Shown one piece after another: positions 1 through 64,000 of a stretch of DNA of 64,000 bases. The DNA lies in contig CAZRJH010000002.1 in assembly GCA_964600575.1 (NCBI GenBank), positions 124,298 through 188,297 of the forward strand. The letters are read 5' to 3'. Under the pieces are notes generated by a model. It did no database searches. It had not been told where the DNA came from and saw only the letters and a program-made list of their open reading frames with translations. Both the position numbers and the translations under genes were made by a program. Origin of the DNA: an uncultured Gammaproteobacteria bacterium. Its GTDB lineage: Bacteria; Patescibacteriota; Microgenomatia; UBA8517. Position 1 is the first letter of the stretch; every line of letters begins with the position of its first letter.

Positions 1-1359
1 CTTAAGGAGGTGGGCGCATTGGATTTTGATGACCTTCTTATAAAAACGGTTGTACTTTTTAAAGAATCTCCACCAGTCTTAAGTAAGTGGAATCAAAGGC
101 TAACTCATATTTTTGTAGATGAATGGCAAGACACAAACAAAGTTCAATATACTTTAACCAGGTTGTTAGTAGGATTAGGTAGGAATTTAACTGCGGTCGG
201 AGATGCTTCCCAATCTATCTATTCTTGGAGAGGTGCCGATTATAGAAATATTAATTATCTAATACGAGATTACCCTGACATTAAAGTAATAAATCTCGAA
301 CAAAACTACCGATCTACTCAAAATATTTTGGAGGCTGCCAACATGGTAATTTCCAAAAACACAGGACACCCCGTACTCAAGCTTTGGACAGATAAAAACA
401 AGGGGGACCGTCTCAAGCTCTATAGCGCCAGAAACGGTTTTGACGAGGCTGATTTTGTTGTTAAAGAAGTTAAATCCAAAGGAAATTATTCCGAAACTGC
501 AGTTTTATATAGAACAAATGCTCAATCGCGCGTTTTAGAAGAGGCGTTTATTCACCAGGGAATTCCTTACACCTTGGTTGGAGGTGTGAAGTTTTATGAT
601 CGCAAAGAAGTAAAAGATGTCATTAGTTTTATAAGATACCTTTTTAATCATAAAGATTCGGTTTCCAGAAAAAGAATTGAAAAAATCGGCATAAGGCGCT
701 TTGAAAAGCTAGAGACCCTTTTGGATGACGCCAAATTGATGAAGGATCTTCCTACAATCGAGGTTTTTGATATTGTTTTAGAAAAAACAGATTACCTGGC
801 ACTGTTTCAGAAACAAACTGAGGAAAATTTGGCAAGACTAGAGAACATAAAAGAGTTAAGAAGCGTTGCTGCAGAGTTCCCCAAGATAGACGAATTTCTG
901 GAGAATGTAGCACTTGTAGAGGCCCAACAGGACTCGGATAAACATGTTGCCTCCAGTAAAATCAGAAAAGATGCAGTTACTCTTATGACCCTGCATGCAG
1001 CCAAGGGTTTGGAATTTCCGACTGTGTTTTTAGTGGGCCTCGAAGAAGGAATATTTCCACACAGCCGATCTTTGATGGATTCGGGCCAATTGGAAGAAGA
1101 AAGGCGCTTAGCCTATGTTGGAATAACGCGAGCCAAGGAAACCTTATACCTAAGTTATGCATCTTCCCGCCTTTACTTTGGAGAAAAGCTAAGCAATCCA
1201 CCTTCCAGATTCATAACAGATATTCCCGAAGGTTTGTTGGAAAATATAGGTGGCGGCAGTTTTTCGTCGGTTAATAGTTATGACTTGGGTGGCATAGATG
1301 ATATAAAAGGCACCTTTGACGATATAATAGATAAATATCTCGATTTAGATAAATCGTAG
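1..1359 (+). CDS. UvrD/PcrA-family DNA helicase, C-terminal part (5' end truncated by window)
   Basis: The reading frame is open from nt 1. Helicase motifs FVDEWQDTN, YRSTQNIL, TLMTLHAAKGLEFPTVFLVGLEEG and VGITRAKETLYLS are present. Confidence 0.85.
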   Translation, partial: LKEVGALDFDDLLIKTVVLFKESPPVLSKWNQRLTHIFVDEWQDTNKVQYTLTRLLVGLGRNLTAVGDASQSIYSWRGADYRNINYLIRDYPDIKVINLEQNYRSTQNILEAANMVISKNTGHPVLKLWTDKNKGDRLKLYSARNGFDEADFVVKEVKSKGNYSETAVLYRTNAQSRVLEEAFIHQGIPYTLVGGVKFYDRKEVKDVISFIRYLFNHKDSVSRKRIEKIGIRRFEKLETLLDDAKLMKDLPTIEVFDIVLEKTDYLALFQKQTEENLARLENIKELRSVAAEFPKIDEFLENVALVEAQQDSDKHVASSKIRKDAVTLMTLHAAKGLEFPTVFLVGLEEGIFPHSRSLMDSGQLEEERRLAYVGITRAKETLYLSYASSRLYFGEKLSNPPSRFITDIPEGLLENIGGGSFSSVNSYDLGGIDDIKGTFDDIIDKYLDLDKS

Positions 1360-1400
1360 ATAAATATCTCGACTCTAGCGAGTCATAAGATAAATATCTT
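1328..1400. repeat. Array of direct repeats TAGATAAATATCTCGA (two exact copies at 1328-1343 and 1357-1372, a partial copy at 1388-1400, and a degenerate AGATAAATCG at 1346-1355), spaced ~29-30 bp
   Basis: Read directly from the sequence. The array covers the helicase stop codon and the 5' region of the FemAB-like gene. Each unit contains the half-palindrome GATA..TATC. Confidence 0.6.
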
Positions 1401-1404
1401 CAAA

Positions 1405-2355
1405 ATGATGACTAATAATCTCAACAAAATTGCCACACACCCTCTGCAAACCTCTTACTGGGCAGAGTTCAGACGCAAATGGGGGAACGAAGTTCTAGAA
1501 ACCGAGTTTGGAATTTTGACACTTCATAAAATTCCATACACAAAATACAAAATTGGAATGTTCATTAAAGGCCCTTCTCCAACAAAAAGTATGCTTGAAA
1601 AATTGAGAGACATTGGTAAAAAGAATAATTTGATTTTTATTAAAATGGAACCCAATGCAGAAAAGGATGAGGACCTGGAAAAATTGTTGGAAAACTCGGG
1701 TGCGGTACCGGGTAAAACACTTTTTACACCAACAACTTTTTGGATAGACCTAACTCCAAGTGAGGATGAACTTTTTAAAAGTTTTCATTCCAAAACCAGA
1801 TACAATATTCGTTTAGCTCAAAAAAATGGAGTGGTAATAAAAGAAGACGATACTGAAAAAGCTTTCGATAAATATTTAGAACTCACAAAAGAGACAGTGG
1901 AAAGACAGGGTTTTTTTGCACACACAGCCAAATATCACAGGCTAATGTGGGAGACACTCAGGAAAGCAGGTATTGCTCATCTTATGACCGCTTTGTATCA
2001 AAATGAAACAATAACCACTTGGATATTATTTGAATGGCAAGGGTTTCTTTATTACCCGTACGGAGCGTCCACCGAAAAACACAAACAGATTATGGCAAAT
2101 AATTTAATGATGTGGGAGGCTATAAAATTCGGTAAAAAAAGAGGACTTAAAACTTTTGACTTGTGGGGAAGAGAAGAAGGAAAAGGTTTTACAAAGTTCA
2201 AAGAAGGCTACAGCCCCAAGGTTGTTGAGTTTCTTGGGACTTGGGATTTGGTTATAAATAAAAATTTATATACTTTTTATAGACTGGCAGAAAAAGTGAG
2301 ATGGCCACTTCTAAAAATTTCAGCAAAAATAGGACTTTCTAGACACAGGTTTTAA
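1405..2355 (+). CDS. FemAB-family peptidyltransferase (lipid II amino-acid branch transferase-like)
   Basis: 316 aa. The FemAB-like signature TRYNIRLAQKNGVVIKE and a GNAT-like C-terminal half are present. Confidence 0.6.
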   Translation: MMTNNLNKIATHPLQTSYWAEFRRKWGNEVLETEFGILTLHKIPYTKYKIGMFIKGPSPTKSMLEKLRDIGKKNNLIFIKMEPNAEKDEDLEKLLENSGAVPGKTLFTPTTFWIDLTPSEDELFKSFHSKTRYNIRLAQKNGVVIKEDDTEKAFDKYLELTKETVERQGFFAHTAKYHRLMWETLRKAGIAHLMTALYQNETITTWILFEWQGFLYYPYGASTEKHKQIMANNLMMWEAIKFGKKRGLKTFDLWGREEGKGFTKFKEGYSPKVVEFLGTWDLVINKNLYTFYRLAEKVRWPLLKISAKIGLSRHRF

Positions 2356-2394
2356 AACTTCCAAGCCAAAGATATTGCATATATACTATTTACA

Positions 2395-3624
2395 ATGCTC
2401 AAAAAAGGTCTCATTTTTGCGGGTTTAGTAATTTTTTTGGGAGTAGCTTTAACATTACTATTTATCAACCAATACAGACTCCAGGAAGGTCCCTCTGTAG
2501 ATAAAGCAGAAATCTTTAACGGGGAGGGGTATGTTCCAAAAGATATTTCAAAGTACCAAATCTCCGAAGTCGCAAACAAGCTTGCATCCCCGACTCGCTT
2601 AAAAATAACCCCGGACCAAGAAACACTTCTGGTAACTCAAATCACCGGTGAACTTATTGCTATACCGCGAGACAAAGATGGTTGGTCCAAAAAACCATAC
2701 CTCGTATCTAGAACAAAAACGAGTTTTCCCGGGTTTCCGCCAGATGAGGCAGGATTGGTTGGGCTGGCATTTTCCAATAACTTTTCTAAAAACAAAACCG
2801 CCTTTTTGCTTTATAACTTCAAACAAAAGGACGGTAAAGTTCAAAATCGGATCAATAGCATAAAACTCGTAAATTTATTTGGTCGAGTGATCGGAATAAA
2901 TCAAAAGCAAATATGGCAAGCTAATGTTTTTGGCACGGGTTCGCATCAGATTACAGACGCCGCACCTGTGCAATTTAACGATGAAGATAGAATAATTTTT
3001 GCGATTGGTGAAGGTTTCGACGGAAAAAAAGCCCAAGACCCAAAGCTTGATGCAGGAAAAATACTTTCGATAAAAGAAGATGGTTCAAGTCCTGTTATGC
3101 ATGCGTTAGGGCTAAGAAACGGATATGTTTTTTCAAAAAATATTTATGACAAGGAAGGAAAATTCCTGATTTCCGATACTGGTCCGGATAAATATGACAG
3201 ACTTATTTATACAAACCCTTTGCTTTCAAATAGCATTAATTTGGCCTGGGACGGAAATCAAGACAGTCTTCTTACAAAAATCGCAGATCCAAACGACAAA
3301 TCCGTATCAGATATTGTTATAACCAGACTACCAGAAACAAAAACATTCACAGGAATTGGATTTACCGGCGAAAACAAAGTGTATCTGACACTTTTTGGAA
3401 AAACAGGAAGTAAAGAAAACTCTCAGGGAAAACAAATTCTATTGGGCAAATTTACTACAAGACCACAACCAAAAATAGAAACGGAAGTAATAATAGAAAG
3501 GAATCCTGCGGCAAACGGTTTTTTTGGAAACCCGATAGGACTAGAAATTGATCCGAATGATAATTCCGTGCTTTTTGCAGACATAATGGAAGGAAAAATT
3601 TATCAAATTTCCGAAAGGAGGTGA
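2395..3624 (+). CDS. Secreted or membrane-anchored beta-propeller protein, possibly soluble glucose/sorbosone dehydrogenase-like
   Basis: 409 aa with an N-terminal TM/signal segment. Repeated propeller-like blades are visible, and GNPIGLEIDPNDNSVLFADIMEGKIYQI resembles GSDH/SMP-30 blades. The family assignment is weak. Confidence 0.5.
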   Translation: MLKKGLIFAGLVIFLGVALTLLFINQYRLQEGPSVDKAEIFNGEGYVPKDISKYQISEVANKLASPTRLKITPDQETLLVTQITGELIAIPRDKDGWSKKPYLVSRTKTSFPGFPPDEAGLVGLAFSNNFSKNKTAFLLYNFKQKDGKVQNRINSIKLVNLFGRVIGINQKQIWQANVFGTGSHQITDAAPVQFNDEDRIIFAIGEGFDGKKAQDPKLDAGKILSIKEDGSSPVMHALGLRNGYVFSKNIYDKEGKFLISDTGPDKYDRLIYTNPLLSNSINLAWDGNQDSLLTKIADPNDKSVSDIVITRLPETKTFTGIGFTGENKVYLTLFGKTGSKENSQGKQILLGKFTTRPQPKIETEVIIERNPAANGFFGNPIGLEIDPNDNSVLFADIMEGKIYQISERR

Positions 3625-3629
3625 AACTA

Positions 3630-3992
3630 ATGAATAAAATAATAATCGTTGTTGTTGTCTTGTTGATGGGGGGGCTCGGATATTTCTTTTTAAATAAACC
3701 GAGTCAATCAAAACCTGAACAAACAATTGTCGAAACATCAACGGGTGCAGATGTTGTAATAAAAGACTTTAAATTTAATCCAGGGACATTAACAGTTAAA
3801 CCTGGCGAGGTTGTATCGATTGTTAATAAAGATGTAGCTGGTCACTCGTTTACAGCCGATGACGGTTCTGTAGATACAGGCGTACTTTCCCAAAATGCTG
3901 ACGGTAGTATTACAGCACCTTCAAAGCCGGGAACATACAAGTTTCATTGCATTCCACATCCTTCAATAACCGGAGTCTTGGTTGTTGAATAA
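3630..3992 (+). CDS. Cupredoxin (amicyanin/pseudoazurin-like) with N-terminal membrane anchor
   Basis: SD AAGGAGG lies 8 nt upstream of ATG 3630. The C-terminal copper-site pattern GTYKFHCIPHPSITGVLVV has His...Cys-x2-His, with Ile where the axial Met is expected. Confidence 0.7.
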   Translation: MNKIIIVVVVLLMGGLGYFFLNKPSQSKPEQTIVETSTGADVVIKDFKFNPGTLTVKPGEVVSIVNKDVAGHSFTADDGSVDTGVLSQNADGSITAPSKPGTYKFHCIPHPSITGVLVVE

Positions 3993-4009
3993 CTGCTATA
4001 CTTTGCCTG

Positions 4010-4894
4010 ATGATAGACATCAGGCAAAGTCGGGCTTATGCAAGATTTGTGGAAGCAGAGGGATGGAAGGTAGAGAGAATCCGTGAAACCAATTACTTCA
4101 TTCGGAAAATATTTTTCTTAGGCTCAATACTGAAGCTTCAAAGGCCGCAAAAAATCGATTTTAATGTAATATCAGATTTATGCCGTAAATACGGCGTTTA
4201 TCAAATAATAGTTGAGCCGAACTTAGCTTCCGGTTCCGTCTCCGCAACTAATCATAGTTTATTGTTGCATAAAGGCTTTAGGCTTGCCAAAAGCACATAT
4301 TTACCCTCAAAAACACTTCAAGTTAACCTAAAAAAACCGATAGGAAATATATTCGAGTCCTTTAAGAAAGATGCAAGGCAGGCTGTGAAAAGGGGAGAGC
4401 ACATAAAAACTAAAGATTACTCGACCGCTCAGGAAATAAAAGAATTTAGGAAATGGTGGAAAAAATCAGTTAAATACGACCGTTATGTGCCAAGTCTGGA
4501 AAGTTTAATTAATCTAAAAAAAAGTTTTCCACAACGGAACACCCTTTTCCTTGCGTCGCACAATATTTCTGGCAGAATTATAGGTGGAGCGATTTTCACG
4601 ATTTCCCATGAAAAAAATGATATAGTTTGTTACTATTGGCAAGCATTTACAAGCACTGAGGGTCGTACCTCCCTCTCCCAATACTCACTCCTCTATCAGG
4701 GAATACTATGGGCTAAAAGAACGGGTGCGAGCGTTTTTGACTTTGAAGGAATTTACGATGAAAGGTTTCCAAATAAAAGCTGGTATGGATTCACACACTT
4801 TAAAAAATCATTTGGAGGCTCCCCTGTTGAGTATCCGGGATGTTATATTAAATACAACTTATTAGGCCGATTTCTTGCAAAAAATGAAATATAA
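4010..4894 (+). CDS. FemAB-like or GNAT-fold acyl/aminoacyl-transferase paralog
   Basis: 294 aa. Motifs FKKDARQAVKRGE and GASVFDFEG resemble FemAB/FemX. This is the second such gene in the window. Confidence 0.5.
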   Translation: MIDIRQSRAYARFVEAEGWKVERIRETNYFIRKIFFLGSILKLQRPQKIDFNVISDLCRKYGVYQIIVEPNLASGSVSATNHSLLLHKGFRLAKSTYLPSKTLQVNLKKPIGNIFESFKKDARQAVKRGEHIKTKDYSTAQEIKEFRKWWKKSVKYDRYVPSLESLINLKKSFPQRNTLFLASHNISGRIIGGAIFTISHEKNDIVCYYWQAFTSTEGRTSLSQYSLLYQGILWAKRTGASVFDFEGIYDERFPNKSWYGFTHFKKSFGGSPVEYPGCYIKYNLLGRFLAKNEI

Positions 4895-5291
4895 AACTAT
4901 TTGTGCAATTGTAGTAAACGATAATGGCGATATCTTACTAACAAAGCGCAACAGAGAACCTTTCTCCGGAAAATGGGCGTTATTCAGCGGCATTGGAGAG
5001 TCTAAAAAAGGATTTACACCTGAAGAAGGTGTTGCAGAGGAGGTTCGCTGCGACCTGGGAACAAACTCCTTTACAGGCAAAAGAATATTCTCTGTGCCCA
5101 TAGAAGACGATCCTGTAACAGACGATACTGTCGTTTTCGTAGGAAGTATAAACGAAAACGAAGTGTCTCCCGATCCTGTTTTTTCGCAAGGAATTAAATG
5201 GGTTCCAATAACCAACTCAAACGAGTTTGAAGATATGGCATTTGAACACACAAAGATTATCAATAAATATCTAGAAACTTTACAGAAGTAG
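4875..5291 (+). CDS. NUDIX hydrolase
   Basis: GKWALFSGIGESKKGFTPEEGVAEEVRCDLG aligns with the MutT Nudix box (GKWEFPGG...ETPEQAVVRELQEEVGI). Confidence 0.75.
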   Translation: MQKMKYKTICAIVVNDNGDILLTKRNREPFSGKWALFSGIGESKKGFTPEEGVAEEVRCDLGTNSFTGKRIFSVPIEDDPVTDDTVVFVGSINENEVSPDPVFSQGIKWVPITNSNEFEDMAFEHTKIINKYLETLQK

Positions 5292-5492
5292 GTAAAGAAA
5301 CTAAAATTTATAGACAATGAACAACAAACAAAAATTGATGTTAATTTCGGTATTTTCACTTATTTTTGTTAATTGGCTATCTATAAACGAACTTATGGGA
5401 GCCAGATCCATTAGGGAATGGGTAATGGTTTTGGGAACAATTTCCACTTTTATGTACTTTGTGGACGATCTGACTAAAACCAAAAATAAAAA

Positions 5493-6260
5493 ATGAAGGA
5501 TACGCCCCAGGTAGCAATTCCTGTAATCAGAGATTCAAAAGGTAACTTCTTACTCATAACTCGAAGCGAATACCCGGAACACAAAAACGAATGGGGCCCT
5601 ATTGCGGGACATGTCAAAGAAAAAGAAACAATACAAGAAGCACTAATTAGGGAGTCTCTGGAAGAACTTGCACTCAAAGTTATACCTCTAAAGCAAGTTG
5701 CAGTTATTCCACAAGATATAGGTAAGGACATCGGACACTGGTGGTTTTGCGATGTTTTGTCGGGAGAAATTAAACCAAACCACGAGATAGATAATTACAA
5801 ATACTTTTCTAGTGAAGAAATAAAAGACCTTAAACTATGGCCAGCAACCAGAAAATTTTTTGAGAACTTTATTTGGTCCAAAACTTGGAACCTTAAATTT
5901 TCATCACTTCATTCCCCCGATGACATTCTTAATCTTATTGAAAACGGTCAAAAAACTATTGAAACCAGATCAAGAAATCCCAACGACGGCTTTAACGATT
6001 ATACAAACGTAAAACCCGGAGATACATTACACTTTATCTCGACGGATACGGATAAAGAAATAGAAAAAATTGTAACTTTTAACCACATCTATGATTCTAT
6101 CGAAGAAATGCTCTCTATAGAGAACCCCGAAGAAATTCTTCCCGGAATAGGATCTAAAGAAAATATGTTAAAACAATACGAAACAGCAAAATCTAAATGG
6201 GGTAAAAAATATAAATATGAACTTGAAAACTATGGAATTGTTGCTTTAGGTTTTAAATAA
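5493..6260 (+). CDS. NUDIX hydrolase fused to a C-terminal ASCH (PUA-like) domain
   Basis: The N-terminal Nudix box is GHVKEKETIQEALIRESLEELAL. The C-terminal ~110 aa (IENGQKTIETRSRN...GDTLHF) matches the ASCH pattern. Confidence 0.65.
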   Translation: MKDTPQVAIPVIRDSKGNFLLITRSEYPEHKNEWGPIAGHVKEKETIQEALIRESLEELALKVIPLKQVAVIPQDIGKDIGHWWFCDVLSGEIKPNHEIDNYKYFSSEEIKDLKLWPATRKFFENFIWSKTWNLKFSSLHSPDDILNLIENGQKTIETRSRNPNDGFNDYTNVKPGDTLHFISTDTDKEIEKIVTFNHIYDSIEEMLSIENPEEILPGIGSKENMLKQYETAKSKWGKKYKYELENYGIVALGFK

Positions 6261-6523
6261 TGACAAGCCATCAACTGAAAGTTAATAAAGATTTTTTTGA
6301 AAAAATATTGTCCGGAGACAAAAATTTTGAAATAAGACTAGGCGACAAACAATACAAAGTGGGCGACGTCCTTATACTTATAGAGAAGGATCCGTTAACA
6401 AATAACCTAACCGGCAGGACTGTCAAAAAAACAGTCACATATTCCAGAAATACAAAGGATATTAGTCATTGGACAAAAGAGGAAACGGAAAAGTACGGTC
6501 TTCAAATAATTGCCTTTAAATAA
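6260..6523 (+). CDS. Small ASCH/DUF3850-like (PUA-fold) protein
   Basis: 87 aa with the pattern KNFEIRLGDKQYKVGDVLILIE. Its ATG overlaps the stop of the preceding gene, consistent with translational coupling. Confidence 0.5.
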   Translation: MTSHQLKVNKDFFEKILSGDKNFEIRLGDKQYKVGDVLILIEKDPLTNNLTGRTVKKTVTYSRNTKDISHWTKEETEKYGLQIIAFK

Positions 6524-6543
6524 TCCCGGTAATAGAATACCCC

Positions 6544-6861
6544 ATGTCGGAAAGATATTATAAAACCATGATTGTTGCACCGGGTTTTGAGTACAGAGAT
6601 GAGAACTTTGTGGAACCCTCACCTTTTGGTGGAGCACTAGAGGCTCCCATATCGGAAATAGCGAAAGAACTACATATACACCAAGGTGACGGCAAAACCG
6701 CCATCTATCTTGAAAGCCCCGCAACAGGAGGCCCGTTTGTGGTTTCCCACCAAGGAAAAGAAACCCTTCTTGTGCCGGGTGAGGTGGCTTTGTTCGAAAG
6801 CTGCAAAATAACCCTGTTTATAAAGAAACTGGACCACATACAGATAATTATTCTGGAGTGA
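6544..6861 (+). CDS. Hypothetical protein
   Basis: 105-aa ORF filling the gap. No recognisable motif. Confidence 0.4.
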   Translation: MSERYYKTMIVAPGFEYRDENFVEPSPFGGALEAPISEIAKELHIHQGDGKTAIYLESPATGGPFVVSHQGKETLLVPGEVALFESCKITLFIKKLDHIQIIILE

Positions 6862-6863
6862 TG

Positions 6864-9770
6864 TTAGTGATCTTCTTTGCAAAACATTGAATATTCACAC
6901 CCCTGAAGGCAAAACATATGCCCGGAGCACTTAAAGTCGGAGTTTTCAATTGCCACTTTAGCCCTAAATATTTCTTTAACAGCGTCCTCTAGCTGCTTTT
7001 TACTCCTTGTGGTCGAAATTTTTTCCTGAGTATCCAAAAAGTACAAGGATAGTTTTACCTTGGAGGGATCTTTAACATAGGGTTTTTTGTCTGACATTGT
7101 TGCGGCAAGTGCATAAAAGCTTAACTGTAAATTCTTGTCGACCTCTCTTTGTGTTGGAATATTTGCACTTGTTTTATAATCGATTATTTCTATATTTCCG
7201 TCTCCCAAGTCATCTACCCTATCAATAGCTCCTCCAACAAGAACCTTTGCACCGGTCTCGTCTTTCAACGAAAAAGAAAATCTATCCTCCATAAGTACGG
7301 GGTGTTTTCCTTTTGTAAATCCTTGCTGCAAAAATCCGGATAAATAAATTTTCCCTTTTTCCTTAAAATCCTTTTCGTGTTTTTTGTCCAAAAACCCTCT
7401 GTTGACCCAATTTTTATCCAAAAGATCATACATCAGTTTTAAGCCAGGTGTTTGGCCGAATGATACTTCGGCGTAAAAATCTTTAATGGTTGCGTGTATT
7501 GCGGTACCAAAACTGGCAGACGCGGAAGGCGGAGACGGCAATTTTAGTAATCTGCCTAGCTTAAAATGTAGAGGGCAGGTATCAAAGGTGTCTATATCTG
7601 AGTACGATAAATAATTTATATGTAACTTTTCTTGCTCGTTAACAACCTGTGGGTTCTTGGGTTTATATTCCAAAAAAGAAAGCTGTTCATTATAAATTTT
7701 TAGTTTTTCTTTTTTAGATTCTTTTGTACCCAAAGCTTCGGAAATAAATTGCGAAAGCTTTTTTTCTCTTTTCCCTTCCCCGTAAAAGTCTGCGGCAGTC
7801 AAAAATAACTTTTCTTTGGCACGTGTCATTGCCACATAAAAAAGTCTTCTTTCTTCTTCAAGGTGAAAGTCGCCAACCGGTAGTATTTCTTTTATCAATT
7901 CATTTGGAATCGGTATCGGTTCTCTGCGTTCAGTAGAAGGAAACCTCTGAGAAACCAAGTTAACAATGAAAACAACCGGAAACTCTAAGCCTTTTGACGA
8001 ATGCACAGTGAGAATGTTAACAGCATCCACCTCGTTCCAATCAGTGTCGGCTGCCAAAGGACTTTCGCCTGAATCTATAGAGAGTTCTATATAATCAACA
8101 ATCTCCGAAACCCCGGCACTTTCGTTTAAAGCCTCATAGCCTTTCAACTTATCAAAAAATTTTGCAATGTTTCTGGATTTTTTTTCCGCATTATCCCCTT
8201 CCCCACTTAGTAAGTCTTGCAGGATGCCAGACTCTTCAAGGAAAAAGTAAAGCACCTGTCCTGCGGTTTCTTTTTTGGCTAATTCTTGGTGTTTTATTAT
8301 TAATTTGATCACTTTATTTATACTGCTCTTTGTTTTTTCTGATACTTCGCATGAATCAACATTTTCCGCAATCTGGTACAAACTTTTGTTATTTTTTCTC
8401 GAGGCGGCAGAAAGCATCGCCAGGTCACTACCCGAAATTCCAAAGTAGTCGATAGAAAGAACCCTATATAAAGAAAGTGAGTCTTCTGTGTTGTACAAAA
8501 CTTTTAAATAAGCTATCAGGTCAATTACTTCCGACTGCTTGAATAACTTTCCAGGACCTAGAAATTGGGCGGGTATCCCATTTCTTGAGAAAGATTTAAC
8601 AAACGGGTCCGCATGGGAATTGGCCCTAACGAGTACAGCAAAATCTTTATACGAATAACCGAAATTCTCTATTAGATCTAAAATTTTTGAGCTAACAAGA
8701 TCGGCTTCGTTCTCTACCCTGTCTGCATGCAGAAACTCTACATTCTCCCCTTTTTCAAAAATCTGACTTTTAAGTTTTTTATCAATCTTTTCAACAACCT
8801 CCAAGCGATCGGGATTATTAAACTGAATAAGATCGTATGATTTATCTAATATTTCCTGAGTTGATCTGTAGTTTTTGGTTAAAACTGCTATTTCTGTTTT
8901 TGGAAAAGATTTTCTAAACTGTATAACATTACTTACAGCCGCCCCTCTAAATCTATAAATGCTTTGATCATCGTCTGCCACAACTGTTATGTTTCCGTTT
9001 TTGCCCGCCAATAGTTTTACTAGTTCATTTTGAGAAAAATTAGTATCTTGAAATTCGTCCACCAATATATACTTAAACTCTTTTTTATATTCCGCGAGTA
9101 TATTTGGACGAGTTCTAAAAAGTTTTAGGGTGTTTGTAATTAAATCTCCAAAGTCAACCAAGCCTTCTTTTGTTTTTAAGTTTGCATAGTCAACATAAAG
9201 ACCCGCAAGTTCTTTGTATTTTTTTACATCAAGTTTGTCTTCTTCGGTTTTTGGTTTGAGTGTTTCTACCCAGTTGTTGTATTTATCGGGCGTAATATCC
9301 TCATCCGAAAGTCTGGAAAAATGCTTCATAACCCCTTCTATAAATTTATTAGGATTTCCCAGGGGACGAAAATAATCTAAGTTAAAATTAAACAAGTTTT
9401 TTCTCAAAAGGCGAGCTGATTCTCCCTCGGTTAAAAGTTTGTAGTCTGTTGTCAAACCAATATTAAGATTTTCTCTTCTCAAAATCTTGTCGCAGAATGC
9501 ATGGAAGGTCATTATCCACATTTGTGTATAGCCGTAAGGCATTCCTATATCGACTCTTTCTTCCATTTCTTTTGCTGCCTTTTCGGTAAAAGTTAAGGCC
9601 AAAATCTCGGAAGGTTTTGCCTTTTTAGAAAGAATCAAATATTTAATTCTTTCTGTAATAACCGTGGTCTTTCCTGTACCTGCTCCGGCAATAATCAAAA
9701 GCGGCCCCTGGCCGTGTTTTATCGCCTTTTCTTGTTCTTTGTTAATTTTTGGGATTGCGTTTCCCGTCAT
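6864..9770 (-). CDS. UvrD-family helicase fused to a C-terminal RecB/AddB-type PD-(D/E)XK nuclease with a Cys cluster
   Basis: 968 aa. Walker A is AGAGTGKTT, with DEFQDTN and YRSTQEIL also present. The C-terminus has 4 Cys in KCSGHMFCLQGCEYSMFC, as in the AddB/Cas4 Fe-S nuclease. Confidence 0.8.
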   Translation of the reverse strand: MTGNAIPKINKEQEKAIKHGQGPLLIIAGAGTGKTTVITERIKYLILSKKAKPSEILALTFTEKAAKEMEERVDIGMPYGYTQMWIMTFHAFCDKILRRENLNIGLTTDYKLLTEGESARLLRKNLFNFNLDYFRPLGNPNKFIEGVMKHFSRLSDEDITPDKYNNWVETLKPKTEEDKLDVKKYKELAGLYVDYANLKTKEGLVDFGDLITNTLKLFRTRPNILAEYKKEFKYILVDEFQDTNFSQNELVKLLAGKNGNITVVADDDQSIYRFRGAAVSNVIQFRKSFPKTEIAVLTKNYRSTQEILDKSYDLIQFNNPDRLEVVEKIDKKLKSQIFEKGENVEFLHADRVENEADLVSSKILDLIENFGYSYKDFAVLVRANSHADPFVKSFSRNGIPAQFLGPGKLFKQSEVIDLIAYLKVLYNTEDSLSLYRVLSIDYFGISGSDLAMLSAASRKNNKSLYQIAENVDSCEVSEKTKSSINKVIKLIIKHQELAKKETAGQVLYFFLEESGILQDLLSGEGDNAEKKSRNIAKFFDKLKGYEALNESAGVSEIVDYIELSIDSGESPLAADTDWNEVDAVNILTVHSSKGLEFPVVFIVNLVSQRFPSTERREPIPIPNELIKEILPVGDFHLEEERRLFYVAMTRAKEKLFLTAADFYGEGKREKKLSQFISEALGTKESKKEKLKIYNEQLSFLEYKPKNPQVVNEQEKLHINYLSYSDIDTFDTCPLHFKLGRLLKLPSPPSASASFGTAIHATIKDFYAEVSFGQTPGLKLMYDLLDKNWVNRGFLDKKHEKDFKEKGKIYLSGFLQQGFTKGKHPVLMEDRFSFSLKDETGAKVLVGGAIDRVDDLGDGNIEIIDYKTSANIPTQREVDKNLQLSFYALAATMSDKKPYVKDPSKVKLSLYFLDTQEKISTTRSKKQLEDAVKEIFRAKVAIENSDFKCSGHMFCLQGCEYSMFCKEDH

Positions 9771-9883
9771 TTCAAAGTGAATTTTAACACGACAGGAAAT
9801 AAATATTTCATTTGGTATAATTCGCGGACCAGATCCAAAAAACTTAAGCTGGCACCTATAAAAAGGATCGTTAGGAGAAAATA

Positions 9884-10321
9884 ATGTCTACTGTCGGAAC
9901 GCTTTTGAGGCTCTTCCCTGAAAAGGGTGTTTTCCATGTTACCCTTACCCATACAATCTTTGAAGCAGTAGGAGAAATGAAAAGACAAAACATTAGCTCT
10001 TTGTTGATTACAAACGACGAAGATGTCTTTGTCGGCATTCTCTCCGAAAGGGATATCGCCTGGAAGGTGGTGTTGGACAAAAAAGATCCAAACACAACCA
10101 AAGTCGGTGAAGTAATGACACCCCGTAAGGAAATTGTTTCAGTAACGACTCATACCACTTTAACAGAATGTCTTGAGCTCATGCGGGATCACAACATAAG
10201 ACACCTGCCTGTTTTAGGTGGCGACGGCGAGCCTGTCGGAATAATTTCCCTGAAAGACATCACCAGACATCTGGAAATTTTAGCGGACGATCTGCAACGA
10301 TTTATAACCGGTCATCGCTAA
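9884..10321 (+). CDS. Tandem CBS-domain protein
   Basis: 145 aa. Two CBS-like repeats are present (LLITNDEDVFVGILSERDI and VGIISLKDITRHL). SD AGGAG lies upstream. Confidence 0.75.
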   Translation: MSTVGTLLRLFPEKGVFHVTLTHTIFEAVGEMKRQNISSLLITNDEDVFVGILSERDIAWKVVLDKKDPNTTKVGEVMTPRKEIVSVTTHTTLTECLELMRDHNIRHLPVLGGDGEPVGIISLKDITRHLEILADDLQRFITGHR

Positions 10322-10326
10322 CATAC

Positions 10327-10375
10327 TGTAACCAGCCTCTTTCGGCTTAAGACGAAACGCTGGTTACTTTTTTTC
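10327..10375. terminator. Bidirectional intrinsic terminator between convergent genes
   Basis: GTAACCAGC...GCTGGTTAC is a 9-bp stem with an inner TTTCG/CGAAA extension, followed by TTTTTTT. Confidence 0.6.
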
Positions 10376-11347
10376 TTCTAACTCTAAATTTTGGGACGAA
10401 GAAATTTTCTGTCCTAAAGTTTTAAAGGATGACTGCACATTATTAATAGTGTTTTGGGCATTCGTCATATGTTTCTGAAGTATGAAGATTGACTCTTCAA
10501 CCTTGGAATAATCCTTTTGCATCCCTCTTAATATCTTAAATACTTCGCGTGATTTGGCTTCCAACACTTTTCCCTCAAAAGACAAAAGTAAAACCTGGAG
10601 ATGAGCATACAATGTATTTGGTGAGACCGGATAAACCCTTGCATTTCTTGCAAAGTTTGAGAGTTCGGGAATATTAACCACTTCATAATAGACCGATTCC
10701 GAAGGAATATACATTAAAGCAAAATCCATTGTTCCCTCTTCCGGCAAAATATATTTTTTACTTATATCTTCTATGTGTTTTTTGACGTCAGAGGTGAAAT
10801 CTTTTTTTGCTTTAGTTCTATCAACCTCCTTTTCTCCTTTAACCATTAAGTTAAAATTTTCCATGGGGAACTTTGAGTCAATACAGAGCAAACCCGCCTC
10901 CGTTTTTAAAACAGCATCAACTTTTACCCCAGACTTGAAACCGTACTGTAAATGAAATGAATTTTTGGGAAAAGTTTGGCCTATCATTTCTTTTAAAACT
11001 TCCTCCCCTAGCCCACCCCTTAACTTTGGAGATTGAAGAAAATCCTGGAGAGATCGTATTCCTTTGCCTATTTCGCTCATTTCACCTAAATCTCTTTGCA
11101 CTTGCGAAATAACACGAGCCGCGTTATCCAAACGCAAATTCACGGCTTCCGTATTTTTTTGAAGAGAAATTAAAAGGTCACGCCTGTCTTCGCGAGATCC
11201 TGATTGTAAAGTCTTTATAATTTCCAAGAGTTCATCTGACGGTTTTTGCTTCTCCGAAATTTCGGATATTTTTTTGCCTAGATAAAATGCAAGAAAAACT
11301 ACCGCGACAACCAATATAATTAACAAGATGGTAAGATTCATATTCAT
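10364..11347 (-). CDS. rmuC: DNA recombination protein RmuC
   Basis: 327 aa with an N-terminal TM and coiled coil. The conserved RmuC C-terminal core is present (NFARNARVYPVSPNTLYAHLQVL). Confidence 0.75.
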   Translation of the reverse strand: MNMNLTILLIILVVAVVFLAFYLGKKISEISEKQKPSDELLEIIKTLQSGSREDRRDLLISLQKNTEAVNLRLDNAARVISQVQRDLGEMSEIGKGIRSLQDFLQSPKLRGGLGEEVLKEMIGQTFPKNSFHLQYGFKSGVKVDAVLKTEAGLLCIDSKFPMENFNLMVKGEKEVDRTKAKKDFTSDVKKHIEDISKKYILPEEGTMDFALMYIPSESVYYEVVNIPELSNFARNARVYPVSPNTLYAHLQVLLLSFEGKVLEAKSREVFKILRGMQKDYSKVEESIFILQKHMTNAQNTINNVQSSFKTLGQKISSSQNLELEEKK

Positions 11348-11364
11348 TATTAGTATATCAACCT

Positions 11365-11700
11365 ATGCGAAATCGGAGTAGGAACGAACAAATATTAAAA
11401 CGGAAGAATTTTTTACCAACTTTAGTTATTACCATATTTTTATGGATAGTACTTAGTATGTTGATTGAGTTTGTAGATCCCCAAGTCTTCGGCGCAGTTC
11501 CCATTTTTTTTATTACCTCCTTCTTTGCCTTTCTGTTTACTTTTTCGCTACTGTTCGCCTCCGGCAGGCGCGGGTTAATTTTTGCGCTATCTTCAACAAC
11601 ATATCTGTTCTTGGCGTATTTGGGAGTTGGAAACTATCTTAATCTCGTATTAATAGTTGCAATTGCAATATGTGTCGAGTTATATTTCGGCACCAAATGA
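11365..11700 (+). CDS. Small polytopic membrane protein (hypothetical)
   Basis: 111 aa with 3-4 hydrophobic helices. Confidence 0.45.
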   Translation: MRNRSRNEQILKRKNFLPTLVITIFLWIVLSMLIEFVDPQVFGAVPIFFITSFFAFLFTFSLLFASGRRGLIFALSSTTYLFLAYLGVGNYLNLVLIVAIAICVELYFGTK

Positions 11701-12038
11701 ATAAAAGTTTAAAAAACGGTCTCTATCGCACTTTTTTTCAAATGCTTGCAGATCTTAAAAAAACCGGTGAAATCGAAAGTTTTTGGTCCGACTTTTTAGG
11801 AGAAAAAGAATTGGATGGCCTGGTAAGAAAACTGGCAACTCTTTATTGGATCAAAAAAGGCAGGGATTTTGAAAACATTAAGACTAATCTGGGAACCACA
11901 AAGACGGATTTTGAGCAGGCAAAAAAAATACTAAGTAAAAAAGGTATCAGGTTGGCAATCAAAAAGATTGAGGCCGAGGAGTGGGCAAACATTTGGGCCG
12001 AAAAGATTAAAAAGCTGGGAACTAGGCGTGGAACCTAG
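11697..12038 (+). CDS. TrpR/YerC-like helix-turn-helix protein
   Basis: ATG at 11697 overlaps the upstream stop as ATGA. The sequence GLYRTFFQMLADLKKTGEIESFWSDFLGEKELDGL resembles the YerC/YecD Trp-repressor-like family. Confidence 0.5.
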   Translation: MNKSLKNGLYRTFFQMLADLKKTGEIESFWSDFLGEKELDGLVRKLATLYWIKKGRDFENIKTNLGTTKTDFEQAKKILSKKGIRLAIKKIEAEEWANIWAEKIKKLGTRRGT

Positions 12039-12050
12039 TATAATAGGCTC

Positions 12051-13493
12051 ATGGCTTCCAAAAAGGGTTCTTATTACCTTACAACCACACTTCCGTATGT
12101 TAACGCCAAGCCTCATATAGGTTTTGCTCTGGAAATAATTCAGGCCGATGTCGTGGCAAGATACAAAACCCTAGCAGGATACGATGTCTTTTTTAACACA
12201 GGTACAGACGAGCACGGACAAAAAATATATCAAAAAGCCCTCGAGGAGGGTAAAGATCCCCAGAGATACACGGACGAGTATGCGGCAAAATTTGATATTT
12301 TAAAAGACAAGTTGAATCTTACTTACAACAATTTCATACGAACTACCGACATTCACCACAAGGAGGCCGCCAAAGAGATTTGGAATAGATGCCTTAAAAA
12401 CGGGTACATAGAAAAAGGAATTTATAAGGCTAAATACTGCGTCGGTTGCGAACTTGAAAAACAAGATTCCGAACTTACTGAAGGAAAGTGCCCTATCCAC
12501 CCCAATCTTGAAATTCAATTAATAAAAGAGGAGAACTATTTTTTCAAATTTTCTAGACTTCAAAACAAACTTCTCGAATATTATCAAAAAAACCCAAATT
12601 TCATTGTCCCTAAACACAGGCTAACGGAAATTGAAAACTTCGTTAAAGAAGGTTTGCAAGATTTTAGTATTTCGCGCTTGAAAGAAAAAATGCCTTGGGG
12701 AGTTGCGGTTCCTGGTGATGATAAACAGGTAATGTATGTTTGGTTTGACGCTCTTACAAATTATATCTCGGCACTAGGCTGGCCCGAAAATAATGAAAAA
12801 TTTGAAACTTTTTGGGGCACAAACGATAAACCTAACGCGGTTCAGGTTGCGGGTAAGGACAACCTAAGACAACAATCCTCAATGTGGCAAGCGATGTTGT
12901 TTGCGGCGGGCCTACCCCCAAGTAAACAGATATTTATTCACGGATTTATAACTTCCGGCGGACAAAAGATGAGTAAGTCGTTAGGAAATGTTATTGATCC
13001 TATTGAATATGTAGAAAAATACGGGACAGACGCGCTAAGATACTATTTGCTTGCAAAAATAAATCCCACAGAAGACAGCGATTTTACAAAAGAGAAGTTT
13101 GAGGAAGCATATAACGGTGAGCTGGCAAACGGGCTGGGAAATCTTGTTGCAAGAGTTGCAAGACTTGCAGAAATTAACAAAATTTCCAATCAAACCAATA
13201 TTGCAAAAGCACTTTCAGAAGAAGTTGAAAAAAATATCATTGAATTTAGATTTGACTTTGCAATCGAGGCCGTTTGGAAGCAAATAAAAGAACTAGATTT
13301 GATAATCAACAAAAACGAACTCTGGAAAGAAACAAACCAAAAGACCGACATTCTACGACAAGTTATAAAAGGTATAACTCAAATAGCCACAGACCTTCAG
13401 CCTTTTCTACCTAACACATCGGAGAAAATCCATAATCAATTCGGCGGTGAGAAGATAACTTCTCAGAAGCCTTTGTTCCCAAGAGTGGCATAA
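12051..13493 (+). CDS. metG: Methionyl-tRNA synthetase (short form)
   Basis: Class I HIGH-region motif P-HIGF and a KMSKSLGN motif are present. The anticodon-binding C-terminus is MetRS-like. Confidence 0.93.
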   Translation: MASKKGSYYLTTTLPYVNAKPHIGFALEIIQADVVARYKTLAGYDVFFNTGTDEHGQKIYQKALEEGKDPQRYTDEYAAKFDILKDKLNLTYNNFIRTTDIHHKEAAKEIWNRCLKNGYIEKGIYKAKYCVGCELEKQDSELTEGKCPIHPNLEIQLIKEENYFFKFSRLQNKLLEYYQKNPNFIVPKHRLTEIENFVKEGLQDFSISRLKEKMPWGVAVPGDDKQVMYVWFDALTNYISALGWPENNEKFETFWGTNDKPNAVQVAGKDNLRQQSSMWQAMLFAAGLPPSKQIFIHGFITSGGQKMSKSLGNVIDPIEYVEKYGTDALRYYLLAKINPTEDSDFTKEKFEEAYNGELANGLGNLVARVARLAEINKISNQTNIAKALSEEVEKNIIEFRFDFAIEAVWKQIKELDLIINKNELWKETNQKTDILRQVIKGITQIATDLQPFLPNTSEKIHNQFGGEKITSQKPLFPRVA

Positions 13494-13508
13494 CCATATA
13501 ACAACAAA

Positions 13509-14999
13509 GTGAGAGAATTTATAATAAAAAACGAAAAGGTTATCTTGAGAATTCTAGAGATTGTCCCTGGTTTTGTTTCTTGGAATTTAATACTACTTCC
13601 CTACTGGGGCATTTTTGTCTTTCCGGTTTTTGTTGCCTACTTCGTTTTATTTTTCAATGTTTATTGGTTTTACCAATCACTCCAGATTGCGGTTACCTCT
13701 ATCGTATCCCACACCAGGATTCAGGCTGCTAAAGTTTACGACTGGATGGGTGATGTCAGGGACTTTCCGGACTACAAAAAAGTTAGGCATATTGTAATAA
13801 TTCCAACCTACAAAGAGCCTCTTCATATTCTAGAAAGAACTCTAAATTCCTTAGCCGTTCAGGAGATGTCGTTAAAACAAATTGTTCCCGTGATAGCCAT
13901 GGAGGCCAATGAGCCCAAAACAGATAGAGATATAAAACTAAAAGCAATTAAAGAAAAATTTGGCGATAAATTTGGAGGCCTTTTTACAACCGTACACGAG
14001 TTAAAGCCCGGAGAGGTTGCAGGAAAAGCATCTAATGAACGTTATGCAGCAATATGGGTTAAGAAAAACTATCTGGATAAAAACAAGATCGATATAAACT
14101 ATGTAACCGTCACCAGTTGTGACGCCGACCATAGATTTCACCCTAAACATTTTGCAGCCTTAACTTTTAAATTCTTGGACAACCCAGAAAGGTACAGAAT
14201 GTTTTGGCAACCCGCGGTTATGTTTTACAACAATATTTGGGAGATACCAGCCATTACTAGAGTCCCCAACACTCTAATGACAATATTTAATCTGTCTCAA
14301 CTGCCGAGACACGATAGACTTATTAACGCTCAAAATTATTCGTTGTCATTTAAACTTTTAGACAAAGTAGATTACTGGGACCCGGATAAAATTCCCGAGG
14401 ATTGGGGAATATTTTTTAAGGCATTTTATAAAGTTGGTGGTGGGATAGAAGTTGAACCTTTATACCTCCCTCTTATGGCGGATGCGGCTCAATCAAACTC
14501 GTTCTGGAAAACATTGAAAAACCAGTATCAACAAATTCAAAGATGGGCCTGGGGAGTGAGCGATGATCCATGGATAATTAAAAGCTATCTCTTGGCAAAA
14601 GATATTCCTTTTTGGGACAAAACAACTCGACTGTTTCAGGTAATATGGGCTCATTTTTTGTGGCCTGTTTACTGGTTTATTATAACCTTGGGGCTTACAA
14701 TACCCACACTTTTGAACCCCGCTTTTGGTAGAACCGCTCTAGGCTATACCATTCCAAAACTTTCTTCTTATATTCTTACAATATCCTTAGTCTTCCTTAT
14801 TATCATGTTTGTAATAGACAACATTCAAAAACCGGAAAAACCGAAAGACTTTCCTGCATGGCGAGTAATTCTTTTACCTTTTGAATTTGTACTTATGCCT
14901 ATTGCGGGGTTTTTCTTTGCTGCATTACCGGGACTAGATGCCCACACCAGATTGATGCTCGGAAAATATATGGAGTACAAAGTTACGGAAAAAGTTTAG
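13509..14999 (+). CDS. Membrane-embedded family-2 glycosyltransferase (cellulose-synthase-like topology)
   Basis: 496 aa. The GT2 N-terminal motif VIIPTYKEP, a DxD-like TSCDADH and a QxxRW-like QQIQRWAWG are present, with flanking TM helices. Confidence 0.7.
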   Translation: MREFIIKNEKVILRILEIVPGFVSWNLILLPYWGIFVFPVFVAYFVLFFNVYWFYQSLQIAVTSIVSHTRIQAAKVYDWMGDVRDFPDYKKVRHIVIIPTYKEPLHILERTLNSLAVQEMSLKQIVPVIAMEANEPKTDRDIKLKAIKEKFGDKFGGLFTTVHELKPGEVAGKASNERYAAIWVKKNYLDKNKIDINYVTVTSCDADHRFHPKHFAALTFKFLDNPERYRMFWQPAVMFYNNIWEIPAITRVPNTLMTIFNLSQLPRHDRLINAQNYSLSFKLLDKVDYWDPDKIPEDWGIFFKAFYKVGGGIEVEPLYLPLMADAAQSNSFWKTLKNQYQQIQRWAWGVSDDPWIIKSYLLAKDIPFWDKTTRLFQVIWAHFLWPVYWFIITLGLTIPTLLNPAFGRTALGYTIPKLSSYILTISLVFLIIMFVIDNIQKPEKPKDFPAWRVILLPFEFVLMPIAGFFFAALPGLDAHTRLMLGKYMEYKVTEKV

Positions 15000-15032
15000 T
15001 TGGAATCTATTTTATCTAATTTGTTATTAATC

Positions 15033-15998
15033 TTATTGATCTAAAGATTTGTAATATTCGACGGTCTTGGCAATGCCACTTCCAAGGTTGGTGACCGGCT
15101 CCCACTCCAAAGCTTCTTTGACTTTAGAAATATCCGGACATCTTTGTTTTGGATCGTCCTTGGGAAGATCTTTGTAGACAAACTCTGACTTTGATGCAGT
15201 TAAATCTTTTATTTTTTGAGCCAAATCAAACATTGTATATTCTTCTGGGTTACCCAGGTTAAAAATCTGACCGCCAAGATCATCCGTAAACATAACTTTA
15301 CAAATTCCGGAAACCATGTCGTCGATATAACAAAAGGACCTGGTTTGGCCGCCGTCGCCATAAATTGTAATATCTTTATCGTTTAATGCTTGATTAATAA
15401 AATTGCTAATCACCCGTCCGTCGTCTTTCTGCATCCTGGGGCCGTATGTATTAAAAATTCTTACAATTCGGGCGTCTAAGGAATACTTATTTATAAAAAC
15501 ATAAGCCGCAGCCTCGGCAAACCGTTTACTTTCGTCGTAGCAAGCACGAGGACCAAAAGAATTTACATTTCCCCAATATTCCTCTTTTTGGGGAGAGACT
15601 TTAGGGTCCCCATAAATTTCCGAGGTCGAGGCAATAAGTATTCTGGACTTATTATTTTTTGCCAAATTCAAGACATTCAGAGTACCCAATGAGTTAGCAA
15701 GAAGCGTTTCTTCCGGATTTTCATAATAACCTTTTGGAGAAGCAGGGGAAGCAAGGTGAAAAATCATATCAAAATCAAGCTCGAACGCTCGATTTTTCGG
15801 ATCAACAACATCACCTTTTACAAAAGTAAAACCTTCTTTTTGCAAAAGACCAGATATGTTTTCTTCCCTACCTGTAATCAAATTATCAAGCACGGTAACT
15901 TTGTTGCCTTCATCTACTAATTTTTGCGACAAGTGGCTGCCTATAAACCCGGCTCCGCCGGTTATAAGTATGTTTTTCATTGGCATATTATACCTCAT
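15033..15998 (-). CDS. NAD-dependent sugar-nucleotide epimerase/dehydratase, UDP-glucuronate decarboxylase (UXS)-like
   Basis: Rossmann motif ILITGGAGFIGSH and catalytic YDESKR are present. The length (321 aa) is typical of UXS/RmlB. Confidence 0.85.
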   Translation of the reverse strand: MRYNMPMKNILITGGAGFIGSHLSQKLVDEGNKVTVLDNLITGREENISGLLQKEGFTFVKGDVVDPKNRAFELDFDMIFHLASPASPKGYYENPEETLLANSLGTLNVLNLAKNNKSRILIASTSEIYGDPKVSPQKEEYWGNVNSFGPRACYDESKRFAEAAAYVFINKYSLDARIVRIFNTYGPRMQKDDGRVISNFINQALNDKDITIYGDGGQTRSFCYIDDMVSGICKVMFTDDLGGQIFNLGNPEEYTMFDLAQKIKDLTASKSEFVYKDLPKDDPKQRCPDISKVKEALEWEPVTNLGSGIAKTVEYYKSLDQ

Positions 15999-16034
15999 AT
16001 TGAGTTGAATTTACCTTGTGATACACTGATTTAT

Positions 16035-17534
16035 ATGCGTTCATTTTGGAATAAACTTCACGCAATTGGTGATATTCTCCACCTCCCCGAAATTCCAAAC
16101 TGGCTTTTGGGACTTATGGTTTTGGTTATGATACTCCGCGTTCCCAGTTTTTTTGAACCAAATTACTACGGTGACGAGATGATTTATCTAACGCTTGGTC
16201 AGGGTGTCAGACAAGGAGTGACATTATATAAAGATTTGCACGACAACAAGCCTCCATTACTATATTTAACAGCGGCAGCGGCAGGAAATATTTTCTGGTT
16301 CAAAGTTATTTTGGCTTTCTGGAGTATTGTCACTATTTATTACTTTTTCAAACTTGCAGAAAAGTTGTTTAAGGGTAGGGATAAAACGGTTAAGCTTGCC
16401 ACACTTGTATTTGGCTTATTAACCACCCTTCCACTTATGGAGGGGAATACTGTGAACGCTGAGCTCTTTATGATTTTACCTTCGATAACGGCTCTTCTGA
16501 TTTTGCTTTCGGAGGGACTAAATACAAAAAAAATATTTTTTGCAGGTTTTTTATTTGGAATAGCTGCCCTTTTTAAGATTCCTGCGTTGTTTGAACTACC
16601 GGTTATCGTAGTTTACTGGTTACTAACCGACACTAAAAATTGGAAAAGAGTCCTTCTAAGTTCAATCGTTCTCGCACTAGGGTTTGCGGCGCCGATATTC
16701 CTTACAATTGTGTGGTACTTTGCTCAGGGAGCCGTGCCAGAGTACATCAAAGCAGCATTTCTACAAAATGTCGGTTATTTAAGTAGTTTTAGGCCAGACG
16801 ATATTCAAAAACCATTTTTAGTCAGAAACCTTCCTTTATTAATAAGGGCAAGTATCGTCTTTTTGGGTGTTTTGGTTTTGTTTATTAAAAGACAAAAGCT
16901 GTCAAAAAACTTTATTTTATTGACCACCTGGACACTTTTTACCCTGTTTGCGATTACCCTATCAGAAAGACCATATCCTCACTATTTTGTACAAACACTC
17001 GCACCATTTTCTTTTTTGATTGCAATGTTTTTTTCAGAAGACCGTATAGATCAGGTATTGGTTATTTTTCCGATTACCATAAGTCTTTTTGTTCCGGTTT
17101 TTTATAAGTTTTATTTTTACCCCACAACTGCTTATTACTCCAGATTTGCCAGTTTTGCATCTGGAAAGATTACAAAAGCCCAATATTTCACCGGTTTTGC
17201 TTCGACTACTAACCGAAACTACAAAATATCCGAATTTATTGTTCAGTCCAGTCACCCTAAAGACAAAATTTTTATGTGGGATCCTGACTCGGCAGCGATA
17301 TATGCCATGTCCAGAAGACTTCCGCCTACAAAATTCACAGTGCCCTATCATGTAGATGATTTTTCGTCTAAAGAGGAAGTTGCCAAACAAATAATTGCCA
17401 ACCCTCCCAAATTTATTATTCTTACAAGTCAATATCCGTATACGGAGCTTAACCTTCTTATTAGACAAAGATACCTTCTTATACAGCAAATTGACAACGC
17501 AAGCATTTATACCAGAATAGATTTGGCCAGGTAG
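16035..17534 (+). CDS. GT-C fold membrane glycosyltransferase (ArnT/PMT, GT39/GT83-like)
   Basis: ATG 16035 is chosen to avoid an overlap with the upstream gene. The first-loop motif YGDEMIYL with DE is present and there are ≥10 TM helices. Confidence 0.65.
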   Translation: MRSFWNKLHAIGDILHLPEIPNWLLGLMVLVMILRVPSFFEPNYYGDEMIYLTLGQGVRQGVTLYKDLHDNKPPLLYLTAAAAGNIFWFKVILAFWSIVTIYYFFKLAEKLFKGRDKTVKLATLVFGLLTTLPLMEGNTVNAELFMILPSITALLILLSEGLNTKKIFFAGFLFGIAALFKIPALFELPVIVVYWLLTDTKNWKRVLLSSIVLALGFAAPIFLTIVWYFAQGAVPEYIKAAFLQNVGYLSSFRPDDIQKPFLVRNLPLLIRASIVFLGVLVLFIKRQKLSKNFILLTTWTLFTLFAITLSERPYPHYFVQTLAPFSFLIAMFFSEDRIDQVLVIFPITISLFVPVFYKFYFYPTTAYYSRFASFASGKITKAQYFTGFASTTNRNYKISEFIVQSSHPKDKIFMWDPDSAAIYAMSRRLPPTKFTVPYHVDDFSSKEEVAKQIIANPPKFIILTSQYPYTELNLLIRQRYLLIQQIDNASIYTRIDLAR

Positions 17535-17557
17535 ATCCAATTGTAGTAAAATCGACT

Positions 17558-17914
17558 GTGTCAAACAAAATCAAGTTGGCCCCACTAGAAGGAATCCCCA
17601 ATAGAGAGTATGTATATTTTTCTTTGGTATTAATGATTGTTTCGGGTTTGATTTTTGTCATTATTAGAAGTTTTTTACCCCCGGTTGTCCCTTTCTTTTA
17701 TGGTAGCCCTATTGGCGAAAAACAGCTTGTTCCACAAATGGGGTTACTTTTAGCGCCATTGCTGTCGCTTGTAATTACAGTTTTTAATCTATTTTTAGCT
17801 TCCAAAATGCAAGATAAATTTGTTAAGCAGGTTTTGATTGCCGGGTCAGTATTGTTTTCACTTTTTATGGCAATTGCGTTTGTTAAAGTCGTTTTTTTGG
17901 TAGGTTTATTTTAA
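17558..17914 (+). CDS. Small membrane protein (hypothetical)
   Basis: 118 aa with 3 hydrophobic helices. It is tightly packed between glycosyltransferase genes. Confidence 0.45.
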   Translation: MSNKIKLAPLEGIPNREYVYFSLVLMIVSGLIFVIIRSFLPPVVPFFYGSPIGEKQLVPQMGLLLAPLLSLVITVFNLFLASKMQDKFVKQVLIAGSVLFSLFMAIAFVKVVFLVGLF

Positions 17915-19029
17915 TGGTCAATTTAAGGCAAATTTTTTTAATACCCTGGCTTGTCGCCATAGCTGTTTCTTTCTTTGCCACCCCCCTTGTTATTAAATAC
18001 GCAAAAAAATTGGGCATAGTGGACGATCCAAAAAAGAACAAACACCCCAAAGTTATCCATACATACCCGATACCACGAGGCGGAGGAATTCCTATTTTTT
18101 TGGCGCTGATAGCCTGTATTCTTATGTTTCTACCCTTAGACAAACAGACAGTGGGGATAATTTTAGGAGCTACCCTTCTGGTTTTAATGGGTTTTTTGGA
18201 TGACAAACACAACCTCAACCCCTATTTAAGACTTATATTGGGTATTGTGGCCTCCCTTATTCCCGTTGCAGCAGGTATCGGAATATCGTTTATCTCAAAT
18301 CCCTTGACTGCTATGGGCATAAATAATCCTTTGGGAGGAATCATAGATTTAAGCACCCCCAGGTTGGATATTGTTCTTTTTGGGACTACACACAGCATTT
18401 GGATACTTAGTGATATTCTTGCGATTATTTGGATAACATTTTTAATGAATATTGTTAATATGGGTGCCAAAGGGGTGGATGGCCAGATGAGCGGAGTTAC
18501 TGTAGTTGCCGCACTGACAATAGCCTTCTTATCTCTCAGATATTCTGCGGATATAACCCAGTGGCCTGTAATAATATTGGCTGCAATAACTTCAGGAGCC
18601 TACTTAGGTTTTTTGCCGTGGCATATGTATCCACAAAAAATAATGCCTGGCTATGGCGGAAGCACACTTGCGGGGTATTTATTGGCAATTCTTTCTATAC
18701 TTTCAACAACCAAGGCTGGAGCACTAATGGTGGTTTTAGGTGTTCCTTTAATTGACACGGGTTATACAATAATCAGAAGAATTTTAGCAAAAAGATCACC
18801 TGTTTGGGGAGATAGAGGCCACCTTCATCATCGCCTTTTAGATATTGGAATGACAAAGCAGCAAGTTGCGGTTTTCTATTGGGTAATTACAGGCGTTCTT
18901 GGATTTCTAGCTCTTAATTTGAATACAGCAACCAAGGTCTATACAATGATAGGCATAGCGGCCATAATAGGAGGATTAATTTTGTGGTTAACATATCGAC
19001 CGAAAAATCAACAAAAAGAGAATCTATAA
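17914..19029 (+). CDS. GT4 polyprenyl-phosphate sugar-1-phosphate transferase (MraY/WecA family)
   Basis: 371 aa polytopic protein. Family motifs FLDDKHNL, NMGAKGVDG and HLHHRLLD are present. Confidence 0.8.
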   Translation: MVNLRQIFLIPWLVAIAVSFFATPLVIKYAKKLGIVDDPKKNKHPKVIHTYPIPRGGGIPIFLALIACILMFLPLDKQTVGIILGATLLVLMGFLDDKHNLNPYLRLILGIVASLIPVAAGIGISFISNPLTAMGINNPLGGIIDLSTPRLDIVLFGTTHSIWILSDILAIIWITFLMNIVNMGAKGVDGQMSGVTVVAALTIAFLSLRYSADITQWPVIILAAITSGAYLGFLPWHMYPQKIMPGYGGSTLAGYLLAILSILSTTKAGALMVVLGVPLIDTGYTIIRRILAKRSPVWGDRGHLHHRLLDIGMTKQQVAVFYWVITGVLGFLALNLNTATKVYTMIGIAAIIGGLILWLTYRPKNQQKENL

Positions 19030-19049
19030 TATCCGCAGTCATAAAAGTA

Positions 19050-19955
19050 ATGCGGCCAATTCATTGGGTCAAAAACCTATCACTTTTTGCCGCGATTCTT
19101 TTGACCGGTGAATTTTTTGATAGAGCTCAATTTGTAAATGTTTTTTGGGGATTTATTGCTTTCTGTTTTGCAACTTCGGCAACCTATATAATAAATGATG
19201 TTTTTGATGTAAAAAATGATAGACTCCACCCCACAAAACGTTTTAGACCGATAGCCTCCGGCAGTTTGCCTATTGCTTTAGCACTAGTTCAAGGGCTTGG
19301 CATGGCCGCCGTAGCTCTTTTTATGAGTGCTACTTTTAATTCAATTTTTTTCTTTCTGGTGATGGGATACCTTATACTTCAGCTTTTTTACAGCATATAC
19401 CTAAAAAACATAGCAATTTTGGATATTCTTATAATAGCCACAGGCTTTATCATCAGGGTTTACGCGGGAGCATTTGCAATTAATGCTCACCTATCTGTTT
19501 GGTTTCTACTTTGTGTAATTTCTACCGCACTTTTTCTTGCTTCGGGAAAAAGAAGAGCGGAGTTAAACTTGGCCCAAAATACGGCAAGTCTAACCAGAAA
19601 AAGTCTGGATAATTACAAAAAGGAACTTTTGAATTCGTTTGTAACCATGTTCGGAAATGCTGCATGGATGAGCTGGTCGCTTTTTACTTTTTTTGAAAGT
19701 CCTAAAGCAACCCTCCCCTTCTGGTTGGTGCTTGCAGAACTCAGTCGTACAACGACAATTGACAAACTCTTAATGATAACAATTCCTATCACTATTTTTG
19801 GAATAATGAGATATGAGTTTCTTATATTTGAAGGAAAAAGCGAAACCCCGGAAAGGTTACTTTTGACAGATAAGGCTCTTATTGCCGCTATCGGAATGTG
19901 GGTTTTTGTTGTGTATTGGGTTCTATATAGCGGGGTCTCTATATCAGGGATTTGA
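19050..19955 (+). CDS. UbiA-family prenyltransferase, decaprenyl-phosphate 5-phosphoribosyltransferase (DPPR synthase)-like
   Basis: Asp-rich motif YIINDVFDVKNDRLHPTKRFRPIASG and a second motif further downstream are present. ATG 19050 is chosen to avoid a 46-nt overlap. Confidence 0.7.
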   Translation: MRPIHWVKNLSLFAAILLTGEFFDRAQFVNVFWGFIAFCFATSATYIINDVFDVKNDRLHPTKRFRPIASGSLPIALALVQGLGMAAVALFMSATFNSIFFFLVMGYLILQLFYSIYLKNIAILDILIIATGFIIRVYAGAFAINAHLSVWFLLCVISTALFLASGKRRAELNLAQNTASLTRKSLDNYKKELLNSFVTMFGNAAWMSWSLFTFFESPKATLPFWLVLAELSRTTTIDKLLMITIPITIFGIMRYEFLIFEGKSETPERLLLTDKALIAAIGMWVFVVYWVLYSGVSISGI

Positions 19956-20894
19956 TGATGGCGGGCTTGCATCTTCACCGTTTTGGTCTACCACCTTGGC
20001 ATATTGTCCTGAAACCCAACCCGTTATCCCGTTGGGCAGCCCGGGTTTTGGATCATCATATTGAATCTTTAACCAGCCGCTGGCGTCATCTTTCTGTAAA
20101 AACGGATATTTACTTCCAGGTTTAACTTCTGCTATTTCATCTCCATCCGACCCGGGAGCTGTTCTTACCCTTAAAAAACCTGTTGGGGTTTTTAAAACTT
20201 CTACAAAAAGACCCGAAGATGGTGTTGGCGTGGGAACTGCCTCAGTAAGCGGCTCGCTCGATTTGGAAAGTTTGGCGTAAACAGTAAGTCTTAAACCGTC
20301 AGCAACATTTAGTGTTATAGACCGATCCGTATACCCCGGTGATTTTATTGTTATCAAATGAGCCGCGGGTGAAATAACCGAGTTTTTATACGGAGAGAAC
20401 CCTCTCGGTACACCATCTAGGGATATTTGGGCATTGTCAGGTGTAGTAACCACAACCAAACTCGTCTCACCTGTGGAAATTTTGTCATAAGAAATGATGT
20501 CCCCGGCAGAAGATTCTTCCGATTCTCCAAATTCTCTTCTTACAAGGGTTTCTATTCCGGTAACTAAGTTTATTTTTGTTTCGAAGGGTTGCAATTTAGA
20601 GTTACCCTCAGGAACCAGTTTTATTGTTATTTCACCTTCATCGTGAGAGATCTTAAGCGGAGTTCTACCTAAAAAAGCACCGTTTACATAAACACTGGAT
20701 TCAGGGCTAGTTTTGACATTCAATCCGGCGGGCTTGGGTTTTGTGATACCCAACACAAAAAACAATGTCCCAACCAGAAAGAGTATCGAAAAAAGTAAAA
20801 TTAACCAGGTTTTCAGATTCTTCATACGCCCGAGTTTATCAAAGCCAATGGGGTCTTGACAACCAAAAGTTAATAAAATATTATAAATTAGCAC
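19944..20894 (-). CDS. Membrane-anchored PEGA-domain protein
   Basis: N-terminal TM. A PEGA-like stretch VYVNGAFLGRTPLK is followed by beta-rich repeats. Confidence 0.5.
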   Translation of the reverse strand: MLIYNILLTFGCQDPIGFDKLGRMKNLKTWLILLFSILFLVGTLFFVLGITKPKPAGLNVKTSPESSVYVNGAFLGRTPLKISHDEGEITIKLVPEGNSKLQPFETKINLVTGIETLVRREFGESEESSAGDIISYDKISTGETSLVVVTTPDNAQISLDGVPRGFSPYKNSVISPAAHLITIKSPGYTDRSITLNVADGLRLTVYAKLSKSSEPLTEAVPTPTPSSGLFVEVLKTPTGFLRVRTAPGSDGDEIAEVKPGSKYPFLQKDDASGWLKIQYDDPKPGLPNGITGWVSGQYAKVVDQNGEDASPPSSNP

Positions 20895-20914
20895 TCAGTT
20901 AGTATGAGTGCCAG
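20888..20914. promoter_or_regulatory. CIRCE-like inverted repeat (HrcA operator) upstream of hsp20
   Basis: TTAGCACTC-N9-GAGTGCCAG compared with the consensus TTAGCACTC-N9-GAGTGCTAA. It sits directly before SD AAGGAGGTGA and ATG 20932. Confidence 0.55.
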
Positions 20915-20931
20915 AAAGGAGGTGAGAAAAT

Positions 20932-21330
20932 ATGTCTATAGTAAGATTTGACCCAGCAAGAAACATTTTTTCCTTGCCTAGATGGGCAGAGGAGGATGAC
21001 GGCTTCTTTGGAACACAAAGAGGTCTAAAAATCCACGAGACAGAAAAAAGTCTTGTTGTAGAAGCTGTAGTTGCAGGTGTTCCCGCAGACAATGTTGAGG
21101 TAAACATAGAAGACGGAGTCCTAACAATCAAGGCTGAGTCTGTCAAAGCGGAAAAGGCTAAAGATGAAATTAGGTCATCTAGCTATCAATACTACTACAC
21201 TGCCGCGCTAAGTGGCGGTGAATGGCAAAAAACAGAAGCCGAGGTTAAACACGGGGTAGTGTTTGTAACAATACCCAAAGCGGAAGCGGCAAAACCTAAA
21301 AAGGTTACTGTTAAAGCCACGGGGAAATAA
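20932..21330 (+). CDS. Small heat-shock protein, Hsp20/alpha-crystallin family
   Basis: 132 aa with a strong SD. The alpha-crystallin domain pattern is present (RGLKIHETEKSLVVEAVVAGV...LTIKAE). Confidence 0.85.
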   Translation: MSIVRFDPARNIFSLPRWAEEDDGFFGTQRGLKIHETEKSLVVEAVVAGVPADNVEVNIEDGVLTIKAESVKAEKAKDEIRSSSYQYYYTAALSGGEWQKTEAEVKHGVVFVTIPKAEAAKPKKVTVKATGK

Positions 21331-21399
21331 TAAACTCGCGCATGATTTATGCCTAAATAGTTTTGTAATGAGTAAGGTAATAGGCTAAAATAGTGTTTC

Positions 21400-21472
21400 C
21401 GGCCAGATGGCGAAGTGGAAACGCTGCGGTCTGCAAAACCGCCATGCGCGGGTTCGATTCCCGCTCTGGCCT
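21400..21472 (+). tRNA. tRNA-Cys (anticodon GCA)
   Basis: Acceptor stem GGCCAGA/TCTGGCC. The anticodon loop is CTGCAAA and the T-loop is GGTTCGATTCC. CCA is not encoded. Confidence 0.8.
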
Positions 21473-21531
21473 CTCGTAAACTCGAGTCCGAGTCGTAATC
21501 GATAATGCTTTAAAAGGACTTTGTTGCATGG

Positions 21532-21550
21532 CGATTCCCGCTCTGGCCTC
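21532..21550 (+). repeat. 19-bp exact direct repeat of the tRNA-Cys 3' end (CGATTCCCGCTCTGGCCTC), 58 bp downstream of the tRNA
   Basis: Read directly from the sequence; the first copy is at 21455-21473. Confidence 0.6.
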
Positions 21551-21587
21551 AAATAATGTAATTAGTGATACAATAAAATAAACTTCA

Positions 21588-22394
21588 ATGAAAAAATATT
21601 TAATATTAATTTTGGTCATAGGTTGCCTTGTGTTCGCTTCAAAAATCAATGCACAATCACTCCCTTTTGAACGCGCATACCAGGATTATCAATACAATAG
21701 AACTATCTATGATCAGTCATACACCGACTACCAAAACACAAAAAACGCCTACGCAGTTAATCCGACTTTGAATCTTAAAGATGAAGCTAAACAAAAAGCT
21801 TTAGCGATGCTTAGAAACAGAGATCAGCTGACGGTTGTTTATTTAACCGCGCTTAGGGCAAATCTTTCCGAACAACCCGGCCTTGAAGGTCCTGTAAGGG
21901 ATAACATTTACACCAAGTTGGACGGTGAAGTAGCTTGGTATTCTAACCACAAAACAAATTACAAAGAAGAAGATTCTATTGAAGTATTATTTACAAAAAA
22001 TGATGAGGTTAAGGCTAGATATAATTCAAAAACAATACTAATAATCGACGAGTCGTTATTTGATATAACTTTAGGTCAAGAAAAAACTTTACGACAACAA
22101 CACGAACAGGTTTATGCCACATTAAGAGGACTTATAGACCAAGGAGTGGCTGCAGGTAAACTAACCCTTAACCCGTTCAACCACTGGCTAACAGACATTG
22201 ACGCCACCATTAAAACACTAAAGGCCAACGAAGAAAAGGGTTTGGCACAAATCCAAGTAATTTACACACAAACATATTCTCCCGATAGTGATTTTGACAC
22301 CGCAATGCAAACACTGTCTCAATCGGTTAAGCCTTTGTCTCAATTCAATCAATTTTTAACGGAAATATCCGCATATATTCAAAACCAACAATGA
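21588..22394 (+). CDS. Secreted hypothetical protein
   Basis: The signal peptide is MKKYLILILVIGCLVFASKINAQ. The rest is a 268-aa hydrophilic body. Confidence 0.55.
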   Translation: MKKYLILILVIGCLVFASKINAQSLPFERAYQDYQYNRTIYDQSYTDYQNTKNAYAVNPTLNLKDEAKQKALAMLRNRDQLTVVYLTALRANLSEQPGLEGPVRDNIYTKLDGEVAWYSNHKTNYKEEDSIEVLFTKNDEVKARYNSKTILIIDESLFDITLGQEKTLRQQHEQVYATLRGLIDQGVAAGKLTLNPFNHWLTDIDATIKTLKANEEKGLAQIQVIYTQTYSPDSDFDTAMQTLSQSVKPLSQFNQFLTEISAYIQNQQ

Positions 22395-22858
22395 ACCCAA
22401 ATCAGCCAGACCAACACAACGAGCCGCAAACGCCAATCCAACCTCAAGTTGGTTCAAATGCGTTGAACAATACCCCCGCACCAAAAAGTTCAATAAAAAT
22501 CCCCGGTAAGGAATTTATTACTAACCTTGTTGCTAAGTTGCCTACCCCCTTACAGGATGTTTTATACAAGTTCTACGCCAACAAAATGATCTTTTGGACT
22601 ATCACAATATTGTTTGGCCTTATGTTTGTTATTATTATTCTTGGTGTATTGTTTGGTTCGGCAGGCACTCCACAGCCAGTTAAAACAGCACCTAAGCCTA
22701 CTCCATATTTAAATACTCAACCCACGGCTTCTCCTAGCGGAAATGTTTTACAACAAACACAGTTCCAACTTTCTGCGTTAAAAGACAAGATAAATGCCCT
22801 AGATGTTAGACAAAGTCCGCTTAAACCACCTCCTTTTAACTTTGACATCAAGTTCTAA
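22391..22858 (+). CDS. Pro/Gln-rich bitopic membrane protein (hypothetical)
   Basis: The start overlaps the upstream stop. A central TM (IFWTITILFGLMFVIIILGVLF) is flanked by P/Q/T-rich segments. A terminator hairpin follows. Confidence 0.5.
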   Translation: MNPNQPDQHNEPQTPIQPQVGSNALNNTPAPKSSIKIPGKEFITNLVAKLPTPLQDVLYKFYANKMIFWTITILFGLMFVIIILGVLFGSAGTPQPVKTAPKPTPYLNTQPTASPSGNVLQQTQFQLSALKDKINALDVRQSPLKPPPFNFDIKF

Positions 22859-22965
22859 GTAGCCTCATAAAACTTGACTTTGAGGCTTTTCATACTATAA
22901 AATTGCGTCTTCCCGCGTTCTGCGGGATTTTTTGTGAGCTCGGCACGGGCAAAATCGTGCCCAAG

Positions 22966-23640
22966 ATGAAAAAATTAAGCTTAGAGCTGCCCAAGTACCG
23001 CCTTCAGGTACACCTCAAGTTAGTTCGAAGGCGTAAACCTCTAGTGGAAGAACCGATTTTACCCAGCCTCGGAACAGTTAAGAAAAAATACAAATCAGGC
23101 AGCCTCATCGGTAGATATTTCAGGCACGTTTTTGAACACAAAAACATACGCAAGGTTTTTGGCGGTGGTTTAGCCTTATTTATCGTCGGCTCATCTTTTA
23201 TCCCCCAAACCTCGGTTATAGCTCAAGAACCAGAAGAAGAAGTAATTGTTCAGGCGCAAACCAGCCTGATTACCGAAAAAAGTCTTCAAAATCCGCTTTC
23301 TTACATGAAAGTTAACCAAAATTATAGCTACTTTCACCCAGGTCTCGATCTTGGTGGTCCTGTAGGGCTGCCTATAAAGTCGGTTAAACCGGGAAAGGTT
23401 GTATTTGCCGGCTACTCAACAGATGGATACGGGAATAATGTAGTTATAAATCACGGAGACGGCCTGATTTCACTTTATGCGCATATGTCCAAAATTGATG
23501 TCAAAGACGGCCAGGAGATTGCCATGAACACTCAAATTGGCCTTGTAGGAAAAACAGGACGTGCCACAGGGCCGCATTTACATCTGGAAATAAGATTAGA
23601 GGGCAGAAACATTAATCCTCAGACTTTTTTGAATCGTTAA
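22966..23640 (+). CDS. M23-family (LytM-like) peptidoglycan metalloendopeptidase
   Basis: HPGLDLGG...NHGDGLISLYAHM...GPHLHLE contains the HxxxD / HxH zinc ligands of M23. An N-terminal TM is present. Confidence 0.8.
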   Translation: MKKLSLELPKYRLQVHLKLVRRRKPLVEEPILPSLGTVKKKYKSGSLIGRYFRHVFEHKNIRKVFGGGLALFIVGSSFIPQTSVIAQEPEEEVIVQAQTSLITEKSLQNPLSYMKVNQNYSYFHPGLDLGGPVGLPIKSVKPGKVVFAGYSTDGYGNNVVINHGDGLISLYAHMSKIDVKDGQEIAMNTQIGLVGKTGRATGPHLHLEIRLEGRNINPQTFLNR

Positions 23641-24224
23641 TCCAAACTTCGCCATAAGTACCAGCAAGCCACGGTTCTGAACGGCTGCCAACGTTTGGAA
23701 AACTCCAACATATCTTTAGACTTTAGTGTCTTACCTGTTACTTTTTCGAATCCTTTTCTGATCCCAAGATCGTCCGTTGGGAAAATATCGACTCTCCCCA
23801 GAGAAAACATTAAAAACATCTGGGCTGTCCATAGACCAATTCCTTTAACCGCCACCATTTCTTTAATTACTTCCTCATCTGACAATTTGTCCAGCTTTTT
23901 GGTCTGAAGCTCGCCCGACTTTGTTTTTTCTGCTAAGTCTTTTACAAAAGACACCTTTCCCCAACTCATACCGGCGTTTCTTAGGTCTTGAGGGTCTGTT
24001 TTTAATATAGCCTCGGGTGTAACCTCTCCGCCAACTGCCAGCTTAAACCTGGAAAATATAGTGTCCGCAGCTTTACCTGATAACTGTTGTCCTACGATAT
24101 TAGAACAAATATCTTCGAAGTAGTCACTGTGTTTGCTTATTTTAATAGCACAACTTCCCCATTTTTTAACTAAAGGCGCTATATATTTATCTTTTTGAAG
24201 AAAATTTTCCGCTTCTTGCCACAT
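23637..24224 (-). CDS. HhH-GPD DNA glycosylase (AlkA/3-methyladenine glycosylase II-like)
   Basis: The HhH motif VKGIGLWTAQMF is followed by a Gly/Pro...Asp loop (FPTDDLGIRKG). Confidence 0.75.
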   Translation of the reverse strand: MWQEAENFLQKDKYIAPLVKKWGSCAIKISKHSDYFEDICSNIVGQQLSGKAADTIFSRFKLAVGGEVTPEAILKTDPQDLRNAGMSWGKVSFVKDLAEKTKSGELQTKKLDKLSDEEVIKEMVAVKGIGLWTAQMFLMFSLGRVDIFPTDDLGIRKGFEKVTGKTLKSKDMLEFSKRWQPFRTVACWYLWRSLD

Positions 24225-24281
24225 ACTGTGGTTTATTTTGTCGTATGTGTGCCAAAAGGCATTATATACGAAGTAAACTTC

Positions 24282-25910
24282 TTAATAATCCATTCCACCC
24301 ATTCCACCTGGCGGCATACCGGGTTCTTTCTTTTCTTCCGGAATATCTGTTACAAGTCCTTCGGTGGTAAGAACCATCATTGCAACGCTTGCAGCATTTT
24401 GAAGAGCGCTCCTGGTAACTTTAACGGGGTCAATAATTCCAAACTTAGTCATTGATCCAAAGTTGCCGTTCATTGCGTTGTAGCCAAAATCAGAGTCTTT
24501 TGATTCGGATACTTTCTTTAAAACATCATCGTCGTTGTCTCCCGCATTTTTTGCCAACCATCTAATAGGTTCTTCGAGAGCGTCAAATACTATATCTACT
24601 CCAACCTGTTCGTCACCTTTTTCTACTTTAAGTCCTTTTAGAACTGTTCTAGCTCTAAGAAGTGCTGTTTCTCCTCCGGGTACTATTCCTTCTTCTACAG
24701 CGGCTTTTGTTGCACCAACTGCATCTTTAACTCTTTCTTTTTTGTCGTTAAGCTCAACTTCTGTTGCTGCGCCTACATTGATCTGAGCAACGCCGCCAGA
24801 AAGTTTTGCCAATCTTTCTTCCAGTTTTTCCCTATCAAAGTCTGAATCTACTGCTGCAATTTGTTTTTTGATTGAGGCAATTCTAGCCTCTATTACACCT
24901 TTATCACCTTTGCCGCCAATTATTCTTGTGTTGTCTTTATCTGCCCAAACTTTGTCTGCTCTTCCAAGGTCTGTAACTTCTATTGACTCAAAATTGCGAC
25001 CCGTGTCTTCGGAAATAACTGTTCCGCCTGTAAGTGCCGCAATATCCTCCAACATCTCTTTTCTTCTGTCACCAAAGCCGGGTGCTTTTATTGCCAAAAC
25101 ATTGAAAGTGCCTCTGAGTTTATTTAAAACTAAAGTTGCCAAAGCTTCACCTTCTATTTCGTCTGCCAAGATAACAAGGCTTTTACTAACCTTTACAAAC
25201 TTCTCCAAAAAAGGAAGAAGGTCCTGAATTGATGTTATCTTTTTGTCTGTAATCAATATGTACGGGTTTTCTATCTCGGATTCCATTTTGTCGGGATTTG
25301 TAACCATATAGGCAGATGCATAACCTCTGTCAAATTCCATTCCTTCTTTGTATTCGATATCGATTGTTAAGCCTTTGCCTTCTTCTACAGTAACGACACC
25401 GTCTCTGCCAACTTTATTAAGGGCTTCTGCGATTTTTTCTCCGATCGATTCTTCCCCTGCAGAGATAGTGGCTACTTGGGTAATTTCGTCTTCACCTTTT
25501 ATTGGTTTGGCCATTTTCTTAAGCTCCAAAACTACCGCTTCAACAGCTTTTTCCATTCCTTTTTTAATAATCATAGGATTCGAACCTGCATCCACCTTTT
25601 TCATTCCTTTTGAAGTAAGAACTTGAGCCAAGAGGGTCGAGGTCGTTGTGCCGTCACCGGCATTATCGTTAGTTTTGTTAGCTGCTTCTTTAACCAATTG
25701 AGCACCCATATTTTGAAACGGATCCGGTAGGTCTATTTCTTTAGCAACCGACACGCCGTCATGAACAATACTTGGTGCTCCCCATTTTTTATCAAGTGCA
25801 ATATTTCTTCCTTTTGGACCAAGTGTAGTAACAACAGCTTTGGCAACGGTATCAATTCCCGTCATCAAAGCTTCCCGTGCATCTTTTCCGAATTTAAGTT
25901 GTTTTGCCAT
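24282..25910 (-). CDS. groL: Chaperonin GroEL
   Basis: The sequence begins [15 protein letters not shown], contains the GDGTTT ATP motif, and ends with a GGM tail (GGMGGMDY). Confidence 0.97.
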
Positions 25911-25912
25911 AT

Positions 25913-26206
25913 TTATGATTCTACTGCCATTACATCTTCAAATTTAACAAACAAGTATTCTTTACCCTCTATCTTAATTTCATTGCCTCCCCATTTTTTG
26001 TAAAAGACGACTTCGTTAACTTTTGCAGGAGACTCAATTTTTTGGCCATCTTGATAAGAAACAGGGCCAGAAGCCAACACTTTTCCCTTTTGCGGTTTTT
26101 CTGTGGAAGTGTCCGGAAGATAAATACCCGATGCCGTTTTTGTTGCAGCCTCAACGGGTTCAATTAGTAAATATCCAGCTGTCGGTCTTAAATTTAATTT
26201 TGCCAT
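25913..26206 (-). CDS. groS: Co-chaperonin GroES
   Basis: 97 aa with the mobile loop motif. It lies immediately upstream of groEL. Confidence 0.95.
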
Positions 26207-26228
26207 AAAACTTGTTATTAACTTTTAC

Positions 26229-26255
26229 TTAGCATTCAAAATAACTGAGTGCTAT
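26229..26255. promoter_or_regulatory. CIRCE element (HrcA operator) upstream of groES
   Basis: TTAGCATTC-N9-GAGTGCTAT, 23 nt upstream of the groES start. Confidence 0.7.
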
Positions 26256-26278
26256 TTTATTAATTGAAAACACCACTG

Positions 26279-27133
26279 TCAAGAGGAAAGCCTTGTTTCT
26301 ACAAACTTTCCCCAATCCTGAGGATGAAATAATGCTATGTCACTTTTAACAACTTCCCTGGTTATTTTTTTAGCCATATGTCTAAACTGAGCTTTAAAAA
26401 GAAAGTTTTCTAACCATGCGGATAATTTATTATTCTTTGTTTTAATACTCGAGTCATTTATTTTTTTAATTTTCACCGAATTTGGCCAAAAATTAAGCAC
26501 CCACTTATTTTGATATAAAAACTTTTCGTAAGTTTTGTTTCTCGAGAACAAAGGTTTAATTTGTGCTATTTCATGAGCCGTATAAAAATTCTTGGAATAT
26601 TTCCAGTTCATATTATTTTCGGTCAACCACATGTTTAGACATATCTTATCCTTCTGATCGGAGTCTCCCGAATGCCTTATTTTAATTCCCAATAATGGCA
26701 GTATCAAAAGTGAAGCGGCTCTTGTGGTCCAAAGACTTTCGTTTTTGGTGATAATCAAAAAATCGATATCTCCATCCTCTGTGGCGTTATCCATGGCAAG
26801 TGAACCCGTTAGGCCTATCATTCTAACCCCGGGCATCTTGGAAAGAATCAGAGCTGCTTTTTTTGCAAGCTTTACTTTTTTAACAGATATTCTCTTTCTT
26901 AAGCTTTTTTTATAAACCAAACCTTCTTTGCCGTTAATAAAAACATGTCCGTTTCTAACCAATATTTCCTTTTCGACAACGGGAGAGCTTTCCACAGCTC
27001 GCCATCTTATGAGGTCTGCAAAATCCAGAGGATAATCAAAAACATCGTGATACAACACCGAAAGTTTTTCGCCGTTTGTGAGTTTTTCGCTTGTGACTCC
27101 ACCCTTAACGTTTAATGAGTATAAATTTAACAT
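26279..27133 (-). CDS. Pol-beta-superfamily nucleotidyltransferase domain protein
   Basis: MIGLTGSLAMDNATEDGDIDFLIITK matches the GS...D.D nucleotidyltransferase motif. Confidence 0.55.
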   Translation of the reverse strand: MLNLYSLNVKGGVTSEKLTNGEKLSVLYHDVFDYPLDFADLIRWRAVESSPVVEKEILVRNGHVFINGKEGLVYKKSLRKRISVKKVKLAKKAALILSKMPGVRMIGLTGSLAMDNATEDGDIDFLIITKNESLWTTRAASLLILPLLGIKIRHSGDSDQKDKICLNMWLTENNMNWKYSKNFYTAHEIAQIKPLFSRNKTYEKFLYQNKWVLNFWPNSVKIKKINDSSIKTKNNKLSAWLENFLFKAQFRHMAKKITREVVKSDIALFHPQDWGKFVETRLSS

Positions 27134-27134
27134 T

Positions 27135-28538
27135 TTACTTGGCTATCAATCTGTATTGAGCCAAGACTTGCTGCACACCGGCAGCAACAGTTTCCATGGC
27201 TTTGTCTGCTGTATCTTTGTTGTCAACTACTGTGTTTATAGCATCCCCAAAATAGTTAGAGAGTTGTGTATTAATACCCGTAGGGCCATCAAATGTTCGA
27301 GAGGCCAAATACCAGCTTTGTGCGCCAGGGGCTTGAGTAATAATAGACCCCAAGATAGGATGATCTTTCAAAAGACCGTTCATATCAGGCCTTGGGTACG
27401 GTTCTCCAAAAGTCCTGAGTTTTGTGGCATTTGTATAAAACTTCTGGAGATTGTCTTGAGATGTCATAAAGTTTAGAAAGTCCCAGGCGGCGGCTTTTTT
27501 AGAGCTTTTGGACCAAACACCTTCTGCCCAATATGTTGCGTACGTAATGTCCGGCTGATTGGGACTGTCTTTTGGTAGTTGCGGAATGGGAACCGTTTTG
27601 AACTTAAGGCTAGGGTTTTGTAGAGAGATTTCAAACGATCTCCAAGAAGGGCCAATATACATTGCCAACTTTCCTGATGCAAAAGCTTGAGTAGAAGTAG
27701 GCAAGGTCGGGTCCCAGACTCCGTCTAGCGTGGTAAATACTGTAAAGAAAGTTAACGCATCTTCGGCTTGTTTACCAACAGGATTAGAAAGATCAACTCC
27801 ATTTTGAAGCATTAAAAGGGCGAGTATTTCCGGCCAATGATCAACATTTTCTGTTCGTCCTAATGCTGCACCTGACTGAGTTATATTGTTTTGGTCGTCT
27901 TTAACAGTAAGTTCCCTTGCTAGTGTTCTAAGCTCATCCCATGTAGTAGGTGCGGTTTTGCCGGATTTATTGAATATATCCTCGTTAATATAAAGAGTTA
28001 AACCATCGTATTCTAAAGGTAAACCCACAATACCTGTTCCACTGGTTAAATCTGCCGAGGCTATCGGGTAAAAATTCTTTGCAAAGTCTGCGGCGTTCAT
28101 AACACTTGAGGGTAAGGTGTCCAGATCGTTTCTAAACATAGGCACCCAAGTATTGTGGAATCTAAAGATATCAGGACCGCTACCTTTTGCCATAGCGTTG
28201 GTTAGTCTTTCCCGATAGTCCTGAGGGGACTGGCGTATGTATGTAATTTTTACATTTGGATGAGAAGATTCGTAAGTCGAGATTAAGGACGAAACAATAG
28301 ACTCATCTTCCCACAATCCCCACCAAGTTAAATTGGCAGTAGAGCTTTTACCTTTTGATGTAAAAAGTTTAGCAACCAATAAAATAATCACAAGAACGAC
28401 GACTCCTATACCCACAAAAATCAATGCCTTTGGAAATGACTTTTTGGGGGGCGGGGGTGAAACAACAGGGGCAGCTGCGGGTTGTTGAACAACTCCTGGA
28501 GTAACCTGAGGTTGAGCTTGGGAATTATCTTGCGGCAT
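27135..28538 (-). CDS. Extracellular solute-binding protein (ABC transporter family-1 SBP), membrane-anchored via a Pro-rich N-terminus
   Basis: 467 aa. The N-terminus is P/Q/V-rich with a TM. The body has an SBP_bac_1-like pattern (LTWWGLWEDES..., GPDIFRFHNTW). No permease gene is adjacent. Confidence 0.6.
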   Translation of the reverse strand: MPQDNSQAQPQVTPGVVQQPAAAPVVSPPPPKKSFPKALIFVGIGVVVLVIILLVAKLFTSKGKSSTANLTWWGLWEDESIVSSLISTYESSHPNVKITYIRQSPQDYRERLTNAMAKGSGPDIFRFHNTWVPMFRNDLDTLPSSVMNAADFAKNFYPIASADLTSGTGIVGLPLEYDGLTLYINEDIFNKSGKTAPTTWDELRTLARELTVKDDQNNITQSGAALGRTENVDHWPEILALLMLQNGVDLSNPVGKQAEDALTFFTVFTTLDGVWDPTLPTSTQAFASGKLAMYIGPSWRSFEISLQNPSLKFKTVPIPQLPKDSPNQPDITYATYWAEGVWSKSSKKAAAWDFLNFMTSQDNLQKFYTNATKLRTFGEPYPRPDMNGLLKDHPILGSIITQAPGAQSWYLASRTFDGPTGINTQLSNYFGDAINTVVDNKDTADKAMETVAAGVQQVLAQYRLIAK

Positions 28539-28583
28539 ATCAATATTTGGCCATAAGCCCTATCTAAATGGTATCATATCGGC

Positions 28584-30344
28584 ATGGGAAGAGTAAGACT
28601 ACCTTTTCCAAAAAAAGAACATCTTAAAAGATTATCCGTTGTATTCTTTTTGGTTTTGTTGATGCTTATTGCCCTCTCGACATATTTTTTAAAATATAAA
28701 AATAAAGTTTTTCCAAACGTAAACATCAACTCGGTTAATATTGGAGGTTTAACTTTTAGCCAAGCAAAAGACCTGCTTTCGGATAAGTCGAAAATTCCCG
28801 AAAAGATAAAAATTATCGGGCCGAATCAAGCTTATACACTCAATACAAAAGATATAGAGGTGGATTACAACTTCGAGGAGAGCGTTCTTAGAGCTTACAA
28901 CATTGGAAGAAGCGGTAACATTTTTAACGATATAGAAACAAGGCTAAAACTTCTAAAGAATCCAAAAAGCCTAGGTTTAGCCTTAAAGTTAAACGAAGAA
29001 AAACTTGCCAAAACAGTGTCTATAATCGCCGGCCAAAATTCAATTGACCCGATTAGCCCTAGTGTTTCCTTAGTTAACGGCGTTGTTAAAGTACAAAAAG
29101 GTCTTCCGGGAAACGAGGTTGATCAAAATAAATTAAGAGCAATAATCGGGCGATCGATATCTTTCGGTCAAAGTGATGAAATATTAGTTCCAATCACTGT
29201 TGTTGACAAAAGCTTGACCGAAGACGAGGCTACAAAGTTACAAAAACGGGGAGAGGCTTTTGTTGGACGATCGATTGAGGCCAAACTTAGTGAAACTACA
29301 TACGAGATAAAAGATGGAGAGATAATTAAGACAATCGAACCAAAAGGAGGTTTTAATACAGACTCTCTAATCAGCATTTCCGAAAAAGTAGCAGCACAGA
29401 TAGAGAGACCTGCTCAAAACCCTAAGTTTAACTTTGAGAATGGGAAAGTGACCGAATTTTTGCCGGCACTTGAGGGGGTTAAATTAAGAAGAGAGGACTT
29501 TCTGGGGCTTTTAAACAAAACCCTTACTGCCCTAGAGGCAGCTACCGACAAAAAGGCTTTAATTGAAATACCTGTAGACAAAACCCAACCCGCAGTAACC
29601 ACAGACAAAGTCAACAACTTAGGGATTAAAGAGCTTTTGTCAAAAGCAACTACAACTTATTATCATTCGATACCGTCCCGGGTACACAATGTTGATTTGG
29701 CAGCATCTCGAATTAACGGAACATTGGTTGCACCGGGAGAAACCTTTTCTTTTAATAAAACTCTTGGGGATGTTTCTCAATTCACCGGCTATCAACAGGC
29801 ATATATTATTAGCGGCGGTAAAACAATTTTGGGTGACGGAGGTGGTGTTTGCCAAGTCTCAACTACTTTATTTAGAAGCTTACTTAATGCAGGCATGCCC
29901 ATTAACGAAAGGTCTCCACACGCTTACAGAGTTGGCTATTACGAACAAAACTCTCCTCCGGGTTTTGATGCTACTGTTTACGGCCCTGCGCCCGATTTAA
30001 AGTTTACCAACGATACCGGTAATCACATACTAATCAAGGCTGTTTCTGATCCAAAACATTACAGTCTCACCTTTGAGCTGTACGGCACCAAGGATCAAAG
30101 ACTTGTTGAAATAGGAAAACCCTTTATTTCCAATGTCTCTCCTGCACCCGAAGATAGATATCAAGACGACCCAACTTTACCGGCAGGAACAATTAAACAA
30201 ATAGATTTTAAAGCACCTGGAGCTAAAGTGTCCTTTGCTTATTCTGTTAAAAAGGATGGGGTAGAAATATTTAATAAAACTTTTGTCTCAAATTACCGAC
30301 CTTGGCAAGCCGTATATCTTCGAGGGACGGGCCCGGCACGCTAA
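28584..30344 (+). CDS. VanW-family protein
   Basis: The C-terminal VanW core is present (YIISGGKTILGDGGGVCQVSTTLFRSLLNAGMPINERSPHAY...). An N-terminal TM is present. Confidence 0.75.
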   Translation: MGRVRLPFPKKEHLKRLSVVFFLVLLMLIALSTYFLKYKNKVFPNVNINSVNIGGLTFSQAKDLLSDKSKIPEKIKIIGPNQAYTLNTKDIEVDYNFEESVLRAYNIGRSGNIFNDIETRLKLLKNPKSLGLALKLNEEKLAKTVSIIAGQNSIDPISPSVSLVNGVVKVQKGLPGNEVDQNKLRAIIGRSISFGQSDEILVPITVVDKSLTEDEATKLQKRGEAFVGRSIEAKLSETTYEIKDGEIIKTIEPKGGFNTDSLISISEKVAAQIERPAQNPKFNFENGKVTEFLPALEGVKLRREDFLGLLNKTLTALEAATDKKALIEIPVDKTQPAVTTDKVNNLGIKELLSKATTTYYHSIPSRVHNVDLAASRINGTLVAPGETFSFNKTLGDVSQFTGYQQAYIISGGKTILGDGGGVCQVSTTLFRSLLNAGMPINERSPHAYRVGYYEQNSPPGFDATVYGPAPDLKFTNDTGNHILIKAVSDPKHYSLTFELYGTKDQRLVEIGKPFISNVSPAPEDRYQDDPTLPAGTIKQIDFKAPGAKVSFAYSVKKDGVEIFNKTFVSNYRPWQAVYLRGTGPAR

Positions 30345-30371
30345 TTTCAAGCAATGTTGTAAAATAGGCCT

Positions 30372-31427
30372 ATGATAAGGCTAAACATCGACGAAAATCC
30401 CACACAGACTGCCATACAGACTTTAGAAAAAGGCGGAACTGTAATATTCCCGTGCGAAACCGTATATGGAATAGCAGTTGATAGTCTAAATTCAAAAGCT
30501 GTAGAAAAGTTAAACAAATATAAAAGAAGACCTATGGGAAAACCCTACGCGATAATGTGTTCGAGCCGGAAAATGGCGGAGGGGTATGTTCAATTGAACC
30601 TTACTGCCAAAAATTTGTACAAAAAATTTTTACCAGGGCCAATTACGGTTGTCTCCAAAGGCAAAGGCAAAGTTGCCGCCGGCATAGAGTCTGAGCTTGG
30701 AACTTTAGGTGTGAGAATACCCGACTACAAATTTATGTTAGATTTGATATCTAAATTTGGAAGACCTGTTGTTGCAACAAGCGCCAACGCCTCTTATCAA
30801 AAAAGGCCATACAAAATAGCGGACATCTTAGAAAACATCTCCGACAAGCAAAGTGGGTTGATCGATTTAATAATCGACGCAGGAGACCTTCCACAAAACG
30901 AACCATCTACCGTTATTGATACAACAATGGACGATGTTGTGGTTTTAAGGCAGGGAGAAATCAAACTTTCCGAAAAAAATGAGGTTTTAACAAGAAACGA
31001 GGAAGGCACGCAAAATGTAGGCAAGGAGATTTGGCAAAAATATCAGAGCTACTTAGGTAAAAGAGCTTTAGTTTTTGCATTGCAAGGAGAGATGGGGGCA
31101 GGTAAGACTCAATTTACAAAAGGTTTAGCACTTGCCATGGGAATAGACGAACTCGTTACTTCGCCCACCTACGCCATCGAAAATGAGTATAAAACAGGAA
31201 AAAGTGAACTTTTTCACTTTGACGCTTGGCGCTTGGAAAATTCGGATCAACTAGGAGATCTGGGTTTCTCTGAGTTGATAAAAAACAAATCCGTTATATC
31301 AATTGAGTGGGCGGAAAAGGTTAAAGAAGAGATAGAAAAGATTGACGAAGACGCTTTGGTTGTGTGGATACGAATCAATGTCGGCAAGAAAGATGATGAA
31401 CGACTTATCAGTTGGGGAATTTTATGA
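30372..31427 (+). CDS. Fusion of L-threonylcarbamoyladenylate synthase (TsaC/YrdC domain) and P-loop TsaE
   Basis: The N-terminus has the YrdC fold (IFPCETVYGIAVD...TSAN). The C-terminus has Walker A (GEMGAGKTQFTKGLA) typical of TsaE/YjeE. Confidence 0.7.
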   Translation: MIRLNIDENPTQTAIQTLEKGGTVIFPCETVYGIAVDSLNSKAVEKLNKYKRRPMGKPYAIMCSSRKMAEGYVQLNLTAKNLYKKFLPGPITVVSKGKGKVAAGIESELGTLGVRIPDYKFMLDLISKFGRPVVATSANASYQKRPYKIADILENISDKQSGLIDLIIDAGDLPQNEPSTVIDTTMDDVVVLRQGEIKLSEKNEVLTRNEEGTQNVGKEIWQKYQSYLGKRALVFALQGEMGAGKTQFTKGLALAMGIDELVTSPTYAIENEYKTGKSELFHFDAWRLENSDQLGDLGFSELIKNKSVISIEWAEKVKEEIEKIDEDALVVWIRINVGKKDDERLISWGIL

Positions 31428-31472
31428 TATCCTCGCCTTTGAATGGCCCAGAAGGCTTAATACTGATACAGA

Positions 31473-31973
31473 ATGAAAGAAACTTTTAGAGATTCCTTTA
31501 TTGCAGTTCCGATTACGGAAAGCCCGCTTCTAAATTGGCTTAAATCCATAAACAAACATCGAAAGTTTTATCATATGACAATTTATTTTTTGGGGGAAAT
31601 TGATGAAGCCGATCTCGAAAATGTTAAGGCTGTTATGAAAAAGGAACCGCAAATACTTGCAGGTACAGTTCTCAAGCCCACAAAGCTAGATTTTATCGGA
31701 CCCGACGGTAATACTTTTGTTGCAAGAATTGCACCAACCGAGGGACTAAACCGCCTTAGATCCAATTCAGAAAACGATCTTTATAAATTTAACAATATAA
31801 ACCTTCCTTTTGTTCCACACATTACAATCAGAAGATCTAAAGATGCAAAACCCAACTACGATATGCGTGGGGACATAAATCAGGAGATTTTAAACTATAT
31901 GGCAAAAAGTGTGGGTATCTATTACAAAACCGAAGAAGGAGCGACCGCTCTCCTTTATACTCAAAAAGTATAG
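31473..31973 (+). CDS. 2H phosphoesterase (LigT/ThpR-like)
   Basis: Two H-x-T/S-x motifs are present (HMTIYF and HITIRR) at the spacing typical of the 2H family. Confidence 0.65.
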   Translation: MKETFRDSFIAVPITESPLLNWLKSINKHRKFYHMTIYFLGEIDEADLENVKAVMKKEPQILAGTVLKPTKLDFIGPDGNTFVARIAPTEGLNRLRSNSENDLYKFNNINLPFVPHITIRRSKDAKPNYDMRGDINQEILNYMAKSVGIYYKTEEGATALLYTQKV

Positions 31974-32218
31974 TTAATAGGTGTAGGCAGCGTAGACTTT
32001 CTGGCTGATTTTAGAATTTGCACCGCTTTTGCAACAGCAGAGCTCTGATCAAACATACCAAGTTCCTCCATTAAAGCCTGATGTCCGTCAAGTTCGGCAT
32101 CTGTTATGGAATTATCCTTAACTTGTAGCCAAAATGGATCATCAGAATCTAAAAACTCTAAAAGATCTGGGGCGGTTGCTATAAACAGATCAGACACCGA
32201 ACGATACATCCTTTCCAT
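31961..32218 (-). CDS. Hypothetical small acidic protein
   Basis: 85-aa ORF with no recognisable motif. Confidence 0.35.
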   Translation of the reverse strand: MERMYRSVSDLFIATAPDLLEFLDSDDPFWLQVKDNSITDAELDGHQALMEELGMFDQSSAVAKAVQILKSARKSTLPTPINYTF

Positions 32219-32332
32219 TACTCTCCGAGAATATCACAAATTCCCCCAAAAAGAGTGTTTGAGCCTAATATTGTGTTAAAATTGTCTTATTGGAGAAGAA
32301 AATATAGTTTTTGATCTTTCTTCTAAACTTTA

Positions 32333-33391
32333 ATGAAAATACTAGCAATAGATACTTCCTGTGACGAAACTGCAGCTGCCGTCACTGAAAACGACCAGAT
32401 AATAAGTAACATCATTTGGTCTCAAGCCAGCTCTCATGCAAATTTCGGGGGTGTTATGCCTAGTTTAGCCCAAAGAATGCACCAAGAAAGGATAGACTTT
32501 GTAATTGAAAAGGCTCTTAAAACAGCAAAAGTAAAATACAAAGACCTCGACGCTGTTGCTGTAACGTTTGGACCCGGTCTTTCTATTGCTCTTGGAGTAG
32601 GTGTTGCAAAAGCAAAAGAAATTGCAGAAAAAAATAATCTGCCTTTGATCCCAATAAATCATATCGAGGCGCACCTCCTTAGTTCGATGGCAAAACCTTC
32701 TTCGAATAAACCGATTCATAATTCGATAAACTTTCCTGCTTATGGTCTTGTTGTTTCCGGGGGAAATACAATATTTTTTTTAATAAATAAAATAGGTAGC
32801 TATGAAATTCTAGCCGAAACCCAAGACGATGCTTTGGGCGAGGCTTTAGACAAAGCGGCAAGAATGGTGGGATTTGGCTACCCGGGAGGGTCGATACTAG
32901 AAAAAATGGCTAAACTTAATGAACATTCTGAATTTTCTCTCCCCATTCCCCTGGTCGGCCAGGAAAAAAGACGTTTTTTTAGCTACTCCGGCCTAAAAAC
33001 TTCTTTGTCCCGCTACATTGACTCCCAAAAAAAACTTAACCCTAACTACCCGTCAAAAAAAGATACATATGCACTTTGTGCCGAATTTCAAAAATCCGCA
33101 TTCAAACATCTGGAACGAACTATTAGTTTTATAATTAAAGAGGATGGATTAAAAAGTAATCAGCTTCTACTAGGAGGTGGGGTCGGAAACAATTTGCAAT
33201 TAAGAAAAGAGCTTAGAAAACTCGGTAACAGTCTTGGATTTAAACTTCTTGTCCCTTACTCAAAAAAACTTTATGGTGACAATGCCGGCATGATTGGCGT
33301 TTGTGCATATACTAAATACGGAAAATCTGATCTTAAAACTTTTTTTGATTTATCGAAAGTAGACAGAAATCCTAGAGCCAGAATAGTTTAA
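32333..33391 (+). CDS. tsaD: tRNA N6-threonylcarbamoyladenosine synthase TsaD (Kae1/YgjD)
   Basis: MKILAIDTSCDETAAAV is typical of ASKHA-fold TsaD, and the metal-binding HxEAH motif is present as NHIEAH. Confidence 0.9.
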   Translation: MKILAIDTSCDETAAAVTENDQIISNIIWSQASSHANFGGVMPSLAQRMHQERIDFVIEKALKTAKVKYKDLDAVAVTFGPGLSIALGVGVAKAKEIAEKNNLPLIPINHIEAHLLSSMAKPSSNKPIHNSINFPAYGLVVSGGNTIFFLINKIGSYEILAETQDDALGEALDKAARMVGFGYPGGSILEKMAKLNEHSEFSLPIPLVGQEKRRFFSYSGLKTSLSRYIDSQKKLNPNYPSKKDTYALCAEFQKSAFKHLERTISFIIKEDGLKSNQLLLGGGVGNNLQLRKELRKLGNSLGFKLLVPYSKKLYGDNAGMIGVCAYTKYGKSDLKTFFDLSKVDRNPRARIV

Positions 33392-33401
33392 TTGCCAAAC
33401 T

Positions 33402-34010
33402 TCACGGAGTAAATTTTTCTCCCGGATGACTATGCTCCCAACTTCCCGCTAAGGCTGCTAATTGAATTTTAAAGGTCTCAGAAGTTATTTCTTTTTTAGC
33501 ATCGCTAAAGAGTTTATTAAAGGCAGAACTTCCAGTCTCGTGTCCTCCTAGTATAAATTTTCTAACATAACTTGCGTGTTTATCAAACTGCGAGTCGGGA
33601 AGTGTCGCAGAGTTTCTGTTTGGCCTTTCTGTTGTTTGATACAAAAGGTCTCTCCCAATCATCTTCTGAACAACTGACTTAACATAATTAATCGGAGTTA
33701 AGGTTTTTTCCGAAAATATTTTTTGCATATTTTTCCACTGATCCTCAAATTCTGACAAAGCACGCTCTCTACCCACATAAGTGTGCAGCTTGGGTAGTCT
33801 AAAGCCTTTAAGTTGGTTGCTTGCAAACTGCGGCTCAAAAATGTCTACCGATCTGGCCCAACTAAAAAAATCCCTTTGCAACGAGACATCGTTTTGAGAA
33901 AATCGAAAAGTTAAGTAAAAAAAGCTTTCAAGGTCTGTAAGTTCAGTCAAAATTTCCTGAGTTTCTGGGTTTCTCTTGTCCATAAGCTTAAACTTGTCCA
34001 AGTTTAACAA
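33402..34010 (-). CDS. Hypothetical protein
   Basis: 202-aa ORF with no recognisable motif. Confidence 0.5.
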   Translation of the reverse strand: MLNLDKFKLMDKRNPETQEILTELTDLESFFYLTFRFSQNDVSLQRDFFSWARSVDIFEPQFASNQLKGFRLPKLHTYVGRERALSEFEDQWKNMQKIFSEKTLTPINYVKSVVQKMIGRDLLYQTTERPNRNSATLPDSQFDKHASYVRKFILGGHETGSSAFNKLFSDAKKEITSETFKIQLAALAGSWEHSHPGEKFTP

Positions 34011-34039
34011 AAGTCATATAATATGCCTAGTTAGCGTTT

Positions 34040-34168
34040 GACTTTGGCCAGTCCCCAAAGGAGCTATCCGCCAAAACGAAACTTAAGCGGAATCAAAAAA
34101 GTAACTGCAAGGTGGTACCGTGAGCCTCAGACTCACCCTTCAAGCTTCTGAAGGTTATTGTTTTCTAA
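34040..34168 (+). promoter_or_regulatory. Putative T-box leader with terminator hairpin upstream of valS
   Basis: AAGGTGGTACCGTG matches the T-box core AGGGTGGNACCGCG at 12/14 positions. It is followed by the hairpin CCTTCA-AGCTTC-TGAAGG and TTATTGTTTT, which overlaps the valS start. Confidence 0.4.
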
Positions 34169-34169
34169 A

Positions 34170-36236
34170 ATGGATCCGCAATACGATCACAACAAATACG
34201 AATCAGATATTTACAATCTTTGGGAAGATTCAGGTTCTTTTGTGCCTGGAAACGGAAAAAAGGCTTTTACAATTATAATGCCTCCTCCCAACGCCAACGA
34301 CCCTTTACACATAGGGCACGCCAGATTTGTGGCAATAGAAGACGCTTTGGTCAGATATCATAGAATGAGAGGCGAATCTACTCTTTGGCTTCCCGGCTCC
34401 GATCACGCAGGAATCGAAACTCAGTATGTTTTTGAAAAAAAACTTTCGAAAGAAGGTAAAAGCAGATTCGATTTTGATAGAGACACCTTGTACCAGAAAA
34501 TATGGGATTATGTTAAAGACAATACCGGGGTTATGGAACACCAACTTAAAAGACTTGGTGCTTCCTGCGATTGGAGTAGATTTAAATTTACGCTTGACCC
34601 GGAAATAGTCAAGATTGTTTATTCTACATTTAAAAAGCTTTCCGAAGACAATCTTTTATATAGAGGCGAGCGCATTGTTAACTACTGCTCACGCTGCGGA
34701 ACCGCATATTCTCAACTCGAGGTAGATTATATTGAACGCGAAGACGGTATATATTATCTGGACTACGGGAGCATAACCATTGCAACCACAAGGCCTGAAA
34801 CGATATTTGCGGATGCAGCCATAGCTGTAAACCCTAAAGACAAAAGGTACAAAAACCTAATAGGATTAACCGCAAAAATTCCGCTAATTAACCGTGAGAT
34901 TCCAATAATTGCAGATAATGCCGTGGATATAACTTTTGGGACAGGTGGATTAAAAGTCACACCAGCCCATGACTCGACCGATTTTGAAATTGGTGAAAAA
35001 CACAAATTACCGCGCATTTCGGTGATCGACGAAAAGGGCAGGATGACAGGCACGCCCGAGAAATACATAGGCATGAAGGTTGAAGCTGCAAGAGAAGCGG
35101 TAATAATGGATTTAAACGCAGAAGGAAAAATAGTGAAAACAGAAAAAACTACACACACAGTAGGAACGTGCTACCGCGACAAAAGTACATTAGAACCCCG
35201 AATCTCTACGCAGTGGTTTGTGAAAGTTGAGCCTTTGGCAAAAGCCGCTTTAGAAAGTATAAAAACCAAAAAAACAAAATTCGCCGCCAAAAAGTATGAG
35301 AAAATTGCCAACCACTGGCTTAAAAACTTAAGAGACTGGAATATAAGCAGACAAATTGTTTGGGGAATAAGAATACCGGCTTACAGATGTCAGAGATGTT
35401 TAGAGTGGACAATAACCGATGGAGTGGTACCCAATGAATGTTCGCTTTGCAAAAACTCGGAGCTTGTTCAGGATGCCGATACTTTTGATACTTGGTTTTC
35501 TTCGGGGCAATGGCCGTTTGCAACGCTTAAAAACACTCAAGTGGGAGATTTTGAAAAATTCTACCCCACAACAGTTATGGAAACGGGGTATGACATTCTT
35601 CCGTTTTGGGTTATAAGAATGATGATGCTCGGGATATACGCAACAGGCAAAGTGCCTTTTGAAAATGTTCTTTTGCATGGGTTGGTTAGAGACAAAGATG
35701 GCCAAAAAATAAGTAAGTCTAAAGGTAACGTTATAAATCCCATCGAAATGGCCGACAAATACGGTGCAGATGCTCTTAGGATGGGTTTAATCTGGGGAGG
35801 TCTAGTAGAAAACGATATCTCACTTTCAGAGGAAAAAATAAACGGTCAAAGGAAATTTGCCAATAAAATTTGGAATATTGCCAGATTTATAAAAATGAAC
35901 CAAGCTAAAAATAGACTCATCGAATCTAAAAGCGACTGGATTGAAGAAAAGCTGAATAGGCTTGCGAAAGAGATCACTAACGACTTCGAAAGTTATAGAT
36001 TAAACGAAGCTGCCGAAAAAGTTTATTCTTTTGTGTGGAACGATCTTGCAAATAAATATATCGAAGAAAATAAAGAAAAATATAAAACAGGCGATTCCGA
36101 CGCCATTTCTAAACTTTTTGTTACGTTTGAGAAATCTCTCAAGCTTCTCCATCCATTTATGCCTTTTGTAACAGAAGCTATCTGGAAAGAAATGGGGAAT
36201 AAAGAACTTCTAATTACATCCGAGTGGCCTAGTTAA
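34170..36236 (+). CDS. valS: Valyl-tRNA synthetase (compact form lacking the C-terminal coiled coil)
   Basis: The HIGH region is PPNANDPLHIGHA and KMSKS is present as KISKSKGN. WLPGSDHAGIETQ is ValRS-like. ATG 34170 is preferred over TTG 34158. Confidence 0.85.
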   Translation: MDPQYDHNKYESDIYNLWEDSGSFVPGNGKKAFTIIMPPPNANDPLHIGHARFVAIEDALVRYHRMRGESTLWLPGSDHAGIETQYVFEKKLSKEGKSRFDFDRDTLYQKIWDYVKDNTGVMEHQLKRLGASCDWSRFKFTLDPEIVKIVYSTFKKLSEDNLLYRGERIVNYCSRCGTAYSQLEVDYIEREDGIYYLDYGSITIATTRPETIFADAAIAVNPKDKRYKNLIGLTAKIPLINREIPIIADNAVDITFGTGGLKVTPAHDSTDFEIGEKHKLPRISVIDEKGRMTGTPEKYIGMKVEAAREAVIMDLNAEGKIVKTEKTTHTVGTCYRDKSTLEPRISTQWFVKVEPLAKAALESIKTKKTKFAAKKYEKIANHWLKNLRDWNISRQIVWGIRIPAYRCQRCLEWTITDGVVPNECSLCKNSELVQDADTFDTWFSSGQWPFATLKNTQVGDFEKFYPTTVMETGYDILPFWVIRMMMLGIYATGKVPFENVLLHGLVRDKDGQKISKSKGNVINPIEMADKYGADALRMGLIWGGLVENDISLSEEKINGQRKFANKIWNIARFIKMNQAKNRLIESKSDWIEEKLNRLAKEITNDFESYRLNEAAEKVYSFVWNDLANKYIEENKEKYKTGDSDAISKLFVTFEKSLKLLHPFMPFVTEAIWKEMGNKELLITSEWPS

Positions 36237-37162
36237 CTACCCAAAACTGCCTCTACAACCAAGGTTCCAGTAAGAGTGGGATGAGGACTACAATGAAATT
36301 TATATGAACCTGCTTTAGCAGGGGCAGTAAAAGTTATTTTTTGACCTGGAGCAATTACTTCCGTTCCAAAACTTCCGTCGTCAGCAGTAACACTATGACT
36401 GACAGTGTCGTTATTTACAAAGGTAACCGTGGCACCGGCTTTAACTTTAACCCCTTCGTTAAATTTAAAGTCTTTTATCTCTATTTGAGCAGCAGTTTCT
36501 GTGGTTGCCGAGGGGCTAGAGTCAGGAGCAACAGTTTGTAATGCGCTTGCTGAAGGGCTTGCGCTTTGCTGATTATTATCGGGGGTGGCAACGGGTGCAT
36601 TTTCGGCCGATTTGTCTTGAGATTTTTTACTTGTAAAGCTATTACCCACAACATAGGCCACCGCAGCCAAAACAGCAACTGCCATAAGTACAAAGGCAAT
36701 TGTGAGAACTAAATTACTTTTCTTGGTCTCGTGAGGCAACGGTGGTGTGGTAGCACCCGCTCCCCCTGCGGCAAAGGCGGGGTTTGGCTCACTTGTGTTG
36801 TTTGATTCAGGTTTTTGCTCCAACGGCTGCGGAGGTATTTCTTGTGGACCTAAAGCAGGGGTGGTATGAACTGCTGTAGGGAAACCGTGGGGAATATTTT
36901 GTGATCGAACTTCTTGTGACACGGTGTTATTTGTAATGTTTGCAGCAGATGCCTGAACCGGTTGAACGGGTGATGCTGGCATAGCAGGACTATTATTAAC
37001 AACGACTGGTTGTTGAGGTTGCTGAGCGGTTTGGTCAACCTGATTGTTTAAAGTTTTTAAATCTTGTTCCAGCTTAGCAAGGCCTGGGTCTCCTACTTGC
37101 GGATTTTGATTGTTTGGATCCATAATCCATATTAACACTCTTTTAAAAGATGTTGCAAACAT
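36233..37162 (-). CDS. Membrane-anchored cupredoxin-domain protein with a long Pro/Gln/Ala-rich linker
   Basis: The C-terminal domain is KDFKFNEGVKVKAGATVTFVNNDTVSHSV...GSYKFHCSPHPTLTGTLVVE. It is a paralog of the protein at 3630-3992, with Leu at the axial position. Confidence 0.65.
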   Translation of the reverse strand: MFATSFKRVLIWIMDPNNQNPQVGDPGLAKLEQDLKTLNNQVDQTAQQPQQPVVVNNSPAMPASPVQPVQASAANITNNTVSQEVRSQNIPHGFPTAVHTTPALGPQEIPPQPLEQKPESNNTSEPNPAFAAGGAGATTPPLPHETKKSNLVLTIAFVLMAVAVLAAVAYVVGNSFTSKKSQDKSAENAPVATPDNNQQSASPSASALQTVAPDSSPSATTETAAQIEIKDFKFNEGVKVKAGATVTFVNNDTVSHSVTADDGSFGTEVIAPGQKITFTAPAKAGSYKFHCSPHPTLTGTLVVEAVLGS

Positions 37163-37431
37163 TGAATTTTAAATTAACAAAACCACAGAGATCTTTCTTA
37201 AAACTAAGCTTTGTAGCACTAGTAGTTTTACTCTCGATTATCAATATTTCTATATACAGGTCCGGGTCTCAGGTTTTAGGTGTGTCAACTTCAAAGAAAG
37301 TGAACCAAGGCAGTGAAACTGAATTTTGGGATAAATTTTTATTGGAGCACCCAAGTTACATACCCGGATATTTGGAAACTAATCAGATCGAAAAAGCAAT
37401 GGAGATTGATCCAAACTACGTTATTCCTTAG
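37150..37431 (+). CDS. Possible small signal-anchored protein in the cupredoxin-rplY spacer
   Basis: 93-aa ORF with an N-terminal TM (LSFVALVVLLSIINISIY) that fills a 258-nt gap. It overlaps the divergent gene's 5' end by 13 nt, so it is uncertain. Confidence 0.25.
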   Translation: MLQTLNFKLTKPQRSFLKLSFVALVVLLSIINISIYRSGSQVLGVSTSKKVNQGSETEFWDKFLLEHPSYIPGYLETNQIEKAMEIDPNYVIP

Positions 37432-38092
37432 GAGATTCTGTTGCTTCCTGAGCTACTTCTCCACCCACTTGCCCGCCCTCTGCCGATGCATCTGCTTCTG
37501 CATCCTCTGTAGCTGCTACGGGTTCTTCCACTATCTTTTGAGGAGGTTCAACTTTAACAACAATGGCTTCTCCGTCGGTTACTATGGTTACTTTAGAGCT
37601 ATCAATTTTAAGGTCTTTTACATATATTAACTGATCTACGGTTTCTAAAGTGGCCTTGTCGATTTCAAACTTCTCCGGAAGATCGGCAGGAAGTGCTTCT
37701 ACTGTTATTTCGTTTATATGCTGAACTACCGTACCCAACGACTGTTTCTCGGCCGGAGACTCCCCAGTCAGCTCAACCGGAACCTGGGCTTCAACCTTTT
37801 CTTTAAGGTCTACCTGAAGAAAATCGATATGGACCACCTCGTCTGATTTTGGGTTTAATTGTAAACCGTGCACTAAAACTGGTCTTTTTTCACTACCTAT
37901 ACTCAATTCAACAAGACCGGTTTCCCCAACTTCTTTGTAAATTTCCTCAAAAGCTTTGGACTCAACTTGGATAGACAAAGAGTCTACCTTTTTGCCAAAA
38001 ACGTTTGCGGGTATTAAACCCTGTTTTCGTAGGTTTTTAACTTTTCTTCCCGTAATTTCTCTTTTTTCGGCTTTAAGCGATTGTTTACTCAT
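37421..38092 (-). CDS. rplY: 50S ribosomal protein L25 (general stress protein Ctc form)
   Basis: The N-terminus is MSKQSLKAEKREITGRKVKNLRKQGLIPANVFG. The C-terminal extension is acidic. Confidence 0.9.
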   Translation of the reverse strand: MSKQSLKAEKREITGRKVKNLRKQGLIPANVFGKKVDSLSIQVESKAFEEIYKEVGETGLVELSIGSEKRPVLVHGLQLNPKSDEVVHIDFLQVDLKEKVEAQVPVELTGESPAEKQSLGTVVQHINEITVEALPADLPEKFEIDKATLETVDQLIYVKDLKIDSSKVTIVTDGEAIVVKVEPPQKIVEEPVAATEDAEADASAEGGQVGGEVAQEATESPKE

Positions 38093-40757
38093 GTCTTAAT
38101 TTAAAAAGGGATGCAAAATCCCGTTTCAGGTTCATATTATAAGTGTAGTACCCCTCCTTGGTCAAGCTAAAACCGCTAGGAGCCTCGGTTTCCAACCCAT
38201 TAGGCAAGATTCTTATCACCCAAGGGTCGTCTCCCACACCCGCCTGTTTTCTAACAAAAAGTCCGTACGAGCTTGATTCTTCGGTTATTTGACTTGTCCA
38301 TTCATAGACTATTTTTTGAGTCTGACCCGCCAAAACCTCGGTAATAATGCCAATCTCTTTCCTCCCCCTAAGATCCGAAACATCTGCGGTCAAAAGTTCT
38401 GTATTTATTCCTACAATACGCTTAACGGAAACCAAATCAGCATCCGACGGAGCAAGTAGTCTCATATAGTTTTTATATCTACCCGAAATACCCAAGGCAG
38501 GGTTTGCACTGTTGGAATACTCGATAGTTAATGTTTTTGTAGATCTATCTTTAGAAACTTGCACATCAAGATCTGCTTTTCTTTTAATAAAATAATTAGA
38601 TTTGTTTACTCCCACGTTAGCCTCTACTATCCCCAAAAAGTCTGGGTAACACCCATCGCCGCAAGATTTGGTTGAAACTGCCCCGCTCCAACCCACATCG
38701 GTTACGGCAACTTGGGAATCGGTGTTGTGTAAGTATGCTTGTATATGCCTTCCTTCTAAATTTTCAAAAATTGCTTTTAGAATTTTAATTCTGTCCAAAC
38801 CTTGCATTTTTGTAACCTCCGCAAGCAGTCCTCTAGATAAAGCTGTCAAAAAACTCGCTTTCTTGTGTGTGCCGGGGAAAAAATTATCCTGAACTTCGGA
38901 TTGGGTTTTTTCGTACAAATTTTGACTGTTAATGTCTAAATTAAAATCAGACAAAAAAACCGATCCTGTATATTTTAAAACATCCTTAACCAAATTGAGA
39001 TCAATAGCAATTACGCCATCGACCTGTTTATCTAGTTCTTTGTCCAAAAACCACTCAGCTCTTTGCGCAGAGGTGGCAAAATCAGGGTCCCAATTGGAAT
39101 CTCTAAACCACCAGTTTGCTTCGTCTAAATAGTTTTTAATAGGTGCCGGGGGCTCAATATGTCCCTTTAGTTGCCCATCTGCGGAATAAATGTCGTTTAT
39201 TGTAAGTTCGGTCATTCGACCACCCTGAAAATTAGTTATACCAAAAGAACCGATAAACCCTCCGGTTGGCCGTAGCTCCATATTGTTTTGAAAAAGAATC
39301 AAATATGATTTTTTTTCGTTCTTTCCTAAAATGTCCGGAAGATTCTCTGCTAAAACCTGTCCTTTAGATGTCAATGTTTTTAACCTGTCAAAATCTAGTC
39401 TTTTTGAAACTTCCTTTGCCGCCAGACTGCCCTTTTTTTCTGAAGTTAGAGTTTCAATCTCCAAAATAGATATCTCTTTGTAAAGCACATCTAGAGCAAT
39501 TTTAATTTTTTGGGAATGCTCCGAAGGGTCATAAATCTCGTTTCCTAAAACTTTTGTTAAAAACTCTGCAGAGCTTGTAGAAACCGGTAGCAAATCAACA
39601 GCCAGATCGCAAGCTTTAACACCAACTAAAGATATGTAATAGGTTTCTCTATATATAGTATCCAAAAACGGGACATAGGACAAAACAAAACTTTCTTTTT
39701 TGCTTATGTTTAAAAATGTTTTTGCTATTAACAGAGGGTTTTCTATGTTTTTATTTTTTCCGTTGTTTATGTTTTTGTAATTAAAATACATGATCCCCAA
39801 ACCTGTCGCCATAGAAAAGATTGGAAACAAAAGAACTAACAACGTTAGGGCAATCAAAGGTTTGACAAACTTTGGTACGATAATAGGAATTCTTTTTCTT
39901 TTAATGATTATTTTGGGTTTAGATTTTTTTTGTTCTTTTTTAACTTTTTGTGGTTTATTGTTTTGCTCTTCCCAGGAGTTACTGATGTAGCGATACGTCT
40001 CTTGAAGATAATATTTTAAATCCGAAGGAAAGTATTTAACTTCGAATCCTTTTGGAACAAGTCTTGGTTCTTGAGTATTGTCATAGCTTAACTTTACCTC
40101 CGGAATTAATTTTTGATTTTCTTTCCAAAACGTAGTGGCAGAAACTCTCTCTCCCAAACAAAAAACAGTTTTACCGTAAGGACCAAACGACAAAAGCCAT
40201 TTAGAAACAATCTTAGAAGCGTCCGTAACAAACATTGGAAAAACTGACTCGCCTATTTCCACTGTTAGTGTTCGTTTAAACAAAATGTCATTTAAATTGC
40301 GTGCTATAAATAAGTTGCTGTCCAGATCAATTCTCGGCCCTATCAAATCCCCTACATAAATAACACCAACGTTTCCGTGCAAAGGAATTTGATTATGTTT
40401 ATCTTGATCAAAAGATTCAAACGGTATTACTACTAACGTTTTAACATTTAAGATGGATTCGTCTTCGTAAAAATCTTTTAACCCTTTATAAGCCAAGCTC
40501 TTGTCAAAGAAACCACCTGCATATATTGCATAGTTGTAAGTTTGTTTAACAAAATTTTTGCCAATGGGTGTAATACTAAATTTACTTTTGTCTAAGTGAT
40601 AAGTGTTGTTTTTCCATGTATCAACATCTTTAGCAATAATATTAACCAAGCAATTTTTAGAAAGAAGATTTTCCAAAAGGTTCAGTGAAAAAAAATTCGG
40701 TTCTGAATAAAAACAAACAAACAATTTTTGTGAGGAATAAAATTCACGGTTTTCCAT
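38085..40757 (-). CDS. Large bitopic membrane protein (hypothetical; an extracytoplasmic domain of ~570 aa)
   Basis: 890 aa. A cytoplasmic N-domain of ~280 aa is followed by a Lys-rich stretch, then one TM (LIALTLLVLLFPIFSMATGLGIM), then a large outside domain. Confidence 0.6.
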   Translation of the reverse strand: MENREFYSSQKLFVCFYSEPNFFSLNLLENLLSKNCLVNIIAKDVDTWKNNTYHLDKSKFSITPIGKNFVKQTYNYAIYAGGFFDKSLAYKGLKDFYEDESILNVKTLVVIPFESFDQDKHNQIPLHGNVGVIYVGDLIGPRIDLDSNLFIARNLNDILFKRTLTVEIGESVFPMFVTDASKIVSKWLLSFGPYGKTVFCLGERVSATTFWKENQKLIPEVKLSYDNTQEPRLVPKGFEVKYFPSDLKYYLQETYRYISNSWEEQNNKPQKVKKEQKKSKPKIIIKRKRIPIIVPKFVKPLIALTLLVLLFPIFSMATGLGIMYFNYKNINNGKNKNIENPLLIAKTFLNISKKESFVLSYVPFLDTIYRETYYISLVGVKACDLAVDLLPVSTSSAEFLTKVLGNEIYDPSEHSQKIKIALDVLYKEISILEIETLTSEKKGSLAAKEVSKRLDFDRLKTLTSKGQVLAENLPDILGKNEKKSYLILFQNNMELRPTGGFIGSFGITNFQGGRMTELTINDIYSADGQLKGHIEPPAPIKNYLDEANWWFRDSNWDPDFATSAQRAEWFLDKELDKQVDGVIAIDLNLVKDVLKYTGSVFLSDFNLDINSQNLYEKTQSEVQDNFFPGTHKKASFLTALSRGLLAEVTKMQGLDRIKILKAIFENLEGRHIQAYLHNTDSQVAVTDVGWSGAVSTKSCGDGCYPDFLGIVEANVGVNKSNYFIKRKADLDVQVSKDRSTKTLTIEYSNSANPALGISGRYKNYMRLLAPSDADLVSVKRIVGINTELLTADVSDLRGRKEIGIITEVLAGQTQKIVYEWTSQITEESSSYGLFVRKQAGVGDDPWVIRILPNGLETEAPSGFSLTKEGYYTYNMNLKRDFASLFKLRHE

Positions 40758-40910
40758 GGGTGTTCACATTGGCAAATCAATTAACGCAGTCATTAAAAAT
40801 TTTATACACCGCGCAAAAAAACGCAAGTTAAGTTTTCAAGTGGGCAACTTTTAAACCTAAGCCTAGCCTGGTTAAGAACGTGAAATTTTCACCAAAAAGT
40901 ACCCAAACTG

Positions 40911-41342
40911 TTAATTTTTGTCCAACTCTTGATTAACCAAAAAGTCGGCTCTTTTATTTTCTTTTCGGGGAACATTTTTAAAATCTACAAAATTTTTTAG
41001 ATTTTTTATTTTTTCCAAAATTTGTTTATGAAAAACAAAAAGCTTTTCGTCTCGTACTTTATATAAACCTTTTATTTGTTTAACAACCAACTCAGAATCC
41101 AGAATAAATAAAATGTTTTTATTTGCTAAGCCGGAATAACCACCCAACCAATCAAGAGCTATTATTACACCTTTGTATTCGGCAACATTGTTTGTAGTTT
41201 CCCCTAAGTAAAGAGAGCCCTCGTAAAGAAGTTCACCGAATTCTTCGATAACACACGCGCTTGCAGCAGGTCCGGGATTACCCCTCGCCCCCCCATCGGT
41301 GTGTACCGTTATCCCGTCAAAATCCATAGGGTAGTTTAACAT
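40911..41342 (-). CDS. rnhA: Ribonuclease HI
   Basis: TDGGARGNPGPAA...NNVAEYKGVIIAL carries the DEDD catalytic core of RNase H. Confidence 0.85.
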   Translation of the reverse strand: MLNYPMDFDGITVHTDGGARGNPGPAASACVIEEFGELLYEGSLYLGETTNNVAEYKGVIIALDWLGGYSGLANKNILFILDSELVVKQIKGLYKVRDEKLFVFHKQILEKIKNLKNFVDFKNVPRKENKRADFLVNQELDKN

Positions 41343-41372
41343 TAAAAATTTAAATTTCCGAGATTTAAAGAG

Positions 41373-42584
41373 TTATTTTTTGTAAGTTAATCCAAGAAGT
41401 AGTGCCAATAGTAAATTGTTTTGTTGAAGGGTTAACCAATAGTGATCAAACAGACCGGTGACCATTACAAAAAGCAAGATACCCACAAAAGCTTTGTTTT
41501 TAATCAAAAAGCTTTTTGCCACTATAACAAAAGAAAACAAAAAACCAACAACTCCAGTTTCTGAAAGAATTAATAAATAAATATTATGTACCGGTTGTAA
41601 AAGCCAGAACCTTCCCATTATTCCATTTACCTTAACCGACTCGGGTATAAAAGTGTTTAATCCACTTCCGCTAAACCAATTTATTTTAAAAATTTCTAAG
41701 GATATATAAGCCAGGTCAAATCTTTCCAGAAAGTTTTTTGATAAATACTGCAGATTTAAATAAAGATCTTTAGAAACTAATGCAAACAAAATAGAGATTA
41801 AAAATACGATAAAAACAAAACTGTTCGCCAACTTTACTTTTGTATGAGAAACATAGAAATTGAGAGCTATTAAAAATACAAAACCCAGGCCAGCTGACAC
41901 CGAAAAAGTTAGTATTAAACAGACAAAAATTAGAAAACTAAATAAATAATAAATTTTTTGAAATTTACCCCTATTTAAAAATACAAAAATCACCACCAAA
42001 GATAAATAACCCGCAAGAGAGTTTGGGTGGGAAAATATTGAATAAGCTCTTAAAAAATCACTTCCACCCAATGAAGTTAGTGCTATACCCGGAGTGTTCA
42101 TGCTAAATGTTCTTTCCCCGAGAAGATAAAACAAACCTGTTGTAGAACCATTCAAAAAGTTGTAAATCCCCAAAAGAGAAACAATTGCCGAGGAAAACAA
42201 CAAGACTTTAATTACATTGTTAATAGATGTTTTTACGGAATTTATGTAAACTGTTACTCCAAAAAAAACTACTTCTAGAATTTTAATCGCATGCAACGCA
42301 GATAGATTTTTGTTGGTTGAAAGTATTACATTTATTAACAACAAAACACCCATCCCAAGAAAGACGGCTAAGTTTTCTTTTACAAAAGAGGTAATTTTGG
42401 GGAAATTTAAAAATAAATAAACTCCCACTAAAATATCCGTCAAAAAAACTGTAGGTGCAAGATAATCAACTCTTGTGCCATAGACCAAAGAGAAATCCGG
42501 CCAAAAATGATAACCAAGTTGCGTAGGAAGGAATAAAATTACTAGAAGAAAAAATTTATCGACTAAGTTTTTGATGATGGTCAC
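41373..42584 (-). CDS. Polytopic membrane protein, O-antigen ligase/polymerase (Wzy_C)-like
   Basis: 403 aa with ≥10 TM helices and a central loop. The family assignment is tentative. Confidence 0.45.
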   Translation of the reverse strand: MTIIKNLVDKFFLLVILFLPTQLGYHFWPDFSLVYGTRVDYLAPTVFLTDILVGVYLFLNFPKITSFVKENLAVFLGMGVLLLINVILSTNKNLSALHAIKILEVVFFGVTVYINSVKTSINNVIKVLLFSSAIVSLLGIYNFLNGSTTGLFYLLGERTFSMNTPGIALTSLGGSDFLRAYSIFSHPNSLAGYLSLVVIFVFLNRGKFQKIYYLFSFLIFVCLILTFSVSAGLGFVFLIALNFYVSHTKVKLANSFVFIVFLISILFALVSKDLYLNLQYLSKNFLERFDLAYISLEIFKINWFSGSGLNTFIPESVKVNGIMGRFWLLQPVHNIYLLILSETGVVGFLFSFVIVAKSFLIKNKAFVGILLFVMVTGLFDHYWLTLQQNNLLLALLLGLTYKK

Positions 42585-43039
42585 TTGGATCTTACAACCA
42601 AATATCTGTTATCCCCTTCTCCTTCTGAAACCGTCTCTATACCGTCAACCTCTGCTAAATGCATATGAACGACTCGTCTTTGCCAAGGTTTTAGATTGTA
42701 AAGGTTTTGAGGCTCACCGGTTGTCTTTGCTCGTTCGGCGGTGTTTGTCGCCAAATTTTTAAGATAATCCTCTTCTTTTTCCCTGTAATCGGCTATGTTT
42801 ACAGTAACCCTGTTCCATTCACCTACTTTTTGCTTTAGAAGTACACCCAAAATTGTTTGAAGGCTTCCCAATGTATCTCCCTTTTTACCAATAAGAAGAC
42901 CGTTCTCCTCGCCTGCGTCTATGTCTGCAACAAAGGTTTCGTTCTTCTTGTCGTATGAAACCTCGATTTTTGCAGATATACCCATCAAGGTCAAAAGCTC
43001 TTCTGCTGCTTGTTTTAGTAGGTCTACGTTTTTATCCAT
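42581..43039 (-). CDS. jag: RNA-binding protein Jag/KhpB (KH + R3H domains)
   Basis: An R3H motif is present (LKPWQRRVVHMHLAEVDGIETVSEGEG). It lies downstream of yidC in the conserved order. Confidence 0.85.
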   Translation of the reverse strand: MDKNVDLLKQAAEELLTLMGISAKIEVSYDKKNETFVADIDAGEENGLLIGKKGDTLGSLQTILGVLLKQKVGEWNRVTVNIADYREKEEDYLKNLATNTAERAKTTGEPQNLYNLKPWQRRVVHMHLAEVDGIETVSEGEGDNRYLVVRSK

Positions 43040-43061
43040 ATCCCGGAAATATGCTTCCGAG

Positions 43062-43895
43062 TTACGATTTTACCAGAGGTTTAACATTAAATAAAGTGGA
43101 GGCACGTTTAATCCACGGGGTAAGACTTCCCCAGCCGCTCATACTAACCTGCTGCCATACATTAATTATAGAGAAAACCAGCCAATAAAGAGCGAGGCCA
43201 GATGGAAACTGAAGTCCAAAAAACAAAGTCATCAAAGGCAGTGTATAGGTCATAGATTGCTGCATCGCAACCTGTATATCATCTGCTTCGGATTTTGTCT
43301 TTTTAGCAATCTTCTTTTCTTCCTCGATATAAGGTGTGGTTATTTTTACAGACAAAAACTGGGCTACTGTAGCCAAAATAAGAAAAAGCCCCGGCAATGG
43401 AAAAGGAACTCCTGAAACCTTAAATGAGTCGGGTTTACTTATGTCTAGATATAAAAATCTTGTGTTGAGTTGCTCGTTGGTTGCAAATTTCATACTGGGG
43501 TACAAAAGGTTGTTAATTTTTGCGGTTGCCTCTCCCCCGCCAGCCAAAGCGGTTGTAAAAACATTAAAAAGTGCTATCAAAACAAAAAATTGAAGTAAAT
43601 ACGGTAAGCATCCGGCCGTAGGATTAATTTTATTTTCTTTGTAAAGATTTGCTTGGGCTTTAGAAAATCCCATCTTGTCGTTTCCAAACTTTTTTCTAAG
43701 TTTGGCTAACTGAGGTTCGAAAGCTTTTATTTTCTTCATTGATTCCAAATACGGTTTGGTTAAAGGTCTCAAAAGAAAGATTAAAGCTACGCTAAAAAAC
43801 AAAATCGCTAAACCCAAATTACCTCCCAATACCTTGTAAAAAAGTATTAGTCCGTTTGTTAACGGCTGAACAAGAAGCAGAGTAAAAATATTCAT
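43062..43895 (-). CDS. yidC: Membrane protein insertase YidC (short form)
   Basis: 277 aa with 5 TM helices. The conserved first TM/loop pattern is present (LLVQPLTNGLILFYKVLGGNLGLAILFFSV). Confidence 0.9.
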   Translation of the reverse strand: MNIFTLLLVQPLTNGLILFYKVLGGNLGLAILFFSVALIFLLRPLTKPYLESMKKIKAFEPQLAKLRKKFGNDKMGFSKAQANLYKENKINPTAGCLPYLLQFFVLIALFNVFTTALAGGGEATAKINNLLYPSMKFATNEQLNTRFLYLDISKPDSFKVSGVPFPLPGLFLILATVAQFLSVKITTPYIEEEKKIAKKTKSEADDIQVAMQQSMTYTLPLMTLFFGLQFPSGLALYWLVFSIINVWQQVSMSGWGSLTPWIKRASTLFNVKPLVKS

Positions 43896-43898
43896 AAT

Positions 43899-44120
43899 TT
43901 ATTTAACAGGATCCCAACCAAAGCCTCCTAGAGGGTGGCACCTGGACAGTCGCTTGATTCCCATCCACAATCCTTTTAGAGTTCCGTATTTCTCAAGAGC
44001 CTCTATTGTATACTCGGAGCAAGTCGGTGTAAACCTACAAGCATTTCCTAACAAATATGTAAAGATTCGGGAAAACGAACTCTTGTAAGCTACTATTAAG
44101 AAAATAATGATTTTTGACAT
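43899..44120 (-). CDS. yidD: Membrane protein insertion efficiency factor YidD
   Basis: The conserved motif CRFTPTCSEY...CHPLGGFGWDP is present. Confidence 0.85.
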   Translation of the reverse strand: MSKIIIFLIVAYKSSFSRIFTYLLGNACRFTPTCSEYTIEALEKYGTLKGLWMGIKRLSRCHPLGGFGWDPVK

Positions 44121-44461
44121 TAAACTAAACCTATTCCCGCTAGCGCAGCTTTAACTTCTTTCATAACCTCGCTTGTTGGCTTTCTCGATATATAGGTCTT
44201 GGCCAAAAAAACAACATCGTAGCCATTTTTGACACGGCTGGATTCCATTCTTACAGCTTCGCTCATGGTTCTTTTGAATCTGTTTCTATCAACCGCATCT
44301 TTTGATATTTTGGTTGAGACAACGAATCCAAATCTGGTTGGTTCAGCATCTTTTCTGTCAAAAAAAGCTAAACCAAAACAATCGGATTGGACAACATTTC
44401 CTTGGGATTGAACCCTCTCATAATCTTTAGATCCACTAAGCCTATGTTTTTTGGCAAGCAT
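44120..44461 (-). CDS. rnpA: RNase P protein component
   Basis: 113 aa, basic. Its position between rpmH and yidD is typical. Confidence 0.85.
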   Translation of the reverse strand: MLAKKHRLSGSKDYERVQSQGNVVQSDCFGLAFFDRKDAEPTRFGFVVSTKISKDAVDRNRFKRTMSEAVRMESSRVKNGYDVVFLAKTYISRKPTSEVMKEVKAALAGIGLV

Positions 44462-44479
44462 TGTTTTTGGCTAATGAAG

Positions 44480-44620
44480 TTAAACGGTCAATTTTTTCCT
44501 ACCTTTGAGTCTGCGCGTAGCAAGAACTCTTCTACCTGTTTTAGTCTTCATTCTTTCTCTGAAACCATGCTTTGAGCGTCTTTTGGTTTTGCTGGGTTGA
44601 TATGTTCTCTTTGTAGCCAT
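44480..44620 (-). CDS. rpmH: 50S ribosomal protein L34
   Basis: Hand translation of the minus strand gives [46 protein letters not shown] (46 aa). It is below the ORF-track length cutoff. Confidence 0.85.
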
Positions 44621-44689
44621 ATTGCAAATTGAATTATATCAACTACAAAGGGTTTTAATCAATATGGAAGCAAATACCACTTGACGGAT

Positions 44690-44698
44690 TGTGGATAA
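44690..44698. promoter_or_regulatory. DnaA box (TGTGGATAA = TTATCCACA) in the rpmH-dnaA divergent region
   Basis: Exact match to the DnaA-box consensus, upstream of the dnaA start. Confidence 0.6.
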
Positions 44699-44786
44699 CT
44701 TATTAAAAAGTACTAGTACCGAATACGCTAAAAAATTATCTAAACCTCCCATAAACTGCTCAGGAATTGTGGCGTCTGAACCTAAT

Positions 44787-46151
44787 ATGACTACAAAGGA
44801 AATTTGGAAAGAAGTCTTGGATATAGTTAAAATTTCTGTGTCTGCCGCGACTTTTTCCACATGGTTTTCACAAACCCACTTATCGTCTATCAACGAGACC
44901 GAAGACCGGGCAATTTGTGAAGTAGGTTGCAGCACCTTTTATTCCAAAAATACCATTGAGGCAAGATATTTTGGACTAATTCAGGACTCGTTGATGAAGG
45001 TTTTGGGGAAAAAATGTGATTTACTTTTGGTTGTAAAATCCAATCCAGACACCACAAAAGAACAAGCCCACAAACCCGACCCTTTGTTTGGAGAAGTCTC
45101 AATCGGCGAGAACAAGCTTAAAGATAACCAAATAAGAGCCAGAATTAGGCCGAGTTTCACTTTTGAAAATTTTGCCGTTTCTTCCTCGAACCAAATGGCG
45201 CATGCGGCCGCAGAGGCTGTGTCACAAAGTTTAGGCTCTGCTTACAACCCGCTTTTCCTTTGGGGTGGGGTGGGTGTCGGAAAAACACATCTTATGGTAT
45301 CTGTGGGAAACTACTCATTAAAAGAAAACCCTGACCTTAAAATACTTTTTTGCACAGGTGAGGACTTTACTAACGACATAGTTGAGGGGATAAGAAATAA
45401 AACAACTCAAGCTTTTAGAAATAAATATAGAAAACTGGATTTATTATTAATAGACGATATCCAGTTTATAGCCGGAAAAGACACTGTTCAGGAAGAATTT
45501 TTTCATACATTTAATGCCGTTACCTCGGCAGGAGGGCAAATTATTTTAACCTCCGACAGACCGCCTTCCGAAATAAGCAAATTAGAAGAAAGGCTAAGAA
45601 GCAGGTTCGAGGCAGGTTTAATAGTAGATATAGCACCGCCTGATTTTGAACTCAGATGCGCCATAACTCAAATTAAAGCAAAAGAAAAAGGCATTGACCT
45701 TACAATGGACCAAATCCAAATGCTAGCAGCCAACGCAGAAGGGGCAAGAAAAATAGAAGGTTTACTCACTAAATTACTAACAGAAATTCACCTTAAAAAA
45801 GTCCCAGTAAGCGATTTAGTAATAGAAAACACTCTAGGAAAAGGTGTAGAGTCGCCCGGTAAGTCAAAAAGGAGTACACCGGGGGAGGCAATTGACGCGG
45901 TTGCAAGATACTATCAGGTGGGTAAGAGATTGCTTTTGGGGGATTCAAGAGCTAGACCGATTGCCAGACCCAGGCAAGTGTTGATGTATCTTTTAAGGAC
46001 CCATTTAGGAATCCCGTTGGAGGAGGTTGGTAAGGTTGTAGGAGGACGCGACCACACTACAGTTATGCACGCTGTGGAAAAAATAACAGAACTAGCCACG
46101 CAGGATGTGCAAATCCGTGAGGATATTATGAGTATAAAAACTAAAATTTGA
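44787..46151 (+). CDS. dnaA: Chromosomal replication initiator DnaA
   Basis: Walker A is GGVGVGKTHLM. An AAA+ sensor and a C-terminal DNA-binding HTH (GGRDHTTVMHAV) are present. The start is set at MTTKEIWKEVL. Confidence 0.95.
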   Translation: MTTKEIWKEVLDIVKISVSAATFSTWFSQTHLSSINETEDRAICEVGCSTFYSKNTIEARYFGLIQDSLMKVLGKKCDLLLVVKSNPDTTKEQAHKPDPLFGEVSIGENKLKDNQIRARIRPSFTFENFAVSSSNQMAHAAAEAVSQSLGSAYNPLFLWGGVGVGKTHLMVSVGNYSLKENPDLKILFCTGEDFTNDIVEGIRNKTTQAFRNKYRKLDLLLIDDIQFIAGKDTVQEEFFHTFNAVTSAGGQIILTSDRPPSEISKLEERLRSRFEAGLIVDIAPPDFELRCAITQIKAKEKGIDLTMDQIQMLAANAEGARKIEGLLTKLLTEIHLKKVPVSDLVIENTLGKGVESPGKSKRSTPGEAIDAVARYYQVGKRLLLGDSRARPIARPRQVLMYLLRTHLGIPLEEVGKVVGGRDHTTVMHAVEKITELATQDVQIREDIMSIKTKI

Positions 46152-46449
46152 GGATATCTTTTTTACTTTTTGCACTTATCAACATTAGCTTCATATTTAT
46201 CCACAAAGTTATTAACAATCGGCAATGCCTAGTATAAACACGAATATTTTACAAAAGTTAGCCTCGATTTTAAGATATTATCTACTTATCAACCCTTTCT
46301 ACTACTAAAACTACTATTTTTATTATTAATAAACCTCAAATACTAAAAACATCAAAAAACAAAAAGCGTTGAAAACAATTAAGATGTAAATGTCATCTTG
46401 TTTTGAGTTAACCATAAACATATACTGATGCCGTTGTAACAAATTAAAT
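46152..46449. other. oriC region with DnaA boxes and an AT-rich unwinding element
   Basis: A perfect TTATCCACA lies at 46197-46205. Near-matches are TTATCAACA (46176), TTATCTACT (46278) and TTATCAACC (46286). An AT-rich tract runs 46311-46370. Confidence 0.7.
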
Positions 46450-47562
46450 ATGAAACTAACAGTACTTCAAGAAGATTTTGCTAAGGCGGTGAACATAGCC
46501 TCAAGGTTCGCAAGCCCAAAGGCTCAACTTCCAATATTAGGAAACATTTTGATAAGTTCCGAAAAAACCAAAGTTAGAATAGTCTCAACAAATTTGGAGA
46601 TATCAGCTTCCGTGTCACTTGGTGCAAAAGTAGAAGAAGAGGGAGAGATAAGTATTCCTTCTAAAGTTTTAAACGATCTTGTTAGCAATCTTCCTAAAGA
46701 AACGATAGAAATATCTTCAAAAGAAGAGCAGCTTAAAGTTTCTAGCCCCGGTTTTTCATCTAATGTTTTGGGGATGTCTGCTGTTGATTTTCCCAAGGTA
46801 CCTGCGGGCATAGATAAAAGCAAAGCGGTACCATTACCTTCCAAAGAATTTTCGGACGCTTTATCGAAGGTTACATTCGCTGCATCAATGGACGAAACAA
46901 GACCTGTTTTGACAGGTGTTTTGTTTATAAAAGATAAAAAGAATTTGAACTTAGTAGCCACCGACGGCTTTAGACTGTCTAAAAAAACAGTAAATGTGGA
47001 AAATGATGACGAATTTAAATTAATACTCCCAAAGCTTATTCTTAACGAAGTGGCAAGAGATTCTAGTTCGGAAATGTTTTTTTCATTTGACCAAAACGAT
47101 AAACAAGCTGTATTTTCAAGCGGCGATATCACTTTGACATCAAGACTTCTGGAAGGGGAATACCCCGATTTTGACAAAATTATTCCTAAAAATTCATCTT
47201 TGAGCATATCTGTTGATAAGGAAGATTTTTTAAGAGCGGTTAAGTTAGCATCTGTTTTTGCAAGAGAAGCTTCTAATATTGTTAAGATTAAAGTTCTTAA
47301 AGAATCAATAAAAGTATCTGCTGAAAGCGGTAGTTCCGGGAGCCAAGAAATGAGTGTAGAGGCAAAGATTCAAATAAATGAAAAAGGGAACGAAAACATG
47401 GAGGTTAGTTTTAATTATAAGTTTTTGGAAGATTTTCTTAATTCGATCAAGAGCGATACTTTAACAATTGATTTGTCGGGTCCAAGCTCCGCGGGTGTTT
47501 TTAGAGAAGCCTCAGACTTAGAATATCTTCATTTAATAATGCCTGTGAGGGTTCAGAGCTGA
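46450..47562 (+). CDS. dnaN: DNA polymerase III beta sliding clamp
   Basis: The N-terminus is MKLTVLQEDFAKAVNIASRFAS. The three-domain length (370 aa) and the position after dnaA fit. Confidence 0.9.
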   Translation: MKLTVLQEDFAKAVNIASRFASPKAQLPILGNILISSEKTKVRIVSTNLEISASVSLGAKVEEEGEISIPSKVLNDLVSNLPKETIEISSKEEQLKVSSPGFSSNVLGMSAVDFPKVPAGIDKSKAVPLPSKEFSDALSKVTFAASMDETRPVLTGVLFIKDKKNLNLVATDGFRLSKKTVNVENDDEFKLILPKLILNEVARDSSSEMFFSFDQNDKQAVFSSGDITLTSRLLEGEYPDFDKIIPKNSSLSISVDKEDFLRAVKLASVFAREASNIVKIKVLKESIKVSAESGSSGSQEMSVEAKIQINEKGNENMEVSFNYKFLEDFLNSIKSDTLTIDLSGPSSAGVFREASDLEYLHLIMPVRVQS

Positions 47563-48146
47563 ATAAAACCTTCGTTTTCGGCAGGGGGGTCTTTTGAAAA
47601 ATCTTTCGCCCATAAGCTTAAAAAGTTGTCGAAACTTGTGGGTTCAAAATACCAGATTTCTAAAAGTGTTCCGTCTGCGTGTCCAAGGTATGCAATTCCA
47701 TTTTGAGGATATACATAAAGATTGAATGTGCTGTGGGATTTGTTTTCGTATAATTTAAACGGTGCCGTCCCAAATTGATTGGTTACGTATGTGACATTAA
47801 GTTTGTCATTGGTGTTAACTATTTGCTTAATAAGTGCCAGTGTTCCGTTTCGAAATGTGGCTTCGTGAAATCTATATTGATTGGATGATCTAAATTCCGA
47901 AACAGTTAAAGTTCCTGTTGTTTTTGTGGATATTGGCCTGCCTAGTATCCCGTTTACATCTGTTTGAGTGCTGCTTCCAGGGGTAATATTGCCAAATTTT
48001 GCTTGCTGTGCGTCGGGGCTGGGGGTTTGTGAAGTAGAGGGGGAGTTTACCGGTTTTAAAAATATATTCAAAAATACCAATATTATGAAAGCGATGACTA
48101 AAACAGGGATCCATATTCTCTTTAGAAAATTAATTATTTTCGACAT
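47553..48146 (-). CDS. Bitopic membrane protein (hypothetical), last gene of the T4SS-like cluster and a possible VirB8/TcpC-like component
   Basis: One N-terminal TM (IWIPVLVIAFIILVFLNIFL) is followed by a ~165-aa external domain. The VirB8-like role is inferred from topology and position only. Confidence 0.5.
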   Translation of the reverse strand: MSKIINFLKRIWIPVLVIAFIILVFLNIFLKPVNSPSTSQTPSPDAQQAKFGNITPGSSTQTDVNGILGRPISTKTTGTLTVSEFRSSNQYRFHEATFRNGTLALIKQIVNTNDKLNVTYVTNQFGTAPFKLYENKSHSTFNLYVYPQNGIAYLGHADGTLLEIWYFEPTSFDNFLSLWAKDFSKDPPAENEGFIQL

Positions 48147-48173
48147 GTTAACTTAATTATATTAATAAAAACA

Positions 48174-51020
48174 CTAGGGTGCGAACATTACATTCTTGGC
48201 AAATTGGTAATGTTTGGGATATTGACTGGCGTAATTTGAAATACAGCGTACCCAAGACGAAGTACCGACATAAAGTGCGTTACCCTCGGCCATGCTTTCG
48301 TATTCGTTTCCTACTGTATTGGAATATGAGCAGATTGCCCATTCTGATGTGGGAACTTGTTGTTTAAATTGACTAACTGTGCCTCCATTGATGTTTTGTA
48401 AATGGTGTGAGACCTCATGAGTAAGAATGTAAAGAGCATCTGACTGACTTCTAATTCCACATTGGTTGTAATTAATATCACAACTGCCATTATGGTCGTG
48501 TCTTGCGTAAATAGTTTGGTTACAAAGACCGTTGCCTATTGGATTTGGACTTTTTGTTGTGTAACACATATTAATCTCTCCTCCCGCACAAACCTTTTGA
48601 GCAAAATTTGGATAAGTTCCTGCCAGCGTGGCTGATGCAGAATCTAAATTTGCTTTAAAGTTAGCAGGCCAAGGTTCGTTGTTGTCTACTGTTTTAAAAC
48701 AACCCAGAGGACAGTCTCCAAAACAAACGGAGGCTGACCCAGTTTCCGAAACCTCACCTCCCTCGTTGGAGCTTGCAGTTACCGTAATAGAATCGCTAAC
48801 CAAAGAATCATTGAAACTAGAGTTGTAGTTCGAAGTAAAACTGAATGTAAACGGAGCGCCTGCTGTAATGGTTGCGGGTGCTGCAGGTATTTCTTCCAAA
48901 TTTTTGCAGTCGATTATGCCACCAGCTTTTTTAACGGCGCTGCAAGTATTTGTAAAGCTTATACCTGTAAGGTCATCCTTTTTGGCAGTAATGGTTATGG
49001 TGTAAGTAACAGAAGTGGGGGACGCAAGCTGCCCCGAAGGTTCAGCTTTTTTTTCTACAGACATATAGGGGTTGGTGTTATTTAGACTGGAAGAACTTCC
49101 TCCTGGTGGAATCAGGTAGGCACTATTGTTTATGATTACTAAAATTAAGGCTATCATTAGCGGAAAACCGATAAGAAAACTGATAACAGGTAATCCCAAC
49201 TGTGTCAGGAAAGTTGCCCAGGCTATACTAAAAACTGTAAATATAGAGGAGGCTGTTCCGGAAAAAGCCTGACCCACACCTGTTAGACCTCCTGTCATAA
49301 ATCCAAAAGCACCCAAACCAAGTCCTGCTCCAATTAAGGCGCCAGAAATACCACCTGAAATCAGCATACCTGCAACAGCACCTCCTAATGCTATTGTTGT
49401 TCCGTCTATTTTTTTTGCGTTTTTAGACATCCAGTCTAAAGCTTTTGGACCAATCACAGCAGAAACCAACCCAACAACAGCACCGATAATCAAACTAACA
49501 CCACCTGTTACCGGTGCAGCTGCTGCTGATGCGGCTGCTACGGTGGTTTCCGTAGCAGCAACAGTGCCAACAGTTGCTGCCGTTGCTGCAGTTGCAGTTG
49601 CCGCAGCACCTGCTCCTTCGGCTACTGCAGCTGTAACTCCCCCTACTACTGCTGTTCCTTCTGTCGCCAATACGCCACCGCCAATGGCTGCCGTTTCTGT
49701 TGATATCGCCGCCGCCTGAGTTGTTGCAAGAGCTCCTGATACAGCATCTGCTCCAACTTCTGTACTAATACTGGCTGCTGCTTGTGTTACGCCAAAATCC
49801 ATTCCAGTTATCTGACCAGCCCAGCCAAAAGTTGGTCCGTATCCAAATTCGACTGCCACTCTTCCAAAAAATGTGGTACCCTCCCATGCAATAGGCTCAC
49901 CTAGTCCGTAATAACTTAGGGCTGCTTGGATAACTGGTGCGTTGTAGGCTTCGGCAAGGGCTCCTGATTCAGGAATACTGCTTTCGATCCATGTACCAAC
50001 TTGCCTTAGAAAAACAGACTTAATCTCACCAGAACCAACTTGGGAAATCGTATCAAAAACAAAATCTTGTCGTTGAAGAAAATCAAGTTGCTTTCCTGTT
50101 ACGTTTCCTAAATCATATTCCTCGAATCCAAGCCTTGGTGTGCTGGATATTTCGATTGCCACTCTATCCAAATCTCTTGGACCTAGATAATTCGAGGCAA
50201 AATCTTCTCCAAAAGAAGAGCTAATGATTTTTCTATCGATTTGAAATTCAACAAGCTCAGTTGTAGAAACATTTATTGCGGAATCTCTGAAAGTCTGAAT
50301 ATCGTCATTTTCGATTGACTCCAGCAGGTTAGTATCGTTTGAAATTTTATTTATTGTTACGGCCTCTACAGCAAGTGAATTTCCTCTTAAGTTTTCAACT
50401 ACCCTAACAGCAGCCCTAGTAGAGAGTGCTTTAACCGCTTCTTCATTTGCACCCTGTGGAACATTTGCTTTAATCCTTTTTTCAATTTCAGAAGCCAACT
50501 CCCTTGTTAATTCTCTGGGGTTGTTTTGTGCAGAGGTTCTTAGTGTTTCTGATGTGGGTTGTTTATCTGCAGACAAGGGGTCCGCCTGAGGTGTTGAAAC
50601 TCTTCTGTAAATTTTTCTCCCTTGAGTTTTTTTATGTAATTCCTCTTGTCTTTTTATGGAAGCTTCGACTTGAACTTTTGCATTTTCAGCGCTTTTTCTG
50701 ATAGCTTCTTCCCTTTTAACTCTTTCTGCTTCCATTGCCTCCCTTTTTGCTTTGTCAGGGAGATTTTCTTCTGCTTTTGGTGTTTCTGATCCTATTTTTT
50801 CAAGTACAAATTGAGCATTCTTGACAGTCTCTTTGTCGCCAATTTTTATATCTACACCTGTTAAATTTTTAACTGTTTCTATAAAAGACTGTCTATCGCT
50901 CCATTTAAAATTTCCTGAAACGAATGGCTTATCGCTAACATACACGGCGTTTTCAGGGAAAAAATGATCAAACGCAAGCATTAACTCTTCAACATTTTTC
51001 TTTGTTAATAAATTTGCCAT
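48174..51020 (-). CDS. Mosaic 948-aa membrane protein: cytoplasmic coiled-coil/charged N-region, Ala/Gly/Thr-rich glycine-zipper TM block, and an extracellular Cys-rich domain with an HEXXH motif
   Basis: The first ~370 aa are a charged region (e.g. EAMEAERVKREEAIRKSAENAKVQVEASIKRQEE). An AGT-rich hydrophobic block spans ~aa 370-620. A beta-rich segment then leads to the C-terminal ALYILTHEVSHHL with many Cys. Confidence 0.6.
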   Translation of the reverse strand: MANLLTKKNVEELMLAFDHFFPENAVYVSDKPFVSGNFKWSDRQSFIETVKNLTGVDIKIGDKETVKNAQFVLEKIGSETPKAEENLPDKAKREAMEAERVKREEAIRKSAENAKVQVEASIKRQEELHKKTQGRKIYRRVSTPQADPLSADKQPTSETLRTSAQNNPRELTRELASEIEKRIKANVPQGANEEAVKALSTRAAVRVVENLRGNSLAVEAVTINKISNDTNLLESIENDDIQTFRDSAINVSTTELVEFQIDRKIISSSFGEDFASNYLGPRDLDRVAIEISSTPRLGFEEYDLGNVTGKQLDFLQRQDFVFDTISQVGSGEIKSVFLRQVGTWIESSIPESGALAEAYNAPVIQAALSYYGLGEPIAWEGTTFFGRVAVEFGYGPTFGWAGQITGMDFGVTQAAASISTEVGADAVSGALATTQAAAISTETAAIGGGVLATEGTAVVGGVTAAVAEGAGAAATATAATAATVGTVAATETTVAAASAAAAPVTGGVSLIIGAVVGLVSAVIGPKALDWMSKNAKKIDGTTIALGGAVAGMLISGGISGALIGAGLGLGAFGFMTGGLTGVGQAFSGTASSIFTVFSIAWATFLTQLGLPVISFLIGFPLMIALILVIINNSAYLIPPGGSSSSLNNTNPYMSVEKKAEPSGQLASPTSVTYTITITAKKDDLTGISFTNTCSAVKKAGGIIDCKNLEEIPAAPATITAGAPFTFSFTSNYNSSFNDSLVSDSITVTASSNEGGEVSETGSASVCFGDCPLGCFKTVDNNEPWPANFKANLDSASATLAGTYPNFAQKVCAGGEINMCYTTKSPNPIGNGLCNQTIYARHDHNGSCDINYNQCGIRSQSDALYILTHEVSHHLQNINGGTVSQFKQQVPTSEWAICSYSNTVGNEYESMAEGNALYVGTSSWVRCISNYASQYPKHYQFAKNVMFAP

Positions 51021-51022
51021 TT

Positions 51023-53029
51023 TTACTTAGTGTCGTATGCACGAGGGTTGAGCCTTGCCATTTCCTCGGGATTGGTTGTTATCAACCTGTTTTCTTCCTC
51101 GGAAGCAACCACTCTTATTGGGGCATGGTGTGGTCCTGCAAAAAATATACCTTCTCCTACATTTGCCGCCAAAAGAAGCTGCTTTTCTCCTTGTGATAAA
51201 TAGAAAACTTCGCCTATTCTATCGATTGCGGCAGGCGATTGTTTTAAAAGTACCTGCATAGCACTGTTGGTAACTATGGCTTTACCAATATCTTGCGCCA
51301 AAAAGTCTTCTACATCCTGTGTAATGGTTGTAAGACCTAAATAATATTTACGGGCTCTTTTGACAACGCTCCATAAAAACTGTGCAGTGTCCGGATATCT
51401 CATCATATGCCAAGCCTCATCAACCAAAAGGACTCTCTTTTTAATATCTTTTTTAACACGGGTCCAAATGTAATCAAGAATTATAAACATTGCAATTGGA
51501 CGTATGGCGTCTTGCATGTCTTTAACGGAGAATACTGTAAACGGATTGTCTAGATTAATGTTTGTTTGTTTATCAAAAATTCCCACAAAACTCCCGCGTA
51601 CAAACTTTTCGATACGGGCTGCAAGGTCGAGTGCGTCGGGAACCTCCATACCTATTAGTGTTTTATATAAATCTTCCATTAAAGGTGGCTCTTTTCCTTG
51701 AGTATCGGGGTCCATTGTTATTCCTTTGTTTTTGTATGTCATAACCAACGACCGGTCGAGTAGTGCATCTTGAGTAGGGGATATTTGTCCCATGATGACT
51801 TTCATTAGAGAGTGGAGTGAAAGTATTTTAAGACCAAGCTGGTTCTCTCCCTCTTCTCTTATCTGAGCAAGGTCAAATGGATTGATTTTTGCATCGGAAT
51901 TATAAGAAAAAGAGATGTATTCACCACCAACCGCTTGGGCTAGAGGTTTGTATTCGTTTTCGGGGTCTAAGATTATAGCCTCCGTTCCCGTCATCAAAGA
52001 ACGAAGTGCCTCGAGCTTAACAAAGAATGATTTACCTGCTCCTGAGGTTGCAAAGATAACCATATTGCTGTTTTGCAAACTAAATCTGTCAAAAATAATA
52101 AAGGATTCGTTTTGTGAGTTGATTCCGTATAAAACCCCCCGGTCGCTGGAAAGTTCAGTTGATGTTAAGGGGAATGTTGTAGCAACGGATGTTGTATCCA
52201 TGTTTCTGGTTATACTTAACCTATCCATTCCAAACGGAGCAGTTGAAAGGAATCCCGACTCTTGATCTAAAAGTGCGTGCTTAGAAACGATAAGCAGTGA
52301 ACCAAGTTGTGACTCGATTTGTTTTGTCACATGGTTAAGTTCATCTACTGAGTTTGCCGGTATGGTTATATAAAAGGAGAATTCATAAAATCTTTCTATT
52401 CCCTTAACAAGCTGCTCCTGCAAAGCTTTCGCGTCTTCCAATTTTGCGGAAGTAGAGGGGTCGACTATTTTTCCGCGTTCTATATCTGTCGAAATTTCTG
52501 CTTCCATTTCGGCGATTTTGCGCCTAAGGTCATCCAGAACCGATTTTCCGTCTACAGGATAAACATAAAAAGATATATCCAAACTGGAATCAAAGTTAAC
52601 GACGGGCTCCAGCCATCCGGGTGAAACAAATCTAGGATATCCTCCTACAAAAATTGTACGAAAATACACATCGTTGATTTTTATATAATCAAAATCTTCC
52701 TCGATTGTTTGAGATGAGATTACATCTAAAACATTGGCGCCTTGAGTAACTGCCAGTCCCGGATTTGTATATTTTTGCTTGGCTTGTTTGATTTCCGTCT
52801 GAGTTGGTATGTTTGGTGCTACAGGGCTCGCTTGTGGTGCCGGTTGTTGTGCTACGGCAGGCGGAGTCATAGGTTGAACGGGTTGGGGTGGATCTTGCTG
52901 TGCAACATTCTGAGGAACTGGGGCAATTTGTCCGGGTTGTGGATTTGGATTTAAAGGTGGTGGTGTTATCCCTAAAGCAGAGGGTGGAACAGGGTTTTGT
53001 GGTTTAGAAAAAGGTAATTTTATATTCAT
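51023..53029 (-). CDS. VirB4/TrbE/CagE-family T4SS ATPase (central and C-terminal part) with a Pro/Gln-rich N-terminal extension
   Basis: YFRTIFVGGYPRFVSPGWLEPVVN matches the VirB4 'YRRHLSLKSLPAE...' segment. Walker A is ATSGAGKSFFVKL and Walker B is VLLVDEAWHMM. Confidence 0.8.
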   Translation of the reverse strand: MNIKLPFSKPQNPVPPSALGITPPPLNPNPQPGQIAPVPQNVAQQDPPQPVQPMTPPAVAQQPAPQASPVAPNIPTQTEIKQAKQKYTNPGLAVTQGANVLDVISSQTIEEDFDYIKINDVYFRTIFVGGYPRFVSPGWLEPVVNFDSSLDISFYVYPVDGKSVLDDLRRKIAEMEAEISTDIERGKIVDPSTSAKLEDAKALQEQLVKGIERFYEFSFYITIPANSVDELNHVTKQIESQLGSLLIVSKHALLDQESGFLSTAPFGMDRLSITRNMDTTSVATTFPLTSTELSSDRGVLYGINSQNESFIIFDRFSLQNSNMVIFATSGAGKSFFVKLEALRSLMTGTEAIILDPENEYKPLAQAVGGEYISFSYNSDAKINPFDLAQIREEGENQLGLKILSLHSLMKVIMGQISPTQDALLDRSLVMTYKNKGITMDPDTQGKEPPLMEDLYKTLIGMEVPDALDLAARIEKFVRGSFVGIFDKQTNINLDNPFTVFSVKDMQDAIRPIAMFIILDYIWTRVKKDIKKRVLLVDEAWHMMRYPDTAQFLWSVVKRARKYYLGLTTITQDVEDFLAQDIGKAIVTNSAMQVLLKQSPAAIDRIGEVFYLSQGEKQLLLAANVGEGIFFAGPHHAPIRVVASEEENRLITTNPEEMARLNPRAYDTK

Positions 53030-53038
53030 TTTTAGATT

Positions 53039-53746
53039 TTATTTTTTATCCATTACGACTTCTGGCTCTTTTTTAACCGCGGGTCTTTCGGGATTGTAAA
53101 TTGTATAAAAAAGGTTAACCAGCTCCGGAGTGGTTAGTTGTCTGAATTTTATACCAAGTCTACCCGCCTGTCTTACTAAATGATCGCGTCTGGGGTACAA
53201 AGTGATTTTTGCCTTTTTAATTACAAAAGATTTTGCATAAGGCAAAGGACCGGTTCTTCTTGTAAGTGATTGAACAGATTTGCCTACACCCAGTTCTAAG
53301 GGAGAAAGATACAAAACCACAAAAAACCTTTTACCTAAAACATTTTTCTTTTTGACGGACTCGGAAATAAAGCCTCTGTAGTTTGTCATAAGCCTTATTA
53401 AGAGGGGGTGTGTAAGTTTTTTGGCTTGTTCATCAAGAAAATTAAGATAAGAGCTTATATCCTTTCTGGAGGTTCTAACAATAATTTGTACGGAAAAAGA
53501 TAAAGAGTTAATCATTGCGGCATATGCTGCAATGACTGCCTCCTGCTCTTTTTCGCTTAAGAGTCCAAAGTTTAAAGAGGTTGATTCCATAACAAGAGCT
53601 GCGCCCCCGTCTTTGTAAATCAAAATGTCGTTTGTAATGTCTGCAATTGGTAAATGATCTTGGGTTGTAGCCGTTATTGGTTTGTCGGGAATAGAAATAA
53701 AAGGAACTTTTGGAAAATTTGATAGGTCCGGTGGTTTTATTGCCAT
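53039..53746 (-). CDS. VirB4 N-terminal domain, encoded as a separate ORF in frame with the downstream ATPase ORF
   Basis: DHLPIADITNDILIYKDGGAALVMESTSLNFGLLSEKEQEAVIAAYAAMINSL aligns with the VirB4 N-terminus (YLPY..HLSDHIVLLEDGS..AFELEEIE..NTLLRNI). The stop TAA at 53039-53041 is in frame with ATG 53029. Confidence 0.6.
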   Translation of the reverse strand: MAIKPPDLSNFPKVPFISIPDKPITATTQDHLPIADITNDILIYKDGGAALVMESTSLNFGLLSEKEQEAVIAAYAAMINSLSFSVQIIVRTSRKDISSYLNFLDEQAKKLTHPLLIRLMTNYRGFISESVKKKNVLGKRFFVVLYLSPLELGVGKSVQSLTRRTGPLPYAKSFVIKKAKITLYPRRDHLVRQAGRLGIKFRQLTTPELVNLFYTIYNPERPAVKKEPEVVMDKK

Positions 53747-53748
53747 AG

Positions 53749-54891
53749 TTAGTTAACTCCGACTGCCATAGGGTTTTGTACGACTGCGGGTGTCTGTTGT
53801 GGTGGAGCCTGTGCTACCGCCGAATGTTTACCTTGAATCAGTATTGGCGGTATAAGGTTTCCTGTTGTTTCAAAAGTATAAGGAATAAAGTCGAATCCGT
53901 CTTTTTCGGTAATGACATCATATCTACCAATCTCCAAGGGTGTTACGGTTATAAAATGCCCTGCTTTGTTGCTTCTTAATGCCCTTATCGGTCTTCCTGC
54001 GGAATCTCTTATTTCCATAATAGCTCCCTCGATTATTTTTCTGTTTTCATCCACAACCTGGCCGACAACAACATTTGGTATTGTCGGCGGGCTGGGAGGT
54101 GCCGCGTCAATTGAAAACAAAGCTTGTTTTGCCGAAACAATTTCTTCACCAGCAATAGTGGGTGCAACCTGGTGTGTTGTTATCTCCGGAGCAGATATAA
54201 GCGGGTCCGCTTTTCTTTCTTCTACAACCAAATGCGGAATATTAGACACGACTTTGATTGGCGCAGTTTGTGGTATCTGGAGTTCCTTTTGCGGTTCGAC
54301 GGGCTTAGGTGCTACCGCGACATTTTCTTTTGGCATAGTAAGCGGTACAACGGGGGGCTGTGGAACAGTGGGGGGTGGGGAAACGGGTGCGGCAGGAACT
54401 CCAGTAGAAACAGGGCTGACAACACCTGTAAACATACCTGTTAGAGTTGCCAAAAATCCTTGCTCTGCCATGTCCATTTTTGCGGAAGAGCCTGATTTTT
54501 GATTTGCAACGGATAAATAGTCGTTAAGTGCTTTTTCCTGAGGTGCCGCAGTTTCTACAGAAACAGTGCTTGCAGGTTCGTCCAAAAAAAACTTCGTGGC
54601 AACTTTTGTTTCTTGCCAATAGAATTCGGTTGGGGCGTATATCGCCCTAAAAAAAGCAAAAATCCACTTTTCCAAAGGCCGTTCTTCTAAGGGTAAAAAT
54701 GCCAAACAAACACCAAGGATTGCCGAAACGATTACAAACGGCCATTTAATTATTCCTATGAGTGGTGCGGAATAAAAAATTAGGGCGACCAAAAATCCAC
54801 CCGCAAGTTGAAAAAATTGCTTAAGGGTCATTTCTCCAACCAAACGAAATTGATAGGAGCTTATTTGTTGTGGTATTGCGTGTTGTTGCAT
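53749..54891 (-). CDS. PrgI/VirB3-like T4SS membrane protein fused to a Pro-rich linker and a C-terminal transthyretin/CarboxypepD_reg-like beta-sandwich domain
   Basis: The N-terminus is FRLVGEMTLKQFFQLAGGFLVALIFYSAPLIGIIKWPFVIVSAILGVCLAF (PrgI-like, two TM). The C-terminus is VVGQVVDENRKIIEGAIMEIRDSAGRPI...GRYDV. Confidence 0.5.
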   Translation of the reverse strand: MQQHAIPQQISSYQFRLVGEMTLKQFFQLAGGFLVALIFYSAPLIGIIKWPFVIVSAILGVCLAFLPLEERPLEKWIFAFFRAIYAPTEFYWQETKVATKFFLDEPASTVSVETAAPQEKALNDYLSVANQKSGSSAKMDMAEQGFLATLTGMFTGVVSPVSTGVPAAPVSPPPTVPQPPVVPLTMPKENVAVAPKPVEPQKELQIPQTAPIKVVSNIPHLVVEERKADPLISAPEITTHQVAPTIAGEEIVSAKQALFSIDAAPPSPPTIPNVVVGQVVDENRKIIEGAIMEIRDSAGRPIRALRSNKAGHFITVTPLEIGRYDVITEKDGFDFIPYTFETTGNLIPPILIQGKHSAVAQAPPQQTPAVVQNPMAVGVN

Positions 54892-54970
54892 AAACAGGAA
54901 GCCTTTGAGGTAAAGGCAGCCTATAAACAGATTACTGCGTGAAGCGTATGGTGCAAGATGAAAGCTTTTT

Positions 54971-55022
54971 CACAAACAAAAAGCCCTTGAGGTAGTGTTT
55001 CAAAAATAAAAACCTCAAGGGC
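54971..55022 (-). terminator. Intrinsic terminator after the 91-aa membrane-protein gene
   Basis: Perfect 11-bp stem GCCCTTGAGGT/ACCTCAAGGGC (54983-55022). On the minus strand it is followed by TTTTTGTTTGTG. Confidence 0.5.
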
Positions 55023-55045
55023 TGCAAGGACTAATAACTTTTTCG

Positions 55046-55321
55046 TTATTGTGTAAAAAAGGCGTAAACAACATATCCGCCTAAGCCAAAAATCAAAAAA
55101 AATATAGAAATTATGGTTAGAACAAGAACAACTGCCCAACCGACCTTGGCCTTACCGCTTGCGTTTTGCATCTTTTTAAAGCTGAAAAAAGCAAAAAAGC
55201 CAAAAAGTGCAACAGGAAAGACTCCTGGGACAAAAGTTAACAACAAACAGACAGGTGTGGCGACAACGGCTGTTAAAGCAATTTGCCACCATTTAAGTGC
55301 AAAGATGTTTGACACTTTCAT
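55046..55321 (-). CDS. Small 3-TM membrane protein (hypothetical) within the T4SS-like cluster
   Basis: 91 aa, three hydrophobic helices, followed by a terminator. Confidence 0.5.
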   Translation of the reverse strand: MKVSNIFALKWWQIALTAVVATPVCLLLTFVPGVFPVALFGFFAFFSFKKMQNASGKAKVGWAVVLVLTIISIFFLIFGLGGYVVYAFFTQ

Positions 55322-55441
55322 GAAATACTCCTTGTAAAGTACAGTAATTTAAGTTGACTGTGGTATTTTCCCAAATTATAGGGCTATAGTCAAAATATTC
55401 TGTTTTGTAGTTGGTTTACGGATGTTATATAATTTGAGCAT

Positions 55442-58156
55442 ATGGCAGGTGGACCCGAACAGGGCGGAATGGACCCCAAACTAGAAGAAGCTCTCAAAAT
55501 GGAGATGTCTTTGCGTAACGAACAATCTAGGGGCATGTATTTGTCCGATTTGGACAGATTTAAAAAGAGTCTTACCGAACTAGATATGGCCAAAACAGAG
55601 GAGGAGAGAGAAATGGCCAGGGAGCGTGCCTACGAGCATTTTGACGAGATCAAAAAACAAGAGCTGGGTCACCTTGAATTTATAACAGACAAACATATGA
55701 GTTTTGAGTTTGCGTTCCCTTACGACTCCAGACAAGGCGCTGTCTGGTTTATGGCAATGCGAAGGGATTTAGAGGATACGCTTGCCCTAGACGAAGACCA
55801 TGGAGGGTTCAAAGAAGATAGTGAGGCTAGAAAGTGGGTAGAAAACTTATATGACGCTGTTGTTTGGGGTGATGGAAATTATGGTGTACAGGAAGGCTTG
55901 AATACAATTAATTATTACTTCGGAGGATTCGACGCAATGGCTGCAGGGCTTCAGTCAATGAAACTTAGAATCACATCCACAAAGATGGCGGATGCAAACT
56001 CCAGAGATGTTAGAGGTGCTGGTTCAAATGAAAAAAGTGCAGAAGGTCTAATGGTAGCGAAAGGAAAGGTTTTGGGTAGTAAAAAGCTTGAAGTTCCTCA
56101 TACATACTTCGATAAAAAACTAAAGAAGAAGGTTACCGAAACAAGACAGGTCGATTGGTTAGTTAAACAAAAAGAGGCGGTTGAAAATATTAGGGAAATT
56201 GGCGTAAGCGGACAAGACGAGTTTTATTATTGGAGAAATCTTGTTGCAGCAGTTGCTCAGTATGATTATGCACAGCCCAACAAGGATGGCTTAATGCGTG
56301 CCAATAAGGTTAGACAAGGACTGGAGGTTGATTTTGTGGTTCAGCTTTTTGGCAAAAAAGAAGCTGACGGAAGGACTCCAAAGATGGTTGCTAGTGAAAA
56401 AGGTGTGGCTCCTGACTCAATCTTAAGTTTCTTTACAATGGCTGACACAAAGAAAAACAGACGTGAATACAGGCAGCTTATGATGGCTTTAATGGAATGC
56501 AAAGCTATGGATAAGTTAGCTGCGTGCAACGAAGAAACTGATCCCAACAAACCTCCGCGAGTAAACTTGGCCCAAATGCAAGTTTTACTTAACGAGGTTA
56601 AGGATGCTAAAGACAGGATAGCGAAAAGAGAACAAAAGAAGGCTCCTTCTACAGAAGATAGAATCAGATCTGTGGTAGTTAAAAATGGTTTGATTTTTGA
56701 TATTGCTTCGGGCGGCTCCGGTCCTATGGCTTGGCAGTTTGAGTATAAAATGACCAGGAACAAAAGGGGTAAGGATGGCAAGGTAATCCCTGGAACCGGC
56801 AGGATGGTAAGAAGAGTAGATTTTGGAGGCATCAATCAAGCAGGAGATTGGTACACACCTGAGTTTTGGCTACTTCATAACCTTCTCTACGACAAAACAA
56901 GCAGACTCAGGTCCAAAAAAATGCTTGCGACTCCTGATAGGTATCGAAAGGCGGTTCTGCAGGAAAAAAGTCCTTTCGAAAAACCTTTATATTCTCTAGA
57001 AGAAGCTAAAAAAATTGATCCTTGGCAATATAACGAAGTACAAAAAATTGTTGCGGAAGATGATGAGGAGATATTGGTTAGTGGTGACGACGACATGTTT
57101 GATCTTTTTATGGCAGGAGGCCTTAACGAAAAACAAAAGGCCGACATGCGAAAGGCGGGAAGACTCATGAAAGCCGGTGATTGGAGGGAGCAAAATAAAT
57201 TTAGAATAGATCCTGTTATAAGAGAGGCTCTCAAAGACGCAGTTTGGTTCCAGGAAATACCATATCCGATTGGAACCAATTCTGACGGCTCGCCCGTCTT
57301 CCCGCTTTTTGCTACATTTATCCCTCCCAGGTTTAAGATGAGCTTTTTTGACCATGTTAAAACGAGGGATGAAAAAGGAAGGCAGGTTACAATGCAAGAT
57401 AGGCTAAGAAACGCAGACTTAAAGCTTTCTGAAGTTGACTATGAGAACGACCTAAAAGAACATCAGTGGGATAGGTGGCTTGTGAACATGAACATGGGTG
57501 AACGTTTGTTGAGGTTTGCTGCAGAACCGGGTGATCCAAGAGCAGAAGAAGCTATCCTTGGAGGGACCGGAACACTCAAGGAGGGAATCAAAAGAACGGG
57601 ACTTCACAACAGAGACTCGTTTTATGCGTACGAAGTAGAGGTTCCTGATGCAAGTGCTCCCGGAGGTAAACGTAAAGAAACCCGTTATGCACCGGGGTCG
57701 TTTTTTGAATTAGTTTTAGTCGGCCAAATGAATATGTTGCATGCAGTTAAAGGTAATCCAAGAGCGAGAGATGCATCCGACGCAATTCCAACCGACCTTA
57801 TCAGCCCTGCAATAGAGGACGATGAGTTCTCCAACAGGTGGGAGAACATTGTTATGCCTGAGTATATTAATGCGGCTAAGTATTTGACTCCCGACACAGG
57901 CGAAGATGAGGGAACTCCTGAGTTTTACAACGAAACCTTGGCAATATTAATGGCTGTGACGGGCAATTCACTTTTTAGAATGGCACTTGAAGGGGGATCT
58001 AACTCTGTACACGACAAGATGGTTGTCGTTAATCAACTAAGAACAATGAAAGTTGACCGAAAGAAGCGTTTGGTTAAGAGAGGAGCGGTTAACTTTACAG
58101 AGAACAATCCCAATACTCAGCTCTCTGCAAAAGTTGCTTACTCTAGTAGAAAATAA
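55442..58156 (+). CDS. 904-aa soluble protein of unknown function, encoded antisense to the T4SS-like operons
   Basis: Long clean ORF with no TM, P-loop or relaxase His-triad seen by eye. Rich in Arg/Asp/Glu/Met/Trp. A promoter-like TTGACT-N17-TATAGG and a TATAAT lie upstream. Confidence 0.7.
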   Translation: MAGGPEQGGMDPKLEEALKMEMSLRNEQSRGMYLSDLDRFKKSLTELDMAKTEEEREMARERAYEHFDEIKKQELGHLEFITDKHMSFEFAFPYDSRQGAVWFMAMRRDLEDTLALDEDHGGFKEDSEARKWVENLYDAVVWGDGNYGVQEGLNTINYYFGGFDAMAAGLQSMKLRITSTKMADANSRDVRGAGSNEKSAEGLMVAKGKVLGSKKLEVPHTYFDKKLKKKVTETRQVDWLVKQKEAVENIREIGVSGQDEFYYWRNLVAAVAQYDYAQPNKDGLMRANKVRQGLEVDFVVQLFGKKEADGRTPKMVASEKGVAPDSILSFFTMADTKKNRREYRQLMMALMECKAMDKLAACNEETDPNKPPRVNLAQMQVLLNEVKDAKDRIAKREQKKAPSTEDRIRSVVVKNGLIFDIASGGSGPMAWQFEYKMTRNKRGKDGKVIPGTGRMVRRVDFGGINQAGDWYTPEFWLLHNLLYDKTSRLRSKKMLATPDRYRKAVLQEKSPFEKPLYSLEEAKKIDPWQYNEVQKIVAEDDEEILVSGDDDMFDLFMAGGLNEKQKADMRKAGRLMKAGDWREQNKFRIDPVIREALKDAVWFQEIPYPIGTNSDGSPVFPLFATFIPPRFKMSFFDHVKTRDEKGRQVTMQDRLRNADLKLSEVDYENDLKEHQWDRWLVNMNMGERLLRFAAEPGDPRAEEAILGGTGTLKEGIKRTGLHNRDSFYAYEVEVPDASAPGGKRKETRYAPGSFFELVLVGQMNMLHAVKGNPRARDASDAIPTDLISPAIEDDEFSNRWENIVMPEYINAAKYLTPDTGEDEGTPEFYNETLAILMAVTGNSLFRMALEGGSNSVHDKMVVVNQLRTMKVDRKKRLVKRGAVNFTENNPNTQLSAKVAYSSRK

Positions 58157-58205
58157 CTTCTGAAGCTTTTAATCCGGTAAAAAGGTGGTTGGAACAAACA
58201 AGTTT

Positions 58206-60020
58206 TTAGTGTCTTTCTGTCCCACTTTTAACGTTCTTGACGACACTGTCAACTCTATCGCCAACATACCTGTTCTGTCGTAGTTTTTCAACAGATCTCT
58301 GCAAGAAGTCGAGCTTGCTCATGTCAGTTCTATTCGCTTCCCAGTCTCTCATATACTTAGCCAATCCTTCTTGGCTGTTAAGTTTTCTAAGCATTTCCAC
58401 TCTATCACGAGCACCCGATGCGCCATATGCCCAACCGACAGGTGCCAAAGCTTCGCCTATCGCAGTTCCATATGCAAACGGCCTGCCGCTCATAAGACCT
58501 TGCAGGACCTCTGTTGCTTTTGGAATTAATGTAAATAGTACAAAGCTTACACCGAGCATTAAAAGCCCTGTTCCGCCGCCTGTAGAGGCGCTGGCACTCA
58601 AAAGGGGAGGCCATGCAGAGTTGTATACAAAGAATCCTCCAACATTCGCGATTGTGGATTGTCCAAATAAAAAGCCTAATATTCCTGTTCCAAGATTACT
58701 ACCAAGCCCCTCCCAGGCCAAAACAACTCCTTGTTCCAAAAAGACATACGAGAAAAATATTAAAACACTTGTGAGAACAAAAACCCCCAAGTTAGTAGCA
58801 TAACTTCTTAACCAAGCCCCGAATCCGAAACTGGGGAACATGACGCCGGCGACAATTTGAACAGGTGCAAATATAGTTAAAAGAATTATGTTGGTAAAGG
58901 CTTTTAATAGTCCGAACATCGTCTTAAACAATTGAACAATGATTACGATGACTATAACTATAGCCAAAACTATAACTATAATTCCGGTAATAGGGGTTAA
59001 GATTGCAAACAAGGGTGCCAAAATAGTACCAACAACTCCAATGACGGCGGCTCCTAGCACCCCAACTGTTAAGAAGAGAGTAATAATGAGTGATATTGGG
59101 AACAAGACAAGATAAATTAATAAAAGTCCGAGTAGTCCTAACTCGACACCACCACCACCTCCACCAACTCTACCTGCGGTGATGAATTCGAACACAGTGG
59201 AAGCAGAAACGCTTCCACCAAATGGAATAAAGCCTTTTCCTAACAGTGCAAACAAACCATAAAGAACGTACATCAAATCGATCATAAAACCCGCAATAGC
59301 ATAGGAGAAAGTTACTAAAATCAAGGCACCGATTAGCTTGGGAAGTGCTGTTTGCACAGAGATAACAACTTGTGGCGAAATTTTGACTCTAAACATTATC
59401 ATAAATGCAAAAGCGATCGCTGCTATAACAAAAAGACCGAAAGCTAAATCTCTTGATGTTTGCCACATTGCTTGAACAGGTTGTAATGCGTTGAATCCAA
59501 AACCTACAACTTGTGCATGCGCTTCGGGAACTATGCTAAAGTTGTTTACTTTCTGTCGAACATAGTTAACTCCAGACATTGGCCTGTTTTTGTCAAAAAT
59601 TAAACTCAAAAGTGGCTTTTCGGGAGCCTTTGGCCTATTTGCCATTTCCTGAAGTTGTTCCGGTGTTGCCGAAAGTAAGCTGGCACAAGCATTAACATTG
59701 GCTGAGTTTTTAAACAGACAGCTTAAAAGTTTTTGATTGCTGGTTTGATTAACCAAAAAAGAAAGAAGTCCGTAAACAACCCATTGAACCTGGGCTGCGG
59801 TATATCTTTCTCCAAAAATTTCACTTTGGTTGCTGTCGTCGTAAACTTTGGAATACCAATCCTGGAAGCTGGAGTTATACCAAGTGCCAGCTGGGGCAGG
59901 GGTGGGGGCTGCAGCTTTTGCCGCCATAAAAGGCGCAAAAGAAAATAGCATTACCCAAGCTGCCATCAAAGAAATTAAGAACTTTTTTAATAACATGTGA
60001 GATTTAAGAAAGAAAGGCAT
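58206..60020 (-). CDS. VirB6/TrbL-like polytopic T4SS channel protein (putative)
   Basis: 604 aa. A signal peptide and a ~170-aa external domain are followed by ≥6 TM helices with Gly-rich loops (GGGGGVELG) and a cytoplasmic C-tail. The assignment rests on topology and context. Confidence 0.45.
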   Translation of the reverse strand: MPFFLKSHMLLKKFLISLMAAWVMLFSFAPFMAAKAAAPTPAPAGTWYNSSFQDWYSKVYDDSNQSEIFGERYTAAQVQWVVYGLLSFLVNQTSNQKLLSCLFKNSANVNACASLLSATPEQLQEMANRPKAPEKPLLSLIFDKNRPMSGVNYVRQKVNNFSIVPEAHAQVVGFGFNALQPVQAMWQTSRDLAFGLFVIAAIAFAFMIMFRVKISPQVVISVQTALPKLIGALILVTFSYAIAGFMIDLMYVLYGLFALLGKGFIPFGGSVSASTVFEFITAGRVGGGGGGVELGLLGLLLIYLVLFPISLIITLFLTVGVLGAAVIGVVGTILAPLFAILTPITGIIVIVLAIVIVIVIIVQLFKTMFGLLKAFTNIILLTIFAPVQIVAGVMFPSFGFGAWLRSYATNLGVFVLTSVLIFFSYVFLEQGVVLAWEGLGSNLGTGILGFLFGQSTIANVGGFFVYNSAWPPLLSASASTGGGTGLLMLGVSFVLFTLIPKATEVLQGLMSGRPFAYGTAIGEALAPVGWAYGASGARDRVEMLRKLNSQEGLAKYMRDWEANRTDMSKLDFLQRSVEKLRQNRYVGDRVDSVVKNVKSGTERH

Positions 60021-60036
60021 TAAAAGTATTATATAG

Positions 60037-60083
60037 CAAACTCAGAATAAAATGGAATTTTTTCAGCTTGTATTCTGAGTTTG
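60037..60083. repeat. 13-bp perfect inverted repeat (CAAACTCAGAATA...TATTCTGAGTTTG) between the Cys-rich secreted-protein gene and the VirB6-like gene
   Basis: Read directly from the sequence. The loop is 21 nt. On the minus strand a TATAAT lies just downstream. Confidence 0.55.
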
Positions 60084-60169
60084 ATATATAGAAACTCTGT
60101 GCTTGTCAAACAAAATTTTCTGAAATTTTGTATTAAAGTGACTATATCAACTTGTGTTTGTATTTAAAA

Positions 60170-62839
60170 TCAGTTTCCGTGAGCAACATCCCAGACACAA
60201 GCATTGTGACTCTGGCTTGAATAACGGTTGCTGATTGTTTCGCAGGTATCTCCAACAGGGCAGGCGGCAGCTAGTCCTCCCAAAGCACATCCATTTTCCA
60301 CAGTCATACACATACTTGTATAACCGCTTTCGTAGACTTTTATGGCAGACTCGTATTGTTCATCCGTCCAGCTACAAGAGGAGGGTACGGGCGCACTTAG
60401 TTTTATTCCAAAACAAGTTGGGGGAAGGCCGCCGCCGCCATCTGCACTGTCGTGAAGGTTATAGGCCGCCGCGAATATTGCATCCAACAAATTACATTGA
60501 CTAAATTCTTTTCTGGCAGGATCGATTTTTTGCAGGTCGGCTTTTATTTTGGGAACTGTTCTTTCGAAAACGGTTCCGTTAAAGCCCATAAAATGATCAT
60601 CTCCGGTCTCATTACATCCAGGAATCTTGGTGCATGTTGCCCAATTTTTAACATTTTGATCCGTCCATTCGTATCTTCCTGGGTTAAAAAGACCTTCTCC
60701 AAACATTTGAGCCACTAATAAATTTGGCGGTACCTTGTATGTTTGTGCAGCCGCAGAAATAATATCTTCCAGTGACTTGGGTAAGTTTCCAACTCTGGAG
60801 CTTACCCCTCCTAATTGACAAGAACCCGAGGCTTTGGGGAGTTCCGGAAGCTCTCCGCAAACAACATTTGTGCAGGATTGTCCGTTAACAGGCTGAGCTC
60901 CGCCGTAACCTTTTGGCCTTAAAGCTGTTTGGATTCCGTTTAAAAAATATTCTAAAACTCCCCCGTAATGCGGGTAGAAAACTTTTGCTTCTAAAGCATC
61001 CGTCTTGTTTGCAAACGATCCCATGCGGCTGTCATCGGGAAGTATCACCTGTGTAAGCCTTATTCCCTGACTACTTGGATCGGTAATTTTATAAGTTGCT
61101 TTGGATTCGGCAGGAATATCTGCAATACAAGACACAGGAGCATTCGCACCTGTTTTTGGGTACATTCTTCTAAATATTGCGTCAGGACCTGCTACAGTGT
61201 TATTCCATATTTCGTCCGCAAATGGGGTTTTGCTTACAGTAGGGATTGTTGCGTAAACTTCGGATTCACAAGTTGCAACCATTTCACAAACCGTTTGACC
61301 ATATGTTGGGCTTGTGGGATTGTTGTCTTCTCGACATTCTTCGTGTGGTTCACTACACTGAATTTCGCCGACATCGTATTGGACATCAACTTCTATCCAT
61401 TTTTTGGGAGACTCAAAGTTAACATCGTCCCCGGGGTTGCTTCTGGAATTTAATATTTTACAAGGGGCTCTGTTAACTTCGACATCGCTCAAGCTTGAAG
61501 CCGCGGCGTTTGAAGAACCACCAGCCGGTGCCATTGGAACGAAGGTCTTTTTTAACAAGCTGGTAAGTTCGTTGTTTTCGTCTGCATGGGGAAACCACTG
61601 ACGAAATGCCGGTTTGATAATTTGGTAGTCCGATTCTACTATTTCGGCTTTGGCTGCACTCACATGTGCAAAAAGAACCATATGTCCTCCTGGTATGTCT
61701 CTATTGTTGGCAAGGGGGATGTAGGGGAATAGGTCAGCATATTTATTGGGAACGAGCAAATTTTCGAAACAGGCAAGTCTATCGATAATCGGAAGAATAA
61801 AACAGGTTTGACCCCTCCATTCGTAATATGCTTTTTGATAATCTACATTTCTTGCGAACGGTTTTCCTGTGCCATCATCCCAAGGAAGCGGCGGTCGTCT
61901 AAGATTCCAGTGGTTACCGATTGAAGCTTCGATTGCACCCGTAGAAACAAAAGGAAAGAGAACATTGTAAGCATTTACTGCGGTCCTGATGGTGGCGTTT
62001 GATAAAACATTAAATATGGATAAATTACCGTTCCAGTCTTTGAGTCTGTAAACATCGCCGCTTGCCCCGGCACCTCCGCCTTTGTAACACTCCTTAGGGG
62101 TTGTTTTACCGACATTAAACAGGTCTACAATCCAGCCCAAAAGGCCACCTCCGCCTTCACCTGCACAAACTACAATTTGATTGTGGTTCATTTTGTCGGG
62201 CGAAGATTCGCCTGTTTCGTCGTCTGTTGCGCTTGTCGATTCGTCGGGGGATTCTATTGTTTTTACTCTTGCAGCGTCTTGAATTACAGAAGGTAGGAGT
62301 CTCCTAAGAGGCCCGGAATAGTTAACTTGTTGGGAGATGTCGCTTTTTGGGTATTCCGCTTTGTCGCTGACACCGTTAAGGTACCAAGCAACATAGTCGT
62401 TAACTTTTGTTCCGTCGTCCATTGTGCCAGTGCCATTAACGCTATTAGAAGTTAACTCTGTGTTTCCCATGATAGGGAGTTCCGCATCCAACATTTCTAC
62501 AGCAATCTTCTTTTCGTAGTGAGTTATTGTTGGGGTGCATGTTGGATCGCCTTTGTAAGGACATTTGACTGTGTTTAGATATATAACTACAGCGTTTCCG
62601 CACCAATAAGTTTTTGGAGCATCGCCACAAGGAGAGGCTTGGTATGGGCGACCACTACTGTATTCGGGATTCTTTTCGTCTTCACAGGGAATGTTTCCTG
62701 ATCTTGGAATTGCATCGGCCGCATTGAGCGTGTTTATTTGGAGCGTTAAAAAAACAAAAGCAACACCAAGAACTAAAGTTGTTAACGAATAAAGCAAACT
62801 AATAAGTTTTTCCGGTTTTTGGAGTTTTTTGTTCTGCAT
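60170..62839 (-). CDS. Secreted Cys-rich 889-aa protein with a C-terminal lysozyme-like/lytic-transglycosylase-like region (VirB1/PrgK-like candidate)
   Basis: N-terminal signal/TM. More than 40 Cys. LLVAQMFGEGLFNPGRYEW resembles the SLT motif LLAAIAYQESRFNPNA, with Gly in place of the catalytic-adjacent Ser. Confidence 0.55.
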   Translation of the reverse strand: MQNKKLQKPEKLISLLYSLTTLVLGVAFVFLTLQINTLNAADAIPRSGNIPCEDEKNPEYSSGRPYQASPCGDAPKTYWCGNAVVIYLNTVKCPYKGDPTCTPTITHYEKKIAVEMLDAELPIMGNTELTSNSVNGTGTMDDGTKVNDYVAWYLNGVSDKAEYPKSDISQQVNYSGPLRRLLPSVIQDAARVKTIESPDESTSATDDETGESSPDKMNHNQIVVCAGEGGGGLLGWIVDLFNVGKTTPKECYKGGGAGASGDVYRLKDWNGNLSIFNVLSNATIRTAVNAYNVLFPFVSTGAIEASIGNHWNLRRPPLPWDDGTGKPFARNVDYQKAYYEWRGQTCFILPIIDRLACFENLLVPNKYADLFPYIPLANNRDIPGGHMVLFAHVSAAKAEIVESDYQIIKPAFRQWFPHADENNELTSLLKKTFVPMAPAGGSSNAAASSLSDVEVNRAPCKILNSRSNPGDDVNFESPKKWIEVDVQYDVGEIQCSEPHEECREDNNPTSPTYGQTVCEMVATCESEVYATIPTVSKTPFADEIWNNTVAGPDAIFRRMYPKTGANAPVSCIADIPAESKATYKITDPSSQGIRLTQVILPDDSRMGSFANKTDALEAKVFYPHYGGVLEYFLNGIQTALRPKGYGGAQPVNGQSCTNVVCGELPELPKASGSCQLGGVSSRVGNLPKSLEDIISAAAQTYKVPPNLLVAQMFGEGLFNPGRYEWTDQNVKNWATCTKIPGCNETGDDHFMGFNGTVFERTVPKIKADLQKIDPARKEFSQCNLLDAIFAAAYNLHDSADGGGGLPPTCFGIKLSAPVPSSCSWTDEQYESAIKVYESGYTSMCMTVENGCALGGLAAACPVGDTCETISNRYSSQSHNACVWDVAHGN

Positions 62840-62852
62840 CTGGCATCTTGTT

Positions 62853-63137
62853 TTATCTGAGCATCAAGTTGAATTGTGTAAGATTGCGGACACCTGTTAT
62901 GTTTCCAATGATAACTAAAACAAGGAAGGAGAGGAGTATGACTATAAGGCCTCCGATTGCGTAAGTCATTGTTTTTTGTGCCCCTTCGATTGCCTTTGGA
63001 TCTCCTCCGGAGGTGATATATTTGATTCCTCCCATAACCAGAAAAACAAATAGGATTATTCCTGCAAAAGTAAGAAAGCTTCTAACTAGACTCTCAAATA
63101 TTTTACTGAGGTCCGATATGGTGGCTATTCCATTCAT
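62853..63137 (-). CDS. VirB2/TrbC-like T4SS pilin paralog 1
   Basis: 94 aa with two hydrophobic helices flanking GGIKYITSGGDPKAIEGAQKT. Confidence 0.55.
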   Translation of the reverse strand: MNGIATISDLSKIFESLVRSFLTFAGIILFVFLVMGGIKYITSGGDPKAIEGAQKTMTYAIGGLIVILLSFLVLVIIGNITGVRNLTQFNLMLR

Positions 63138-63189
63138 AACAACAATTTTATTACAAACGAAACTTTAAAGCTATATCTACAAAAAGAGA

Positions 63190-63519
63190 TTATACAGAGG
63201 GGATAACCAAGGAGAAGATATCGATGTGGAAGAATGTGTTGATTAAAGCAACAATTGCCCAGGCTGCGAAAACTATAACCAAGCCTACTAAAGCTGCTGT
63301 AATTTGATTTCTAGCAGACTCCGTTTGAGCTTTGTCTCCGCCTGAAGCAATCCATTTGATACCTCCAATGACCAAAATAAAGAAGAAGACGATAGCTGCT
63401 ACAACTACTGTGAGTCTGATTAATGCCGAAATAAGACCAGGAATAGTAAGTTTGGCCAAAGGAGCAAACTGGGTTCCTTCACCCGGCTGCAAATTAATTT
63501 GTGCTAAAAGGTTGTTCAT
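63190..63519 (-). CDS. VirB2/TrbC-like T4SS pilin paralog 2
   Basis: 109 aa with the motif IGGIKWIASGGDKAQTESARNQITAALVGLVIVFAAWAIVALI. Confidence 0.55.
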   Translation of the reverse strand: MNNLLAQINLQPGEGTQFAPLAKLTIPGLISALIRLTVVVAAIVFFFILVIGGIKWIASGGDKAQTESARNQITAALVGLVIVFAAWAIVALINTFFHIDIFSLVIPSV

Positions 63520-63526
63520 ATGTATA

Positions 63527-63874
63527 TTATCGAATCCCTAGTGCCGCAATGTCAAGAGTCAGAATGTGTATATGGAAGAACGACTCTATAACTTTAATTA
63601 ATGCGAAAGCTGCAAAAGCCAAAACCATGCCTACCAAAGCGTTTGTAATCCTTGCTCGGGCGGTTTCAAGTGCTTGTTTGTCTCCGTTAGACGAAATCCA
63701 TTGGATTGATCCCAAGATGAGCATGAAGAAAAAGATAACTGAGCCGATTAAAAAGGCCATGCCAATAGCGGCCGGAACGGCTTTTTGAAAATAACTCTCA
63801 CCTGTGTTGTTTTCTAGTTGTCCAAGTGCAGGATTGCCGATTACCCCCGATGCTGCTGCTATTAAGTTGTTCAT
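63527..63874 (-). CDS. VirB2/TrbC-like T4SS pilin paralog 3
   Basis: 115 aa with the motif ILGSIQWISSNGDKQALETARARITNALVGMVLAFAAFALIKVI. Confidence 0.55.
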   Translation of the reverse strand: MNNLIAAASGVIGNPALGQLENNTGESYFQKAVPAAIGMAFLIGSVIFFFMLILGSIQWISSNGDKQALETARARITNALVGMVLAFAAFALIKVIESFFHIHILTLDIAALGIR

Positions 63875-63879
63875 ATTTG

Positions 63880-64000: not shown

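Follow-up and report, generated by a model that had tools for sequence, protein, structure and literature searches.

The window analysed here is a stretch of DNA of 64,000 nucleotides that sequence comparison places in the Woesebacteria/Microgenomatia branch and not in Saccharimonadia; its VirB4 shares 67-88% identity with those of 80 Woesebacteria/Microgenomates genomes. The window contains a 16-kb minus-strand block of T4SS genes next to dnaA and dnaN (Table 1), and these two neighbours indicate that the locus adjoins the replication origin. A sequence-only reading of this DNA had described the block as a T4SS-like cluster, and the description was borne out by matches to a VirB4/TraG P-loop domain (E=1e-28), to TrsD, to PrgI and, in three genes, to T4SS_pilin (PF18895, above the gathering score in two of them). 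The PrgI/VirB3-like protein carries a C-terminal Ig-like (CarboxypepD_reg/SpaA-like) region, and o91 shares only 39.6% identity with the corresponding protein of the closest relative. The polytopic protein o604 can be considered a candidate VirB6 analogue, o889 is probably surface-exposed, and the pilin array probably runs beyond the end of the window, judging from the locus of a near relative, L089. No relaxase family match was found among the part of the window's ORFs that was scanned, and no VirD4-like coupling protein (T4CP) was seen in the 64-kb window. A VirD4-like gene adjoins the locus in only one of 92 loci (L001), which rules out a T4CP as a regular member. T4CPs are often encoded elsewhere in Patescibacteria genomes, and relaxases are generally missing from Patescibacteria T4SS loci (PMC12102498).

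Table 1. Genes and sequence features of the T4SS locus, in window coordinates.
Feature	Position	Strand	Description
dnaA	44691-46151	+	beside the T4SS block
dnaN	46450-47562	+	beside the T4SS block
o197	47553-48146	-	conserved locus member
o948	48174-51020	-	4 central hydrophobic segments, weak HExGHH-type match; conserved locus member
VirB4-type ATPase	51023..53029	-	PF19044 E=1.1e-28, above gathering score
TrsD/TraC-like protein	53039..53746	-	TrsD NF041427 E=4.6e-7; homologues TraC-like
PrgI/VirB3-like membrane protein	53749..54891	-	PrgI E=6.8e-5, below gathering score
o91	55046..55321	-	91 aa, three hydrophobic segments; opens the divergent operon
Divergent spacer, from the o91/prgI operon to the target	55322..55441		minus-strand promoter-like site 55393 to 55365
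TATAAT -10 box (perfect)	55428..55433	+	8 nt 5' of the target ATG
Target CDS	55442..58156	+	904 aa, ATG start, stop codon within coordinates; slot family C1a
Motif PYDSRQG	55718..55738	+	residues 93-99; invariant across the close subfamily
Predicted long beta-hairpin	56051..56179	+	residues 204-246; among the parts that vary most within the close subfamily
Motif GGINQAGDWYTPEF	56825..56866	+	residues 462-475; contains G462 and D469
C-terminal 30 residues of the target	58064..58153	+	net charge +6, low pLDDT (~50-60); candidate translocation signal
o604	58206..60020	-	604 aa, polytopic, ~11 hydrophobic segments; convergent with the target
o889	60170..62839	-	889 aa, N-terminal hydrophobic segment, 3.1% Cys (sequence scan)
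Three VirB2-like T4SS pilin genes	62853-63137, 63190-63519, 63527-63874	-	T4SS_pilin

Antisense to this block lies one large gene, the target of our analysis. Its ORF was found exactly as the sequence-only reading had given it and is the sole plus-strand ORF longer than 200 aa within 47553-63874, where the other large ORFs are all on the minus strand. The chance of 904 open codons is ~8e-26 given the local base composition, and the existence of full-length homologues confirms that the gene is coding. The product is soluble and highly charged. As had been noted from the letters, it presents no TM segment (no hydrophobic 19-mer of at least 1.6, the scan maximum being 1.16), and a motif scan detected no Walker A ([AG]xxxxGK[ST]), HxH or HExxH. 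The same reading had described the protein as unusually rich in Arg, Asp, Glu, Met and Trp. The first four do set it apart from its neighbours (R 7.0, D 7.5, E 8.5 and M 4.5%, with K at 8.6%), but Trp is ordinary at 1.5%, as compared to 1.6-1.7% in o604 and o889. The neighbouring genes contain 0-5.5% R and 0.5-4.3% M, the Met content of the target being neared by one small pilin gene only; such a contrast is expected for a soluble protein amid membrane proteins. The proposed comparison of base composition and codon usage placed the target (GC 0.431, GC3 0.399) inside the range of its neighbours, which rules out a foreign insertion.

Promoter-like elements had been suggested in the divergent spacer. 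A perfect TATAAT is indeed located there, but a good -35 box is absent and a consensus scan lists no plus-strand site in the spacer. No Shine-Dalgarno sequence precedes the ATG of the target, and the mRNA is therefore probably leaderless or equipped with a very short leader.

Homology searches assigned the protein to no housekeeping or other known family; a confident housekeeping match would, according to the sequence-only reading, have revealed a coincidental insertion. No match was found in Pfam, PHROGs, NCBIfam or PADLOC, a sequence-profile search of the PDB returned only noise (E=0.5), and exact look-up of the protein gave no record. The predicted structure is confident (pLDDT 90.1, pTM 0.88) and has no structural match in PDB or BFVD; compared with solved and viral structures only, the fold is possibly new. 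A relaxase was ruled out by the lack of an HxH motif, a relaxase family match and a structural match, and an ATPase of the VirD4 or VirB11 kind by the lack of a Walker A motif and of any AAA or P-loop family match. Conservation within the target family is seen in PYPYDSR, the form of the first motif that is the hallmark of the wider family, in G462 and D469 of the second motif, each kept in at least 90% of 46 family members, and in the basic residues R251, K717, R718 and R724.

The antisense slot and its occupants

The target family comprises 45 clusters at 50% identity among 1.84 billion representatives. The family is small, in line with the earlier description of the protein as an orphan, but homologues exist and the position of the gene, hereafter the slot, is occupied nearly universally in the lineage. 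All 11 contexts of family members obtained from protein look-up (L001-L008, L089-L091) correspond to this same slot, including those of members just 23-24% identical to the target. Wherever the contig reaches, the slot gene is divergent from PrgI-TrsD-VirB4, convergent with a polytopic gene and situated beside dnaA-dnaN. We also collected 80 GTDB loci using VirB4 as anchor. The 17 family members identified in these loci with HMMs are all upstream of virB4 and antisense to it, and 13 of them are the slot gene that had been called independently by position. A soluble antisense ORF of 526-1083 aa is present in the slot of 63 out of 65 Woesebacteria-type loci with enough flank, always as one gene with the same orientation and a similar size (median 772 aa). 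Co-occurrence with the T4SS locus, which had been put forward as a check, was found throughout: each context examined has a family member in the T4SS slot, and no member of the target family was found anywhere else in these contexts and loci. A profile search of contigs with the family alignments did not detect the close subfamily in GTDB representatives.

The slot is lineage-specific. The T4SS locus of Southlakia (Saccharibacteria), which was shown to be essential, has no gene at the slot position: in Southlakia ML1, SEML1_0011 comes immediately after prgI (SEML1_0010), and both genes have the same orientation. The slot gene therefore cannot explain T4SS function generally.

Several features are common to all slot types. 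None presents a clear TM segment in a hydrophobicity scan, and charged residues make up 24-35% of all of them. Of 68 slot genes, drawn from all types, 47 carry TAnAAT 5-9 nt upstream of the ATG, versus 16% of 763 control ORFs. Over 73 slot proteins, the net charge of the last 30 residues averages +2.26 and is positive in 82%, whereas internal windows average -0.56 (Wilcoxon p=4e-11, a test in which sequence pairs within a type are not independent); in 763 ORFs from elsewhere in these loci, the last 30 residues average +0.16 and 38% are positive. Vergunst and colleagues (PNAS 2005) reportedly found that VirB/D4 transport signals have a positively charged C-terminus. The positive tail is a weak and non-specific signal, necessary but not sufficient for a substrate. 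No Pfam family recurs in a second protein, either among the 46 family members or among 53 slot proteins belonging to other types; single proteins gave a few weak and mutually unrelated matches, and no recognizable toxin or enzyme domain was found in either set.

Replacement of the slot gene between close relatives

No other gene of the T4SS locus comes close to the slot gene in variability. Between the window and four related loci (L001, L004, L005 and L007), identity is 78-87% for VirB4, 64-80% for TrsD, 45-58% for PrgI and 24-48% for the target. Variability extends to the envelope genes, with 27-50% identity where VirB4 has 78-87%. Across 27 pairs of loci with VirB4 at least 90% identical, the slot gene has a median identity-times-coverage of 0.04, and the value falls below 0.1 in 74% of the pairs; the same pairs gave 0.86 for TrsD, 0.75 for PrgI and 0.38 for o604. 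The 73 slot proteins form at least 13 C-terminal types without a BLAST link between them. N-terminal modules are common to different C-terminal types, such that N-terminal clusters cut across the C-terminal clusters. Using hhalign, we found no profile similarity between the target family and other slot types, although the alignments were shallow enough for one common fold to be possible.

Three pairs of loci present a clean cassette replacement between flanks that are 83-95% identical. Outside the replaced segments, the DNA of L026 and L027 is ~90% identical (segment 3820-7905), that of L059 and L066 92-95% (5812-7517) and that of L056 and L057 83% (5497-7087). The N-terminal 80, 200 or 290 residues of the slot protein are kept in these pairs. 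Most of o604 was replaced along with the slot gene in L026/L027, whereas o604 stays 83-86% identical in the two other pairs while the slot body is replaced; where the cassette swaps do not take most of o604, they reach its 3' end. The L026 and L027 proteins are of equal length, but cryptic colinear homology was ruled out by an identity along the diagonal of 7.2% against a background of 6.1%. Some loci contain extra short antisense ORFs; these are unlike the N-termini of slot proteins, which rules out a split N-terminal module.

The target is 80% identical to its nearest relative, L089, with a dN of 0.153, similar to those of PrgI (0.141) and o604 (0.145). Because dS is saturated even against this closest relative, dN/dS is uninformative; the sequences nonetheless point to purifying selection within a slot type. 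Co-evolution of the o604 tail with the slot type was not supported (tail identity 0.20 versus 0.19-0.20), and the o604 body associates weakly with the slot type. No co-varying immunity-like gene was found beside the slot gene, whose downstream neighbour is the convergent polytopic o604 of 550-600 aa.

Possible roles of the slot protein

The sequence-only reading had listed a secreted substrate or effector, a regulator, and a novel structural or enzymatic component as candidate roles. The comparative evidence favours the first, and a conserved core part or a classical regulator fits poorly. We infer, with a probability of roughly 0.45, that the slot gene encodes a polymorphic substrate or effector of the T4SS, because it combines fidelity to the locus, the highest variability within it, cassette replacement and a positive C-terminal tail in 82% of the proteins. 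The target would then represent one allele type of a polymorphic protein that is made in the cytoplasm, dedicated to the Woesebacteria-type (Microgenomatia, Patescibacteria/CPR) T4SS and most likely exported by it to the host bacterium or the host surface. Transcription would diverge from the prgI-trsD-virB4 operon and start from the -10 box directly before the ATG, giving a leaderless mRNA. Cytoplasmic folding may yield a compact domain of ~750 residues whose fold is new; the protein would be recognized through its disordered and positively charged C-terminal tail, possibly also through an acidic, Pro-rich N-terminal leader, and then leave via the T4SS. A variable host target could impose balancing or diversifying selection on the slot protein, such that the population would retain many unrelated bodies and swap them through homologous recombination, with the conserved 5' end of the slot gene and the adjacent polytopic membrane gene serving as presumed anchors.

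Alternatively, the slot protein might be a cytoplasmic accessory or regulatory part of the T4SS (an assembly factor, gate, substrate adaptor or chaperone-like platform) that stays in the cell and varies to match fast-evolving envelope parts (o604, o889, o948 and the pilins). Strict locus fidelity and transcription divergent from the core operon are consistent with such a role, as are the variability of the envelope genes, the replacement of most of o604 in L026/L027 and the solubility of the protein, for which a hydrophobicity scan detected no signal peptide. The locus is also without a T4CP, so that another cytoplasmic receptor may be required. However, a partner of VirB4 and TrsD, which are 85-98% identical, is unlikely to be swapped for unrelated proteins, as is seen in 74% of the close pairs. 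The near-intact o604 of the two other swap pairs, the uncoupling of its tail from slot type and the lack of an NTPase or known adaptor motif in the target argue further against this role, which we consider unlikely.

Many discrete allele types that are maintained and shuffled by recombination, under purifying selection within types, would also be expected of a determinant of self/non-self identity or exclusion. Such a protein would pass between neighbouring epibionts via the T4SS, or block their T4SS, and be read by a variable membrane partner, as in IdsD/IdsE of Proteus or in TraG/Eex exclusion pairs. The adjacent polytopic membrane gene, co-replaced in one pair, could be that partner, but its C-terminal tail is not associated with slot type, its body only weakly so, and it is almost untouched in two of the three swaps. 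To our knowledge, the known exclusion proteins are small membrane proteins, which also counts against an identity determinant and leaves it very improbable.

We give as little credence to the proposal that the slot is a recombination hot spot carrying unrelated cargo, such as anti-phage defence, with no functional tie to secretion. Conserved flanks around unrelated contents do recall defence islands, and no slot occupant has an assigned function. Yet the slot always holds a single gene of constant orientation and similar size, and the unrelated types have a common composition, promoter geometry and terminal charge pattern. PADLOC matched none of 10 representatives (the target and nine of other slot types), and the restriction of the target family to the slot in the contexts examined is also at odds with unrelated cargo. 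Least probable is a DNA-processing protein, i.e., a non-canonical relaxase or pilot protein of a conjugation-like T4SS without a recognizable relaxase: relaxases are generally missing from these loci and a large soluble in-locus protein could bind nucleic acid through R251, K717, R718 and R724, but the target has no HxH/His-triad, no relaxase match in Pfam or NCBIfam and no structural likeness to relaxases or primases, and its swap for unrelated sequence in close relatives is unexpected if the enzyme has to act at a fixed oriT.

Relation to known systems and significance

The locus resembles the MPF-FATA-like T4SS of Patescibacteria (Wang et al. 2023, PMC10633639; Quinonero-Coronel et al. 2025, PMC12102498) in its VirB4, TrsD, PrgI/VirB3-like protein and VirB2-like pilin arrays, in the lack of a relaxase match among the ORFs scanned and in its location next to dnaA/dnaN. 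Neither study reports a soluble protein encoded antisense in the interval from prgI to the polytopic membrane gene.

The interpretation of the slot protein as a substrate can be set against better-characterized systems. CagA, encoded in the cag island of Helicobacter pylori, is a large soluble protein with its own fold and no known homologues elsewhere; strains carry polymorphic forms of it, and a T4SS exports it by way of a positively charged C-terminal signal. The slot proteins are likewise large, soluble, polymorphic, encoded in a T4SS island and positive at the C-terminus. CagA varies mainly by repeat motifs within one homologous protein, however, whereas the slot gene is swapped for sequence-unrelated bodies; its export is proven, whereas that of the slot protein is our proposal, and its target cell is eukaryotic where that of the slot protein is presumably bacterial. 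IdsD/IdsE of Proteus mirabilis is a self-identity pair of the T6SS, defined by the co-variation of its partners. It resembles the slot in the presence of a large variable secretion-linked protein beside a polytopic membrane protein, with strain-specific allele types, but co-variation was not seen here between the o604 tail and slot type.

Polymorphic toxins (CdiA-CT, Rhs, LXG; Zhang, Aravind et al. 2012, PMC3482391) keep the N-terminus and swap the C-terminal body, as observed in the slot. Like the X-Tfe effectors of the Xanthomonas/Stenotrophomonas T4SS (PMC8262851), they occur as discrete types tied to specialized secretion with purifying selection within types, a pattern that the slot proteins appear to follow. 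In contrast to polymorphic toxins, the slot proteins have no recognizable toxin domain, an immunity gene that co-varies with them is not found alongside, orphan cassettes are missing within 10 kb, and the breakpoints vary (80, 200 and 290 aa) instead of falling at a fixed motif. The conserved part also differs from that of X-Tfe, which is the C-terminal XVIPCD domain; in slot proteins, it is N-terminal.

Patescibacteria/CPR represent a large part of bacterial diversity and live on other microbes. We know of no substrate of a Patescibacteria T4SS. The one species for which this was tested requires the T4SS for epibiotic growth, and the role of the system was described as "completely unknown" (PMC11665869); delivery of effectors has been proposed for these systems (PMC11665869, PMC10633639). 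The slot gene, which is locked to the T4SS, soluble, substrate-like in its termini and the fastest exchanged, offers a concrete candidate substrate and a marker of strain-level host interaction, and the target is the best current candidate for a protein exported by a CPR T4SS. More tentatively, and with rather less confidence than in export itself, the slot may supply a range of mutually unrelated proteins of novel structure, which the Woesebacteria T4SS would inject into the host bacterium. If so, these would be the first identified CPR T4SS substrates and would form a polymorphic effector system without immunity genes. The range of hosts open to exploitation, or the set of competitors kept out, would then depend on the slot allele.

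An antisense gene in the T4SS block

The genes that begin right after dnaA-dnaN form an origin-proximal type IV secretion system (T4SS) locus without a relaxase and with pilins, of the kind previously described in Patescibacteria (PMC10633639; PMC12102498). GC skew changes sign at ~44-46 kb in the window, consistent with an origin region, and the first gene of the block converges on dnaN with a 10-nt overlap. Elsewhere in the window the genes are ordinary chromosomal ones (for aminoacyl-tRNA synthetases, GroEL, YidC, TsaD, and a UvrD/AddA-like helicase), and there is one tRNA-Cys. Among them, an ORF uniting Sua5/YrdC (TsaC) and TsaE domains precedes the TsaD gene and looks like a fused t6A-synthesis protein.

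Coordinates of the target gene, the T4SS block and other features of the window
Feature	Position	Strand	Remark
351-aa TsaC-TsaE ORF	30372-31427	+	
TsaD gene	32333-33391		
dnaA	44691-46151		upstream of T4SS block
dnaN	46450-47562		upstream of T4SS block
197-aa protein gene	47553-48146	-	first in block order
948-aa protein (o948), central hydrophobic segments	48174-51020	-	second
VirB4-type ATPase		-	third; PF19044, E=1e-28
TrsD/TraC-like protein		-	fourth
PrgI/VirB3-like protein, Ig-like C-terminus	53749-54891	-	fifth
91-aa membrane protein	55046-55321	-	between PrgI/VirB3-like gene and target
TATAAT box	55428-55433		perfect; 8 nt upstream of target ATG
Target, 904-aa protein	55442-58156	+	ATG start
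604-aa polytopic membrane protein (o604)		-	next after target
889-aa Cys-rich protein (o889), N-terminal hydrophobic segment		-	after o604
VirB2-like pilin genes, at least three	62853-63874	-	after o889; array extends up to window end

Several neighbors of the target have features of their own. The 91-aa protein, directly divergent from the target, has three hydrophobic segments; it is only 39.6% identical between the window and the closest relative (dN 0.61; neighboring genes 80-90%) and its gene is missing from most related loci. The PrgI/VirB3-like protein (380 aa) possesses a C-terminal extension with weak CarboxypepD_reg/SpaA matches that is unusual for VirB3-type proteins, and the same match is present in the related locus L007. 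Protein o948 presents four central hydrophobic segments and, at residues 862-887 near its C-terminus, a weak match to an HExGHH zinc metallopeptidase model (E=0.007). One possibility is that it remodels the cell wall as the VirB1-like component, another that it is VirB6-like and carries an enzymatic domain. In the nearest relative's locus, the pilin array (L089:11673-14504) comprises eight small genes, five of which match T4SS_pilin. The window and L089 share one pilin at 99% identity, and the adjoining array genes are 75-86% identical.

The target ORF spans 904 codons, and the chance of such an open frame is ~8e-26 given the local base composition. The sequence-only reading had described a large plus-strand gene without transmembrane (TM) segments, P-loop or HxH motif, and this was borne out. 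All other ORFs >200 aa within 47553-63874 lie on the minus strand, a hydrophobicity scan detected no 19-mer of at least 1.6, and a motif scan detected no Walker A, HxH, HExxH or CxxC motif. Charged residues make up 31.6% of the protein. The distinct composition noted by that reading was recovered for Arg, Asp, Glu and Met, and also for Lys, but not for Trp. The comparison with flanking genes that it had proposed placed GC (0.431) and GC3 (0.399) inside their range; we therefore attribute the contrast in composition to a soluble protein lying among membrane proteins and reject a foreign origin of the target. Promoter-like elements had also been proposed in the divergent spacer: the TATAAT box is perfect, but the -35 element is poor, which explains why a generic promoter scan listed no plus-strand site at the target start. 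No Shine-Dalgarno sequence precedes the ATG.

Searches against Pfam, PHROGs, NCBIfam, PADLOC and PDB sequences gave no match to the target. Relatives numbered 8 (38-100% identity) in a word-indexed search over 5.8 billion proteins, and 45 (23-53% identity, mostly 750-920 aa) when 1.84 billion cluster representatives were searched exhaustively with HMMER. The family-wide conserved positions (the PYPYDSR motif at residues 91-97, R251, Q273, W431, G462, D469, S663, K717, R718, and R724) correspond to no catalytic signature that we know of. The close subfamily presents many invariant columns over its full length.

Position and diversity of the slot gene

The co-occurrence with the T4SS locus that the earlier reading had suggested checking was confirmed. 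We examined 11 contexts of target-family members (L001-L008 and L089-L091), some of them only 23-24% identical to the target. In all 11, the position of the gene was unchanged: it converged on the polytopic gene and, where the contig was long enough, diverged from PrgI-TrsD-VirB4 and lay beside dnaA-dnaN. Using VirB4 as an anchor in GTDB genomes, we then obtained 80 loci (VirB4 67-88% identical) assigned, where informatively named, to Candidatus Woesebacteria, Microgenomates or Patescibacteria. The target-family HMM recognized members in only 17 of these 80 loci, all 17 upstream of and antisense to virB4. Yet the position itself, hereafter the slot, was filled by an antisense ORF of 526-1083 aa (median 772 aa) in 63 of the 65 loci with enough upstream sequence. 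L033 and L069 were the only two that lacked an antisense gene at the usual spacing from virB4, and L069 has a related gene farther off (248-2539). In L091 (the contig of P0003, a relative), the position occupied in the window by the gene of o889, probably a surface protein, has a gene with a Fic domain instead (4485-5465, minus strand), next after the polytopic gene. In other bacteria, Fic proteins are known to act as T4SS effectors or toxins.

Slot proteins are highly diverse. BLAST clustering of 73 of them gave 10 single-linkage groups, while their C-terminal 400 residues gave 13, and N-terminal clusters cut across C-terminal ones. In profile-profile comparisons, the target family showed no similarity to the other groups (probability <5%) save one 30-residue match to group C1b (66%); a few links were found among the other groups. 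None of 53 slot proteins of other types had a meaningful Pfam match and none of 10 slot-type representatives a PADLOC match.

Relative to their counterparts in L001, L004, L005, and L007, the window proteins are 78-87% identical for VirB4, 64-80% for TrsD, 61-71% for DnaA, 51-59% for DnaN, 45-58% for PrgI, 32-50% for o889, 34-42% for o604, 27-36% for o948, and 24-48% for the target. Out of all pairs of GTDB loci, 27 had VirB4 at least 90% identical. The slot gene had a median identity-times-coverage of 0.04 in these pairs (<0.1 in 74%), compared to 0.86 for TrsD, 0.75 for PrgI, 0.38 for o604, 0.43 for o889, and 0.33 for o948. At ~87% VirB4 identity, target identity is as high as 80% for L089 and as low as 38% for L001 and 24% for L004, and the slot gene is wholly unrelated to the target in several GTDB loci. 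Judging from these sequences, the pattern is one of type switching rather than steady divergence. Evolution within one slot type appears ordinary: relative to L089, dN is 0.153 for the target, 0.141 for PrgI, and 0.145 for o604 (dS saturated).

Cassette replacement is visible between closely related loci. L026 and L027 share ~90% identical flanking DNA (82-93% by segment) over ~18 kb but no similarity along a 4-kb segment (L026:3820-7905, L027:3954-7905), where the replacement took in the slot gene almost entirely and the polytopic gene for the most part, and left ~80 N-terminal slot residues (77.5% identical) in place. Both antisense ORFs have exactly 906 codons. We searched them for cryptic colinear similarity and found none past residue 80, beyond which they are unrelated. 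In L059/L066 (flanks 92-95%; no similarity at 5812-7517), the exchange covers ~535 C-terminal slot-protein residues together with the final ~30 polytopic-gene codons, and ~200 N-terminal residues are retained. [quoted passage not shown]

Shared properties and possible role of slot proteins

Slot proteins of all types have no TM segments, 24-35% charged residues and acidic, Pro/Gly/Glu-rich N-termini, often starting with MPDG, MAE or MPE. Of 68 slot genes, 47 carry a TAnAAT box 5-9 nt upstream of the ATG, versus 16% of 763 other ORFs of the same loci, which suggests that slot-gene transcripts might be leaderless. The last 30 residues have a mean net charge of +2.26 (positive in 82%), compared to -0.56 in internal windows (Wilcoxon p=4e-11) and to +0.16 at the ends of other ORFs (38% positive). 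The target's tail has a net charge of +6 and low pLDDT. Transport signals of the VirB/D4 type are known to be C-terminal, disordered and positively charged.

Based on the strict T4SS linkage, the cytoplasmic synthesis, the disordered positive C-terminus, the discrete types under purifying selection, and the 5'-retaining exchange, the slot gene is best explained as encoding a putative T4SS substrate that is polymorphic and would act either on or at the host bacterium; we infer its export via the T4SS, its recognition signal and its activity. A secreted substrate or effector, one of the candidate roles offered by the sequence-only reading, is thus the best supported candidate. Several results stand against it. 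A VirD4-like coupling protein gene lies beside the T4SS in L001 only (17246-19384, plus strand, just past the pilin array), that is, in 1/92 loci. Pfam revealed no recognizable toxin or enzyme domain in the target family or the 53 other slot proteins, and no co-varying immunity-like gene was found in related loci. In contrast to the window's locus, the Saccharibacteria T4SS locus proven essential has no slot. Alternatively, the slot protein could serve in the cytoplasm as an accessory or regulatory component that is matched to the variable envelope proteins, could determine identity or exclusion, could be cargo of a recombination hot spot, or could process DNA.

Effector delivery by Patescibacteria T4SSs has only been speculated upon in published work (PMC10633639, PMC11665869), and the target gene was not described in the Tn-seq study or the phylum-wide survey of these systems. 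The slot belongs to a known kind, that of polymorphic secretion-linked proteins. The target family is new, and the fold predicted for it may be new as well. Together, the slot and its cassette exchange constitute an undescribed feature of a recently recognized secretion system.

Follow-up and report, generated by a model that had tools for sequence, protein, structure and literature searches.

Which enzyme opens the cell wall for the T4SS/pilus apparatus of Patescibacteria? Wall opening is the task of VirB1 in diderm T4SSs and of PrgK/TraG in monoderm T4SSs. Few systems have been shown to be indispensable for epibiotic Patescibacteria life; T4SS and pilin genes belong to these few, and their parts list is incomplete. 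A 2025 survey found that VirB1 homologues are rare in Patescibacteria and show no association with virB4 in the majority of classes, and it left open whether other glycosidases take the VirB1 role (PMC12102498). The question is raised anew by a gene encoding an 889-aa protein in the 64,000-nt stretch of DNA analysed here (the window), which derives from an uncultured, ultra-small Patescibacteria (Microgenomatia) bacterium. We see about an even chance that this protein is a Sec-exported, disulfide-stabilised accessory enzyme of an origin-proximal Microgenomatia T4SS/VirB2-pilus locus, where it would open the wall for the pilus/T4SS. Its family is a concrete candidate for the VirB1-role glycosidase that the survey asked about (PMC12102498). 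The gene and the regions of its product are the following.

60170..62839, minus strand: complete 889-aa ORF with ATG start, stop codon included (ORF call)
62711..62839, minus strand: Sec-type signal peptide, residues 1 to ~40-43 (cleavage position inferred)
60890..62710, minus strand: N-terminal core, residues ~44-650 (from family conservation)
60785..60889, minus strand: Cys-containing linker, residues ~651-685, with C656, C661 and C674, joining the core to the putative catalytic domain
60173..60784, minus strand: lysozyme-like (GH23/SLT-type) domain, residues ~686-889, modelled with the linker as 660-889
60665..60721, minus strand: motif LLVAQMFGEGLFNPGRYEW, residues 707-725, covering the end of the helix that bears the predicted catalytic Glu
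60695..60697, minus strand: codon of Glu715, the predicted general-acid residue (from its invariance and its alignment to the known catalytic Glu)

The ORF described in the initial annotation is real, and the gene is clearly beyond chance because its product has 216 database homologues (the closest at E = 0) and, in a set of 1.84 billion proteins, 811 cluster representatives that match it. All 216 homologues are labelled "hypothetical", and a precomputed Pfam domain is present in only two outliers. The family was seen in Microgenomatia/Woesebacteria only, and the 889-aa protein is a member of an uncharacterised, Microgenomatia-restricted protein family. Neither the full-length sequence nor its C-terminus gave a match in Pfam (E up to 10), NCBIfam or PHROGs; a phmmer search against PDB sequences returned noise only, and promoter and terminator scans stayed at background level.

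The protein had been described as secreted, and its N-terminus agrees with that description. A basic n-region (K4, K5, K8 and K11) precedes a hydrophobic core at residues 12-33, followed by TLNA-ADA-IP, and this signal-peptide region is the sole hydrophobic segment of the protein. A-x-A sites are conserved at the same place in homologues (VSA-ANA, VYA-ENA and ARA-ANA). These features indicate that the protein is probably exported to the wall compartment.

The initial annotation had also counted more than 40 cysteines. The number is 28, but the enrichment stands, as cysteine makes up 3.1% of the protein and 0.6% of the other ORFs >200 aa of the window, a fivefold difference. Fifteen of the 28 are located in the core. 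The number of cysteines in the mature protein is even in 114 of 117 family members (p = 3e-30), and variable cysteines co-occur pairwise, as judged by presence correlation: C571 of the core with C656 of the linker (r = 1.0), C502 with C518, C844 with C860, and C736 with C809. The even counts and the paired gain and loss imply disulfides, as the initial annotation had suspected, and ~14 extracellular disulfides are predicted for the mature protein from the even-cysteine rule. With this prediction one must ask which oxidative folding system serves such reduced genomes. No DsbA-like oxidoreductase was found within the window, where CxxC occurs only in two aminoacyl-tRNA synthetases and in short, overlapping, probably spurious reading frames.

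The proposal of a wall-cutting enzyme had been made to depend on a lysozyme-like fold in the C-terminal region, and such a fold is what structure prediction returned. The model of the C-terminal 230 aa (pLDDT 93.5, pTM 0.92) has an alpha-helical lysozyme-like fold, and the full-length model yields the same structural matches. Searching sequence models, as the initial annotation had advised, failed to recover it: the SLT, CHAP and NlpC/P60 models of Pfam gave no match at E up to 10, and curated SLT/lysozyme-like models (PF01464, PF13406, PF18896 and similar) gave none above threshold. A CHAP, NlpC/P60 or LytM domain was rejected, being absent in the 889-aa protein and in 98 scanned relatives. 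The lysozyme-like domain is recognisable only via structure prediction and profile-profile comparison and is missed by current domain libraries.

The motif LLVAQMFGEGLFNPGRYEW lies where it had been placed, at residues 707-725 (nt 60665-60721), and Glu715 directly follows the helix formed by residues 705-714. This residue is invariant in 48 of 48 aligned sequences and also, numbered E56, throughout the C-terminal sub-alignment. When a 67-sequence C-terminal profile was compared by hhalign with four E. coli SLT domains, the match (78.5% probability, E 1.7e-5) spanned only ~29 columns around motif I and put E715 on E217 of MltC, with DIISAAAQTYKVPPNLLVAQMFGEGLFNP as the aligned segment. The whole-family profile matched only four PDB sequences, all of them GH23 (MltC twice and goose lysozyme twice), and each of these alignments falls on the catalytic Glu; hmmsearch of the C-terminal profile A2 against PDB sequences gave noise only. 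These alignments bear out the earlier view that the catalytic Glu was kept. The same view held that the following Ser was replaced by Gly, and this is correct, given that the protein reads G-E715-G716 and lacks the Ser/Thr normally found after the catalytic Glu. The replacement is ordinary variation within the family, in which close relatives read GES (P0046, P0048), HEG or IES. Relatives of the IES type align through the GLMQ region (AGVAQI), connect to the query type at 98.5%, and match MltC with an E-value of 0.029 and a probability of 95.3% by hhalign. In the 889-aa protein itself, FMGF (751-754) and VYESG (835-839) are possible counterparts of GLMQ and AYNxG, identified by eye only, and the conserved residues W733, N783, D786 and W824 are of kinds typical of sugar grooves.

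The lysozyme-like domain makes up about one quarter of the protein; the ~600-aa core is its defining and best-conserved part. Several domains of mixed alpha/beta type, with beta-sandwich modules among them, make up the core. Most of the family-invariant residues, including R64, P65, Y66, H219, D381, H418, R641 and P642, fall within it, and its conservation is higher than that of the C-terminal domain. Because the core is the best-conserved part, the main function of the protein could lie there. No relative of the core was detectable; weak matches were to Gram-positive adhesin and pilin Ig-like domains. The pLDDT is lower at residues 643-660.

Homologues retain the core, whereas the C-terminal module is exchanged: six or more sequence types occur, and for two of them a lysozyme-like nature is demonstrable. 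An SLT_3 domain serves as the replacement module in 7 of 50 diverse members (E 1.4e-11 in P0096), and three further proteins (P0115, P0112 and P0092) have sub-threshold PF01464 matches. Because other members bear these domains, the core appears recurrently to carry a muralytic module. Sequence comparison assigned types t2, t3, t4 and "ETG" to no lysozyme family, and the invariant helix-Glu-(Ser/Gly) motif alone suggests that they may be lysozyme-like. Rare members have an NAGPA phosphodiester glycosidase or GDSL esterase.

The genomic setting of the gene is that of a T4SS/pilin locus, all on the same strand.

62853..63874, minus strand: three VirB2-like pilin genes (94, 109 and 115 aa), directly upstream of the 889-aa gene and in the same orientation (PF18895)
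58206..60020, minus strand: 604-aa polytopic membrane protein, directly downstream, with ~8-10 hydrophobic segments and no Pfam match
53749-54891, minus strand: PrgI/VirB3-like gene (PrgI match)
53039-53746, minus strand: TraC-like gene, 235 aa (gene order as in relatives)
51023-53029, minus strand: VirB4-type ATPase gene (TraG P-loop/AAA_10 match)
48174-51020, minus strand: fast-evolving 948-aa membrane protein in the PrgK position, with only 5 homologues

The core T4SS genes span 48174..54891 (minus strand), and the gene order is pilins, 889-aa gene, polytopic protein, then PrgI, TraC-like and VirB4. Two of the three PF18895 T4SS-pilin-like matches are above the Pfam cut-off, and a weak Mbov_0395 pilin-like match was also found. 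The three pilin genes are the visible end of an array that leaves the window and comprises ~8 genes in relatives. Among 57 species-level loci, the ~8 upstream pilins are present in 49, a homologue of the downstream polytopic protein in 48, and VirB4 within 10 kb of the family gene in 37, the loci without one of these being mostly short contigs. Only in loci L059 and L064 is the family gene found downstream of the VirB4 operon. The T4SS context proposed at the outset is thereby real and conserved. The downstream neighbour had been called VirB6-like; its position is conserved, but sequence matching does not confirm the name. For Microgenomatia, the 2025 survey reported few homologues of VirB1 and scarce ones of VirB6 (PMC12102498). 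In relatives, a SpoIID-domain protein is encoded upstream of the pilin array, and in one relative the protein after VirB4 has a weak CHAP match.

How does this protein compare with known wall-opening enzymes? Like VirB1 of Agrobacterium and relatives, it is a predicted Sec-exported protein with a lysozyme-like domain, encoded in a T4SS cluster beside VirB2-type pilins, and both are presumed to be local wall openers. VirB1, however, has ~240 aa and a canonical PF01464 SLT domain, whereas the 889-aa protein has no PF01464 match and carries its lysozyme-like domain C-terminally, behind a large novel core. PrgK of pCF10 (871 aa) is similar in size, PrgK and TraG of pIP501 are likewise multi-domain proteins with a lysozyme-like module, and their T4SS type is common to the locus studied here (MPF_FATA-like, with PrgI and a TraG P-loop-type VirB4). 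PrgK/TraG have a second peptidase domain, whereas the 889-aa protein is without LytM or CHAP. Furthermore, PrgK is encoded directly after VirB4, a slot occupied here by the unrelated 948-aa protein, whereas the 889-aa gene is flanked by the pilins on one side and the polytopic protein on the other. Homology of the 889-aa and 948-aa proteins was considered and rejected, as they show no similarity, and hhalign against the lysozyme-like region of PrgK gave 0.1% probability. The earlier designation as a VirB1-like candidate is upheld with respect to the lysozyme-like domain and the T4SS locus, but not with respect to VirB1-family membership by sequence. On our reading the protein would work like VirB1/PrgK, yet it is no sequence member of either family.

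The domain also departs from GH23 enzymes such as E. coli MltC, MltE and Slt70 and goose lysozyme. It lacks a Pfam SLT match, has Gly where the GH23 Ser follows Glu, is larger (~205-230 aa, with 13 cysteines and extra loops), and is fused behind a 600-aa core; the GLMQ and AYNxG motifs of GH23 are not recognisable in it by sequence. The best structural match to the model is Tse3 (PA3484), a T6SS muramidase effector of Pseudomonas aeruginosa, with 161-182 residues structurally aligned, as compared with ~125 for housekeeping lytic transglycosylases; identity is just 14%. Tse3 is delivered by the T6SS and paired with the immunity protein Tsi3, whereas the 889-aa protein has a Sec signal peptide and a T4SS/pilin locus. 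No immunity-like gene was recognised beside the 889-aa gene, the neighbours of which are pilins and the polytopic protein. The two proteins share the fold only.

One interpretation that accommodates these results is as follows. The signal peptide would be removed at about residue 40-43, and the mature protein of ~850 aa would fold outside the membrane with ~14 disulfide bonds. The core (~44-650) may dock the protein to the pilus/T4SS apparatus, so that Glu715 of the GH23-type domain (~686-889) could act as the general acid cleaving the beta-1,4 MurNAc-GlcNAc bond of peptidoglycan, the domain being a lytic transglycosylase or a muramidase. The target would be the producer's own wall, and the resulting local gap would let the pilus/T4SS pass, which is the job of VirB1 in diderms and PrgK/TraG in monoderms. 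The missing SLT model match, Gly716 after the Glu and the ~29-column alignment are observations against this model.

One could envision the same enzyme and locus with another target, namely the wall of the host or prey of an epibiont. The core would then mount the protein on or near the pilus/T4SS and the exchangeable module would fit the wall chemistry of the host, in the manner of phage tail-tip lysins or secreted muramidase effectors such as Tse3. The presence of at least six C-terminal sequence types on a constant core speaks for this possibility, as swapping among types unrelated in sequence is more suggestive of adaptation to an external target that varies than of upkeep of the producer's own wall; self-remodelling T4SS hydrolases, however, are likewise highly variable between systems. 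The NAGPA phosphodiester glycosidase or GDSL esterase of rare members, the extent of the structural match to Tse3 and the weak core matches to Gram-positive adhesin and pilin Ig-like domains point in the same direction. Pilin arrays are hypervariable in this group, and the epibiotic growth of Saccharimonadia requires T4SS/pilin genes (PMC12102498). Because related loci encode SpoIID and weak CHAP proteins, which are other candidates for self-remodelling, that function is possibly already supplied. Against a host target, the signal peptide points to Sec export rather than T4SS delivery, and an immunity or inhibitor gene was not recognised next to the 889-aa gene. We regard a host-directed wall breacher as a minority possibility. 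A bolder version, in which the cysteine-rich ~600-aa core is a new structural component of the T4SS/VirB2 pilus that presents an exchangeable wall-cutting "warhead" to the host, seems to us rather unlikely.

The remaining alternatives question the chemistry. The lysozyme-like domain might be inactive and merely anchor a structural T4SS/pilus core to peptidoglycan, which would agree with Gly in place of Ser after the Glu, with the Pfam SLT threshold never being reached, with the alignment of only the first helix-Glu motif to SLT domains, and with the greater conservation of the core. Nevertheless, the Glu is invariant in the 48 sequences and across C-terminal subtypes while its surroundings vary, a pattern that points to catalysis; W733, N783, D786 and W824 are retained, and relatives have canonical E-S motifs and bona fide SLT_3 domains. 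We consider a non-catalytic domain improbable. Alternatively, the atypical catalytic motif might belong to a glycanase for another polymer (chitin-like/beta-1,4-GlcNAc, capsule or sheath), the position in a pilus locus being unrelated to T4SS assembly. We hold this to be very improbable, given that the structural neighbours are in large majority peptidoglycan enzymes, that synteny with pilin and VirB4 genes is near-universal, and that Pfam-recognisable relatives have SLT or SLT_3 domains.

Opening of the producer's own wall by Glu715 is the reading that we prefer, and E715 is a testable catalytic residue; the 600-aa core is worth structural work. If the warhead reading were true, the family would be a device by which epibionts pierce host walls, and the C-terminal type of a member would indicate what the wall of the host is made of. 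The modular pattern, in which muralytic ends change while the core stays constant, could help to predict which walls uncultured Woesebacteria target and perhaps which hosts they have.

A related lysozyme-like domain is also found apart from the core. At locus L066, the 861-aa gene adjoining a HEG-type lysozyme protein was considered as a split-off core and was rejected, as no similarity was detected. The HEG-type protein itself, of 454 aa and core-less, contains a lysozyme-like domain related to that of the 889-aa protein and is likewise encoded beside pilins.

The ORF at 60170-62839 is genuine: it lies on the minus strand, starts with ATG and encodes 889 residues, and just 13 nt separate it from the pilin genes. 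Genes on this strand run in the order pilins, 889-aa gene, 604-aa polytopic protein, 91-aa ORF, PrgI/VirB3-like gene, 235-aa TraC-like gene, VirB4-type ATPase, 948-aa membrane protein and 197-aa ORF. The features with assigned positions are listed here.

62853-63874, minus: three PF18895 T4SS-pilin genes, the array continuing beyond the window end
60170-62839, minus: 889-aa ORF
60695-60697, minus: codon of Glu715
55442-58156, plus: 904-aa gene, inside the T4SS locus on the opposite strand, between the 604-aa polytopic gene and the 91-aa ORF/PrgI-like gene
53749-54891, minus: PrgI/VirB3-like gene, 380 aa, unusually long
48174-51020, minus: 948-aa protein, directly after VirB4, the PrgK position of pCF10
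46450-47562, plus: dnaN, 370 aa
44691-46151, plus: dnaA, 486 aa

Because dnaA and dnaN adjoin it, the T4SS locus is chromosomal and near the replication origin. In its gene order it matches the T4SS described for Patescibacteria, which are MPF_FATA-like, carry VirB2-like pilin arrays, usually lack a relaxase and are origin-proximal, a location reported for Microgenomatia (PMC12102498). Farther off, the window also encodes GroEL, an AddA-like helicase and a pair of aminoacyl-tRNA synthetases. Two envelope-related proteins are also encoded there, a 586-aa VanW + PG_binding_4 protein (28584-30344, plus strand) and an 890-aa DUF4012 protein (38085-40757, minus strand).

The N-terminus of the 889-aa protein looks like a Sec-type signal peptide, with a basic stretch, a single hydrophobic segment of 19-22 residues and the sequence TLNA-ADA-IP; A-x-A sites are present at the equivalent position in homologues. 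The protein is rich in cysteine, as the initial annotation held, but the total is 28 rather than more than 40 (3.1%, versus 0.6% in the other 37 ORFs of more than 200 aa in the window). After the signal region was taken off, the number of cysteines was even in 114 of 117 full-length family members (range 18 to 44; binomial p = 3e-30). The variable cysteines are gained and lost pairwise, as seen for C571-C656 (r = 1.0), C502-C518 (r = 0.86), C844-C860 (r = 0.82) and C736-C809 (r = 0.81). The near-universal even number and the paired gain and loss are therefore strong, if indirect, evidence that essentially every cysteine is disulfide-bonded, which would give about 14 bonds in the 889-aa protein. 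Such extensive bonding agrees with a location outside the cytoplasm. The 64-kb window was found to contain no DsbA-like gene.

The C-terminal domain was not recognised by any sequence library tried, including Pfam. Structure prediction gave a mean pLDDT of 83 for the full-length protein and, for residues 660-889 alone, a pLDDT of 93.5 and a pTM of 0.92. The predicted fold is lysozyme-like, as the VirB1-like proposal had required, and its best structural neighbour is Tse3; lower-scoring matches include machine-associated lysins, namely T7 gp16, the T3SS protein EtgA and a Tn916 Orf17-like hydrolase. On the basis of this model, the C-terminal quarter of the protein is a lysozyme-like domain.

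The flagged motif, LLVAQMFGEGLFNPGRYEW, occupies residues 707-725, and Glu715 directly follows the helix 705-714. This residue does not vary across 48 full-length sequences or across a 32-sequence domain alignment. When a 67-sequence profile of the query's domain type was compared by hhalign with the SLT domains of E. coli MltC, Slt70, MltD and MltE (from NC_000913.3), the match had a probability of 78.5% (E 1.7e-5), and DIISAAAQTYKVPPNLLVAQMFGEGLFNP aligned to an MltC segment with E715 on MltC E217. A whole-family profile matched 4 of 177,635 PDB sequences, two of MltC and two of goose-type lysozyme, with weak E-values (0.3-0.7), and all four align at the catalytic Glu: one family, one residue. 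Links from the query type reached 99.8% for the HEG type and 98.5% for the IES type, Glu aligned with Glu. The IES type matched MltC (E 0.029; hhalign 95.3%) in an alignment running through the GLMQ motif, while the later LT motifs were not recognised by sequence in the query itself. The catalytic Glu thus appears to have been kept, with Glu715 occupying the catalytic position in these alignments. The Ser-to-Gly replacement noted after it is ordinary variation inside the family: within the query's domain type, 63 members have the triplet GEG, 7 have HEG, at least 2 have GES and 8 have IES.

Most invariant positions of the family fall in residues ~44-650, a core that is better conserved than the C-terminal domain and is the real novelty of the protein. 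They include R64-P65-Y66, H219, P316-P317, the cluster Y334-K336-Y338-W341-G343, D381, H418, N468-G470 and R641-P642. H219, D381, H418 and E421, all invariant or near-invariant, might together bind a metal or make up a second active site. When the region past residue 646 was clustered by BLAST, 121 members fell into five groups, and with the SLT_3 group at least six C-terminal sequence types occur on one core. Two are demonstrably lysozyme-like, the GEG/HEG/IES cluster and the SLT_3 type (P0096, one family member, at E 1.4e-11; SLT_3 matched in 7 of 50 diverse members). The remaining types (invariant W-L-N-E-S, ALNENGG, HFEEGD and LETG) keep a helix-Glu motif but were not assignable to a lysozyme family by sequence. 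Rare members have an added NAGPA phosphodiester glycosidase or GDSL esterase, and no Pfam family beyond these and SLT_3 was seen in the scanned members. An HEG-type lysozyme domain also occurs without the core on a 454-aa secreted protein with a different N-terminal part (locus L066, 8001-9365); this gene has a pilin array on one side and an 861-aa gene, unrelated to the core, on the other, and genes for SpoIID and DUF5657 are close by.

A search of 5.8 billion proteins yielded 216 homologues, all 'hypothetical' and from Woesebacteria, Microgenomates or Patescibacteria MAGs, only two outliers having a precomputed Pfam domain. Searching 1.84 billion cluster representatives with a profile gave 811 members, of which 490 scored E <= 1e-30. 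Of 57 family loci taken from one-genome-per-species data, 49 have pilins, typically eight, directly upstream of the family gene, 48 have a homologue of the 604-aa polytopic protein downstream of it, and 37 have VirB4 within 10 kb; loci lacking these are mostly short contigs. In L059 (Woesebacteria UBA5941) and L064 (a related MAG), the family gene (in L059 a longer one, 9125-12400, 1091 aa) instead follows an operon of PrgI, TraC-like, VirB4, a 948-like gene (735 aa) and a 190-aa gene, with no sign of a pilin array inside 10 kb. The family is therefore tied to the T4SS itself, beyond the pilin array alone. All informative titles of the 57 loci are Woesebacteria, Microgenomates, Microgenomatus or Patescibacteria. 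At L009, L013, L014 and about 20 other loci this CPR-specific gene lies, with typical Woesebacteria-like synteny, on contigs titled otherwise: many 'uncultured Gammaproteobacteria bacterium', one 'Alphaproteobacteria' and one 'Ignavibacteria'. These titles look like placeholder labels or mis-binning, the Gammaproteobacteria ones being read as placeholders because the contigs show the same CPR synteny. SpoIID is a family of glycan-strand-cleaving enzymes, and in three relatives a SpoIID-domain protein of 561-606 aa is encoded divergently upstream of the pilins (L001, 5321-7141; L002, 5432-7159; L003, 5315-7000), and after it come genes of ~220 aa, of the DUF5657 family and of ~620-660 aa; the equivalent region here lies past the end of the window.

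The best-supported interpretation is that the 889-aa protein serves the T4SS/pilus locus as an accessory enzyme, exported by Sec and stabilised by disulfides, and would be the functional counterpart of VirB1 or PrgK/TraG. With Glu715 as general acid, the GH23-like domain would cut the glycan strands of peptidoglycan, by lytic transglycosylation or by hydrolysis, and the large core would presumably dock the protein to the apparatus. The VirB1-like proposal describes the last quarter of the protein and is incomplete for the rest. The main alternative is that the enzyme is directed at the wall of a host rather than that of its producer. Swapping of C-terminal modules between members and the structural proximity to Tse3 both favour this possibility, as does the presence in related loci of other candidates for self-wall hydrolysis, namely the SpoIID protein encoded ahead of the pilin array and a protein after VirB4 that gives a weak CHAP match. 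Two other readings carry less weight: that the domain is an inactive wall-binding module, against which the invariance of Glu715 argues, and that it is a glycanase acting on a polymer other than peptidoglycan.

Although similar in its proposed function, the 889-aa protein falls outside the VirB1 and PrgK families as judged by sequence. It has no match to PF01464, unlike VirB1, and no CHAP or LytM domain; the lysozyme-like region of PrgK shows no similarity to it, and PrgK follows VirB4 in pCF10 whereas the 889-aa gene sits elsewhere in its locus. The predicted fold places it in a divergent branch of the lysozyme-like/GH23 superfamily, one without representation in domain libraries. A survey of Patescibacteria T4SS found few VirB1 homologues, which in most classes showed no association with virB4, and noted that other glycosidases might stand in for VirB1 (PMC12102498). 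The present family is a candidate for such a substitute in Microgenomatia. What is new is the architecture of this putative T4SS-associated wall hydrolase, together with a branch of GH23 that had gone unrecognised, and the significance would be greater if the protein were a host-directed 'warhead'.

The 904-aa product lacks both TM segments and Pfam matches; relatives carry a 780-1065-aa gene at the same site and orientation, with recognisable similarity in only 10 of 57 loci. The 948-aa protein has 12 cysteines, 4-5 central hydrophobic segments and no Pfam match, and a search of 5.8 billion proteins gave just 5 homologues, pointing to very fast evolution; its positional counterpart in L002 is the one with the weak CHAP match. 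Homology between the 948-aa and 889-aa proteins was rejected, as their sequences show no similarity. Weak matches of the PrgI/VirB3-like C-terminus to prealbumin-like beta-sandwich domains (CarboxypepD_reg, SpaA) suggest that a VirB3-like membrane anchor has been extended by an extracellular part. Finally, the polytopic gene may be regulated separately: in the 149-nt gap between it and the 889-aa gene (60021-60169) lie a perfect inverted repeat of 10 bp, ACTCAGAATA ... TATTCTGAGT, and, on the minus strand, promoter-like hexamers (TTGACA, and a TATAAT-like sequence just before the ATG).
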